Of a stretch of 64,000 bases of DNA, positions 1-64,000 are shown one piece after another (positions within the stretch are counted from its first letter, which is position 1; each line of letters starts with the position of its first letter). Source of the DNA: Torpedo marmorata (Eukaryota); NCBI GenBank assembly GCA_977017645.1, contig OZ360239.1, positions 72,292,001 to 72,356,000 of the forward strand, given 5' to 3'. The notes under the pieces are model-generated. The model had not been told where the DNA came from. It saw only the letters and a program-made list of their open reading frames with translations, and did no database searches. Made by a program: the position numbers and the translations under genes.

Positions 1-680
1 GCTCAATCTCTCCTTGTACTCTAGATTCTTAAACCCAGGTAACATTCTGGTAAACCTTCTCTGCACTCTCTCCACCTTGTTGATATCCTTCCTATAATTT
101 GGCGACCAGAACTGCACACAGAACTCTAAATTAGGCCGCACCAAAGCCTTATATAATCTCAACATCACTTCCCAACTCCTATATTCTATGCAATGATTGA
201 TAAAGGCCAGCATACTAAAAGCCTTCTTCACCACCCTGTTCACATGAGTTTCCACCTTCAGGGAACGATGCACCGTTATCCCTAAATCTTTCTGCTCTTC
301 TGTATTCATCAATGCTCTCCCATTTACTACATATGTCCTGTTCTGATTCTTCCTACCAAAATGAAGCACCTCACACTTATCAGCATTAAACTCCATCTGC
401 CATTTTTCAGCCCACTTTTCTAAGCAGCCCAAATCCCTCTGCAATCCTTGAAAACCTTCTTCATTATCCACTATTCCACCTATCTTAGTATCATCTGCAT
501 ATTTACTAATCCAGTTTACCACCCCATCATCTAGATCATTGATATATATAACAAACAACAACGGGCCCAATACAGATCCCTGAGGCACACCGCTGGTCAC
601 CTGCCTCCAACCTGACAGACAATTATCCACTACCACTCTCTGGCCTCTCCCTTCCAGCCAATGTTCAATCCATTTGACTT
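1..680 (-). mobile_element. CR1-type LINE RT fragment
   Basis: The minus strand reads CR1 motifs KALVRPNLEFCVQFWSP and VPQGSVLGP. Degraded. Confidence 0.8.
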
Positions 681-1194
681 GGAATTTATCCACATGGAAA
701 GACTTCTTGAATTTGATAACTTCAGTAGAGCTGGGAGGGATGTCTATTAGTTATATAACAATTGAATTACATTCGATATCAGGACAATTTTCTTTTAACA
801 GAGGAAATTGTTATCTTTTCCTGTCCATCAGTTGTATTTATTCACGTGCTTGCTTTGATGTATATGACCTTACAATATTTTGATAAGGCAATGCACAGGA
901 GACACTTGGAGAAGATTAAAATGAATGGAATGTGGAGAAGAAAAGCAAATATGATAATACTTTGTGAAGGCAGTAAGAAGCTGGTCAGAGTTAAGAGAGA
1001 GTATTCACCACATGCCTCACGTTTTAGATATAAGCCTAAAGGAAATACTCCAAAATTTGCCAACAATGATAAATAATTCTCAAGATCAAAGGAAATCACC
1101 AATGGAAAAAGTTAAAATGGAAAATGGACAAAAAAGTACCAGTTAATATGTTGTTAACTTTTGTAATAAAATAAATTATTGATAAAGATAGTGA

Positions 1195-1750
1195 TAATGC
1201 AAGTTTATTGCCATATGTACAATGTACTAATGCCCTGAAATTTTTGGTTGCTGCAGATATACAGGTACCTAAAATATACTAATAAACAATGTATAAATTA
1301 AATTCCACATGAGAGAAAAAAAAGGTTATAAAATATAACAGCATATATAAATATTCAGTTTGTGCAAAAAAAAGCAATGTTACAACAGTGCAGATAGGTC
1401 TTTGGTCTTGGAATAGTGTTTTGGGTCAGCATCGTACAAGAAGGTTCAAGAGCCTGATAGCTGTTGGAAAAAAAAAACTGTTCTTGAACCTCGAGGTGCT
1501 GGATTTCAGGCTTCTGTGCCTTGTTCTTGAATCTAGCAGTGAGAAGAGATTGTGACCAGGGTGACAGGGATTCTTTATGATGTTGGCTGCCTTCTTGAGG
1601 CAACGCCTCACATAGATGTCTTCTGTGGAAGGGAGGTTGGTGCCTATGGTGGACTTCACCAAAGTTTGCCAATTTCTGCCACCTCTGTTCCTGAGCACTT
1701 GAATTTCCAAACCAAGCTGTTAAGCAACCAGCCATTATACCTGCACACAT
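1195..1750 (-). mobile_element. Old Rex1/Babar-type LINE 3' fragment
   Basis: Frameshifted EDIYVRRCLKKAANIIKNPCHPGHNLFSLL, homologous to the C-terminus of the 15086-18208 ORF. Confidence 0.75.
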
Positions 1751-1770
1751 TCAATAGAGTATTTGACGAC

Positions 1771-3740
1771 ATCAGAATCAGAATCAGAATTTATTGTCAT
1801 GAACAAGTCATGAAATTCGGTGTTTTTGCGGCAGCATCATAGTGCAATTAGCATTCATATTAACCATCTAACGACATTACTATACAAAATTATAAACAAT
1901 AGTGCACGAAAAGTAAGGTAGTGTCTTTGGTTCATTGATTATTCAGGAATCTGATGGCAGCGGGGAAGAAGCTGTCCTTGTGCCGTTGAGTGCTCGTCTT
2001 TAGGCTCCTGTACCTTTTACCCGATGGAAGCAGAGTGAAGAGGGAATGGCTTGGGTGGTGGGGGTCCTTGAGGATAGAGGCTGCTTTTTTAAGACACCGC
2101 CTCATGTAGATGTCCTCGATGGAGTGAAGTTTGGTGCCTGTGATGTCACAGGCCGAGTTAACAACCTTCTGGAGTTTACTCTTGTCCTGGGAGTTGGCGC
2201 CGCCATACCAGGCAGTGATGCAACCAGCCAGAATGCTCTCCACGGTACACCTGTAGAAGTTTACAAGAGTCTTTGGTGACATACCGAATCTCCGCAAACA
2301 CCTCACAAAGTATAGCCGCTGACGAGCCTTCTTTGTGATTGCATCCACGTTCATGCTCCAGGACAGATCCTCGGAGATGTTGACACCCAGGAATTTGAAG
2401 TTCTTGACCCTCTCCACTACTGAGCCCTCGATGAGGACTGGGTCGTGTTCCCCTGACTTCCTCCGGAAGTCCACAATCATCTCCTTCGTTTTGCTGACGT
2501 TGAACTCAAGGTTGTTGTCATTACACCATTCAACGAGCTGATCTATCTCCCTCCTGTACGCTTCCTCATTGCCGTTTGTGATTCTGCCGACAACTGTGGT
2601 GTCATCGGCAAACTTGTATATGGCATTGGAATTGTGCCTGGCCACACAGTCATGAGTGCATAACGAGTAGAGCAGTGGACTAAGCACGCATCCTTGGGGT
2701 GCGCCTGTGTTGATAATCAGTGAGGAGGAGACGTTGTTTCCAATTCGTACTGACTGTGGTCTTCCAATGAGAAAGTCAAGGATCCAGTTGCAGAGGGGGG
2801 TACAGAGGCCTAGAGTTTGTAGTTTCTTGACCAGCACTGAGGGAATAATGGTATTGAAGGCCGAGCTGTAGTTGATGAAGAGCAACCGTATGTATGAATT
2901 GCTGTTTTCGAGGTGATCCAGAGCTGAGTGGAGAGCCAGTGATATTGCATCTGCTGTGGAGCGATTGTGGCGATAGGCGAATTGCAGTGGATCCAGATCT
3001 TTGCTTAGGTATGTGTTAATTCTGGCCATGACCCGTCTCTCAAAGCATTTCATCACAGTAGAAGTTAGTGCTACTGGGCGGTAGTCGTTGAGGCAGCTCA
3101 CACTGCTCTTCTTGGGTACCGGGATGATTGATGCCCTTTTGAAGTAGGTGGGAACCTCTGACTGCCGCAATGAGAGGTTGAAAATGTCCGTGAACACTCC
3201 GGCTAGTTGGTTGGCGCAGATTTTCAATACCCTGCCAGGTACGCCGTCAGGGCCTGACGCCTTGCGAGGGTTCACCCTCTTGAATGATGTTCTGACGTCG
3301 CCCTCAGAGACAGATATCACAGGGTCCTCAGCCTTTTCAGGGATTCTCGTAGGCACTGTTTTGTTCTTCTTCTCAAAGCGGGCGTAGAAGGTGTTCAGCT
3401 CATCGGGTAGTGAAGCATCACAGCCGTCTATAGTGTTCGCCCTCGCTTTGTAGGCTGTAATGGCCTGCACTCCCTGCCATAGCTGGCATGTATCTGTCTC
3501 TGTCTCTAGCTTCCTCCGGAATTGCCACTTTGCTTCAGAGATGGCCTTCCGCAGGTCGTGCCTGGACTTTTTGTAAAGATCCTGGTCCCCGGCCTTAAAC
3601 GCCCTTGTTCTCGTCCTCAGCAGGTTGCGAATTCTTTGATTCATCCAGGGCTTCTGGTTGGGGAACACCCGGTATTTGCGCGTGGGCACACACTCATCCA
3701 CGCAGGTCTTGATGAAGTCGGTGACACCTGTTGCATATTG
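1771..3740 (-). mobile_element. 5'-truncated young Rex1/Babar LINE
   Basis: Near-identical to 14929-16890. The 3' tail is CATGACAATAA followed by (ATTCTG)n. Confidence 0.92.
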
Positions 3741-3854
3741 CTGAATCTCTTCAGATTCCTCAGAAGGTAGAGTCATGGATGTGGCTTCTACACAGTTGTC
3801 TCGATGTGCTGGGCCAAGAGTGTTTTGAACACAGGTAAGGTAAATGATGTGCAT
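1932..3854 (-). pseudogene. Rex1/Babar reverse transcriptase, truncated; first ~38 aa come from flanking DNA
   Basis: RT motifs [16 protein letters not shown] and FADD are present. Motif-A Asp is mutated (FINYSS versus FIDYSS in the intact copy). No APE domain. Confidence 0.85.
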
Positions 3855-5509
3855 GTCAGAAGGACTTGGAATTTCAGATTACGCATATTAAGTGGGTAAT
3901 TACATTATTAAAGAAAGCAGAAAATGTGAAGTTGGCAGGCATTTACCTTGCCAAGCCTGTTCAAAGCAATAAAAAGGTCAATGTTGTTAATCTCCTGTGG
4001 ACTAATATTGCAATGATTTACTCCATCATCTCAAGCCAAGAAACGCAGGCAGCTGCCAGCTGAGGAGGGTGCCCTTCCAGTCCAAAGATAAAAAGCTTCC
4101 CAGGACTCACTTCACTCCCAATTCAGGCACATTCCTTTCCTCTTGGACTATTGCCAACTCTTTAGACATCCTGATCGATTCAAGTGTTTCCTTGTTTGAC
4201 TTGTAAAGGGAGGAACAGCACATTTTTAGGGATATCTTACAAATTCTTGCATGGCCTCCGTTATCTCATGCAGGGTCTAATTAGTGTTGGGTGAACTTCA
4301 CGATTATTTAAATAAGAAGACCACAGAAAACGTCTGTGTGAACCTTCCTTTGTTGCTGATGAACAAAGGCAAACTGGGAAGCGGGGAACACAGAGGGAGT
4401 AATTCATTCACCCCTTCAAGCCTGTTCCAGAATCAAATTACATCACAGTTGATCTGCACCTTAGTTGTTTGCAAGCATTCGCACTGTACCTCTTCCCTTC
4501 TTTGCCTAATAAAATTCTGTCACTCTCCTGTCTTGAAACTTTCTAACGTCTCTCAGCAAAAACCAAATATCTCCTACAATTTCATATTTAGTTGCAACAA
4601 AATACTATACAGAACACAACTGGTGGAACTATTTTTGGAAACAACATTTTGTTAACTGAGCAGGAATAATCAAGTTTGAGCTGAATGAATGTTTTCACTC
4701 TGTGGAACATACAATCTGATTGGTGTATCAGACATCCAACTAGGATTTACATCATTCCACTGGATAGATTACATTAAAATTATTGCTTAAGAGGTTTTTT
4801 TTTCTAGTTTATTCATCCTTGGAATGTAAACATTTTGAGTTAGAACGTAATTTTATTGGCCCATCCCTAGTTTGACTCAAGTGATGGTGGTGGACTTTGA
4901 TTTTGAACTCCTGAAAACAGCTTGAAACAACTACCTTGGGTGATAATGGAAAGAGTTGAGTCAATATTGTTGTGGGATGAGAGTCACAGGCAGGCTAAAC
5001 CAAGTCTGAATGGAATGCTGTCCTCCCTAAAATGCACCGATGAACCAGCGAGCTCTTACGCATTTTGACTGCATTGCAGTGAATGTTACTTACATTTTAT
5101 TTCCACGCAGAATTTAAACAGAATTATTCAAACCATCACCAGCTTGCATTCTCTGGGTCATTACTCCAAGCACCATATGTTCAAGATAACTTAAACTATA
5201 GGCTCGCTGGACTTACAATTGGCTGTTTGAAGCCCTTTGAATCAACTGGTCATGAAGTGATTACAAAAGTGACCATGGGGGGGCACTTTACCCTCAAACT
5301 GGAGTTGAATGACTCAATCCGAATGAACCGTGTGAGGCTGCATTGTCCTCACAGACAGTGTGGGTGCAGCAATGTGAGCTGCCAATTATGAATAAACTGG
5401 ATTTGGCCTGACAATGCACCAATTTATTTGGATTCTGAATGTTTTCATTGGATAATTGAATGCAAAAGCAGTTGGTAAAAATATATTTGCTAAATTGTGT
5501 TGAAACAGA

Positions 5510-5830
5510 TGTGAGAGCTTTCTCACTTCTGAGGCAGGTGTTTGAGAGTTCAAGCTCCATCCCAGCACATAAACTCCATGCTGACTCTCTGGTGTACACC
5601 TGGAGCACCACTGTTGCCAAGACTACCAGGTGAAATATTGCGGAAAGGCCCTGAGCACTCTCTTCAGAAGTTGCTTAGAAATAAATCTCACAGCCATTAT
5701 TCAAATAAAGAGGAAGAACATTTTCTCATGTCCTCACCAGTGTTTATTTCTTTGTATCTAACATGTTATACAAATGATGTGGTCATTAGTTCCTTGGCTG
5801 TTATGTATCTTGCTGCTATTAAATGCTGCA
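5510..5830 (+). mobile_element. Degraded DeuSINE (SacSINE1/AmnSINE-like)
   Basis: Remnant tRNA-like head (gttcaagctcc) followed by a Deu-domain-like body, recognised by eye. Confidence 0.45.
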
Positions 5831-6463
5831 TTTCTACAGTACAATCCTGACACAAATGAAAAGTAATGAACCGTAACAGGGAATGAGCAGCCAGAGGAAG
5901 TGGTAGAGAAAGATACAATTACAACATTTAAAAGGCATTTGGACTGGTACTTGGGTGGGAAATGAGTACAGGGATAGGGACCACTGCAAGCAAATGGGAT
6001 TCGTGCAAGTGGGTATCCTGGTTGGCATGGTTGAATAGGGCAGAGGGGCCACTATTGTGCTGTACTCTAAAATGCTTTGTGATATTTTGAATAGTGAAAA
6101 CCAACTTGTGAGTGCAAACCTTACTTATGGGGCAGGATCAAAAGTACACACCAGCTATTCAAAACTACCAGTGGAGGCATCAGCAAAATCCAGTGTTCCG
6201 TTCAATGCGTTCAAGAGCTTTTATGTTACTTATCCCACGGACAGAGCTAGGCAAGGGGACAAAGAGCTGGGCTCATTGAAGGGACCAACAATCACCTGGA
6301 TAGTTGTGTGTGCTCCCTATTCACAGACGAGCATTTTCACCAATATAAAAACATTACCGTCACAGATAATCAATAAGTTTCCAACTACACAGAACATCAT
6401 ACAGATGTGTGACCTGTAATTGTTAGTTGTTCCTTTGGTGTAGGCAGCCAACATCATGGAGGA

Positions 6464-8342
6464 AAAAACACAAATGCTGGAGAAACTCAGCAGGTCAAAC
6501 AGTGTCCTTTATGTAGCAAAGGTAGAAATACATAACCGACGTTTCGGGCTTGAGCCCTTCATCAAAGTATGAGAAAATGCCGGCAGACGTCCGAAAAAAA
6601 GAGTGGGGGGGGGAAGGGGTGGCAAAGGCAGGACATGATAGGTGGAGAAAGGAGGGAGGGGACAGCAGCAAAGAGGGGGAGGAGGGATGGCTGGGTGGGT
6701 GGAAAAAACTGGAAGGACAGGTAAGGGGGGAGGGGAAGGAAAAGGCGAGCAGGTTTAGTGGAAAGCAGAAAAGTCATTGTTAATGCCATCTGACTGGAGA
6801 GTGCCCAGACGGAAAATAAGATGTTGTTCCTCCAATTTGCGGGTAGTCTGGGTGGGATAGTACATAAGTGCCATGGACAGACATGTGAGTGTGGAAGTGT
6901 GACTCGGAATTGAAATGGTTGGCCACTGGGAGATCGCTGTTGTTGCGGACGGAGAGGAGGTGCTCAGCAAAGCGATCTCCCACTCTACGACCGGTCTCTC
7001 CGATGTAAAGAATACCACAAAGGGAGCACCGGATGCAGTAAATAAGTCCTCTGGATGTACGTGAAGTGTTGCTTCACTTGAAAGGCCTGTTTGGGGCCCC
7101 GGACCGTGGTGAGGGAGGAAGTTTGAGCGCAAGTGTGGCACCTCCTGCGGGCACAGGGGAAGGTGCCGGGGGTGCGATAGGTGGGGAGGGATGAATGCAC
7201 GACGGAATCGCGGAGGGAGCGGTCCCTGCGGAAGGCCGAGAGGGGAGGATAAGGAAAAATGTGTCTGGTGGTGGGATCCTGTAGTAAGTGCCGGAAATTC
7301 CGGCGGATAATGTGTTGGATGCGGAGGCTGGTGGGGTGGTAGATGAGGATAAGGGGGATTCTATGTTTGTTGCGTCTGGGGGCAGATGAGCGGGAAATGG
7401 AGGAGATGCGGGTGAGGGCTGAGTTGATGGTGGTGGAGGGGAAACCACGTTTGTGGAAGAAGGCAGACATTTCAGAAGATCTAGACAGGAAGACCTCATC
7501 TTGGGAAAAGATGCGGAGGAGACGGAGAAATTGAGAGAAGGGGATGGAATCCTTGCAGGGGACAGGGTGTGAAGAAGTGTAGTCCAGATAGTTGTGGGAG
7601 TTGGAGGGTTTGTAGTAAATGTCGGTGGAAAGCTTGTCTCCTGAGATGGAGACAGAGAGATTCAGAAAGGGGAGAGTGTGATCGGAGATGGACCAGGTGA
7701 GTTTGAGATTGGGGTGGAAGTTGGACGCAAAGTGGATGAAGTTGACAAGCTCATCGCGGGTGCATGAGGCAGCCCCGATGTAGTCGTCGATTATACCGGA
7801 GGAAGAGATGAGGGGTCTTGCCTGTGTAGGCTTGCAGCATGGATTGCTCCACAAAGCCCACAAACAGGCAGGCGTAGCTGGGACCCATGCGGGTACTTTT
7901 GACAATCTCATCGCGGGTGCATGAGGCAGCCCCGATGTCGTTTTTGACAAGCTCATCACGTCTGGGCACTCTCCAGCCAGATGGCATTAACATTGACTTT
8001 TCTGCTTTCCACTAAACCTGCTTGCCTTTTCCTTCTCCTCCCCCCTTACCTGTCCTTCCAGTTTTTTCCACCCACCCAGCCATCCCTCCTCCCCCTCTTT
8101 GCTGCTGTCCCCTCCCTCCTTTCTCCACCTATCATCTCCTGCTTTTGCCACCCCCCCCCTTCCCCCCCTCACTCTTTTGTTCGGACGCCTGCCGGCATTT
8201 TCTCATACTTTGATGAAGGGCTCAAGCCCGAAACATCGGTTACGTATTTCTACCTTTGCTACATAAAGGACACTGTTGAGCTTCTCCAGCATTTTGTGTT
8301 TTTTACTTCAACCACGGTGTCTGCAGATTTTCGTGATTTACT
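6464..8342 (-). mobile_element. Penelope-like element (RT plus GIY-YIG) with an inverted pLTR copy
   Basis: Minus-strand YIDD-like RT region and PVANHFN...KLEEQHLIFRLGTLQ. The pLTR at 6464-6810 is inverted at 7961-8342. A 14-bp TSD aacatcatggagga lies at 6450-6463 and 8343-8356, within an older Rex fragment. Confidence 0.9.
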
Positions 8343-8589
8343 AACATCATGGAGGATCCCGATCTCCCTGATCACAATCTCTTCTCACTGCTACCTTCGG
8401 GCAGAAGGTATAGAAGCCTGAAGTCCAGCATGTCTAGGTTCAAGAACAGTTTTTTTTAACAACAGTTATCAGGCTCTTGAACCTACCTAACCCTAACCAT
8501 AAACTACTTCAGGACCACAAAAAGATTTGTCTGCACTATGGATATATTATTTTTTTGCACTGAGGGAAACTGTAAATAGTCATTTAAAA

Positions 8590-9990
8590 CATAGAGCATA
8601 GGACAGGAATAGGACCATCAGCCCACGTGTCTGAGCCAAACATGATGTCCAAATTAAACTAAAACTTCACAACTTGTACATGATATATATATTCGTCTAT
8701 TTCTTGAATATTCATGTGTCTATCTAGAAGTAAAGGTAAAGGTTCCATTATTGTCATGTAATACTACATTTAGAATGTAATTTACATGAAATTCTTTAAC
8801 TTTGTCTACCGTAAGGAAGACAGAGAGTTGCTACTTTGTCCAGCACCCCTCACATAAATGAGGCCCCAGAAGGGAACGAACTCGCGACCCCTGGTTTACA
8901 AGACCAGTGCTAAGACAAGTCTCTTAAACACTACTCTTGTACCTGCTTTCAGAATCAGAATCAGTATCAGGTTTATTGACATGGCATGACTCATGAATCT
9001 GCCACAAAATACGTTGTTTTGAGGCAGCAGTATTGTGCATTCCACATTTCTACCTCTGGCAGTCCATTCCATGCACCTACCACTTTCTGTGTAAAAAACC
9101 TGCCTCGCACATCTCCTTTAACTCTGCACCCCCATCCCCCCCCAAACCTGAACACATATCGCCTAGTATATGGCATTTTTATCCTGGGAGAAAGATTCTG
9201 ACTGTCTACCCGACATATGCTTTTCATAATTTTATAAACTTCTATCAGGTCTCCACTTAGCTTCTCACATTCCAGAGAAAGCAACCCAAGTTTGTCCAAC
9301 CTCTCATTCGACCAGAATTGCACACAATACTCCAAGTGTGGCCTAACCAAAGTTTTATACAGCTGCAACATGACCTCCTTACTTTTATACTCGATATCCT
9401 ACCCAATGAAGCCAAGCATTCCATATGCCTTCTTTATCACCCTTTCTACTTTTGTGACCACTTTCAAGAAGTTAAGCAGCTGAACCTCCATGTTTTTAAG
9501 AGTCCTGCCATTAACTGTATATTTTCCTCTTGCATTTGACCTCCCAAATCTTTTCTTCAGATTAAACTGTCCCTGCTATTTCTTTCTCTATACCAGTCAC
9601 TGATCTATATCCTTTTATATTTTTTGATACATTGTCCATGGCTCCACCCATCTTAGAGTCATCTGCAAATTTACTAATCAACCCACCTACCTTTTCATCG
9701 AAGACATTTATATATCTCACAAAGAACAGGGGTCCCAACACTGATCCCTGTTGGACCCCACTGGTCACGGAACTCCAACCAGAATTACACCCTTCTGCTC
9801 CTACTCTCTATCTTCCATAGGCCAGCCAATTCCGAATCAAAACAATCTATTTACTGTGGATCCCATGCATCTGTACTTTCTAGATCAGCCTACCATGAGG
9901 GACCTTGTCAAATGCCTTACTAAAGTCCATGAGGACAACATCCACTGCTCTCCCCTCCCCAAACATCTTTGTCACCTTCTCAAATAATTC
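8590..9990 (-). mobile_element. CR1-type LINE 3' portion, degraded
   Basis: SGVQQGSVLGP, SKFADD and LVRPHLEYCVQFW motifs, then a CR1 3' UTR. Interrupted by the SINE at 8729-8912. Confidence 0.85.
8729..8912 (-). mobile_element. SINE-like element with a tRNA-Thr(TGT)-derived head and a LINE-like tail
   Basis: 8911-8861 reads AGCACTGGTCTTGTAAACCAGGGGTCGCGAGTTCG...CTGGGGCCT, the 3' two-thirds of tRNA-Thr-TGT. It is followed by a stem-loop, CATGACAATAA and (CCTTTA)n. Confidence 0.7.
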
Positions 9991-10054
9991 AAATCAAATT
10001 TGTGAAACATTACTCACCCCGCACAAAATGTTTCTATCCTTTTATATTTTATTC

Positions 10055-10863
10055 ATCTTTTTCTTGTCTCGTGGCATGTGCTCTGCCACTCAAAAGTCAC
10101 TGGTTTGGACCCAGGAGAGCGGAGAGCGCAGACACAGCGCTGCTCCAAAGGGTCATCCTGTCCTAATCCCAGCGGCTCCATACTTGCGTTAAACAGCCTG
10201 TTAAAGGAGCATGGTGTTTTTAAAGTAAAATCTTGCAACCATGGTCCTGTGCCCAAGATGGCAGTGCCTGTACTCAGCAGTGGCCACGAGGGGTTGTAGA
10301 CTCCGGGGAGCAGCAGACAGGCGAAGAACACCAGAAACGGGGAGAACGCACCCCATTGAAAAGGAGAATCAGAGGAGATGACCCTACAGGAGGGTGACCA
10401 TGGCAGTGGACGAGCGAGGGGCTCAGTGGCTGAGAAACCCACGCAGGCTGCGGGCGACTTACGGTCAGAGGACTCACACAGGCTGTGGGCTGCTGGAGAC
10501 TGGCTCATGGGAACCAGGTATCAGAGCCAGATTCAAGAGGGTACTGAGAGCAAGAAGGGCTCCTGAAGGGCATCAGGCACTGAAGGCTTCCTGATCGTGT
10601 CGAGGCTTTGGATCTGGAGCTCGGGTTACCGATGAATCGAACAGGAGTCTGTGCAGCTGCGGGAGCACTGGAGGTGAATCCACGGACACACAGTGACTCT
10701 GAACGGACTCCCTTTTGATTCTCTTCCTCTCATACTGTAAGGGTCGCCAGGCGACTAATGCTGACCCTTTGTCTGCCTTACGGCAGGCAGAAGGCAATCT
10801 CATGTAATATTACATGTTCTGTACTATTACATGACAATAAAGGAATCTTGAAACTGGAATCTT
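10055..10863 (+). mobile_element. Non-coding non-autonomous retroposon, GC-rich body
   Basis: No RT motifs. The 3' end is TCTGCC-TTAC-GGCAGG hairpin, CATGACAATAAA and GAATCTT repeats. Homologous to 52840-53104. Confidence 0.6.
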
Positions 10864-11574
10864 ATTGTGGTCATTTCAATTTATACTCTTGGTGTTGGTG
10901 TATCTTACGAAACTTGCTGCAGTAAGTAAGGATTTCGGTGAATCTGTGCATTCTACTTATGTATATGAATATAAACTCTCATACTCATTCACAGCATAAA
11001 ACTTCCAGTAATCCTCTTCGTCGCTATTCTTCCTAATAGGATTTCCATCCCTCAGTTCAGCCTTATAAATGCTGCCCATACTTCTTAAGAAAAATCCTGA
11101 CAATTCCAGAACAAACAAGGCATTTATAAAAAGAACACAATTACACCTCTATGTAATATCTAACAATAATTAACATTCACCCTTGTGCCAGGCTTCAGAT
11201 CCTGTGTTCTGTCTTCATGTTTCCCAATACAGATTAGGATGTGCTTGGCTGCTGTGTTACCACTGGAGACACACCTGACCACTTTGCTGAGTGACCGCGA
11301 CTGGTTCTGAGCTTTGAGACACTCAGACTTCATCGTCTCTGACGAGGAATCTTTGACCTGAAATGTTATCTCTCCCTTTCCACAAAGCTGCCAAGTCTGG
11401 CATTTTCTGTTTTTATTTTTGGATTCCCACCATCTGCAGCTTTTTTTTTCCTGTGTGCTGAAGCAGTCCAATCAACCAACAATCTGTTGGAGGAACTCAG
11501 CAGGATGAGCAGCATCAGTGGGAGAAAAAGAACTGTCATCATTTCAGGCCAGAACCCTCCATCAATTTTGTACA

Positions 11575-11928
11575 CAAAATTATGAGGGATACAGACAGAG
11601 TAAATGCAAGCAGGTGTTTTCCACTAAGGTTGGGTGAGACAGGAACTAGAGGTCATGGGTTAAGGGTGAAAGGAGAAATGTTTAAAAGGAACATTAAGGG
11701 GAACTTCACGCAGAGAGTGGTGAGAGTGTGGAAGAGGCTGCCAGCTGAAGTGGTGAATACGGGCTCGATTTTGACATTTAAGAAAAATTTAAACAAGTAC
11801 ATGGATGGGAGGGGTATGGAGGGATGTGGTCCGGGTGTAGGTCAGTGGGAAGAGGCAGAATAATAGTTCAGCACAGACTGGATGTGCCAATGGGCCCGTT
11901 TCTGTGCTGTAGTGTTCTATAGTTCTAT
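11575..11928 (+). mobile_element. CR1 LINE 3' end
   Basis: TRGHGLRV...FTQRVVRVW, then 3' UTR and a gttctat repeat tail. Confidence 0.85.
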
Positions 11929-12829
11929 CAAGTCTGAAACGCTGATCATTCTTTTTCTCTCAATGACGCTGAGTTCCTCCAGCAGATTGTTTGTAGGCCA
12001 GTATGAATAATGGTGAAACATGTTTGATATCTTCCTGAGTGAGAAACATAGGGTGCCTTTTAAATGGATCAAGGTCTATCTCTTGGAAATGAGTCTCTGC
12101 ACACGCAGATCTGAATGATGGGAGAATGCTAAAATGACATAATATGATGCAAGTGCTTGGCAATACTTCAATGCAGAATGTAGATTGCAGCTGCCTGTCC
12201 TTCTAAAGTGGTCTAGAGAGGCTCAGTCATTATGGTCACCTTGATGGAAGCTGACTGCTCACTTCCTGTTGACAATAAAGTCATGTTCTTATCAAAGTAT
12301 TTTCATCTGATGAGGTCATGTTCTTCTGTACCCTAAACAAGGATGTGGCCATTGTTAGCAAGGCAAGCATTTTCTGCCCATTCCTAATCACTCTTGAGAA
12401 GCTGGTGGTGAGCCACCTTCTTGAATCACTACTCTCCTCCCAATGAAGGCACCACTGCAAGTGCTGCTTGGTAGATAGTTCCAGGATTTTGATCCAGCAA
12501 TTCCAAAAACACAGCAATAAACCTGCAAATTAGGATGTCCAACTTGGAGGGGTGCCTGCAGGATGTAGTTCTCCCATGCTCTCCTTTCTCTTTCTGGAGG
12601 TGGAGGTCTCAGGTTTGACAGGTGCTACTGGGGTAGTTGAGATTAATAAATACAGAACACTTTATAAATGGTGCACGTTACAGCAATAATGTGCCTGTGA
12701 TATTGGACGTTCAATGTTTGAGGTGGTGGATGGGATGTCAATCAAGCAGATTGCTTAGCACAGGATGTTAACAAGCTTTGCAAGTGTTGGAGCTTTACTC
12801 ATTCAAGTAAATTGCGAGTATTCCATTAC

Positions 12830-13210
12830 ATGCAAAGGAACAAACTGCTGGAGGAATTGAGCGGGTTGAGCAACATCTGTTGGGAGGTGGGGGGAAGGGA
12901 GGGAGCTTGAATGATTGATATTTCAGGTCAGTACCTTGTATCAGAACCGGGTGTGGAGTGGGGAGATAGCCAGTATAAAGAGATAATAGAAAGTGATGAG
13001 ACAGGGGCTGGTAGGTGATAGGTTGACTGAGGAGGGGTGAGGGTAGGCAGAGGGAACCAGGTGGGAGAGGAGTGGAGCAGAGACAGAGATAGGTGGGTGA
13101 TAGGTGGACTGAGGAGGGGTGAGGAATGATGGGCAGAGGGAACCAGGTGGGAGAGGGAGAGGTGGAGCTGGGAGACAGAGGTATGCGGGTGATAGGCGCA
13201 AGCAAACAAG
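12830..13210 (-). mobile_element. Old Penelope-type pLTR with internal direct repeats
   Basis: Terminus matches the tgctggaggaa..ag pLTR motif. Degenerate hammerhead-like ctgatac...ctgaaa. The block ggtgatagg..gactgaggaggggtgagg...gcagagggaaccaggtgggagagg is duplicated. Confidence 0.55.
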
Positions 13211-13989
13211 AAAAAAAAGTCAAGAATATATTCTATTATGTTCTTGAGAGGTGCCTTGAATGTGGTGGAAAGGCTTTGTGGTATAATGAGGTGAAGTCAA
13301 TTAGTGTAGGAAAAGCAGACTTCAACAAGCCCTTGTTACTAACGCATCCTCTCCAGGACGTTGATAACTGGGGACTTCGTCAATTATAATACCATTGAAT
13401 ATTGTGTAAATAGGTAGACTCTCTTTTTTTTTGGAAGTGGTCATTACTGAACATTTTCGTGGTGCAAAGATTCACTGACATTGCCTGGTCAAGACCATCA
13501 GTCTTTCCTGAGTGTCTGAACTCACCTTCTATGGCAGAAGCAGCAAAAGTCCCCACTCCATGACATCCAACCACCCACATCCCACCCCCCTACTCCCACC
13601 ATGCTCTGGCTCCTGCATGCATGAGGCCAATGATTGATCACGTGAAGATACAATCCACCTCTCAGATTTCAAATTTATTGTCAGAGTACATACATGACAT
13701 CACATACAACTCTGAGATTCTTTTTCCTCCATCTCTAAGCTACGATTTAGATCAAGGAAGACTGATCTCTTTCCAAAATCACTGGCCTGAATGAGAGGAA
13801 CCAAGGAAGAGAGAGAAAGCAGGCACTGCTAACAGCAGTTCCAACCTGTCCAATCTTGCTTATAGACTCTATGGTGAAGATGAAGGTGAAGTATTTCTGC
13901 ATGGTGTCTCTAATCATCAAAGCAACTGTGGGAAGGTGGTTTCCAAATTCACCTAAAGATAACTAGGCTTAGAAAGTGAAGGTGACTTC

Positions 13990-14510
13990 ACAAAAACTGT
14001 GTACCACATGACTGATTGCATGATGGCCTGGTAGAAACTCCAGTGCCCAGGAACTCAGAAGATTTTGGGAAATGTGAGACATAACCAAATCCATCATGTG
14101 AGGCACTGCCTCAAGAAAGCAGCCAACATTATGAAGGATCCCCTTCACCATGATCATGTTCTCTTCTCACTGCTATTTTCTAGCAGGAGGAACAGAAGCC
14201 AGGTCTGGAAACACTCGGTTCAAGAACAGTTTTATTTCCAACAGCTATCAGGTTTTTGGACCTTCCTGTACTAAACTAACAATAACATTACTCCAGGACC
14301 ATCAAAAGAACGTCTGCACTATTGTAACATTATATTATTTGTACACTAAATGTAACAGGGAATATTTATCTGCCCTTTTATATTTATTTTGATTTTTTTC
14401 ACTCATGTTAAATCATATATTGTTTATGTATTTTATGCACCTATGCAGCTGCAGCAAGCAAGAATTTCAGTGCATCCATACATTGTACTTGTGCAAATGA
14501 CAATAAATTA
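13990..14510 (+). mobile_element. Old Rex1/Babar-type 3' fragment
   Basis: RHCLKKAANIMKDPLHHDHVLFSLL, followed by a tgacaataaa tail. Confidence 0.7.
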
Positions 14511-14928
14511 ATTTTGTGACATGTTCATGGCAATAAATTCTGATTCCCTTATCGTCATCATTATCCTGAGGAACAAATACCAGTGCTTGTCTTTATAAAG
14601 CATTGTTCATGACTTTGAGATACCCCAAGGGGCTTCAGTGGCAAAGAAGTACAGATTCACAGAGTTCTACAGCATGAAAACAAGCCCTTCGGTACAACTT
14701 GTCCTTGCTGGCCAAGCTAGTCCCACTCTCCTACCCTTATCCCTCGAAGCCTTTCCTATCCATGTACCTGTCTAAAGGTCTTTTGAACGTTACAATTGTC
14801 GCCGCTTCTACCACTTGCTCTGGCAGCTCACTCCATATATTTGAAGTGTACATTTGAAGTATATTTGAAACGTAGCCATTGTTGCAAGGTAGAAAGCGTG
14901 GCAAAAAATCTGCCCTGAGCAAGACCAC

Positions 14929-17900
14929 ATCAGAATCAGAATCAGAATCAGAATTTATTGTCATGAACAAGTCATGAAATTCGGTGCTTTGCGGCAGCAT
15001 CATAGTGCAATTAACATTCATATTAACCATTCTAACGACATTACTATATAAAAATTATAAACAATAGTGCACTAGTGTCTTTGGTTCATTGATTGTTCAG
15101 GAATCTGATGGCAGCAGGGAAGAAGCTGACCTTGTGCCGTTGAGTGCTCGTCTTTAGGCTCCTGTACCTTTTCCCCGATGGAAGCAGCGTGAAGAGGGCA
15201 TGGCCTGGGTGGTGGGGGTCCTTGAGGATAGAGGCTGCTTTATTAAGACATCGCCTCATGTAGATGTCCTCGATGGAGTGAAGTTTGGTGCCCGTGATGT
15301 CACAGGCCGAGGTAACAACCTTCTGGAGTTTGCTCTTGTCCTGGGAGTTGGCACCACCATACCAGGCAGTGATGCAACCAGCTAGAATGCTCTCCACGGT
15401 ACACCTGTAGAAGTTCACGAGAGTCTTTGGCGACATACCGAATCTCCGCAATCGCCTCACAAAGTATAGCCGCTGACGAGCCTTCTTTGTGATTGCATCC
15501 ACGTGGATGCTCCAGGACAGATCCTCGGAGATGTTGACACCCAGGAATTTGAAGTTCTTGACCCTCTCCACGACTGAGCCCTCGATGAGGACTGGGTTGT
15601 GTTCCCCTGACTTCCTCCTGAAGTCCACAATCATCTCCTTGGTTTTACTGACGTTGAGCTCGAGGTTGTTGTCATTACACCATTCAATGAGCTGATCTAT
15701 CTCCCTCCTGTACGCTTCCTCATTGCCGTTTGTGATTCTGCCGACAACTGTGGTGTCATCGGCAAACTTGTATATGGCATTGGAATTGTGCCTGGCCACA
15801 CAGTCATGAGTGTATAGCGAGTAGAGCAGTGGACTAAGCACGCATCCTTGGGGTGCGCCTGTGTTGATAATCAGTGAGGAGGAGACGTTGTTTCCAATTC
15901 GTACTGACTGTGGTCTTCCGATGAGAAAGTCAAGGATCCAGTTGCAGAGGGGGGTACAGAGGCCTAGAGTTTGTAGCTTCTTGACCAGCACTGAGGGAAT
16001 AATGGTATTGAAGGCCGAGCTGTAGTCTATGAAGAGCAGCCGTATGTATGAATTGCTGTTTTCGAGGTGATCCAGAGCTGAGTGGAGAGCCAGCGATATT
16101 GCATCTGCTGTGGAGCGATTGTGACGATAGGCGAATTGCAGTGGGTCCAGATCTTTGCTTAGGTATGTGTTAATTCTGGCCATGACCAGCCTCTCAAAGC
16201 ATTTCATCACCGTAGAAGTTAGTGCTACTGGGCGATAGTCGTTGAGGCAGCTCACACTACTCTTCTTGGGCACCGGGATGATTGATGCCCTTTTGAAGCA
16301 GGTGGGAACCTCTGACTGCCGCAATGAGAGGTTGAAAATGTCCGTGAACACTCCGGCTAGTTGGTTGGCGCAGATTTTCAATACCCTGCCAGGTACGCCG
16401 TCAGGGCCTGACGCCTTGCGAGGGTTCACCCTCTTGAATGATGTTCTGACGTCGCCCTCAGAGACAGATATCACAGGGTCCTCTGCCCTCTCAGGGATTC
16501 TATTAGGCACCGTTTTGTTCTTCTTCTCAAAGCGGGCATAGAAGGTGTTCAGCTCATCGGGTAGTGAAGCATCACAGCCGTCTATAGTGTTCGCCCTCGT
16601 TTTGTAGGCTGTAATGGCCTGCACTCCCTGCCATAGCTGGCGTGTATCTGTCTCTGTCTCTAGCTTCCTTCGGAATTGCCACTTTCCTTCAGAGATGGCC
16701 TTCCGCAGGTCGTGCCTGGACTTTTTGTAAAGATCCCGGTCCCCGTCTTTAAACGCCCTTGTTCTCGTCCTCAGCAAGTTGCGAATTCTTTGATTCATCC
16801 AGGGCTTCTGGTTGGGGAACACCCGGTATTTGCGCGTGGGCACACACTCATCCACGCAGGTCTTGATGAAGTCGGTGACACCTGTTGCATATTCATTTAT
16901 GTCTATGGCTGAGTGCTTGAATATGTTCCAGTCCACCGAGTCAAAGCAGTCCTGCAGACGCTCCTCCGCCTCCCTTGACCACACTTTCGCTGTCCTCTCC
17001 ACTGTTGCTGTGGACTTTAGTCTCTGCTTGTACGCCGGGAGTAGAAGTACAGCCAGGTGATCAGACTTGCCGAAGTGCGGTCGTGGTATGGCTCGGTATG
17101 CGTTCTTCACGGTGGTGTAGCAGTGGTCGAGTGTGTTGGTTCCCCTGGTCTTGCAAGTGATGTGTTGGTGGTAGTTTGTCAGTGACTTCTTCAGGTTGGC
17201 CTGATTGAAGTCTCCCACAATGATCGGGAAGGCATCAGGATGTGCTGTCTCATGGCTGTTTATCACAGTGCTCAGTCCCTCCAGTGCCAGCCTGACGTTA
17301 GCCTGGGGCGGAATGTACACTGCGACCAGGATGATGGCGGTGAACTCCCTCGGCAGATAGAATGGGCGACACTTGATCGCCAGATGTTCTAAGTCGGGGG
17401 AGCAGGACTGGGACATGACCGTCACGTCTGTGCACCACGATGAATTGATGATGACACACACGCCGCCTCCCCTGGTTTTTCCAGACGCCGGTGTTCGGTC
17501 AGCGCGGTGGAGGGTGTAGCCCTTGGGCTGTAGCGCCGTGTCCGGAATGTCCTTGTTTAGCCACGTTTCTGTGAAGCACATCACGCAGCACTCCCTGATG
17601 ACTCCCTGATGTTGAATTCTGGCTTGGAGTTCATCAAATTTGTTCTCCAAGGATTGAACGTTGGCCAGGAGGATGGTAGGGAGCGGAAGCTTCAGGTCCC
17701 CCCTTCTCAGTTTGACTTGTAGCCCCCCTCTGCGTCCCCGTGGTCGGGACTTCTTTACCTGGCCCTTGGATCCGCGTCTACGTGGTCGGGACTTCTTTAC
17801 CTGGCCCTTGGATCCGCTGCCGGTAGGTCCCGCAGTGTTTAAACGGACCGTGCGCTGTCCCTTTAAATCCTGCGCGATTTGTAATTGTGTTGAGTGCCTG

Positions 17901-18213
17901 CTGTCTGCGGCTCCCGCGAAGTTTGAACGGCCCGTTCTCTGGCCGTTTAAAACTCCCGCGGTGCCGCAGCTGTACCTGAGTGAGTTGATTGAAGGTCCCG
18001 CGGCCCGACGGAGACTGCAGCTGTACCTTCGTGAGTTCTTTAAAGGTCCCGCGGTTCCGATTCCTAGTTCTTCCAGCGATCTTTGGACATCCCCGTTGTA
18101 GGGTAAGTATGCTTTTGTGTTCCTTCTGATTTTTAGGAGTTCTGAACAGGAATACTTGATTATTCCCGTCAGAGCTGCACGCAAAGAGTCGCCGGTGCAA
18201 GGCGCCATTTTGG
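14929..18213 (-). mobile_element. Full-length Rex1/Babar LINE
   Basis: Starts at an ACCAAAATGGCGCC motif, has a single ORF, and ends in an (ATTCTG)4 tail. It appears to interrupt an older DeuSINE (about 14590-14928 and 18214-18710). Confidence 0.93.
15086..18208 (-). CDS. Rex1/Babar ORF: AP endonuclease plus reverse transcriptase, 1040 aa, uninterrupted
   Basis: APE motifs LANVQSL, FTETWL, VYIPP, GDFN, LDHCY, SDH. RT motifs FIDYSSAFN, PQG, FADD. First ATG is at 18208. Confidence 0.92.
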   Translation of the reverse strand: MAPCTGDSLRAALTGIIKYSCSELLKIRRNTKAYLPYNGDVQRSLEELGIGTAGPLKNSRRYSCSLRRAAGPSINSLRYSCGTAGVLNGQRTGRSNFAGAADSRHSTQLQIAQDLKGQRTVRLNTAGPTGSGSKGQVKKSRPRRRGSKGQVKKSRPRGRRGGLQVKLRRGDLKLPLPTILLANVQSLENKFDELQARIQHQGVIRECCVMCFTETWLNKDIPDTALQPKGYTLHRADRTPASGKTRGGGVCVIINSSWCTDVTVMSQSCSPDLEHLAIKCRPFYLPREFTAIILVAVYIPPQANVRLALEGLSTVINSHETAHPDAFPIIVGDFNQANLKKSLTNYHQHITCKTRGTNTLDHCYTTVKNAYRAIPRPHFGKSDHLAVLLLPAYKQRLKSTATVERTAKVWSREAEERLQDCFDSVDWNIFKHSAIDINEYATGVTDFIKTCVDECVPTRKYRVFPNQKPWMNQRIRNLLRTRTRAFKDGDRDLYKKSRHDLRKAISEGKWQFRRKLETETDTRQLWQGVQAITAYKTRANTIDGCDASLPDELNTFYARFEKKNKTVPNRIPERAEDPVISVSEGDVRTSFKRVNPRKASGPDGVPGRVLKICANQLAGVFTDIFNLSLRQSEVPTCFKRASIIPVPKKSSVSCLNDYRPVALTSTVMKCFERLVMARINTYLSKDLDPLQFAYRHNRSTADAISLALHSALDHLENSNSYIRLLFIDYSSAFNTIIPSVLVKKLQTLGLCTPLCNWILDFLIGRPQSVRIGNNVSSSLIINTGAPQGCVLSPLLYSLYTHDCVARHNSNAIYKFADDTTVVGRITNGNEEAYRREIDQLIEWCNDNNLELNVSKTKEMIVDFRRKSGEHNPVLIEGSVVERVKNFKFLGVNISEDLSWSIHVDAITKKARQRLYFVRRLRRFGMSPKTLVNFYRCTVESILAGCITAWYGGANSQDKSKLQKVVTSACDITGTKLHSIEDIYMRRCLNKAASILKDPHHPGHALFTLLPSGKRYRSLKTSTQRHKVSFFPAAIRFLNNQ

Positions 18214-18387
18214 TCAGTAATACGGGAATCAATCAACTCTTTTAGCTATTAGTTAAGAGATTTTTGTCCAGGGCACAGGAGGACTTCCTTTTCCAAAGTA
18301 ATGTAAAGAGATCTTTCACATTAACCTGCTCGGGGTTTTAGCTTAAAGTCGCGTCTGAAAGATGGCAGCTGAGACAGAACAGCACTA

Positions 18388-18630
18388 GTAAAACACGAAA
18401 ATCTGTAGACACTGTGGTTGAAGTAAAAAACACAAATGCTGGAGAAACTCAGCAGGTCAAACAGTGTCTTTTATGTAGCAAAGGTAGAAATACATAACCG
18501 ACGTTTCGGGCTTGAGCCCTTCATCAAAGTATGAAGGGCTCAAGCCCGAAACGTTGGTTATGTATTTCTACCTTTGCTACATAAAAGACACTGTTTGACC
18601 TGCTGAGTTTCTCCAGCATTTGTGTTTTTT
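18388..18630. mobile_element. Palindromic mini-element made of two inverted Penelope pLTR ends
   Basis: 100-bp arms at 18425-18524 and 18531-18630 with a 6-nt loop. TSD acagaacagcacta at 18374-18387 and 18631-18644. Confidence 0.9.
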
Positions 18631-21566
18631 ACAGAACAGCACTATCTTGATACTCAGCTAAACTATCAGCCAGGGTTACGTGCTCCAGGGACAAATAAGG
18701 GGTATGAATCTAAGTAAATACACAAATGAGCTGCAGAAAGTCAGCAGGTCATGCAGCATCCATAGGAATAAAATAAATAATTAAAAATAAAGGGCGGGGT
18801 TTTTCCAGCACGTTTGTGACGTTTGTGTATTGCACTCAACCCTGGCATCTGCAGACTTTCTTCTTTAACTCTAGGGGTATGAATCTATTGTTTATATTTT
18901 GGTTTTGAAATCTAAGCCCCAAAGGACAAATTAGAGACATCTAGATAAATTAGATTGAAGAATCAACACTCTTTTACGCATACTAGGCCTAGCTATTCTT
19001 TCTAGTTTTGATCCATTTCTTAAATAGATATCCAGTTGACTTTTAAGGGTATTAACCCACACACTGTTATTACTAACAAGGATAATAAATGACTGATTCC
19101 ATTCTGAAATAAATCTTGAGATCGTGTTTAAATTGCAGTCTTTATGTTTCCTCTCTTATAAAAATCTGTTTCAGACAAGAACTAGCGAATCACCTCAACA
19201 GCAATTGCTTTTAATTCAGTCCTTAAAGGGAACAAACAATATAAATCTTTTTGCAACTTAAGTAGAGTCCAGTCCACATCAAATCCCTTGACAGCCAACC
19301 TAAAGATGGAAAGCTGCCACTGAGGAAGATTCACCTCCCCATATGGAATCTGCCACTAAATGAAGTTCTTCAGGAATAAAAAATCTCCTTTCAACCATTA
19401 TAAATAACAATAACAGGCAGTCGGTGAGAATCCATCAGTCTCAGTTTTGAAGGCGGTGTTTTCTCCTATATTATCCTCTCTGTCATGTACTTCTCAGCTT
19501 TTAAAAGAGCCCCTGTCTCATACATCATTTTTATTACAAAGGTTGAAAGCCCCTGAGGGGTTTCCATTCCATGCTGTCCCACCCTTGAAGTCTAACTACC
19601 CCCAAGAACCTTTAGCTCAAAGACAGCAACAATTCCAAGCTACAAGGAACAAATTACCATCCCAATTAAAGGTCCTTTAACATTAAAAAGGCCTGGACAG
19701 CTCCTAACTGCGGCACAAAGTGACTTTCCAGTCAGATCAGCATAAATCTGATCAATCCCAAAACTCAGATTTTGTTTACACTCTTAAAGTGCTGCTGAAT
19801 GGAATCTGTTAGATTAGGATGGTCTAACAGACTTAAAGATTTCAACCCAGGCAACAAGGTGTAAATGTAGTAAATCAATCCCTTCTCAATGACATGAATG
19901 ATGGAAATGTTTAAATCGTGTTCCACTCTACAGGTCAAGTGTGAAAGATGTTCAAATGTAAAAATAAATGCATTTTTATTGATTAGCCATTATCATTGTG
20001 AACATTTTTGTTTCTTACTTCACTATAACATAATGTGTTGTGGTAAATGGTTTTGATAAGGACAGCGCATCAGCTGGGACACGGATCGAGTGGAGGGTTG
20101 GTGTCACCATCAGCAGCAGCTCAATTTCCTGATGTGCAACCTGGCATGAGATTTCATAGGAAGGACCGGCGAGCAGCGTGGCATAGGGAGACCGAGAAAG
20201 GCTGCAGTGGTGGAAATTTGCAATTGTAGGACAAGAATTTCAAGAACATTTCTGTTAAGGTGAAGACTGCCACTCTTCTCATGAGTTACTTTCACTCTTC
20301 TACACTTTTCCCTCACTCCTCCCTTCCTCTCTCCACCTATTTCCTTTCCATTTTACTCATCTCCTCCTCCCACAAGTACTGAAGTCACTCTCTCTCCCAT
20401 TATTCTGTCCTCTCACCTGTTTATTTGTTCTGTGCATTCTTTGCTTTGATCTTTGCTCTCTTCATTTGCGTACACACTCCTGAGGTCAATTTTCATGGCA
20501 CCATAGGGCAATGCCTCACCCATCAAAGAAGTCTTCAGCTGCCATTTACACAGTGAAGTGACAAGAAAGTTAGAGGTAATTACAGTGATTCAGCGCAAAG
20601 TAGAGGAGGACTAAAACTTGAAATTCTCTGACTCATGCTCTCTTAAAATGCCTCCAAACTGGGTGTACAGGAGTACTGAATGAGTACACAAGGTGAACAA
20701 TTCAATCACCCTCGCTGAGGGGGATTAATTCAGTACAGAAAATCCAAAAAAAGTAACTATGCATAGTTTGAAACAAAAATAGCTGTAAAATTTCAGGAGC
20801 TCAGTCATCAAGTGGGGGAAGGAAAGAAAATAAAACAATCTTTCTGATTTAGCTGGGAGCCATCTTCAAAACTCCCAACCACTTTGGAAACTTTACTTCT
20901 TCCAGCAGCTCATTGGGCAATGAAGAATCTTTCTTCAACCCACAATACACTTAGTCAATTGAAAGACAAGTAAGGTATTTATTAACAGAACCTTTTTAGT
21001 CTAATGAATAGCTAAGGCAGTAATCAATTTGTTGATGCAGCTTTGACTTTTAAACCTCACAATTTATTATATAAATTATAGTAATTTGTATGTAAATGCC
21101 AGATCCTGCTGCCTAGTGGTTCAATTAGAAAGCAGCATGAATTCAGGCTACACATCAAATAACTAGTACATTAGACGCTTTAAATGGAAGATAATCCTTC
21201 TTCCTTTGTAAGGAAAATCCCAGAAGGAATATCCTTTCTGTGTCACCCTGCATAAGACTTAAAAAGGTTAAAATTGATCGGGACAATTCTTGAGAATGTA
21301 ATTTTGTTAATAGCAATATCACAAAAAATAGAAAGCTGTTGTAATTATTGACCACATATACAATTACCAATTTTTTAAATTGAAACCAAGAGAATATAAA
21401 AATCTAGAACTTATAAACTGTTAGTAATGGAAGTAACCGTGAAGCAGTAGGTGTCATTACAACCTAACTGCTTCATAATGCCCTATAGGAAGGAGAAAGT
21501 GCCCTTAACTGCTATAGCCTACATAGAATCAAGCCCGATATCTATGTGGTTGAATCGTATAACCAT

Positions 21567-23400
21567 TAGAACATAAGAACATAAGAAATTAGGAACAGGA
21601 GTAGGCCAACCGGCCCATCGAGCCTGCTCTGCCATTCAATAAGATCATGGCTGATCTGATCAATGACATAACTCCACCTACCTGCCCTTTCCCCATATCC
21701 CCTAATTCCTTTTTTATGTAAAAATCTATCCAACTGAACCTTAAATATGTTCAATGAAGCAGCCTCAACCGCTTCCCTGGGTAGAGAATTCCACAAATTC
21801 ACCACTCTTTGGTAAAAACTGTTTTTCCTCATCTCTGTCCTAAATCTACTCCCCCGAATCTTGAGGCTGTGTCCCCTAGTTTTGGTCTCACCCGCCAGTG
21901 AAAAAAACCTTTCTACCTCTATCCTATCCATCCCCTTCATAATTCTATATGTTTCTATAAGATCTCCTCTCATTCTTCTGAACTCGAGCGAGTATAATCC
22001 CAGACAATTTAATCTTTCATCATAAATCAACCCCTTCATCTCAGGGATCAACTTAGTAAACCTTCTCTGGACTGCCTCCAAGGCCAGTATATCCTTCCTC
22101 AAATATGGAGACCAGAACTGCACACAGTACTCCAGGTGCGGTCTCACCAGTACCTTGTACAGTTGCAACATTACCTCCTTGCTCCTGAATTCAATTCCTC
22201 TAGAGATGAAGGCCAACATTCCATTTGCCTTCTTAATAACCTGCTGCACCTGCAACCCAACTTTTTGCGATTCGTGCACAAGCACTCCCAAGTCCTTCTG
22301 CACAACAGCATGCTGCAGTTTTTCACCATTTAAATAATACTCTGCTCTTTTATTTTTCTTGCCAAAGTGGATAACCTCGCACTTACTGACATTGTATTTC
22401 ATCTGCCAGACCTTTGCCTACTCACCTAACTTAACTATATCCCTCTGCAGCCTCTCCACATCCTCAGTACAATTTGCTCTTTCACTCAATTTAGTATCAT
22501 CCGCAAACTTGGCTACACCACATTTTGTCCCCTCCTCCAAATCATCAATGTAAATGATGAACAGTTGTGGGCCCAGCACCGACCCCTGCGGCACCCCACT
22601 TACCACTGTCTGCCAATCAGAAAAACACCCATTTATCCCGACTCTCTGCCTCCTGTCAAACAACCAATCCTCAATCCGTGCCAATATACTTCCCTGGACT
22701 CCATTCACCTGTAACTTACTGATAAGTCACTTGTGCGGCACCTTATCAAACGCTTTCTGGAAATCCAAATATACAACATCAACCTGTTCCCCTTTATCTA
22801 CCGCACCCATTATGTCCTCAAAGAAATCTAACAAGTTTGTCAAACAAGATCTGCCCTTCCTAAACCCATGCCTGATTGAACCCCTTCGTTCTAAATGTCT
22901 CACTATTTCATCCTTAATGACAGCTTCAAGCATTTTCCCAACTACAGACGTTAAGCTAATTGGCCGATAGTTCCCAGTCTCCTGCCTACATCCCTTCTTA
23001 AAAAGTGGCGTGACATTTGCTGTCTTCCAATCTGCCGGGACCTGCCCAGAATCCAGAGAATTTTGGTATATGACCACCAATGCATCGACTATAACTTCTG
23101 CCATTTCCCTCAGAACCCTGGGATGCATTTCATCAGGACCAGGGGATTTGTCCGGCTTTAGTTCCATTAGTTTGTTCATCACTACCTCCTTTGTGACAAC
23201 TATTTTATCAAGGCCTTCACCAACATTCGCATCCATATCTCTGCTCTTTGGCATGCTGGACGTGTCTTCCACCGTGAAGACTGACACAAAATATTTGTTC
23301 AAGGCCTCGGCCATTTCCTCATTATTCAATATCAATTTCCCTTTCTCATCTTCCAAGGGTCCTATGTTAACTCTAGCCAACCTCTTCCGTTTTATATATT
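21567..23400 (-). mobile_element. CR1 LINE, 5'-truncated, RT split into three ORFs
   Basis: NYRPISLTS, YLDFQKAFDKVPH, VPQGSVLGP, KFADD and LVRPHLEYCVQFWSP motifs. Tail is (ATGTTCTT)n. Confidence 0.93.
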
Positions 23401-24074
23401 TATCCCAGACAATTCATTCAGCTCCATCAAGTCATTTTCACCCAGGCCTGCACTGCCTACACAGGGCAATGATGATGCTGTTATGGGTGAAGTATCTCTC
23501 CTGGAGCGTGCATCAAGGCAATCATGAAGAAAGCACACCAATGCCTCTACTTTCTAAGAGGTCTGAGGGGATTTGGTATGTCACCGTATACTCTATCAAA
23601 TTTCTGCTGTGAACTGTGCAAAGTAAACTGACTGGTTACATCTTGGCCTGGTTTGGAAACTCGAGTGCCCAGGAATGCAGAAGGCTGCAGAGAGTGATAA
23701 ACCTAGCCAAGTTCATTAAAGGCACTGACTTCCTGTCCATTGAAAGCATCCATGAGATGCTTGCTCAAGGAGGCAACCAACATCATAAAGGACATAAAGA
23801 TCACAACGTCTTCTCATTGCTACATTGGGGCAGAAGGCTCAAACTAGATTTGCATGAGAGCTCACAGCAACATTAATCATTACAGTTAATGGAATAGCCC
23901 TTGAATATTTTGTGTGTGTAAATGAGGTGAGCCCATGTGGAACTTCCAGAAGACTAGATTACAAATGAATGAGGCAGAAAACAATAGAGAGGATTGAGGG
24001 GTAGAGAGCAATAAAGGTGGGAGTGAAGGGAGAGAGGTGATGGAGGGGAGAGAAGAATCCGTTATACCGCTGAT

Positions 24075-24441
24075 TTTCATTTGTACTCAGCATCTGAAGC
24101 CTCTCGTGTCAGTGTCCAACAATAATCGGCCAGCATTGATGGATTCCAGTTGCCCTGATATCGCTTTTCTATGGTCGCAATATCCTGGTGAAACCTTTCA
24201 TCATGTTCGTCACTGACTGCACCAAGATCAGCAGGGAAGAAGTTCAAGTGCGAATGTAGAAAATGAATTTTCAATGACATGTTGCACTTCATGGTTTTGT
24301 ATGCTTGAAGTAGACTTAAAATATGATAGAAAATCACAAAAAATAGGGTGTTTGATAGGAAACATTTAAGGTGATTTTCATGATCAACAGCCCAAAATAC
24401 ACCCAAAAGTGTTCAGGAAGCAAAATCTTTGTTGTCCAGTA
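24075..24441 (-). mobile_element. Internally deleted CMC/Chapaev3-like DNA transposon remnant
   Basis: C-terminal transposase motif MSLKIHFLHSHLNFFPADLGAVSDEHDERFHQDI...MLADYCW, joined to a terminus ACTGGACAACAAA. Confidence 0.6.
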
Positions 24442-24503
24442 TAATCAGAGGAGGAGAGAAATGGCTCTGGTCGAGACAAAGGTTAATAAGGAAGAGAATC
24501 AGG

Positions 24504-24980
24504 TCTGTCTGTAGCAAAAAAATGCATCAGAGTTACTTGGAAGTCCGACTGCCCCCTTCTCATCACTCGATGGTCTACAGAAATGTACAGCTGTATCCCC
24601 ATGGAAACAATTATATATACCGGTAGTCTTAGAAATAAGTATGATAACTTTGTTAAGTGTGGCAACCATACTTGGAGCACATTGGTGCTCAGTTGTAATC
24701 AAACCCCTGAGGTATTGTATACTGTAATGTATAATTATTTTAAGGGTGTGGCATCCCCAAATACTTTGGAAAAAAAAGTTGTAAACGCTGACGGTACGTT
24801 TAGTTTTCTTATCTTTTTCCTTCTCTTTTGTCTCGGTTTTATTCTTTTTGGGTAGGGAAGGGAGGGTTAAGGGGTGTAATGTATTCTGTACTTGATACGT
24901 TTGAAATATGTGCATAATCGTGATTGTTTATTAATGTTTCGTGAACATTTCTGAAAATGAAAAATAATTTTTTTTTTAAA
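24504..24980 (+). mobile_element. L1-clade LINE 3' end
   Basis: SVAKKCIRVTWKS...SCIPME C-terminus, T-rich 3' UTR and a short A tail. 16-bp TSD aaggaagagaatcagg at 24488-24503 and 24981-24996. Confidence 0.8.
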
Positions 24981-25127
24981 AAGGAAGAGAATCAGGCATG
25001 GTTCAGAATTGAGAATTAGTCAGCAAAAAGATTGTTCAGAGATTGGGAAAATGTGGTGGGCTTGTTTAGAGAGAAGCTTAGGCCAAGATTGGGGATAAGT
25101 TCGGAGTGGTAGGCAGGAAAGGGGGGG

Positions 25128-26478
25128 TAAAAAACACAAATGCTGGAGAAACTCAGCAGGTCAAACAGTGTCTTTTATGTAGCAACGGTAGAAATACATA
25201 ACCGACGTTTCGGGCTTCAGCCCTTCATCAAAGTATGAGAAAATGCCGGCAGGCGTCCGAACAAAAGAGTGAGGGGGGATGGGGGGGGGGTGGCAAAGGC
25301 AGGAGATGATAGGTGGAGAAAGGAGGGAGGGGACAGCAGCAAAGAGGGGGAGGAGGGATGGCTGGGTGGGTGGAAAAAAACAGGAAGGACAGGTGAGGGG
25401 AGGGGGGGAAGGAAAAGACAAGCAGGTTTAGTGGAAAGCAGAAAAGTCAATGTTAATGCCATCTGGCTGGAGAGTGCCCAGACGGAAAATGAGATGTTGT
25501 TCCTCCAATTTGCGGGTGGTCTGGGTGGGATAGTACATAAGACCATGGACAGACATGTGAGTGTGGGAGTGTGACTCGGAATTGAAATGGTTGGCTACTG
25601 GGAGGTCGCTGTTGTTGCAGACGGAGAGAAGGTGCTGAGCAAAGCGATCTCCCAATGTACGACTGGTCTCTCCGATGTAGAGAAAGCCACAAAGGGAGCA
25701 CCGAATGCAGTAAGTAAGTTCTCTGGATGTACAAGTGAAGTGTAGTTTCACTTGAAAGGCCTGTTTGGGGCCCCAGACCGTGGTGAGGGGGGAGGTGTGG
25801 GCGCAGGTGTTGCACCTCCTGCGGGCATAAGGGAAGGTGCCGGGGGTGCGATGGGTGGGGAGGGATGAGTGCACGAGGAAATCACGGAGGGAGCGGTCCC
25901 TGCGGAAGGCCGAGAGGGGAGGAGAAGGAAAAATGTGTCTGGTGGTGGGATCTTGTAGTAAGTGCCGGAAATTCCGGCGGATAATGTGTTGGATGCGGAA
26001 GCTGGTGGGGTGCTAGGTGAGGATGAGGGGGATTCTATGTTTGTTGCATCTGGGGGCAGAGGGGGCCAGGCCAGATGAGTGGGAAATGGAGGAGATGCGG
26101 GTGAGGGCTGAGTTGATGGTGGTGGAGGGGAAGCCAGGTTTGTGGAAAAAGGCAGACATTTCAGAAGATCTGGACTGGAACACCTCATCTTGGGAACAGA
26201 TGCGGCGGAGACGGAGAAATTGAGAGAAGGGGATGGAATCCTTGCAGGGGACAGGGTGTGAGGAAGTGTAGTCCAGATAGTTGTGGGAGTTGGAGAGTTT
26301 GTAGTAAATGTCGGTGGAAAGCTTGTCTCCTGAAATGGAGACAGAGAGATCCAGGAAGGGGAGAGTGTTATTGGAGATGGACCAGTTGAGTTTGAGATCG
26401 GGGTGGAAGTTGGATGCGAAGTGGATGAAGTTGACAAGCTCATCGCGGGTGCATGAGGCAGCCCGATGTAGTCGTCGA
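25128..26478 (-). mobile_element. Penelope-like element, 5'-truncated
   Basis: YCIRCSLCGFLYIGET GIY-YIG motif and a pLTR. Same family as 6464-8342. Confidence 0.9.
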
Positions 26479-26819
26479 AAGGAGGGGGCAGGGGGAGTGG
26501 TAGGAAAAGGTGAGAAGATTGTGCTGGGATCAAGGTAAAAGATCCTTCCAGGGTCAGGATATCAGTTGGTAAAATATATAGGACAGTGTGGAAGAGATGG
26601 AATCAATCATTGAAAAAACTAAATGGGATTGAGGATGAGTTGGAGTGATGACAGCCAACATTGGGAGCAGGGGGCAAAAATCAGCAGGTCGAATGACATC
26701 CGTGGATGCAAAGGGATGGTCGACCCTGCATAAGGACCATGGAGGGGATGGGGTTGCTTCTTAGCTTTGAGTCAACATTGATCATCATTCTTAGCTATGA
26801 GTCAACATTGATTAACATT

Positions 26820-28335
26820 GAACATCATTCAAGAGGGTGAACCCTCGCAAGGCGTCAGGCCCTGACAGCGTACCTGGCAGGGTACTGAAAACCTGCGCCA
26901 ACCAACTAGCCGGAGTGTTCACGGACATTTTCAACCTCTCATTGCGGCAGTCAGAGGTTCCCACCTGCTTCAAAAGGGCATCAATCATCCCGGTACCCAA
27001 GAAGAGCAGTGTGAGCTGCCTCAACGACTATCGCCCAGTAGCACTAACTTCTACTGTGATGAAATGCTTTGAGAGGCTGGTCATGGACAGAATTAACACG
27101 TACCTAAGCAACGATCTGGACCCACTGCAATTCGCCTATTGTCACGATCACTCCACAGCAGATGCAATATCGCTGGCTCTCCACTCAGCTCTGGATCACC
27201 TCGAAAACAGCAATTCATACATACGGCTGCTCTTCATCGACTACAGCTCGACCTTCATTACCATTATTCCCTCAGTGCTAGTCAAGAGGCTACAAACTCT
27301 AGGTCTCTGTACCCCACTCTGCAACTGGATCCTTGATTTTCTCATCGGAAGACCACAGTCAGTACGAATTGGAAACAACATCTCCTCCTCACTGATTATC
27401 AACACAGGCGCACCCCAAGGATGCGTGCTTAGTCTACTGCTCTACTCGTTATACACCTATGACTGTGTGGCCAGGCACAATTCCAATGCCATCTACAAGT
27501 TTGCCGATGACACCATAGTTGTCGGCAGAATCACAAACGGCAATGAGGAAGCGTACAGGAGGGACATAGATCAGCTCGTTGAATGGTGTAACGACAACAA
27601 CCTTGAACTCAACGTCAGCAAAACCAAGGAGATGATTGTGGACTTCAGGAGGAAGTCAGGGGAACACGACCCATTCCTCATCGAGGGCTCAGTAGTGGAG
27701 AGGGTCAAGAACTTCAAATTCCTGGGTGTCAACATCTCCGAGGATCTGTCCTGGAGCCTCCACGTTGATGCAATCACAAAGAAGGCTCGCCAGCGGCTAT
27801 ACTTTGTGAGGTGTCTGAGGAGATTCGGTGTGCCACCGAAGACTCTCGTAAACTTCTACAGGTGTACCGTGGAGAGCATCCTGGCTGGTTGCATCACTGC
27901 CTGGTATGGAGGCGCCAACTCTCAGGACAAGAATAAACTCCAGAGGTCTGTTAACTCGGCCTGTGACATCACAGGCACCAGACGTCACTCCATCGAGGAC
28001 ATGTACATGAGGCGGTGTCTTAAAAAATCAGCCTCTGTCCTCAAAGACCCCCACCACCCAGGCCATGCCCTCTTCACTCTGCTACCATCGGGAAAAAGGT
28101 ACAGGAGCCTAAAGACAAGCACTCAGCGGCACAAAGACAGCTTCTTCCCCGCTGCCATCAGATTCATGAATAATCAATGAACCAAAGACCATGCATTACT
28201 TTTCGTGCACTATTATTTATATTTTTTATAGTAATGTCATAAGATGGTTATAATATGAATGGTTGTACTATGATGCTGCCGCAAAACACCGAATTTCATG
28301 ACTTGTTCATGACAATAAATAAATTCTGATTCTGA
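26820..28335 (+). mobile_element. 5'-truncated Rex1/Babar LINE
   Basis: RT ORF followed by a CATGACAATAAA...TTCTGATTCTGAT tail. Confidence 0.92.
26837..28180 (+). pseudogene. Rex1/Babar RT, truncated open frame
   Basis: 447-aa frame with PQG and FADD motifs. Lacks APE and a native start. Confidence 0.85.
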
Positions 28336-29105
28336 TCTGTCTACTTACATCACAAAACTAAATGAAATGGTCTGAACTAAAGGCACAAAGCCAACGCATA
28401 CAGGGTTAGGTGGATTTCCTGAACAGAAAGTTGAAGGGTTGGAAATAGGGTTTTGATGCAGAGAGGAAAGGAAAATTTGAGTAATATAAACAGAAGGCAA
28501 ATCGTAAAGTAAAAGCTTTATCCCAGAGTAAAAATACCAAATGCTGGAGGACATGTGTTTCAGGTGAGGGTGAGGGGAAGTTTAAAGGAGATTTGCAGGA
28601 CAAGTTTTTTTAAACAGTGTGGTGGATGCTTGCCAGGGGCAGTGGTGGAGCAATGGCATCGAATAGGTTTCTCGATAAACACATGAATATGTAGGAAATA
28701 GAGGGATATATGAATCACGTGTAGGCAGAAGGAATGCAGTTTAATATGGCATCATGTTCGTCACACACATCATGGGCTGAATTGGCTGTTCCTGTGCTGA
28801 TAAACAAGAAAATCTGCAGATCATAGGGGTCTAGTGCAGTACACAAAAGTGCTGGAGAGACTCAACAGGTCATGCAGCATTCAGAGAAAATAAAAGGAAG
28901 TCAAAAGCCCCTTTCACACTGCTAAACCTTCAAAAAGGCGAGTAAACGACCCGTGTTGCAGTACCCGGTGAGCCGTTCACACTGGACCATGAATTACCTG
29001 GTTCATGTGGATATCGCGAATCTAAGGGGGGCCCAACCTCCAGCGGTGACGTAGCGAGTGACGCGTTACGTACTCGCAAGAAGTGCAATTTCTCAGTTCT
29101 CAATA

Positions 29106-30665
29106 ATGGCGGACGAATATGAGTTTCGGATGATGGCCCTGCAAATCTGTGGCTCTCTCACAAAACAGGCAAGTGTTATCAACATATTTATCAATAATAT
29201 GATGCAAACTGTGGCTGAAGAAGACTGTTTGTTATCGGAGAATATGAAGAGAAGCAGGGAGGTGTTTGAGGAGGAAACACAAGCAGAGCTGTCAAGCCGT
29301 AGACGAAGACGTCTGGTTATTTTGAGGCATTTTGAACGTCAAATTAATAATAGAACAATGTGGAGGAGAGAGAGACCACAGGGGCCCGTGTTCTGGTCCA
29401 ACATGCTATGTAAATATGATGACGAACAGTGGTGGAACCATTTTCGAATGTTTAGGAGCACCTTCATCTTTGTATGCGAGCTCCTCGAGCCAGAACTGAG
29501 GCACAGGGGAACAAACTGCAGAAAGCCTATGGAACCTCAGCTCTGACTTGCCATCGCTTTATGGTGGTATGCCACCCCACGTGAATATCGATCCATCAGT
29601 TGTCTCTTTGGTGTGAGTATCTCCACTGTGTGTACGGTGGTATCCCAAGTTACTGTCGCTTTGAGGGCGACCCTTATGAAACGTTTCATCGACCTGCCGA
29701 GTGGTGCACGCCTCCAGGAGACAATCGACAGGTTTGCAGAAAAAAATTATCCAATGTGTGCTGGTGCCATCGACGGCACACATATTCCCATCGTTGCCCC
29801 ACAGGAGGACGCAACATCCTACTTCAATCGGAAAGGGTGGCACTCCGTTATTCTTCAAGCTGTTGTTGATCACAACTGCCGGTAAGGATCATTTTGACTG
29901 AGTTAAAATTATCGGTCTTCACCGATGAGTGTTTTCCATATGACAATCAATACATTGTGCTTTTGTGGTTCCAGCTTCACAGATGTGTATGTGGGTTGGC
30001 CTGGTCGCACCCATGATGCTCGAGTTTTAGCCAACTCGTCCATTTACAGAAAGGATGCAGGCGGGTATCTCTTCCCACGTGAAGTAAGTCAATATGCCCC
30101 GCTGTACAGTGATGTTCGTGTAGCTCAAACAAATGAAATGTGTCTCCTTGCGACATGTGCATGAAAAGGTCACAAACGTGTGTATGTATAGACCTAAGGA
30201 GGGCCTGTATGAGATACCTAAACTTCTGCATTGCTCTGCCCACAGGTATCCAAAAACGTGAACGGAGTGGAAATACCTGCACATTTGATCGGGGACCCCG
30301 CCTACCCCCTCAGGAATTGGCTGATGAAGGGGTTCACGAACCACCATGCTCTTGATCAATGGAAGCGAAAATTCAATAACCATCTGAGCTTGGCACGGAT
30401 TGTGGTCGAGAATGCCTTTGGACGTCTCAAAGGTCGCTGGAGGCGCTTGAGCAAACGACTTGACATCAGTACCGCTTCAATGTCTGATGTTGTTATTGCC
30501 TGTTGTGTCCTGCATCATATATGTGAGATTAACAAGGATCACTTCTTTCCAGAGTGGAACACTTCTGAGGTGCAGGATTTCCCTAAGCCAGATAGAGTTC
30601 CTTATCGGGGTGCAACAGCGCGGGGACACCAGACTATCCGCGAGGCTATTATGTCCATTCTGTAA
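29106..30665 (+). pseudogene. Harbinger DDE transposase, 3 exons (29106-29881, 29975-30083, 30246-30665), one in-frame TGA at 29544
   Basis: Motifs GAIDGTHI, FTDVYVGWPGRTHDARVL, IGDPAYPL, VENAFGRLKGRW and ACCVLH. The GT-AG introns join the motifs in frame. Confidence 0.88.
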
Positions 30666-30921
30666 ACATCAGGCAAACTATAAAGCTTTTAAGTTCAACT
30701 TTATTGCAAAATGTCCCAAGACAAGTAGTGCAAATGATAAATGTAAAAGAGGTAGAACTGTTGGCAGTAAAAAGGGGTGGCAACAAAAATCATGTTAAGG
30801 TCTAAACATTTTAATAGTAAACATGTGAAACCATTAACTGCGAACAACTTTGTATAACCGCAAACAATACACCAATAAAAAACTTTCACAATACAAAAAG
30901 ATGCAGTGAGCTAACTTTATA

Positions 30922-32172
30922 TTAATCTTCCTGCAAGTAATGGAGAAAGGAGGAGGAAGAAGAAGGATTAAAAGATTTGTTTCCATCCTCCGATTGAGTC
31001 CTGCTGCCCTCCCCAGTCCCCGGAAAGGAATAATATTGAGGTGGGGAGGCAAGAGGGTATTGCAGGTGTTGTAGTCTTTGGTGCATTGGGGAGGATGGAT
31101 GTTGGAGGGAGGGAAGCAGAGGATGAAGGGGGATGGGCAGAGGGTGGAGGGAGGATCGCGGCGCGTGGAGGCGGACAGGAGAGTCAATCACACTCAGCAT
31201 ATCGCGCATCATACTAGTTTGCTCATGGATCTCCTGCTGCAGGCTTGCCATCATGTGTGCAAATCGATCCACGCTTCTCTCCCACACATTATGGTGTGTG
31301 CGCTGCATCCTCTCCTCTCACTCCACTCTCCTCTCATGACACAGGCGGTCACGCTCCTGGTCGATCTCCCTCAGATCTCCGTGGTGACCTCCTGTGTCTG
31401 GGTGGGCCTCCTCCTCTTCCCCCTCCACTCCGATCCTGCAGAGGAATGGAACACATGTGAAATGAGCCAGGTGACTCTTCATGGGCAAACGGAGGAAACA
31501 CATAGGAAAAATTGGACTCATGAACAATGCAGTTTTACCTGGCTGCTGTTGCGGCTCTGCAGTCGACGTGTTGGGGGCATTCGTTTAGTCCGTGGCCAAA
31601 TCCCTTGCACTGGTTTGCGCCACCGGCTCGGAGGCTGTCTCGCTGGCGGGGGGCGGCTCACTGGGGTGGCCCGTCTCGCTGGGGTGTCCCATCTCGCTGG
31701 GGTGGCCCGTCTCACTGGGGTGGCCCGTCTCACTGAGGTGGCCAGTCTCACTGGGGTGTCCCGTCTCGCTGTGGGGGGGGGGGGTGGTGTCTCGCTGGGG
31801 GTGGCTGTCTCGCTGGGGCATGCGGTGTCGCTGGGCCCCGGCCTCTCCAGGTTGGATCTCAGGGCCACAGGGAATGCCAATCGGCTGACACCCCCAGATC
31901 TGGTAGGCCAATTCAAAGTAAGGCCATTCCAGCCGGCCTCTTCCACTCCTACCATTATGATCAATTACCTGAAGAAACTTCTTGCGAAGATTCTTCAGTT
32001 GATTTATCACTTGTGTTTTGTCCCTGGAAAACCCTGCGTCCCTGAGCCTGGCGGTGACCCTCTCATACATAGGGCCATCTCTTACAGTCCACGTAAAATG
32101 TTTAGCCACCTCTGCCTCTGCTCTTATGGAGTGCAGCTCCCGCACCTCTCGATCCCCCCAGTTGGCAGCCAT
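30922..32172 (-). pseudogene. Harbinger Myb/SANT-like (trihelix) DNA-binding protein, frameshifted
   Basis: MAANWGDREVREL...KNLRKKF...WPYFE trihelix domain, then Pro/Ser/Thr repeats, a probable intron at about 31438-31538, and a coiled-coil-like C-terminus. Confidence 0.8.
31660..31835. repeat. 18-bp minisatellite (ctcgctggggtggcccgt) within the Myb gene
   Basis: About 9 degenerate tandem units. Confidence 0.85.
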
Positions 32173-32621
32173 AATCACAACACTAAAACTACAGTAACAA
32201 TACCACACACTAATACTAATACCTACACTAAAATCCTTCCAAATATAACTACACTGATATTAAAACTACACTGACACTACATTAAAATCGACACTAAAAA
32301 CTTTCCAAGACAGACCACACTAACCTTGCCTCCATTCTACCTGGGCACATTGACTTTTTTACCACCAGACTGACGCACGCACGCAGGCACTGACGTCACT
32401 AATGGTACCTGGTAGAGCCGGTTGCCCATTCACATTGCAGTCTACCAGGTACCAAGTCAAATCCGAGTCAACTCGGCCAGGCTCTGATACAACCCCCTAC
32501 CAAGTGTCAGAGCCCGTTGACTTTTACCCCCCCTGCCCGGTTGGGACCATTCACACTGCCAGGTGACCCACTAAATTGCCCGGTTCAACCCACGTTATTT
32601 GGCAGTGTGAAAGGGGCTAAA

Positions 32622-34115
32622 GTTTCAGGCCTGAGCCCTTCTTCAGGAGTGCCGATAATTAGGCAGGCACCTAAATAAGAAGGTGAGGTGGGGGTGGGGG
32701 AGGGAAGGAGAAGGAACATAGGCTATCAGGTAAGAGGTGGATACAGGTGGGAAGGCAGAAGAGAAAGAAGTTGAGAAATGATAGGGGGAGAGGACAGAGG
32801 GCTAAGAAAGATAGGGTTCTGATAGGGAAAGGAAGGGAAGGGGAGCTGGAGGAAGGTAGGAGGGATGAGGGAAAGACAAAGAGTGGTGGAGGGGGTTAAT
32901 GGAAATTGGAGGTTGATATTGATGCTGTCTGGTTTGGAGACTGCCAAGACAGAATATAAGGTATTATTCCTCCAATTTGTGTGTGGCCTCAACTTGGCAG
33001 TACATAAGTCCATGGACAGTCATGTCAGTGTGTGGCAATGGGGTGAGGAATTGAATTGCTTGGCCTCTGGGAGCTCCTTGCTGTTGTAGAGGATAGAGTG
33101 AAGGTTCTCAATGAAATGATCTCCCAGTCTACGTCCAGTCTCCCTGATGTAGAGGAGGCCGCATCGGGAGCAGCAGATGCAGTAAATGACCCCTACAGAT
33201 TCACAGGTGGACTATTGTTTCACTTGGAAGGGGTGTATGTGGACGTGAATAGTGGTGAGGGAGGAGGGAAAGGTGCAAGTGTAACATATCTTGCGGTCAC
33301 AGGGGTAGGTACTGAGGGGGTGATTCGTGGAAAGGGATGAGTGGACAAGGGAGTTGCAGAAGGAGCGATCTCTACAGAAAGCAGAGATAGGAGGGGAAGG
33401 GAAGATGTGTCTGGCAGTAGGATCCCATTGAAGATGGCGGAAATTACAGAGCATGATATGTTGGATGCAGAGGCTGGTGGGGTGGTAGGAAAGGACAAGG
33501 GGAACCCTGTCCTTGTGGGATCTAAGTCCTGGAAGCGGCCAGGACAAATGTGTGAGAAATAGAGTAGACATGGGTGAGGCTTGAGTTAATGCCAGTAGAG
33601 GGAAGCCTCTATTTCTGAAAAAGGAGGACATCTCAGCTGTCCTGGAATGAAAGGCCTTGCGTTGGGCGCAGATGCACTGGAGACAGAGGAATTGAGAGAA
33701 AGGAACAGAATCATTACAGGAGATGGGAACCATTTTGTTCGGGGGACTGCCTACATTTTGCTCATACCTTGATGAAAGGGCTCAAGCCCATAAAGTTGGT
33801 TATGTATCTTTATCTTTGTTATATAAAGTACACTGTTTGACCTGCTAACTTTCTCCAGCATTGTGTTTTTACTTCAATCACGGTGTCTGCAGACTTTTGT
33901 GTTTTTCTCCTGGGATGGGAAGAGGTGTACTCAAGGTAACTGTGGGAGATAGTGGACTTACAAAATATGTCTGAAGATAGTTTGTCTCCCAAAACGAAGA
34001 TAGGAGATCAAGAAAGGGGAGAGAGTTACCAGAGATGGACCAAGTGAATTTGAGGTCAGGTTGAAGTTGGCAGCAAAATGGATAAAGTTGATGAGCTCAT
34101 CATGGTGCAGGAGGC
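32622..34115 (-). mobile_element. Older Penelope-like element; its terminus at 28800-28905 is separated by the Harbinger
   Basis: PFSQFL...RVPLVLSYHPTSL homology to the other Penelope copies. A + strand pLTR piece sits at about 33735-33910. Confidence 0.8.
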
Positions 34116-34239
34116 AGTATATAACATCTAACCCTATTTTTTGCTAATTATTTTGCCCTTCAAAAGAAATTATAACTGGTCATTAATTAGCTCCAAAAAG
34201 AAAAAAAAACATTAATTTACAATGCCATGTTAAAGAGTT

Positions 34240-34890
34240 ATAGATGAGGACGAAATTAAGAGGGGGAAAAAGGGTCACGAGATATCCCTGGCAGATTAGG
34301 TAAAGGAGAATCCTAAAGATTCTGTGAGTACATTAAGAGCAGCAAGGTAACTGAGGAGAGAGTAGACCCTTAAGGACTGGTGTGGTCATCTATGTGCAGA
34401 GCCATGGGGGATGGGTGAAATCTAAAATGAATACTTCTCATCAGAATTTACTGTGGAGAAGGACATGGATGCTGATGCATCCAGAGAAGAGAACGGAGAT
34501 GTCCCAAAACATATTGACATTACGCAAGAGGATATGTTGGCAGTTTTGAATCACATAAGAAGGGAACGAGGCAGCAGAAAGGAAATTATAGACCTATTAG
34601 CTTGATGTTGGTGGTTGGGAAGCTGTTGCAGTCGATTGTCAAGGATGAGATTACAGAATTCCTGGAGGTGCATGAAAAGATAGGCCCAAGTCAGCATGGT
34701 TTTCTTAAAGGAAAATCATGCCTGACAAACATATTGCAAAATTTTTGAAGAGATCACAAGTAGGATAGACAGGGGAGATATTGTGCATTTGGACTTTCAA
34801 AGGGCCTTCGACAAGGTGCTTCACATAAGGCTGCTAAACAAGATGAGAGCCCATGAATTGCAGGAAGGATACTAGCATGGGAATACGGAC
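34240..34890 (+). mobile_element. CR1 LINE fragments
   Basis: NYRPISL, SQHGFLKGKSCLTN and LDFQRAFDKV motifs. Confidence 0.75.
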
Positions 34891-34925
34891 AGGAGATAAA
34901 TCTGAAATCTGAAAATGTGAAATCT

Positions 34926-36652
34926 TGATCTGAAAATGTAACATTCAAATCACATTCCCATTCATTCTTGATCCCTGTCATGGAGGCTACTCTGATTTCC
35001 AATAAATTATTATATATACATGACGTTAATCCACGTTGGAAAAAAAAACGTATATTAAAAAGTAAATCGAGAAAATTAGAACTTAAAATTCGAGGAAAAT
35101 TTGAAAGCTTAGACTGAACAAAATGTCTAATTTGTAAGTATCTAAAAAAATGTCTATTAGTAAGATTAAATTTATTGACCAATTGTTCGAAAGTGGCAAA
35201 ACTATCTCGAATAAAAAGATCATTAAAACTATGAATTCCCAATCTATACCATTCCCTAAATCCTACATCCATCACAGACGGCTGGAAAAGGTGATTATCT
35301 ATAATAGGACTAGCCAGAGAAAAGCTATTAAATCCAAAAAATGTTGTAAACTGTGCCCATATTCTCAACCTATATCTCAATAACGGGTTATGAGTTCATT
35401 TAAAAAATGAAAATGGTAAAAAGGATCCTAAAATTGCCAACATAGATGTTTTTTTTGAAAACTTCAATTCCATTTCCACCCAGGATGGGCGATTCTCTAA
35501 CTTATCAAAATGCAATAACAAAAGCAAATTACGAATATTAATCGCCCAATAATAAAATCTAAAATCTAGAAGTGATAACCCTCCATTCCTAATGCTCTTG
35601 ATCTAATTAACGCCTCATCTTTTTGTGCTAGACACTGTTTACTACAATTTAAAGTGGTGTATAGAATTCATATGTCTAAACTTAAACTATCACGTTTTTA
35701 CACCGACATAGATCCATTGTGTGAGAGATGTAAAATTTTTGAAGCTTCACTGATACATATGTTTTGGGAATGCCCCAATTTGGAGAGATTTTGGAAGGAT
35801 ATTTTTAAATCTTTATCATTGATTTTTAAGATTAATATTGAACCATGTCCTATAATTGCTGAGTTTCTCCAGCATTTGTGTTTTTTCGGACGCCTACCGG
35901 CATTTTTTCATACTTTGATGAAGGGCTCAAGCCCGAAACGTCGGTTATGTATTTCTACCTTTGCTACATAAAAGACACTGGTTGATCTGCTGAGTTTCTC
36001 CAGCATTTGTGTTTTTTACCTGTAACTGCTGTGTTTGGTTTTTCACGTGAACTTAACATACCTTTGTCTGCATCACAGGAAAAAGTTTTAGCTTTTTCCA
36101 CGTTGATTGCCAGACGAGCAATTTTATTGAAATGGAAAGATGAGTTGTCACCGACACATAGACAGTGGTTACTAGATGTAATGTCCTATCTGAGTTTGGA
36201 GAAAATTAGATATATTAAAGATAGAAAGTTTCAATTTTTAAAGATCTGGGGGCCATTCATTGAATACTATCATGATTGGAAGAATTAACAAAACTGACTA
36301 TCCTGGGGACTCTCTGTCCGATGCTTGGAGGTCGCTACAGGATCCATACCCTTTTTTACAACAACAAGGTAACCTTGCTTAGAGGGAGGGGTTAGAATAG
36401 ATTCGTTTTTTAGTGTTTTTTTTGTCTTTTTTTTTCTTTCTTTTTATTTTATTTTTGTGTTTTTTTAAAGAAGATAATTATAAGGAACTAGAGTTTTAAC
36501 CTATATTAAGAATTTAGTTACGAAAATTTACTTAGTTTTTTAAAATATGAATACGATCTGATTTTTTGATTTTTGAATGTTTTTCTTAATTTTGTTATTC
36601 TGTATACATGTTTATTGTTGAAACTCAATAAAAATATTTTTTAAATAAAAAT
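34926..36652 (+). mobile_element. L1-clade LINE with a 5' inversion (34926-~35590 minus, ~35591-36652 plus)
   Basis: ORF2 C-terminal motifs FFRYLQIRHF (minus) and CERC...HMFWEC (plus). AATAAA and an A tail. TSD aaaatgtgaaatct at 34912-34925 and 36653-36666. Confidence 0.85.
35862..36018 (+). mobile_element. Penelope pLTR mini-insertion inside the L1
   Basis: Direct terminal repeat gagtttctccagcatttgtgtttttt around a hammerhead-like core. ~13-bp imperfect TSD. Confidence 0.8.
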
Positions 36653-37002
36653 AAAATGTGAAATCTAATTGATCGTCCTTGTCATTGTAATCCTATACTC
36701 TGTACATTGTGTTCTGTACATACCGTATATTTCGGCGTATAAGTCGACCCTTGAAACCCTCAAAAATGTCTCAAAAAACGGGGGTCGACTTATACGCCGG
36801 ATATACTTTTGAGACCTTAAATTCAGCTCAAAATCGAGTTCACGCCGATCCGGCGTATAAGTCGACCCCTGAAAACACGATTCGGCGTATAAGTCGACCC
36901 CTGAAAACACGATTCGGCGTATAAGTCGACCCCTGAAAAACCAAAAAAAAACCCGACTGCAACAAATTTTCATTGACATTTTAATTGAAAACAACAAGAC
37001 AT

Positions 37003-38340
37003 TTAGAACCCTTCAAAATCACTTTCGCTATCATCGTCTGAGGCAAAGATCTCGGCAAGCACATCCGGGGTCTCACTGTTTAAACAGTCATCGTACGGGT
37101 CCCAGTCTGTATCTGATGAGGCGGCTTCAGCTTCGTCGTCAGTGTCCCACAATAAATCATCTTCCGTACCATCAATTGCACAAGAGATACCGCACTTTTT
37201 AAACGATTTTATTACAGTCTCTACTTTCACTTTGTCCCATGCCTTGAGCACGAAGTCACACAGCACATCAAGCGATGCAGCACGCATTGCCCCGCCTTTT
37301 GTAAATGATTTTTCTGCACTCGACATCCATGTATTCCACTCTTCACGCACGTGGTCTTTGAATGGCTTGTTCAAGCAGACATCGAGAGGTTGCAATATAG
37401 ACGTCAAACCACCCGGGATAACCGCCATGTGAGTATTATGTTGTGCTAATGTACTTTTAGTCTTCTCAGTTAAGTGGCTACGAAACATATCCCAGACCAG
37501 CAAACTCCGTTCCTTGCGTAAACCGCCTGGCCGCCTGTTCCACACATTGTCTATCCATAGTTTTACACCATTTTCATCCATCCATCCTTTTTCATGAAAA
37601 TGTACAAAAATACCTGCTGGGAAATTCATCTTAGGTTTAAGTTTGCGCTTGAAGATTACCATGGGTCTTAACTTTGTCCCGTCGGCCATGCACGATAACA
37701 CCGCAGTAAACCTGGTCCTTTCATGTCCTGTACTCCTGGTTTGTACAGTTTTCACACCTTTCCATTCCACTGTTCTATTGCCTATCATGTCAAAATTCAT
37801 GGGGGTTTCGTCCATGTTTCCAATATTTGCCAATGCAAACTTGTGTTTCTTCCGGTTACGTAAAATAAACTGGTGAAAACTTACAACTTTATGATCAAGA
37901 TCTTTTGGTAGTTTCTGAGCAATTTTAGTTTTTTGTCGTAATACCAGATTTTTCCTGTTCATAAAACGGTTGCACCAGCCTACTGAAGCTTCAAAATCAT
38001 TACTGAGTTCTGGGTGCGACTTTGCCCAGTTCAGTGCAAATGTTCTTATTTTATTTCGGGTGACTATGTAGCAATCTTGCCTCTGTTCACGTACCCATGC
38101 TGCTACATGATTTTCCAACTCTGGCCAACGAGTGATTCCTCTTCTCATGGAACATTGCCTTTTTGGTATTTTTCTTAAAGTCTCTTCTTTCTTCCTCCAA
38201 TCTCTTACCAACTTCTCATATATACCAAATTTTCTTGCAGCAGCACAGTTGTTGGTTTTCTTGGCCATTTCTATTACTTTCAATTTAAAACTCGCCTCAT
38301 ACTTTCATCGTTTCAATTGAGCCTTCAATGGAGCCTCCAT
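37003..38340 (-). CDS. pogo-type transposase (BrkDBD-like, HTH CENP-B, DDE_1); TGA at codon 12
   Basis: GNMDETP, VWDMFRSH and QPLDV, with 35 aa between the last two Asp. From ATG 38340 it reads MEAPLKAQLKR*KYEASFKLKVIEM. Confidence 0.88.
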
Positions 38341-38356
38341 AACAATCACCTCCAGC

Positions 38357-38732
38357 CAACGCCCAGCAGCTCAATGATCGCGATCGTTATGGGTCGACCT
38401 ATACGCCGGTCAACGCCCAGCAGCTCAATGATCGCGATCGTTATGGGTCGACCTATACGCCGGTCAACGCCCAGCAGCTCAATGATCGCGATCGTTATGG
38501 GTCGATCTATACGCCAGTCAACGCCCAGCAGCTCAATGATCTCGATCGTTGTGGGTCGATCTATACGTCATTCAACGGCCAGCAGCTCAATCATCGCGTT
38601 TTTTTAGGGTCGACCTATACGCCGGTCAACGCCCAGCAGCTCAATCATCACGTTTTTTGAGGGTCGACTTATACGCCGGTCAATGCGCAACATCTCAGGC
38701 ATCGAGATTTTTGGGGTCGACTTATACGCCGG
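38357..38732. repeat. 54-bp subterminal tandem repeat containing the TIR core motif
   Basis: About 7 units, each with a GGTCGACYTATACGCCG-like core. Confidence 0.9.
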
Positions 38733-39339
38733 ATATACCATAAAACCATTAAAATGAGGCTGAAAAAGGGGGGTCGACTTATCCGCCGGTCGACTTATAC
38801 GCCGAAATATACGGTAATGCTTGAGATAACCTGTTAGTCTGTTCACAGAAGAACCCTTCCCACTGTACAACTTATCAGGGTGGCAAGGTGACCAGCTACC
38901 CACTCCCACCCATTTCAAGGCATGCTGGCTGGTAGGTTAGTTAACGTCTGTAAATTGCTTCTGGTGTAAGTGACAGGTGGGTAAATCAGGGGATTGTTAA
39001 TGGGAATGTCAGAGAATATAGGTAACAGGGAAAGTAGTTGAGGAATAGGATTGCTATGAGACCTGACTTAGATTTAACGCTCTGAATGGTTTCCTTCTAT
39101 GTTAAAAGGAAGGATGGAATAATGTATTATTCCGTCATCATACCAGAATCTACAATTCTTCAACACATTTGCCCAATATTTACTCCTGTTTAAACTCTCA
39201 GTACAAGCCCCACTATCTACAACACTTACTGTTTGATTAAAATTAGACAATGAACATCAGGAATATATGTAAATACTACAATCATTATTCAGGAAATGGT
39301 AACAAAGAACCGAGAAATGATAATTGAATTGATTAAAAT

Positions 39340-40480
39340 CAACATGGGTTTATGAAAGGAAAGTCAAATTTAACAAATGCATTAGAGTTATTTTTGAGGG
39401 TGTAACAAGTAGAACATAGAAGGGGAAACCAGTGTACGTAGTACATTTGGACTTTCAGAAGGCATTCAAAAAATTGGGATTATTAAACATAATTGCAGCA
39501 CCATGACATGGAGGTCATATATTTGCTAATGGACAGAAAACAACAATTGGGATTAAATGTTTTTTGGGGATTTCGGGGCTTTAGGTGGAGACGTGTCACA
39601 GGAATCAGTTTTAGGTCTCCAGCTATTTATTATCTGGGTCATTGATTTGGACAAAAGGACTAAGTATATGTAACCAAGTTTGCTGATGATACAAAACTGT
39701 GTGGCAGTGTTTTGTTTCAAGGGTTGTAGTGAAAGCCAGGTGGAATAGAATTTGTAAAAATGAGGTTATTCATTTTTGTAGAAAAAAACACTTTTTGAAT
39801 GGTGAGAGAATGAAAAATATTGGTACTAAGAGGGACCTGGATATCTTTGTAAAAAAGTCATTGAGAGTTAATACCTAGATAAAGCAAGTAATTGGAAAGG
39901 CAAAAATATATGTTACTAGATTCTGTAAGAGGATTAAACTACAAGAGTAAATATGTCTTACTGCAATTATACTATGCTCTGGAAATGCTGCATCTGGAAC
40001 ATTTAAACAGCAAAACAACATTGCCTTTGCTATGTTCAAACTGAACTCTCTCTGTAACTCTGTACTGTAGTTTCATTGTTGTACCATGTTTGGTCGACTG
40101 GCTGGATTGCTTACAAAACAAACTATCTCCATGTTCCTTGGCACACGTGGCAATAAACTGGAGATGCAGGGATGATCGTTGTCTAGAACCAGGGGTGAAG
40201 TCGCAATATAAGGGGTAACGATTCAGTACCGAATGGGCAGACATTTTTTCACCCAGGGAGTCGTAAATCTTTGGATTCTTCTGCTGAAGAGAGCTGGGGA
40301 AGATTAGTTGCTGAGAATATCTTTTAATTATTATCTAGGATATAAAGGGAATTAAAGGATATTGGGTTACTACAGGAAAGTGAGGTTGGGGGTAAAAGAT
40401 CAACTATTACGTTAATGATTAACTCTGCAGCAGGTATGAGGGTCTAAATGGCCTACTCCTGCATCTATTTTATATGTTCT
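39340..40480 (+). mobile_element. Highly degraded CR1 LINE
   Basis: LDFQKAF and KFADD remnants, then a CR1 3' UTR. Confidence 0.7.
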
Positions 40481-40593
40481 TATCTGGCATTAATAATCTT
40501 TACATTCACCTTTAAACACAGCTCATTAAAGAAGTCCATTAAATTGGTCAAACAATACAAGTTTATCATTCTCATGGTTATTTTACTGATATA

Positions 40594-40812
40594 CGGGTAT
40601 ACCCCGCTTTACGAAACTAGAGCGTTCCTAGGAAACCTTTCGTAAGCTGAAATGGCATAAAGTGAAGACCCATTCACTATTATTGGAGGCTATTTTCGTA
40701 AAAGCGAAAACCCATTCAAAACCCATTCAAATCCTTTCGTTAAAGCGAACACGGCTTTCTTCGTAAAAGCGAATTTTCGTAATTTGAGTATTCATAAAGC
40801 AGGATATATCTG
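40594..40812. mobile_element. Tc1/mariner-pogo (Tigger-like) MITE
   Basis: Imperfect 22-bp TIRs cgggtataccccgctttacgaa / ttcataaagcaggatatatctg, flanked by TA. Internal repeated ttcgtaa motifs. Confidence 0.7.
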
Positions 40813-41949
40813 TATATAGATGTTCAAATCTCTTTGAAAACTGTTACTGAGAAAATAGAGATTAAAATGAGGTATTCAAAGTGATGACAGGATTTGATAG
40901 GATAATTATAGGGAAATTATTTTCTTTTCTGGGGGGATTAAGAACAAGGGGACATTAAAATTAGTGTGTTCATTTGAGAGTGAGATCAGGAAACACTTCC
41001 ACACAGAAGAGCAATGGAAGTCTAACTCAACACCTGTCACAGGGAAATGTTTGGAGCTATCAGTAAAGACATTATAGAAGGGGTCATAAAAAATCAAGGT
41101 AACGAGGCAAAGGGAAATCATGTATGACCAACCTATTGACTTCTTTGAAGTGCTGTTGATAAAGGGGAAACAAGAGGTTGCACTGCACTTAAATTTCCAT
41201 AATGCATTTTATAAGGTGCTGCTTTTAAGGTTAATGTTACAATAAAAACTCAGTGTAGGAGTTAAGGTATTAACATGATGTTACATTGAATGGCTAACAG
41301 AAAACAGGCATGCCACAATGAATTGTGCTGAAGTTTTAACCTTATACAATTTATGTATTACTTGTTTGAGGACACTGAAGTTATGGTTGCTAAATCTGTT
41401 GATGACAGGTAGAAAAGCAAGGTGGCAAAGAGGAAGCTACAGAAGGGATAAAGGCAGTAAAAGTGGGCAAAGATCTGAGAAATGGGGTGTAATGTAGGAA
41501 AATGTGAAATTGCCCAATTTGGCAAGAAAGAATTATTGCTATTCAAAAGATAAAGGATTGCAAAGCTTTGAGATGCATCTGAATGTTTCTGTGTATAATT
41601 CACAAACAACTGGTATGCAGAAACAGCATGTATTTAGGAAAGCTAATGGAATATTAACACCATTGTTCATGGAATTGAATAAAAATATTGGGAGCTGGTG
41701 CTTCAGTTACAATGGCCATTGATGAGGGCACATAAGGCATACAGTATTGGTCTCCTTATTTAAGGAAGGATGTTCATGTGTTCAGAGGAGGTTTACCAAG
41801 GCAGATACTTGGGCTGGCTCAGTTTGTGTTCTCTACAATTTGGAGAAATGATAGGAGACTTGACTGAAACACACAAGATCCTGAAGGGACTTGACCAGGT
41901 TCTCCTTGAGAGAATGTTCCTCTTCTGTGAGAATTAAAGAATTAGAAAT

Positions 41950-42570
41950 CAAAGTTCAAAGTTATTGTCAGAGTACAGACATGGCATCACGTACAACCCT
42001 GAGATTCCTTTTCCTGAGGACCAGGCAGAATTTCTACTTATCGGTAACTGTAAACTGTACTCGAGAAAGAGATATGTATACAAAAGAGAGAAATGTAAAT
42101 AAAGAAAGAAATGTAAACAAACTGACTGTGCAAAACATAAAAATAAGTTCAGTATTAAATAATGTGCAAAGTAAGTGTCCTTAAATGAATGTCTGATTGA
42201 GTCTGTTGTTTAGGAGTCCAATGATGGAGCGGTAACAACTGTTCCTGAACATGGTGGTACGCATCTTGTGGGACTATACCATTTCCTAATGGCAGCAGCA
42301 AGAGCATGCCCTGGGTGGTGTGGATCCTTGATCGCTGCTGCTCTCCGACAGCAGTGCTCCATGTAGATTTTCTCGGTGGTAGGGAGAGTTTTGCCTGGGC
42401 TGTGTCCACTACATTTTGCAGGGCTTTCCACTCAGAGGTATTGGTGCACCCATACCAGGCCGTGATGTAGCCGGTCAGCACACTTTCCACTACACATCTG
42501 TAAAAGTTGTCTAAGGTTTCTGATGTCATACTGAACCTCTGCAAATTCCTGAGGAAGTAGAGGCGCTATT
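41950..42570 (-). mobile_element. Rex1/Babar-related LINE 3' end (different subfamily) inserted in a degraded CR1
   Basis: NFYRCVVESVLTGYITAWYG and IKDPHHPGH motifs. Confidence 0.75.
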
Positions 42571-44044
42571 TAAAGTTAAGAAGTTGATCACTTAAGAGAG
42601 TAAAAAAGGTAATTATTTCTTTTAATCAGAAGGTTGTGTGTCTTTTGAACTCTCATTCTCAAACATACCGTGGAAGAAAGCTCTGAGTACTTTAAAAGCA
42701 AACGTGGATGGATACTCGATCAGCATGGAGTGAAAGGTTTCCACACGAGATGGGAATGAGATCAGCCATGAGCTTATGAAACAGTGAGCAGGCGTGAGTG
42801 GCCGAATGGCATATTCCAATTCCTAATTTACCTGCTTATATGCTCCTTAAAACGACTGTTAACCCTGATAAATTAGGTTTTTCTACATTGGTATTCAATA
42901 CATTTGAGCACAGCAAGATCCACAGATTGATAATGCCCTGATGGATTGTCATTATGCAATGCAGTACCACCAAAACACAGCAGTAGATTTGTACAAGATA
43001 ACTCCAGCAGCCATGCACCATATCATAACAAAAGTAACCACATTGCAAAAGTACTTTAATGGCTGTAAAACTTTTTTCAGGACATCCTGTCATTGTGAAG
43101 AGCACTTTTTGTTATCTGGCCCTCTACAACCAGATATATACACCAGATGACAATAAAGAAGCACAGCTCCAAATGTACCAAATAACCACAGGACATTCAG
43201 TAACACTACAACTTGTGATCACTGAGGGCCCAGGCATACACTGTTTTGATGCATCAGAACATGGTTCAAAATCTGCCTTGTTACTTTTCACCCATTTCCA
43301 AGTGTGCTTCAGGGTTAACGGAGAGGAAATGGTTCCATTTTAGTTTGAACCTTACTGTGGTTTGCCTTCAAAGTGGAGATATATATTTCACAGCAGGCAC
43401 TTGGCTTCAACAGAGCTGCGGAAGACACAGGAAATTCTCGTTCTATAGATGTGGTTTAATTCTAGTTTCCAAGCTGTTGTAAATGTGGAACCAAAACAAG
43501 GTTCGGCATGTGTCTGGTCAGGAAATACTTGATAACAATGTATTGCACGCTGTCTGTCTATTTCATTCAATGTGATATTCATTTGTGGAGGCAGACTATT
43601 TTGGTAGCTAATCCGGACATCCGAAAAAAATATGGTGATAATATATCCCTTTAGGAGCTTTCCCGGTATTAAAGGGTCACTCACCACATGAAAGCACGGG
43701 TAGAAATTTCAGCCATTCAGCCTCTTCAATTATTACTGGCAGAAAACCAGCTAAAGGTTAAATGAATTGCATAAGGACATTAATACATTCACTTAGGATG
43801 GTATTCCAATTGGTCTTTGGTATCATTTTATGTGCTGAGAATGAAGATTATGGCCTAGAAGTTCAAATTCTATTTTATTCGGTATACTTAAACACCACTG
43901 CAATCTTCAAATGAAATCTTTACTGGTTCTGTTATGTTTCCAGGAGACATCACATAAAGACATTCAAGCACCATAGAAGCTCCACTGCTGCAATTTACAG
44001 AGATGGTACTTTGTGAGGAATGTTTGCAGTAGTGATAATGATAG

Positions 44045-45125
44045 ACTATAAGACATAGGAGTGGAATTTTGCCATTTGGCCCATCGAGTCTGCCCCACCA
44101 TTCTATCGTGGCTGATTTACTATCCTTTCCAACCCCATTCTTATGCCTTTTCCCTGTAACCCTTGATTTCCTTCCTAATCAAGAACATATCTACTTCTAT
44201 CTTAAATATCTTAAACTCCAGCGAGTACCGTCCCAGAGCCATCAAGCTCATATGATAACCTTGTCATTCCAGGGATCATCTGGTGAATCTCCTCTGGACC
44301 CTCTCTAATGCCAACTTATCCTTCCTTAGATAAGGAGCCCAAAACTGCTCATAGAACTCAAAGTGTGGTCTGACCAATGCTTTATAAAGCTTCAACAGTG
44401 CACCTCTACTTTTATATTCTATCAAAATGAATGCTAGCATTGCATTTGCCTTCCTTACCACCGACTCTACTTGCAACTTGTCATTGAGGGAATCTTGCAC
44501 GAGGACTCCCAAGTCACTCTGCACCTTTGATTTCTGAACTCGTTGCCCATTTAAAAAACAGTCTACATCTTTATTCCTTCCACCAAAGTGCATGATCATA
44601 CACTTTTCTACACTGTATTCCATTTGCCATTTCCTTACCCAATCTTCCAGTGCTTCTTCAACACTACCTACCCCTCCTCCTATCTTTGCATCATCTGCAA
44701 GCTTGGCCACAAAGCCATCAATTCCGTCATCTAAATCATTGTCATATAATCTGAAAAGAAATGGTCCAAGCACCGAGCTCTGTGGAGCATGACTGGTCAC
44801 TGGCAGCCAACCAGAAAAGGCCTGTTTTATCCCCACTCTCTGCCTCCTGCCAGTCAGTCAATCTTCTATCCATGCTAATATTTTTCCTGTAATACCATGG
44901 ACTCCGATCTTATTTAGTAGCCGCATGTGTGCCACCTTGTTAAAGGCCTTCTGAAAATACAAGTAAACTACATCCACTGACTCTCCTTTGCCTGTCCTTC
45001 ATGCTATCTCCTCAAAGAATTCCAATAGGTTTGTCAAACCATGCTGACTTCTCCCTATTTTACCGTGTGCCCCCAAGTGCCCCGAAGTCTCATCCTTGAT
45101 AATACATTCGAACATCTTAGGGGAA
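44045..45125 (-). mobile_element. CR1 LINE fragment
   Basis: AKLADD and KALVRPHFEF motifs, then a 3' UTR. Confidence 0.85.
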
Positions 45126-45220
45126 GGAAGAGAAATCTCATCCTTGATAATACATTCGAACATCTTAGGGGAAGGAAGAGAAATCTCATCCTTGATAATA
45201 CATTCTAACATCTTAGGGGA
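45088..45220. repeat. 48-bp tandem triplication at the CR1 5' junction
   Basis: tctcatccttgataatacattcgaacatcttaggggaaggaagagaaa repeated about 2.8 times. Confidence 0.9.
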
Positions 45221-45460
45221 GAGTCGAGACACTGATAGAACAGATTATCAGCAAGGGAGAAATAATGGCTAATAAGTTGCTCGACGTTGTCTTATCTGAC
45301 ATTAAAATAGGAAGCAGAAGGCATGAGAACTTAATTTGCATGGTTTACAAACAGCACTGAATGGCTTCCTTGTAACAGATGCACATTTAACATATGTCGA
45401 CGTATAAGACAGAATTTTAACCTTAAAAATGTCATCCCAAAACCAGGGGTTGTCTTATAC

Positions 45461-46224
45461 GGAGATAGATCAGCTCATTTGAGTGGTGTCACGCCAACAA
45501 CCTTGCGCTTAATGGTAGCAAAACCAAGGAGATTTTTGTGCACTTCAGGAGGAAGTCAGGAGAACACGACCCAGTCCTCATCGAGGGCTCAGTAGTGGAG
45601 AGGGTCAAGAACTTCAAATTCCTGGGTGTCAACATCTCTGAGGATCTGTCCTGGAGCCTCCATGTCGATGCAATCACGAAGAAGGCTCTCCAGTGGCTAT
45701 ACTTTGTGAGGTGTTTGAGGAGATTCGGTATGTCACAGAAGACTCTTGAAAACTTCTACAGGTGTACCGTGGAGAGCATACTGGCTGGTTGCAGGACTGT
45801 CTGGTACGGAGGAGCCAACTCTCAGGACAAGAAAAAACTCCAGAGGGTTGTTAACTCGGCCTGCGATATCACGGGCACCAGACTTCACTCCATCGAGGAC
45901 ATCTACATGAGGCAGTGTCTTAAGGAAGCAGCCTCTATCCTCAAGGACCCCCACCACCCAGGCCATGCCCTCTTCACTCTGCTACCATCAGGAAAAAGGT
46001 ACAGGAGCCTAAAGATGAGCACTCAAAGGCACAAGGTCAGCTTCTTCCCCGCTGACATCAGATTCCTGAACGATCAATGACCCAAAGACACTGCCTTACT
46101 TTGACTTTTCGTGCACTATTTTTATTTATTGTTCTAAGGTGGTTTATATTAATGTTTGCACTGTGATGCTGCCGCAAAACAACGAATTTCGTGACTTGTT
46201 CATGACAATAAATTCTGATTCTGA
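45461..46224 (+). mobile_element. Rex1/Babar LINE 3' fragment
   Basis: Same C-terminus and tail as the other young copies. Confidence 0.9.
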
Positions 46225-46992
46225 TACGCCAAGTATAAAATCTAAACCATAATATCTGTGGTTTAATGACCCCCATGGCAATGGAGAACAGCATAAAACA
46301 CTTGCATAACTCGTACACTAAATATTTTTCTACTGAAACTTATGTTTGGGAAGCTGGATTAATAGTAATGTTATGTTAAAACAATAAACATGTATTATAA
46401 GCCTGTCTAACATATGTTAAAATAACAGCACAGCAAACAAAGCTAACAGTTGCCATTTGCAACAGCTGACAGGGTTTCTTGGAAAGGCTCAAGTTTTCAC
46501 TCCTTCATAAACAGCACCACTCTCTCTAATGCTTATAAAATTTAAACCTTTACTGGGTAATTTGCTTTTAAAATATTGTGAATCAAGTAACTGGTAAAAT
46601 TGTACTCGACACCATGTTTGTTCCTGTAAAAGATCTGACGCCGAAGTGACGTCACTAGTGTTTACGTTACATCAGCTAGGAATGTTTGATGCATATTATG
46701 GTAGGTAATTGACAGTATTTTGCCATTACATGAAATGAATTGGCTAAATTTTAAATAACCAAAACTGTGTTGCTTTATGGTGTGCTTAACAGCATCACTC
46801 CACTGGTCAGTAGGATGGTTGGTAAAGGACTATTGCCGACATATATGGTAATCATGTAATTATTCATGATCATTTCCATCCTTACCAAGATAAATTGAAA
46901 CCAAAAAGGTGCAACCTGTGACCGTTTTGGAATAGTCCAAGTACATCTAGGTGTACATCATGGTGCTTTGTTGGTTTATTCATTATTTAAAG

Positions 46993-47240
46993 CTGGCATG
47001 GTTAGCGTAGCAGTTAGCGCAGCGCTATTATAGCACCAGTGACTGGAGTTCAAATCTGCCGCTGTCAGTAAGGAGTTTGTACGTTCTCCCCATGTCTGCG
47101 TGAGTCGCCTCCGGGTGCTCCGGTTTCCTCCCAAGTTCCAAAAACGTATGGGATTGGTAAGTTAATTGGTCACATGGGTGTAAATGGACGGCAAGGGCTC
47201 ATGGACTGGAAGGGGCTGTTACCATGCTGTATCTCCAAAT
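46993..47240 (+). mobile_element. V-SINE (HE1-like) tRNA-derived SINE
   Basis: A/B box head, V-domain CCTCCGGGTGCTCCGGTTTCCTCCCA and a CR1-like tail. Confidence 0.85.
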
Positions 47241-47372
47241 GTTTAAAAATTTTAATCTTAAATTTTAAAGGGCCACTGATGATGCCAGGAAACCAGACTG
47301 GACAGCTTAACAATTCACCTTTTCCAGCAGCAGAGAAGTACTTATGCAATGTGCTGAACTTCACAAGGAGGG

Positions 47373-47637
47373 TGATAGGCCTATCAATAATCACTCAAGA
47401 GACTATGAGTGGAAACGAACCATAGGCTTTTATTATCATTAAACACAGCTACAGTCGACCTGCAGATCTGATCCCGGACTGTGGGCGGAGCGGTGGCACA
47501 ATGGCCTTTATTCAGGTGAGGAAGGGGGAGGGATTACCGGGACAACCAGGGGAGGGGGAGGAGACACCGGGACAGACCGCAGGACATGCCCATACTACAC
47601 CCTAGCACACAATATACCTAAACAGTGGTTTACCACA
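47373..47637 (-). mobile_element. Solo LTR related to the Gypsy LTR at 54502
   Basis: Minus strand reads TGTGGTAAACCAC...AATAAAGGCC...AATAAAAGCCT...TTATTGATAGG..TCA. Confidence 0.8.
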
Positions 47638-48625
47638 TTGGGTAACAAAAACAATCTGCTAGAGGAACTCAGCAGGTCGAGCAGCATCAGCGGGCAAAAA
47701 AGAAATGTCACGTTTCGAGTCAGAATCCTTCATCAAGACTGCTCCAAATTTCAGCATCTTCCGTCTCTCGTGTCTTTAGTTAACTTGTCTTGAGTTTTTC
47801 CAGCTCCTAAATTTCAATGGGCACTTAAATTGATGACGTAAAGCATGATGTCAGCAATCTTTCAAGCTGCCATCCATATGTGTGTAACTTATCCCTGCAG
47901 AATGAAGGATGTGATTTCCCACAAATGAGGACACATTTTAACTGTGTTATGCTTGACTGTGTGCACCAGTTAAATAAAGTGATAAAATACAAAAATTGCT
48001 AATCATAACAGTTAAGGTCAAAAGAATACAAGAAAATATCAGAAGGGGACTTTGCCCCTCAAGCTTGGCCCGCCACTTAAGATGATCACGGATGATCTAT
48101 AATGGCCTGATCCCTCAATTCCCTGATCTTTCAAAAATTGATTCATCTCCACGATAAATACTAAAGATCTATCCTCCAGAACTCTGGGCACAAAAAATGG
48201 AAGGGATTCACCACCCTATTCAAAAATAAATGTCTACACACTTCCCATTTTGAATAACGGGCGACTTATCTTGTAACTGGGTCCCCCTTGTTTGAGATTC
48301 TATCACCATGAAAACATCTCAACATCTGAACTTTAACACTCTGGTGTCCACAGTTTCACAATTTTGAGGTTGTTTATAGTCTCCTGGTGCCTATCATCAT
48401 GTGCCTTGTGTGGTTGCCAACTTGCTGGTGGAGGTTAGCCCTTTTCTTATAAGAGCACAGCAGGCCATTTGGCCCATGAGTCTATACTGGTTCCAAATGC
48501 ATTTCCATTCGTCCCATTGGCCCCTCCTTATTTTTCTCGTATTACTGTAAGTTATCCTCTCTTCTACATGCTCATAATCTCCCCTTTGATTCTTTTTATC
48601 ATTAATCTGCATCAAGAGCTCATTA

Positions 48626-48874
48626 CACACCGAAACGCTGGAGGAACTCAGCCGGTCTTTCAGCATGCACAGGAGACAAAGATATATTGCCGACATTTCG
48701 GGCCTGAACCCTTCTTCAAGGAATAATCTGCTTATTCCTTGAAGAAGGGCTCAGGCCCGAAACATTGGCAATATATCTTTGTCTCCTATGGACTCTGAAA
48801 TACCTGCTGAGTTCCTCCAGCACTTCGATGTGTTCTTACTACAATCACAGCGACTGCAGACTTTTGTGTTTTGC
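48626..48874. mobile_element. Palindromic Penelope pLTR mini-element (second subfamily)
   Basis: Inverted ~100-bp arms around 48727-48731. TSD tcaagagct(c/a)atta at 48612-48625 and 48875-48888. Confidence 0.8.
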
Positions 48875-50520
48875 TCAAGAGCTAATTAACCTACCAACAC
48901 GTCCTTGGCACATGGAAGGAAGCTGTAAAACTGGGGAAAACTCATGTGGTCATGGACAGAACATGCAAACAACACCGGCAGCTCCCAAGGTTAGGAGGGG
49001 ATCTGGGTTCCTGCAGCTATTTTGCCACCGAGTCCTTCCATCCCCTTCCACTTTGAGTCAGTACTTTGAACCCTGCTGACTCTCGAGAAGCTCTGGCCCT
49101 GTATGGGCTGGCTTCACATGCAGGCCACAGCCAACTGAAGGTGCAATGTGGGATGGTTGGCTCTGGAGCATGGGGGTTCTGAGGAGTTACAGAGGGAGGT
49201 GATTTGACATCCCTGTGAGGTGGGACATCAACTTCCCAAACTCGTGCATTAAGCAACCTCTCAGGTGGACTCAGCGCATTGGTCTGCTGGCAGCTCTTCC
49301 ATTGTTTGGGCCCAGACCTGAGCTGGTTGAATCACAACTGCCCTCTATAACGTCCTCACTCTGCTCCCCACATGGCAGAGAGGGCTCGAGCTGGATCAGC
49401 GCGAACCTGCCTGGGAAGATGAAATATGGCCTCTCTATCTCCGCCACCACTGTCACTTGAAGCAGAAGATCCCCAGCAAAGAAAAAAGTGATGAGTTCCA
49501 GGTTAGAGGTCATAGCCACCTGCCTCATTCTTCATGAGTACCAGTCTCATAAGTATGCTGAGAGTGGCTGCACAATATCATCAGTATCCTTCCCTTCCTC
49601 TCTCGCCTGCTCCTCTATTTCATCCTGCTCTGTGTTCCCTGTGGGCAGGGGGAAACAGTTGGTTTATCCTGAGACCCCCAAATACCCAAAACAGAAAGAG
49701 CTGTGCTTTAAACTGCAGCCTCCTGGTGATGTGGCAGCATAGACAAGACCTATCATGGATCAAATCAAAGGGTGCATAATAACAATGAAACTTTGGTAGC
49801 TTTTGAAGATTTGTAGCTAGCTAGCCCCTTTGCCTGATCATTAGAGGATGGTGTCCTTTACTGGGGAACCCTCCTTACACTCTCCTGTAATGTGAGCTTT
49901 GATGGGGCATCCGGCTGCCCAGTGCACAAGACATGTCCCTTGGCAAAAACCTCCACATTAAGGACATCAGTGATCCTTTCTGAAAATCATGACATTCTTT
50001 CCCCCTCTCTCTCTCTCCTTCGACAGCCCCTCTCTTTATCTCTCTCTCTCTCGACAGCCTCTCTCTCTCATCTGCGGCAACCAAAATTATTGCTGTAGCT
50101 GTTTGGCTGCCTTCAGCTATGTATATTTAAAGACTGAGACTCTAATGTGATTGATAGACAGCAGGGTGTTGGCAGCTGTGTTCAGTTGAGCTCGCTCTTT
50201 TGCAAACAGTACAGGTTCAAAATTAGCACACGTTTCTGGGTGAAAATGATGTCAATGCCATTTGAAATATCTTTTTTTTGTCAATTTCATGACATTTTTT
50301 ATTGGAAACCCACATGGCTATTAGCACAATGCACAAGGATGGTTAAGGACATTATAAAAGAATGAAACCCGACTTGTAAACATTAGTGAGTTATTGTCAC
50401 AGCATACTAATCTGGTTCAATGGGATTCAGTATTATCATATACGAATTTGCAAATGTCTCTATTGGTTTTGTTTGTCAGTATTATCCAATACTGGTCTGG
50501 TGCTACATGCTCGGCTCTGT

Positions 50521-50683
50521 AGAGTGACAAGGTTACTCCCTTTGGAGTAATCTGCAGATTGAAACCTGGTTCTGGCTCCACAGAGTGACAAAGTTACTCT
50601 CTTCAAAATAGCCTGCAGATTGAAACCTGTTTCTGGTTACGCAGAGTATCAAGGTTTCTCCTTCAGACTGCAGATTGAAACCA
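50521..50683. repeat. ~60-bp tandem repeat, 3 copies
   Basis: Recurring gagt..caa.gtt.ctc...ctgcagattgaaacc. Confidence 0.8.
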
Positions 50684-52839
50684 AGGGACAGGTGCAGGAC
50701 CATGGCAGGTTCCAGCAGGTCTTCTGTTACTTTGATCATTCAGGACTCAGTGATGAAACTCACAGTGCTTTAGGGGTGTAGGAGAAACCTAATTTAATAT
50801 TTTATTACTATTTATATTTCTGGGACATTTTCTTCCATTTTCCATGGTTCCTTAAGACATAGAGGCCATTTCAGCTCATCAAGTCCATCTGACTCAGAGA
50901 GTTATTTAATTCCTTGACTAATTTTCCCTTTTATCTTTTCTCCCTAACTTCCCAACATCCTCCAGTTTCTACCACTCACCCACTCATGAGGGGCAATTTA
51001 GAGTGTCTGAATATCCGATTAAAACACGTGTTTGAGATATCGGAGGAAATTAGAGTGCGCAGAGGAAACCCACACAGCCACGGGGAAAACAGGTGAACTC
51101 CACACAGACAGCATTGGAGTTTAGGATTGAAAGTGATTGCTGGGATGGAGGCAGCAGCTCTATGAGTTGCACCAATGTGCAGCCTTCATTCTAAGTAGCA
51201 GTGTAAATCAATATAATCAGACTAAGGAATACAAATTGAGCCCAAACAGAGGATTTGCCACCTCTGCATATTTATCTCATAGCATTAAACAAGTACGTAA
51301 TGAGACACGTTTTTATCTGATTTATACTTGAAACTGTAAATTGATTGAAACAATCATGTATCAGATAGTATGAAAGCACACATTACCAAACAAGTACCAG
51401 AACATTGTGAGGCACATAATTACGCATTAGTGCCAGATGATATCAAAATACACACTATATGTACTGAGAAACATAGTAATGATCCAGTATTAGATGCCAG
51501 TCAGATACAGCAAACCAAACTACTACCAACTTATTCCAAGACATACAGTAACAAACTAGAACCAAATAATACTTAACTCAGTAGCAGACAAGTATCGGTT
51601 AACACTTACAGACAGAACCAGAACAGTACCAAGTAGTACACAGTGACAGATTATTATCAAGTAATACCAAAATGCACAGTACCAGATCAGAGCTCAATAA
51701 TACTGAGACCATAATTAGACCCCTAACAAATATTACTGAGATAAAAAAAACTACACAAGAACCATTAATACTCAGGTGCAGTACTGAACTAGTATCAGGT
51801 AATATAGAGTCAGAGTACCAGATAACAGTGAGACCACAAATTACGTCCAGTACCAGATATCACTGAGATACAATAAAACACAATGTCCAGAAATGCACAG
51901 CACCAGACTCATACCCAATCATATTGAAACAGACGGTAACGGATTAAACCAGGTCTGATAAAGTCATTGACCTGAAACATTAACTTTGCTTCTCTTTCCA
52001 CAGATGCTGTCTACCTATTGAGCATTTTCATCATTCTAATTTTTCACCTTTAGGAATACAAATATATTCAGAATTATTCATTTGATTCATTTGGAAGTAG
52101 CTGAATTCATGAGGACTGACGATGAAGCGATGGAAGAGTTCCGCCAGCCTTTTAATTCCCCTCAACATTCCCACACACACCTGTCTGTCCTCGACAAAAC
52201 GCAAACATGAAGGGCAGCATGTCATGTTTCACCTGGTGGCCAATGTTTGAACATCGAAGTTTCCAATTTCAGGTTATCCCCACCTCGATCTGGTTCCATC
52301 ATTTCCATCTGTCCTTTACCTGTTTTAATTTTCCTTGCCCATACCAGTACTCCCTTTTCACTCAATCCCTTCCCCCAGTGGTTTCCTCCCCTATTTGTCT
52401 CCCTCCTCCACCTCTCCCACCTTCATTTGTCCAATATCCTTTGAACTTGGCCCTTCTCCAATCCATTCTTGCTTGCTATCTCCCCTTCCCATGTGAGTCT
52501 CGATGAAAGGTCCCGACCCAAAACTCTGACTGCCCATTTCTCTACGTGGATGTGCCTGGCCCACTGAGTGTCTCCAGCATCTTTTTATTTGTTTAAGTGT
52601 TCTGGTATCATTCTTGTAATTCTTTTTCACATCTCTATGTTTGAAGATCGGAAATGCATGCAGTGTTCTAAATGTGGCTGTCGTACCTGGAATTTTGCTA
52701 GAAACAGAGATCATACTGTAGTTGGGAACATCAGGCTAAAAGCAATTCCAGAAGTACTGTAGGCAGTTGATGGGCATGAAGACAAGGGGAAGGATTCCCA
52801 TCTATTGATAAACTGTTACAAAGGTTGATTGGCAAGATT

Positions 52840-53104
52840 ACAGATGATTGGTGAGTGGGATAGTGCAGAACTAGCTGTGGGAAGCAGAGACTTGGACAGA
52901 TTTAAGATTATGAATCCATGGACACTTGGTGACTCAGTGACTCTGAAGGGACTTTCTTTTGCTTCTCTTTCTCTGACTGTAAGGGGAGGTGGGCAATTTT
53001 TGCTGATGGTGAATCTTTGTCTGCCGTACGGCAGACTAAATGCAGTTTTGTGTAATATTACATCTGTTTTATTGCATGACAATAAAAGAATCTTGAATCT
53101 TGAA
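52840..53104 (+). mobile_element. Non-autonomous retroposon, same family as 10055-10863
   Basis: Shares gaatcca.ggacac...cagtgactctgaa.ggact, the hairpin GTCTGCC-GTAC-GGCAGAC, CATGACAATAAA and a (GAATCTT)n tail. Confidence 0.65.
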
Positions 53105-54501
53105 AGGTAAGCATTGGAAAGCTGCAAAAAAAAATGGACCAGTGAAACTACGGCTACAGATAAAGAAGGCTTGAATGATTGCACTTCCAATAGAACAACA
53201 TTATCTCAGTGTTTCAAAGGGCCATCAGTCTACATTATGCATTCGGACTTTTGGAATGGACTTGAACCCACCAACCTTCTAGTTAGAATATGGTTAAAAT
53301 GGTTTCTTTCCATGGTATAAGTTCCTAAGCTTGACAAGGATGGGCAGACAGTTTTGACTGCCTGTGCCACTTACCAAGTTTAGTACTTTTGCAGCCCTTT
53401 ATACTCAGCCGTCTTGTTGTGTAGATGTTCTTTTCAACGTTTTTGACATATTTCAACTCATATGAAATTGTCCCAACATTTCACATACTCAGCAGGCTGC
53501 TGCCATTCAATCTAAAGAAGGGCAAGGACATTTTCAGAAAAATCTAGAATGTAACAAAACAGTACATAGCTCTACTTACATCTACACAAAGAAAACTTTC
53601 ATAAAGAACTATAAGTAATTACAGTAACACAATGCGATGCTTGCTAATTTTTGCCAATGAAAGAAAATTAGTTCGCAGTTTATTGAAGATCTCATTGGAA
53701 ATGTTTCAGGAAAATCCTGACATTCTCTAAACGTGACTTCTCTGAAATGTAAGTCATGCACATTTGAATAGAGATGAATAATGTTACTATTATCCTATGA
53801 ACTGTTAACAGCTGTAAGGACTATTATAGAGTGCTTCAAAAAACATCTCCAGTCAACACTCTGCAAACACACTCTGTAGTGACCAAGATTCTGAAATCCC
53901 GCCAAATTCCAAAGCAAATAGAATGTTTGAGATTTTTGTTTATTCTATAACAAAATAGTCTTTCACAATATTATATTAGTCATTCAGGCTTCTGAAATAG
54001 CAACTTTTGCTGAAGTAAACTTGTCAGCTAAATTGCATTTGAGACAATGGTCCAGCAGTAAACCCCTTGAGGGCCCGATAACCTGTGCGATATAAACAAA
54101 GGCACACAGAAGCAAGCGTGGGCTACATGCACGCGCCCTACCAGCCCCCTTCAACATCCAATAAGATAACAGTTTATCCTATACCTCATCTCAACTTTGT
54201 CAACTGATCCCCATAGCCTTTTATTCCTTTGCACCCCAAAATCTATCAATCCTTGCTTTGAACATTCTCAATGCTCACAGACACTGGGGAGGTGAATTGC
54301 AGTTTTATAAACATCTGAGTGGAAAAGAAAATCTTCTTGGACAAATAGGCATTAATCCTAGGCTCTGCCTGTCCCTTTCACTCATTGGTGCAGAAGAGGA
54401 AGCAGTCTGTTGCTCGTCTCCCTCACTCTTTCTCATAGCTTCTTTCACGCTGCTCACTCTTTCACTTCACTGCTCTCTCACTCTTTTGTTGCCTACCTTA
54501 G

Positions 54502-54749
54502 TGTGGTAAACCACTTTATATGTATTGTGGCCTGAGGCAGGTATGACCATGACCTGTCTGTCTGTCCCGGTGACCCCTCCCCTTTTACCTGGAATAAAGG
54601 CCTTGAGCCAGCAACTCCTCCCCCAGTTCCGGGACAATCCAGCAGGGATCATCAGGTCAAGTCATAGCTAGCCCTGGCTTGATTCTGCTAATAAAAGCCT
54701 GTTAATTCCTGCACTTCTAGACTCGTGTCGGTTATTGATAGGTACGTCA
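54502..54749 (+). mobile_element. Gypsy 5' LTR
   Basis: TG...CA termini, an AATAAA, homology to the solo LTR at 47373-47637, and position directly upstream of gag. Confidence 0.85.
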
Positions 54750-54781
54750 ATTTTATTAGCAGTTTCAACGAAATACGATCA

Positions 54782-57118
54782 ATGGAAAATTTGTTGAAGC
54801 CAGACAAGCTGGACATCGACCCCCTGGCCCAAGACACTGCCAGCGATTTTGAACTTTGGCAACGCTGCTTCTTAGCCTACATGAGATCGTCTGGAGCAGC
54901 TACTGACGAGCAGAAACTCGATATCCTCATGTCTAGGGTAAGCAAGCGAGTGTATGGCGCCGTCAGAGACTGTAAGACTTTCGATGATGCTTTGGTCGCC
55001 CTCCAAACGCTGTACCTGACGCCTGCGAACGAGATTTTTGCAAGGCACCGGATATCGCAGCGGTACCAGCGACCCGGAGAGTCGGTCTCCGAGTATATCC
55101 AAGATGTGATGTTAATGGTGCGAGCGTGTGCATGTCGAGCCCTGACGGCTGAGCAACACTCCGAGATGCTGGCAAGGGACACTATTATAAAAGGGATCAG
55201 GTCAGGCTACATCCGCCAGCGATTGCTGGAACACGCTGACCTGACCCTGAAATCGACTGTCCAGAACATCCTGAATCTGGACTCAGCCCTGAAGAACGCT
55301 GACGCTATGCAGGCACAGCCTGCTTCGTGGATCGCCCCAGCCGTCAGCCCTACAAGCAACGCGACCGCCGCTGCCGTCTACCGGGACCCGCTTGCCGCCG
55401 CCGACGCTATCCGTGAGTTGGCCGCTGCCGCCGCTGCCCGAGAGCCCGCCGCTACCTGTGAGTTAACCGCCGCCGCTATCACCCGGGAGCCCGAGAAGTG
55501 CTACTTCTGCGGGCTCGACAAGCACCCGCGCAAGCGCTGCCCGGCCCGAGACGCGACTTGTTCTAGCTGTGGCAAGAAAGGCCACTACGCTAAGGTCTGC
55601 CGCTCCAAGTCGCGCACGGGTCCGAGCAGCGCCGCGTGCGAGGTACGGGAGCGGCCATCTTCCTCGACTCCACTTCCGGCGGAGACCTCGTGCGAGGTCT
55701 GGAGGCGGCCATCACAGCGCACCGCACTTCCGGTTTCCAGCGGCGCCACGTGCGACGGGAGGGGGCGGCCATCTTACATGACGTCACTTCCTGCGGGGAC
55801 CTCGTGCGAGGACTGGAGGCGGCCATTTCCGATCTCTACATTTCCGGCGCGGCCATTTTGTAATCTCACCGCAGCACTTCCAGCACTTCCAGCTCCACCC
55901 TCCCGTAGCGACACGTATGAGCTACGGGAACTGCCACCGGATCAAGACGTCTCGTCGGATCAAGACTCCGTCTCGACCCTCTCGTCGGATCAAGACTCCG
56001 TTTCGACCCTGGCATCCGTGACGCTGGACCAGAGCGCGCCCCATCAACTGTCCAGGTCGATGATGGACATTATCGTTGAGGGGCATAAGACCACCTGCCT
56101 GTTCGACACAGGCAGTACTGAAAGTTTTATTCATCCGGACACTGCCCAGCGCTGTGGCCTCACCGTTGTACCGGTAAGCCAGAGGGTGGCCATGGCGTCT
56201 GGAACGCACACAACAGACATCCGGGGGGGTTGTGTGGCGAATATAGTGGTACAGGGCACGGAATACCGAGAATTTTCACTGTTAATCATGCCTCGTTTGT
56301 GTGCTCCTGTACTGCTGGGGTTGGACTTCCAAAGCCACCTGCGTAGCGTCACCATGCACTATGACGGGCCCCACCCCCCGATCGTAGTGACTAACCCCCA
56401 ATATTTAACTAACACGCCCCAGACTACCTGTGGTCTCTCCACGCTAAAGACCCAACCCCCGCCACTCTTCGCCAACCTGACCCCTGACTGTAAGCCCATC
56501 GCAACTAAAAGCAGGCGATACAGTACAGGGGACAGGGCATTTATTAAGGCGGAGGTGCAGCGTTTACTGGGGGAAGGGATCATTGCACCCAGTAATAGCC
56601 CCTGGAGAGCTCAGGTAGTGGTGGTGAAGAACGGGGCTAAGAGTCGGATGGTGGTGGACTATAGTCAGACCATCAACCGGTTCACACAACTGGACGCCTA
56701 TCCGCTGCCAAAGATCGCGGATATGGTCAACCAGATTGCCCAATTTAAAGTGTTCTCCACCATCGACCTTAAGTCGGCTTACCATCAGCTCCCGATCCGC
56801 CGGGAGGACCGAGTATACACCGCTTTCGAGGCGGACGGCAGATTATTCCATTTTCTGCGCGTCCCCTTCGGGGTAACAAATGGGGTATCCGTGTTCCAAA
56901 GGGAGATGGACAGGATCATTGACCAGTTCAAGCTCACTGCCACCTTCCCGTACCTGGACGACATCACCATCTGTGGTCATGACCGCCAGGATCACGATAG
57001 GAACCTTCGGAAGTTCTTACAGGCGGCCGAGACGCTGAACCTCACATATAATAAGGAGAAATGCGTGTTTGGGACTACCCGACTCGCTATCCTGGGGTGC
57101 GTCGTGGCATCTTTCTAA
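54782..57118 (+). CDS. Ty3/Gypsy (Mag-like) gag-pol polyprotein, truncated inside RT
   Basis: Zinc knuckles CYFC..H..C and CSSCGKKGHYAKVC, protease LFDTGS, and RT motifs IDLKSAYHQ, PFG, YLDD. No RNase H, integrase or 3' LTR. Confidence 0.9.
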   Translation: MENLLKPDKLDIDPLAQDTASDFELWQRCFLAYMRSSGAATDEQKLDILMSRVSKRVYGAVRDCKTFDDALVALQTLYLTPANEIFARHRISQRYQRPGESVSEYIQDVMLMVRACACRALTAEQHSEMLARDTIIKGIRSGYIRQRLLEHADLTLKSTVQNILNLDSALKNADAMQAQPASWIAPAVSPTSNATAAAVYRDPLAAADAIRELAAAAAAREPAATCELTAAAITREPEKCYFCGLDKHPRKRCPARDATCSSCGKKGHYAKVCRSKSRTGPSSAACEVRERPSSSTPLPAETSCEVWRRPSQRTALPVSSGATCDGRGRPSYMTSLPAGTSCEDWRRPFPISTFPARPFCNLTAALPALPAPPSRSDTYELRELPPDQDVSSDQDSVSTLSSDQDSVSTLASVTLDQSAPHQLSRSMMDIIVEGHKTTCLFDTGSTESFIHPDTAQRCGLTVVPVSQRVAMASGTHTTDIRGGCVANIVVQGTEYREFSLLIMPRLCAPVLLGLDFQSHLRSVTMHYDGPHPPIVVTNPQYLTNTPQTTCGLSTLKTQPPPLFANLTPDCKPIATKSRRYSTGDRAFIKAEVQRLLGEGIIAPSNSPWRAQVVVVKNGAKSRMVVDYSQTINRFTQLDAYPLPKIADMVNQIAQFKVFSTIDLKSAYHQLPIRREDRVYTAFEADGRLFHFLRVPFGVTNGVSVFQREMDRIIDQFKLTATFPYLDDITICGHDRQDHDRNLRKFLQAAETLNLTYNKEKCVFGTTRLAILGCVVASF

Positions 57119-57260
57119 TCCTAAATCTAAATCAGATTTCCAAGTAATAGCAATGCATTTTTTTGAAACAGCTAAAGCAATTCGTAAAAATTCTACTTGA
57201 TACATATTTAATTTCTTCTTAATGCTAAACTTTCTAATATCTCCAAACAAAAATAACCAA
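57108..57260 (-). mobile_element. L1-clade ORF2 C-terminal fragment abutting the Gypsy breakpoint
   Basis: LAVSKKCIAITWKS, homologous to 24504-24600. Confidence 0.65.
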
Positions 57261-57588
57261 CAAATATTTTAAATATCTTCCGCTTTGGTCCTATTGACAA
57301 AAAACACCACAAGTGCAACCAGCTAATTGCTGCCCAATCATTCTACTTTCACTTCATCGCCAGTGCTGTCCAGTTTGCATCTTGCCACGACCACTTTATT
57401 TCCTTCTCTGTGCATTTTAACTCATGCTGAAGTTGAATTTATAGAAGCAAGCCCAAAAACCCAAGGTAATGGTTGAAAGACATAATGATTAAATCTTGCA
57501 GGAGAGGAGGAAGAAGAATGCCCACAGCTGCTGGCAGAAGGGAAGGGGAGTTACTTAATATCTGAAGGCAGACTGACTTTGGATAAGA

Positions 57589-57830
57589 GGCAACATGGTT
57601 AGCGTAGCGGTTAGCACAACACTATTGCAGCACCAGCGACCTGGTTTTGAATTCAGTGCTGCCTGTAAGGAGTTTGTACGTTCTCCCCATATCCGCGTGG
57701 GTTTCCACCGGGTGCTCTGGTTTCCTCCCACGTTCCAAAGGGGTTAGAAGGTTAATTGACCACATGGGTGTATTTGGGCAGCATAGGCTCGTGGACCGGA
57801 AGGGCCTGTTGCTGTGCTCTATCTCTATAT
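57589..57830 (+). mobile_element. V-SINE (HE1-like)
   Basis: Homologous to 46993-47240. Confidence 0.85.
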
Positions 57831-58799
57831 TAAATTAAAAATTAAATTTAAAAAATCACTGTATCTGTTAAAACTACAAAGTCTTGCAAGCAGGAACTCA
57901 GCTTACAATCTGTATCATTTTAAATTATACTAAAATAAATGGTATACTATAATTAGGCACCATACAATAAAGAACAGAAAAAGACACTATTGTGTTGTGA
58001 ATAAACTGAGTGAGAGAAAGTGTTTGGAGACAATTATTGAAAAAGGTTTCAGTGCATGCATGTTGACACCTGGGGAATAGGAACTTTGTTATGATGATAT
58101 CATTTACACCATTTGAGTAGGTATCGTGATGACGACATGAAATATATCGTGACAGCTTTAAATATAACCTTGCAATTTTAGAATTTTAATAGGAATTAAC
58201 ATATTACCACAAAAATACAACAATGGGTTTAAACATCCAGACACATTCCTAAATCTCATGTCATGGATATATTTTAGGGAAAGACCTTCAATCCTTTCTT
58301 AAATTCACGAATGTCAGAGAAGTGAATTTGAGAGAAGTGAAGGGTCAGTACAGGTGTTCTTTTGTTCTCTGACACAGGGTGAGAAAAAAAGATCCACTTT
58401 CAATGTGGACAAAAGTATTATGATATCACCAGGGTCTCCCTTTCTTCTATTGATGGCATCTAACAGGAGCGTTGCTTAAATGGGGCTCAAAGAATTATAG
58501 ACGACCCTTTACATCCAGCACACAGTATCTTTGACCAGCTACCATCAAGAAGGAGGTACAGGACCATCAAAATCAGAATTGCCAGGCTGGGAAATAGCTT
58601 CTTCCCACAGGCTGTGAGATTGATGAACAGTATCCTGTAACTGAGTAAATCATCCTAAAATTTTTATATATATTTATTTTAAATTATATCTTTATGTATA
58701 TATGTGATTATTATGTACTGTACAGTATATTGTGTGTGTATATGTGTGCACCGTGGTCCGGAGAAACGCTGTTTACATTTTTGGGACAGGGATAGCAAT

Positions 58800-59345
58800 C
58801 TTTCTTACCCATATCGAAAGGATGCGTTGACATTAGAGAGGGTTCAGAGGAATTTGACAAGGATGATTCCGGGAATGAAAGGGTGATATGATAATAAGAG
58901 GAACATTTGATGACTCTTGGCCTGTACTCGTTGGAATTTAGGAGAATGAGGGGGCATCTCTGAAACATTTCAAACATTCAAAGGTCTGGACAGAGTAGAT
59001 GTAGAAATGTTGTTTCCCATGGTGGGAGAGTCTAGGACAAGAGGGCACACCTTCAGGATTGAAGGGCGCCCACAGAACAGAGATGCAGAGAAATTTCCCT
59101 AGCCATAATTTTGTGGAATTCTACACCATTCTGTGGAATTTGTTGCCACAGGCAGTTTTGGAGGCTATGTCACTGGGAGTATTTAAGGCAGAGATTGATA
59201 GGTTCTTGATTAGCCAGGACATCAAAGGTTATGGGGAGAAGGCCGGGAAGTGGGGCTGAGTGGTAAATTGGATCAGCTCATGATTAAATGGTGGAGCAGA
59301 CTCAATGGGCTGAATAGGGTATTTCTGCTCCTATGTCTTATGGTC
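58800..59345 (+). mobile_element. CR1 LINE 3' end
   Basis: LERVQRNLTRMIPGMKG and TRGH motifs, then a 3' UTR. Confidence 0.8.
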
Positions 59346-61089
59346 TTGGTGGTTCAGCAACTGAAATATTGTGTAGAGTTATGATCTTACCTTAGAAAGG
59401 ATGTATTTGCCTTGGAGGGAGGGCAGAGAATATTCACTAGCATGGTTCCAGGGATGGTGGCTTTGGTGTTCGAGGAGGGATTAAGTAGACTGGAACTGTA
59501 TTCTCTAGAATTTAGAAGAATGAGAGGCAATATTATCAAAATGTACAATATTCTTACAGCACTTGACAGGCTAGATACAGGGAAGAAGTCTCCTTTGGCT
59601 GAAGAGTCTAAGACCAGCATGCGGTTTCAGAGGACTGAGCAGTTTAGGACTCCACTCAGATGGTGTGAACCTTTATAAGGCTCTCTCCTAGAGGGCTGTG
59701 GAGGCATAGTCAATGTGTTCATTCAAAAAGAGATCAATAGATTTTTGTACTTATGGGGGAGTACGGGAGTATTTTGTATTTATGAAGGAGTGTTGCACAC
59801 CCAGGGCCTTCACCTTTCATGTAAACAGGCCTCCCGTCCAAATTGTCCACACTGATCAAGATGCCTACTCGTCCCATTTGCCTGCAATTGTCCCACATCT
59901 CCCTAACGTTTAGAGTCTAAACCTTTTCTATCCATGTACCTGTCCAAATATATTATGAATGTTGTAATACTACCTGCCTCCACTGGCATCTTGTTTTTAT
60001 ACCCACCAGGTTGAGGTCTCAGCCTCGTCTTGATGAGACACTAAGCTGAATCCCCATCTGGTCCTATAGAAAGACATAAAAGAAACCAAGGAATATAGAA
60101 ATTCTACCTTATACGCAGCCGATAATTATCCTAATATTTAACAAAAAAAATCATCTGCTTTTCTTCAACAGGTCTCTTCAACTCAGTTAACAAAAATAAT
60201 TCCATTCGGCATTGTGTATACTCATACGATACTCATTTAAAGGCCAGGATCGCACATAAAGAAAATCTTGTTGGTGCAGTTCCTGTTGTATTGAAAAGTA
60301 CTGCATTTTTATGCAATATCCATGCTCAAAGTATTATTCATGAGTTCTTTTGAACAATAACAAATTGTACATACAGCATTTAAATCTGCTGAACTTCTGT
60401 TTCTGTTCTACATACCAATAAAACATGAACGTGAAGTTATTGCAAATTCAATTAGACTGAGCTTAGGAAATAATGGGGGGAAAAGACCTCGTAAAATATA
60501 ACTGATGCAGAAAATGTTCAGAAGCAAACACCTTTTTTTCAAAATCTGCATGAGAAATAAATCATAGCAGCACACAAGCATGCAGAAATCCAGATGTGAG
60601 GTGACTGTCCTCGATAGAAAAGCAATATTTAATCAAATGTGCTACTGAGGAATTCTGACAAAACAGAAGTCGATGGGCATCAAGGGGAAAACGTTCCAAT
60701 AGTTGGAGCCATCCCTTGACAAAGAAGGTTCATCACACTTTGGTATTCTTCTCTTGTTTTAATTTGTGTCCCTAGTTTCAATCCTGCAGTGTAAAATCAC
60801 GTTCTGGGTTAATTCAGACAAGTGTGAAGTGATGCATTTTGGGAAGTTAAAACAGGGCAGGCCTTGAACAGTACATGATAGGACTGTGGGGAGTGCAGTA
60901 GAACAGAGGGAGCTAATTCCCTGAAAGAGGCAACACATTACAACTGTACAAGATGTAGGTGAGACCACGTGTATGCAATTCTGGTCACCCAGCTTTAGGA
61001 AGGATGCCATGAAGCTGGAAACTGTGCAGAAAAGATTGGCAAGAATGTTACTGGGACAGGAGGCCTGAGTTAAGAGGAGAGATAACACT

Positions 61090-61330
61090 GCGGCACGGTT
61101 AGCGTAGCGGTTAGCACAATACTGTTACAGCACCAGTGATCGGGGTTCGAATCCGGCGCAGTCTGTAAGGAGTTTGTACGTTCTCCATGTCTGTGTGGGT
61201 TTCCTCCGGGTGCTCCGGTTTCCTCCCACTGTTCCAAACGTAGGGGGTGTAGGTCAATTGGGTGTAATTGGGCAGCACAGGCTCGTGGGCCAGAAGGGAC
61301 TGTTACCGTGTTGTATGTCTAAATTAAATT
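61090..61330 (+). mobile_element. V-SINE (HE1-like)
   Basis: GGTTCGAATCC B box and a V-domain. Confidence 0.85.
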
Positions 61331-61994
61331 AAATGAAACACTATATTCTGCGTGCCACGTGGTTGTTTGCTTATGAAGGGTTTTTGGCCTGAAATAATGA
61401 CCAGCTATTGCTTTCCATGAATGCTGCCTGACCAATTGAGTTCCTCCAGCACTTGTATGTTGCGCAACCTCGTGTTTATGTATGGGTTGATTTGTTTGGA
61501 TAGCATGCAAAACAAAGTTTTTCCACCGTATCTCAATACATGTAACAATAATAAACAATTCAAAATAGGCTGGGGTATTCTTCCCTGGGTCATAGGAGAC
61601 TGAGTGGTGACCTTATAGAGATTTATAAAATCATGAAGAGCAAAGATGAGGTGATTGTCAGTCTTGTTTCCAGGGTGGAGAAGTCTAAAACTAGAGTGCT
61701 TAAGTTTAAGGTAAAAGATCTAAAAGGGACTGGACATAAGTTTTCGCACACAGAGGGAGGTGGGTATGAGGAACCACCTGCTGAATGAAGTGGTAGGGGC
61801 AGGTACAATTACAATGTTTAAAAGACGTTTATACAGGTTCATGGATGGAAAAAAAATTAGAGGGATCGGGGCCAGATGCAGACAAATGGGACCAGCTCAG
61901 GTCAGCATGGATGAGATGGCTGAAGGGCCTGTTTCCATGCTGTATATCTCTAGGCCTTGAATTTTCTTTAACCTCAACAATCCTCTGCTGTGTA

Positions 61995-62598
61995 TGTGAA
62001 ACCGATTCGATGGGTCCCAAGGGTAACGAGTGTGAATGCTGCTGATTGAACAGTAGTGTTTTATTTATACGTGTAGGCGAGTCGCAACAGGGGTAAAAGA
62101 CACACACATACACACACTCGCCGGATTAAACGATACACTCGCAACCACTCGCGGGTAGAAGGCTTTACAATCAAGTTACAACACATGATACCCACCACCC
62201 CTTGTTATCCCTGGCTCTTATCTAACTAATCTAGGGACACGAGGCACACAATACTACAGCTCCCAACCCTTTGTCTGCGCACACCCTACTAATGATCCTC
62301 CAGCGTCGCCATGGTTCCCAACCTGGAGTGGAGCTCGGGTTCATCTCAGAAGAGAAAGAGAGCGATGGCTCACATGTAGTGGGCTTTATAGTGTCATCAG
62401 CTGGAGACTCTGGCCCAGGTATCAAAGGGACCAGTGACCAGGTGTGCGCTGACCTGTGGGCAAGACTTGACCTTGATTGGTTGGTGAGGTGACTTCCGAT
62501 CAGGTTCCAGGTGGCGAGGTCACATGCCCCTCCGCGATCCACATTCCCACCAGATTCCAGACAGAGGGGTCACATGACCCTCTATAATCCTTACTACA
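61995..62598 (-). mobile_element. Endogenous retrovirus 3' LTR
   Basis: Polypurine tract GAGGGGTGGAA, then TGTAG...TTTCACA. TATAAA at about 62385 and AATAAA at about 62062 on the minus strand. Confidence 0.8.
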
Positions 62599-62642
62599 TT
62601 CCACCCCTCGAAAGTCACGACACTTGCAAATCATTACATACA

Positions 62643-64000
62643 TCAATACAGACGAGGAGCCTTCTGGATAAATTTACAAAGGAAACATAAAAGACAAAAC
62701 CCCAGTACTACAAGAGTGATAGTAGTGACCCAGTGAATGGCAATAGCCCACCAACTCCCCAGAGCCCCAAAGGGCCACCAGCTTCTCCAGGAGGAGTCAT
62801 GATGCAGGAACTGGTCCCTCAATTTTTCAATATTACCCACGGACTCTTGGCTATGCTCTGCCAGATAAGTGATGTTCCCCAATTCGTCAGGAATGTAAGT
62901 GCAGCACTCTTTACCAATCACTGCACAGGTACCACCTTCAGCGGTAAGTAGGTAGTCCAGGGCCATCCGGTTCTGCAAGGTAACCATGCGGACGGCCGTC
63001 AGCTCTGCTGCCACTCGAGTCAGAACATCCTCCATATGCCGCAGTACCACAGCCGTCTCGTTGGCCAGCGTCTCCAGCACACTGGTCATGTGCATTATTT
63101 CGCGGGACAGGCAGCCAATGCCATAGTGGGGGAAGGCGATCATGCAGAACCTTTTTGCATCAGTGATTGCCGTTCTTCCCTGGTATCCGCGGTAGGCTGG
63201 GTGCTCCCCGAGGTCGTTAAGGTGGTGGATATAAGGAACAACATATCCTGGAAAGCAACAACCGTACCATCCCATGTGGAGCCAGGGGTAGGCGCAGTGT
63301 CCGCATATCCAGTGAGTGCCATTGAGTGTCCAGGGAGCCCCCAGCTTTGCTGCGCCCTCGGCTGTGGACACTGGCGTACCTGGGTACCATTCTCACTCAC
63401 ACTCGCTGTGCCCTACCGACAGGTTCAACCAGTGCTCATCAAAACATCTGCACCAACATTCCCCAGCCCTGTTCACCAGTTGGGGAGTCGCTCTGAGAGT
63501 CGGGACTTTAGTGCTTCTCAGATGGTAGAGAGGAAAAAACCAGTTCGTGAAACACCCACCCCACCTGGGGTCACTAGATCCAATGTTGTGTAAGGGGGAG
63601 GTAGGTGGGAGGTCTAATATTTAACTTCTATTTATGTAAATTTGCTCTATGGTCCTCGAGAAACGCTACCTCATCTATACTGTGTATTGCATTAGTAGTT
63701 ATGGTATGAACGACAAATAAAGGTGATTTGACTTGACTTGAGGTCACTGCCCCCCCCACCCCCATACAACAGAACACCGAAATTCGTGTAATTAACCAGT
63801 TTATGCAAACAGTCCATTTCTCTGGTGTCGAATGGGATGGACGTAAGTGGAAGTCCCTCAGCAGCGTGCGCCAGAGTTTGCATGCAGACCCAGCAATTCG
63901 ATCTGTTGGTGCTGCTGGCGTATTCGTAGGCCATCCTGAGGAACATGTTGTAGGCTAACACGACGCCGATCGACGCAGTGATGGTCAATAGTGTTTTCAA
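62643..64000 (-). pseudogene. env: Gamma-type retroviral envelope (SU disrupted, TM open); runs off the window
   Basis: SU CWVC motif, immunosuppressive domain LQNRMALDYLL, CX6CC (CAVIGKECC) and a hydrophobic TM anchor. Frame is broken at about 63400-63690. Confidence 0.88.

Follow-up and report, generated by a model that had tools for sequence, protein, structure and literature searches.

How does a Gypsy element prime its reverse transcription when the position directly behind its 5' LTR, where a tRNA primer-binding site (PBS) is expected, holds the complement of a segment of its own LTR? We addressed this question in a stretch of 64,000 nucleotides from the Torpedo marmorata genome (contig OZ360239.1, positions 72,292,001 to 72,356,000 of the forward strand; hereafter the window), whose features are collected in Table 1. 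The element at issue is a young Ty3/Gypsy LTR retrotransposon without a tRNA primer site. Near-identical copies of it are numerous in its own genome, and all 12 full-length copies that we fetched possess twin LTRs 99.2-100% identical to the window LTR, a 5-bp TSD and a polypurine tract (PPT), which excludes an LTR boundary elsewhere with a canonical PBS behind it, an alternative raised by an earlier, sequence-only reading of this DNA. That reading had also noted the lack of a TGG after the LTR end at 54749, and indeed a single A (54750) is followed immediately by the 12-mer of the PBS position. The family has one gag-pol frame in the order PR-RT-RH-IN and the TG...CA termini, TSD and PPT of Ty3/Gypsy LTR retrotransposons, while the window copy itself ends within RT near 57108 and is without RNase H, integrase and 3' LTR. 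No Chromo family was found after the integrase at E<=0.1 in four of four proteins, and Chromo was absent from the precomputed domains of the 120 homologues listed. Tandem repeats in the gag frame at 55617-55844 and 55940-56010 (114-nt and ~30-nt units) vary in number from copy to copy; the LTR start forms a small hairpin (54502-54514), and in many sister subfamilies the LTR closes with a perfect 14-nt palindrome (LTR ends L058, L073).

Table 1. Features of the window, in order of position; positions count from its first base.
Feature	Position	Strand	Basis or remark
Young LINE-family copies	1932-3878, 15086-18232, 26822-28180		90-95% identical; one with a 1048-aa open frame
Inverted repeats, near-perfect, 102 bp	18423-18632, 48625-48833		loops of 5-6 nt
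Facing frames	29055-29546 / 31585-32259	+ / -
433-aa frame	37003-38304	-	adjoins 54-nt tandem array 38298-38729
Solo LTR, sister family	47373-47637	-	265 bp; arm and PBS each differ at two positions
5' LTR	54502-54749	+	248 bp, TG...CA; twin LTRs and 5-bp TSD in 12/12 full-length copies
Putative TATA-like motif AATAAAGG	54593-54600	+	in 17/18 subfamilies; 32 nt before CAGT A in 13/14 having both
Putative Inr-like motif CCAGTTC, candidate start A 54625	54623-54629	+	fixed spacing to TATA-like motif
Arm, candidate self-primer	54685-54696	+	overlaps AATAAA; exact PBS complement; covariation
Helix 2, 5' side	54697-54706	+	begins at first post-arm base; fold; 4-bp core in 18/18 own and 14/19 metagenomic families
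Helix 2, 3' side, in U5	54734-54743	+	fold and variant comparison
Spacer A, unpaired	54750	+	A in 35/37 families; no Watson-Crick pair with post-arm base, one G-U
PBS position, arm complement, no TGG	54751-54762	+	TGG absent from first 6 nt (0/37 families)
gag-pol frame (twin CCHC, protease, partial RT)	54782-57108	+	copy broken off inside RT
249-aa frame, retroviral envelope TM-like	62643-63392	-	immunosuppressive-domain-like stretch, CX7CC, membrane anchor

The 249-aa frame, whose three labelled stretches we take to be features of an envelope TM subunit, is probably an endogenous retrovirus fragment; the 433-aa frame presumably resembles a pogo/Tigger-type DDE transposase and the facing frames, on the same kind of assumption, Harbinger nuclease and Myb/SANT genes. 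The family of the 102-bp inverted repeats also flanks Penelope-like RT fragments at ~6460-8300 and 25100-26600.

Comparison of the LTR with the leader confirmed that the PBS position (54751-54762) is the exact reverse complement of the arm (54685-54696), as the earlier reading had claimed, with the match stopping at both ends. A prediction for the sister family of the solo LTR came true as well: among 30 loci of that family 2 were 5' LTRs, and both continued with an A and then TTTTATTATCATT, the 13-nt complement of their own arm. As controls, six further Gypsy-type LTR pairs, from 12 regions of the same genome, self-paired over only 3-5 nt, and TGG was present in five.

Within the T. marmorata genome, a pattern made of the LTR end plus the first seven PBS bases gave 14,604 matches, and of the first 30 of these, 29 were perfectly paired to their own arm over 11-17 nt and one was mismatched. 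The 18 distinct PBS variants of this genome revealed two-sided changes in four columns, one of which held all four pair types. Two near-identical subfamilies (2,147 and 1,426 junctions) differ by a single arm base, and in 60 copies picked by PBS alone to assess arm/PBS combinations we found 30 C:G pairs, 30 T:A pairs and no discordant one; the closest copies of opposite type are separated by just 3 other differing sites in 308 nt, and on the tree the switch between C:G and T:A is one event. Copies with a perfect 17-19-nt duplex (24 loci, e.g. L338, L360 and L369) have arisen recurrently yet are rare, and an over-long arm/PBS duplex may be selected against.

Distant relatives were sought by scanning metagenome contigs with RT peptides, a search blind to the PBS that returned 80 loci, 46 of them with a Gag start; 5 of these were without a usable leader, which left 41 for assessment. 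Perfect pairing over 11-18 nt from LTR end +1 was seen in 28 of these protein-selected loci, and the other 13 comprised 2 paired from +2, 9 decayed family copies with mismatches or small deletions and 2 with an interrupted arm. Two scans of viral contigs for the clade gave no loci. For the statistics we joined the 18 own variants with 19 metagenomic families (one intact copy each, 47-65% identical to the window family in RT-RH) into a set of 37 families or subfamilies, from which L157, L161, L162/164 and duplicates were excluded. At positions 1-11 of the duplex 406 of 407 cells in these 37 chosen families or subfamilies were Watson-Crick and none was G-U, a figure that is inflated because family representatives were picked among copies with intact pairing. 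Over positions 5-11 the count was 258 of 259, against a mean of 158 and a maximum of 187 in 20,000 permutations that ignore kinship. The register was constant: in each of the 37 families used the PBS began at LTR end +1, and the adjoining bases, spacer and post-arm base, never formed a Watson-Crick pair. The pairing weakened across positions 12-18, with position 12 paired in 32/37. LTR segment and PBS therefore covary, with compensatory changes, among the 37 families or subfamilies, which is the pattern that the sequence-only reading had proposed to look for among relatives. As separate observations, a splice-acceptor-like pyrimidine tract plus CAG lies tens of bases 5' of the arm end in L124, L134, L142, L159, L161 and L168, and L121:640-780 contains an 18-nt direct repeat with one copy upstream in the LTR and the other directly after the PBS.

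The arm does not stand by itself in the predicted RNA fold. A second helix begins directly after it in 32/37 families and contains G-U in 13 of 128 cells, unlike the primer helix. The predicted structure (z -2.76) folds the 5' arm onto the PBS, 54 nt away, and under this model the arm is predicted to be cut between 54696 and 54697. We found no conserved third duplex of the 'pretzel' kind; two helices are conserved.

A further line of evidence came from insertions in which the base after the PBS is other than the normal T. The query for these returned 107 matches, versus 16 for a control pattern, and among the 100 of 107 junctions listed that base was A in 81, C in 12 and G in 7, A being the base that continues the complement. 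We read the first 30 loci plus all 56 further A loci, and 73 of the 81 A junctions run on for at least 17 nt as the complement of LTR sequence upstream of the arm, a share of ~2% of junctions (73 against 3,573). These chimeras comprise 24 short conversions, spread over 11 sequence backgrounds, after which the normal leader resumes; 12 intermediate cases that switch after 29-101 nt, in most instances to internal sequence, 11 of them stopping within 78 nt (p ~5e-5 for this clustering under a uniform null that ignores decay with distance); and 37 that extend as far as the LTR 5' end. In the sister family the same run-on was seen in 7/7 matches, where the pattern itself had already fixed 17 nt of complement.

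Several chimeras bear the marks of integration, with exact 5-bp TSDs around L358, L367, L395 and L392. Seven long chimeras have a complete host-flanked first LTR, and of these three have an exact TSD, one has a TSD matching at 4/5, two run on through the PPT, in one case with an exact TSD beside the far 3' LTR, and one, L342, with its inverted flanks, may reflect an event at the host level; for the 3'-LTR fold-backs L401, L402 and L404 no matching 5' LTR was found, and hence no TSD was readable. L358, L367, L395 and L340 are mini-insertions of ~445 bp in which an LTR and an A are followed by an inverted LTR; both termini are U3, and the 5-bp TSD is exact in three of the four. Chimeras L325, L364 and L365 share a stop at 66-67 nt, and two of them, from different subfamilies, share a landing site; an inverted repeat at ~54563-54570 / 54629-54636 may stall RT. 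Truncated LTRs did not accumulate at the predicted cut, where only 1 of 34 anchored cases lay (L329).

The chimeras make it likely that in vivo the arm/PBS duplex serves RT as a primer-template junction and that RT is able to rewrite the PBS with the arm as source; the lack of G-U pairs would follow from such rewriting. They could alternatively represent homology-driven template switching, whatever the primer. In addition, the 37 long chimeras pass any plausible cap site and so require DNA fold-back or a 3'-end template, and for this reason chimeras alone are not proof of a primer in the 5' arm.

Where the arm lies relative to the cap depends on the transcription start. The earlier reading had suggested a start near 54685, and this was not supported: the TATA-like and Inr-like motifs, 32 nt apart, suggest a start at ~54625, 72 nt upstream of the arm end in the window family. 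Across the own subfamilies the motif pair stands at variable distances, 51-75 nt, from the arm end. The extensions of two chimeras break off at 70-73 nt and that of one sister-family chimera at 47-52 nt, the motif of that family standing at 53; microhomology blurs all three endpoints. The metagenomic families are without the TATA/Inr-like pair, and their AG at -11/-10, conserved in 17-18/19, could represent a Tf1-like start. Two other candidates were dropped, namely a start exactly at the arm's first base, for which the Inr scan had no single peak, and splice-junction priming, a lead from BEL elements, which was rejected because the pairing runs through the AG at -11/-10 and the leader is too short to hold an intron. 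No cap signature was seen by eye at the first mismatch.

Taking pairing, register and chimeras together, we hold it highly probable that the element primes itself in some form, and we lean, with fair but lesser assurance, to priming by the 5' R copy of the arm in the manner of Tf1. Under this model the 5' R arm would pair with the PBS and stack on helix 2, which starts at the next base, and the element's RNase H would cut at the helix junction 54696/54697, as in Tf1. RT would then extend the new 3' end across the spacer A, the first base copied, and U5, and the resulting 54-nt strong-stop DNA would jump to the 3' R. During plus-strand synthesis the PBS would be remade with the primer as template, and this copy-back would keep arm and PBS strictly Watson-Crick, with overshoot yielding chimeras. 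The arm would probably lie ~60 nt downstream of the cap in the window family, unlike in Tf1. Against the model, a long unpaired primer leader has no place in the Tf1 scheme, and the R overlap left by a strong-stop DNA of 54 nt would be short.

The best-surviving rival, which we nonetheless regard as unlikely, is self-priming by the 3' R copy of the arm, located either on the same genome RNA or on one packaged with it. In that case strong-stop DNA would reach the cap and an R of ~70 nt would drive the first jump, a scheme compatible with transcription beginning 72 nt before the arm end. Chimeras in which arm, U3, PPT and 3' UTR are copied, and which therefore require a 3'-end template, represent four independent events (L389, L392, L374 and the L322-324 tandem), with an exact TSD in L392. 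Against this scheme, the predicted structure brings together the PBS and the 5' arm, which are just 54 nt apart, ~31/37 long chimeras stop at the LTR terminus, as expected of a fold-back of plus-strand DNA, and 35/36 short and intermediate chimeras lie within 78 nt.

It is improbable that the hairpin serves mainly to hide AAUAAA in the 5' LTR while another RNA primes. AATAAA does lie within the arm in 17/18 own subfamilies, as does AATAAA or ATTAAA in 12/19 metagenomic families, and the pairing partner lies outside the LTR, so that the 5' end alone would be masked. However, in 7/19 metagenomic families the arm has neither hexamer (in L132 it terminates with GAAGA), and 3 of the 7 carry the hexamer further downstream, beyond the arm; because several relatives are thus without it, masking is not the general purpose. 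Hiding would also tolerate G-U and a loose register, unlike what we observed, and there is no room for a second PBS, the ATG coming 15-45 nt after the LTR in most families. Of the two options that the sequence-only reading had offered, singly or together, self-priming is the one that covariation, register, helix 2 and chimeras argue for, and masking, which fails as a general purpose, may be a side benefit in the own-host families.

A tRNA half or another host RNA as primer is very improbable. Passages of PMC6317226 tell of Copia lineages that use tRNA-half priming, and the tRNA set compared here, 32 genes of 7 isotypes only, is incomplete; in the comparison with tRNAs that had been proposed earlier, the longest match of the 18 own PBSs to those 32 genes was 4 nt. 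None of the 37 PBSs has a TGG, and the PBS changes in step with its own arm across the four pair types, as would not be expected of host RNAs. Finally, there is next to no probability left that the pairing is a chance match of AT-rich sequence or that the LTR boundary is misplaced: the arm core is AT-rich and 27 of 9,086 sampled window positions get to at least 12 nt (as do 3 of 20,000 dinucleotide shuffles of the LTR), but TSDs fix the boundary in 12/12 copies, arm and PBS covary and the predicted sister-family PBS was found.

The place of the element among Gypsy lineages bears on how this priming arose. Two CCHC knuckles are a Mag hallmark, and the earlier description of the Gag as Mag-like stands for its twin zinc knuckles and apparently not for the RT, which seems no nearer to putative Mag-type elements than it is to Ty3: with four tRNA-type elements from the same genome, putatively Mag-type, RT-RH scored 173-179 bits at 29-30% identity, versus 183 bits against Ty3. 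Two of these four have twin knuckles and a TGGCGAC PBS, a combination that we take to be Mag-type. The RT phylogeny that had been suggested earlier, here a quick unrooted tree of 39 rows, placed 34 in one separate clade with a long stem (SH-aLRT 99) and did not group them with the putative Mag-type elements, which fall outside it; as the tree holds no named Tf1, sushi, Mag or MolGy rows, the clade may already have a name, and structure and atlas comparisons yielded none. Among named proteins the nearest are those of rays and sharks (78-84% in RT-RH), and nematodes, a sea anemone and a damselfly also have named clade members, identified there at the protein level. Other young Gypsy families of this genome have tRNA-type PBSs, namely twin-knuckle elements and elements ending in RNase H (L304, L310; L303, L309, L313), the latter presumably of Gmr1-like order.

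Comparison with known systems revealed both likeness and difference. Passages of PMC7175516 and PMC10085805 describe the self-priming mechanism of Tf1, and these together with parts of PMC4600332 present a PBS that complements an LTR segment, without a tRNA site, in Tf1/Tf2 (S. pombe), Tj1 and Tf1/sushi, as well as an 11-nt invariant core and a duplex adjoining the primer helix in the Tf1/sushi group, all as in the window element. Unlike Tf1/sushi, the window clade is without a chromodomain, has a twin-CCHC Gag and a one-base spacer, ends its arm in (T)AAA followed by RCC, and conserves two helices, not three; unlike in Tf1, the primer is probably not at the cap in the window family. With the Mag lineage (A, B and C clades) the element shares two CCHC knuckles and, going by PMC3286476, a 5-bp TSD, short LTRs and a single frame, whereas Mag elements, according to the same paper, use tRNA-Ser, Leu or Arg, a type of PBS that the window element lacks. 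Self-priming has been predicted for TAR/Houba/Osr-1 Copia and Tcn1 from at least 10 nt of LTR complementarity just after the 5' LTR (PMC6317226), and those, unlike ours, belong to another superfamily or to a chromovirus clade, in plant hosts. Retroviruses copy their primer into the plus-strand PBS and Ty1 and Ty3 do not inherit a primer copy, as sections of PMC7472051 relate; the PBS here would likewise be rewritten from the primer, with the element's own LTR and not a tRNA as template. On present sequence grounds, the element appears to work like Tf1 but lacks the chromodomain and the three-duplex pretzel that are Tf1/sushi criteria.

To our knowledge, self-priming has been proven in fission-yeast Tf1 only, and it is usually tied to chromoviruses. 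Some animal Gypsy families may already be labelled self-primed in Repbase entries, which could lower the novelty of our observations. We found no description of self-priming in a non-chromovirus animal Gypsy clade in the literature, including the portions consulted of PMC3601003, PMC6317226, PMC3286476, PMC3587641, PMC10085805, PMC6238403, PMC4600332, PMC2864245, PMC8556966, PMC12440569, PMC11673190, PMC5445492, PMC5006619, PMC7175516 and PMC7472051, and the supplements of mollusc/annelid surveys may name the clade; the available parts of the Troyka and Kuafuortervirus papers held no passage on primers.

Tentatively, and with more doubt than belief, we propose that in an animal-wide Gypsy clade self-priming evolved independently of Tf1/sushi and relies on another kind of primer, an internal arm that lies ~60 nt from the cap or is the copy in the 3' R and that is released where two helices meet, with the PBS rewritten from the LTR each round and overshoots recorded in ~2% of junctions of this genome. 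If each round rewrites the PBS from the LTR, primer and site would co-evolve automatically. The chimeric insertions offer a means of deducing from genome sequence alone which primer is used, and perhaps also its length and the start site. If our reading is true, this would be a second, large clade of self-primers, one without chromodomains and with 14,604 matching junctions in one vertebrate genome, and escape from the host tRNA would be either repeated or ancient. Such elements would also lie beyond the reach of silencing by tRNA 3' fragments, a consequence that we draw from passages of PMC7472051.
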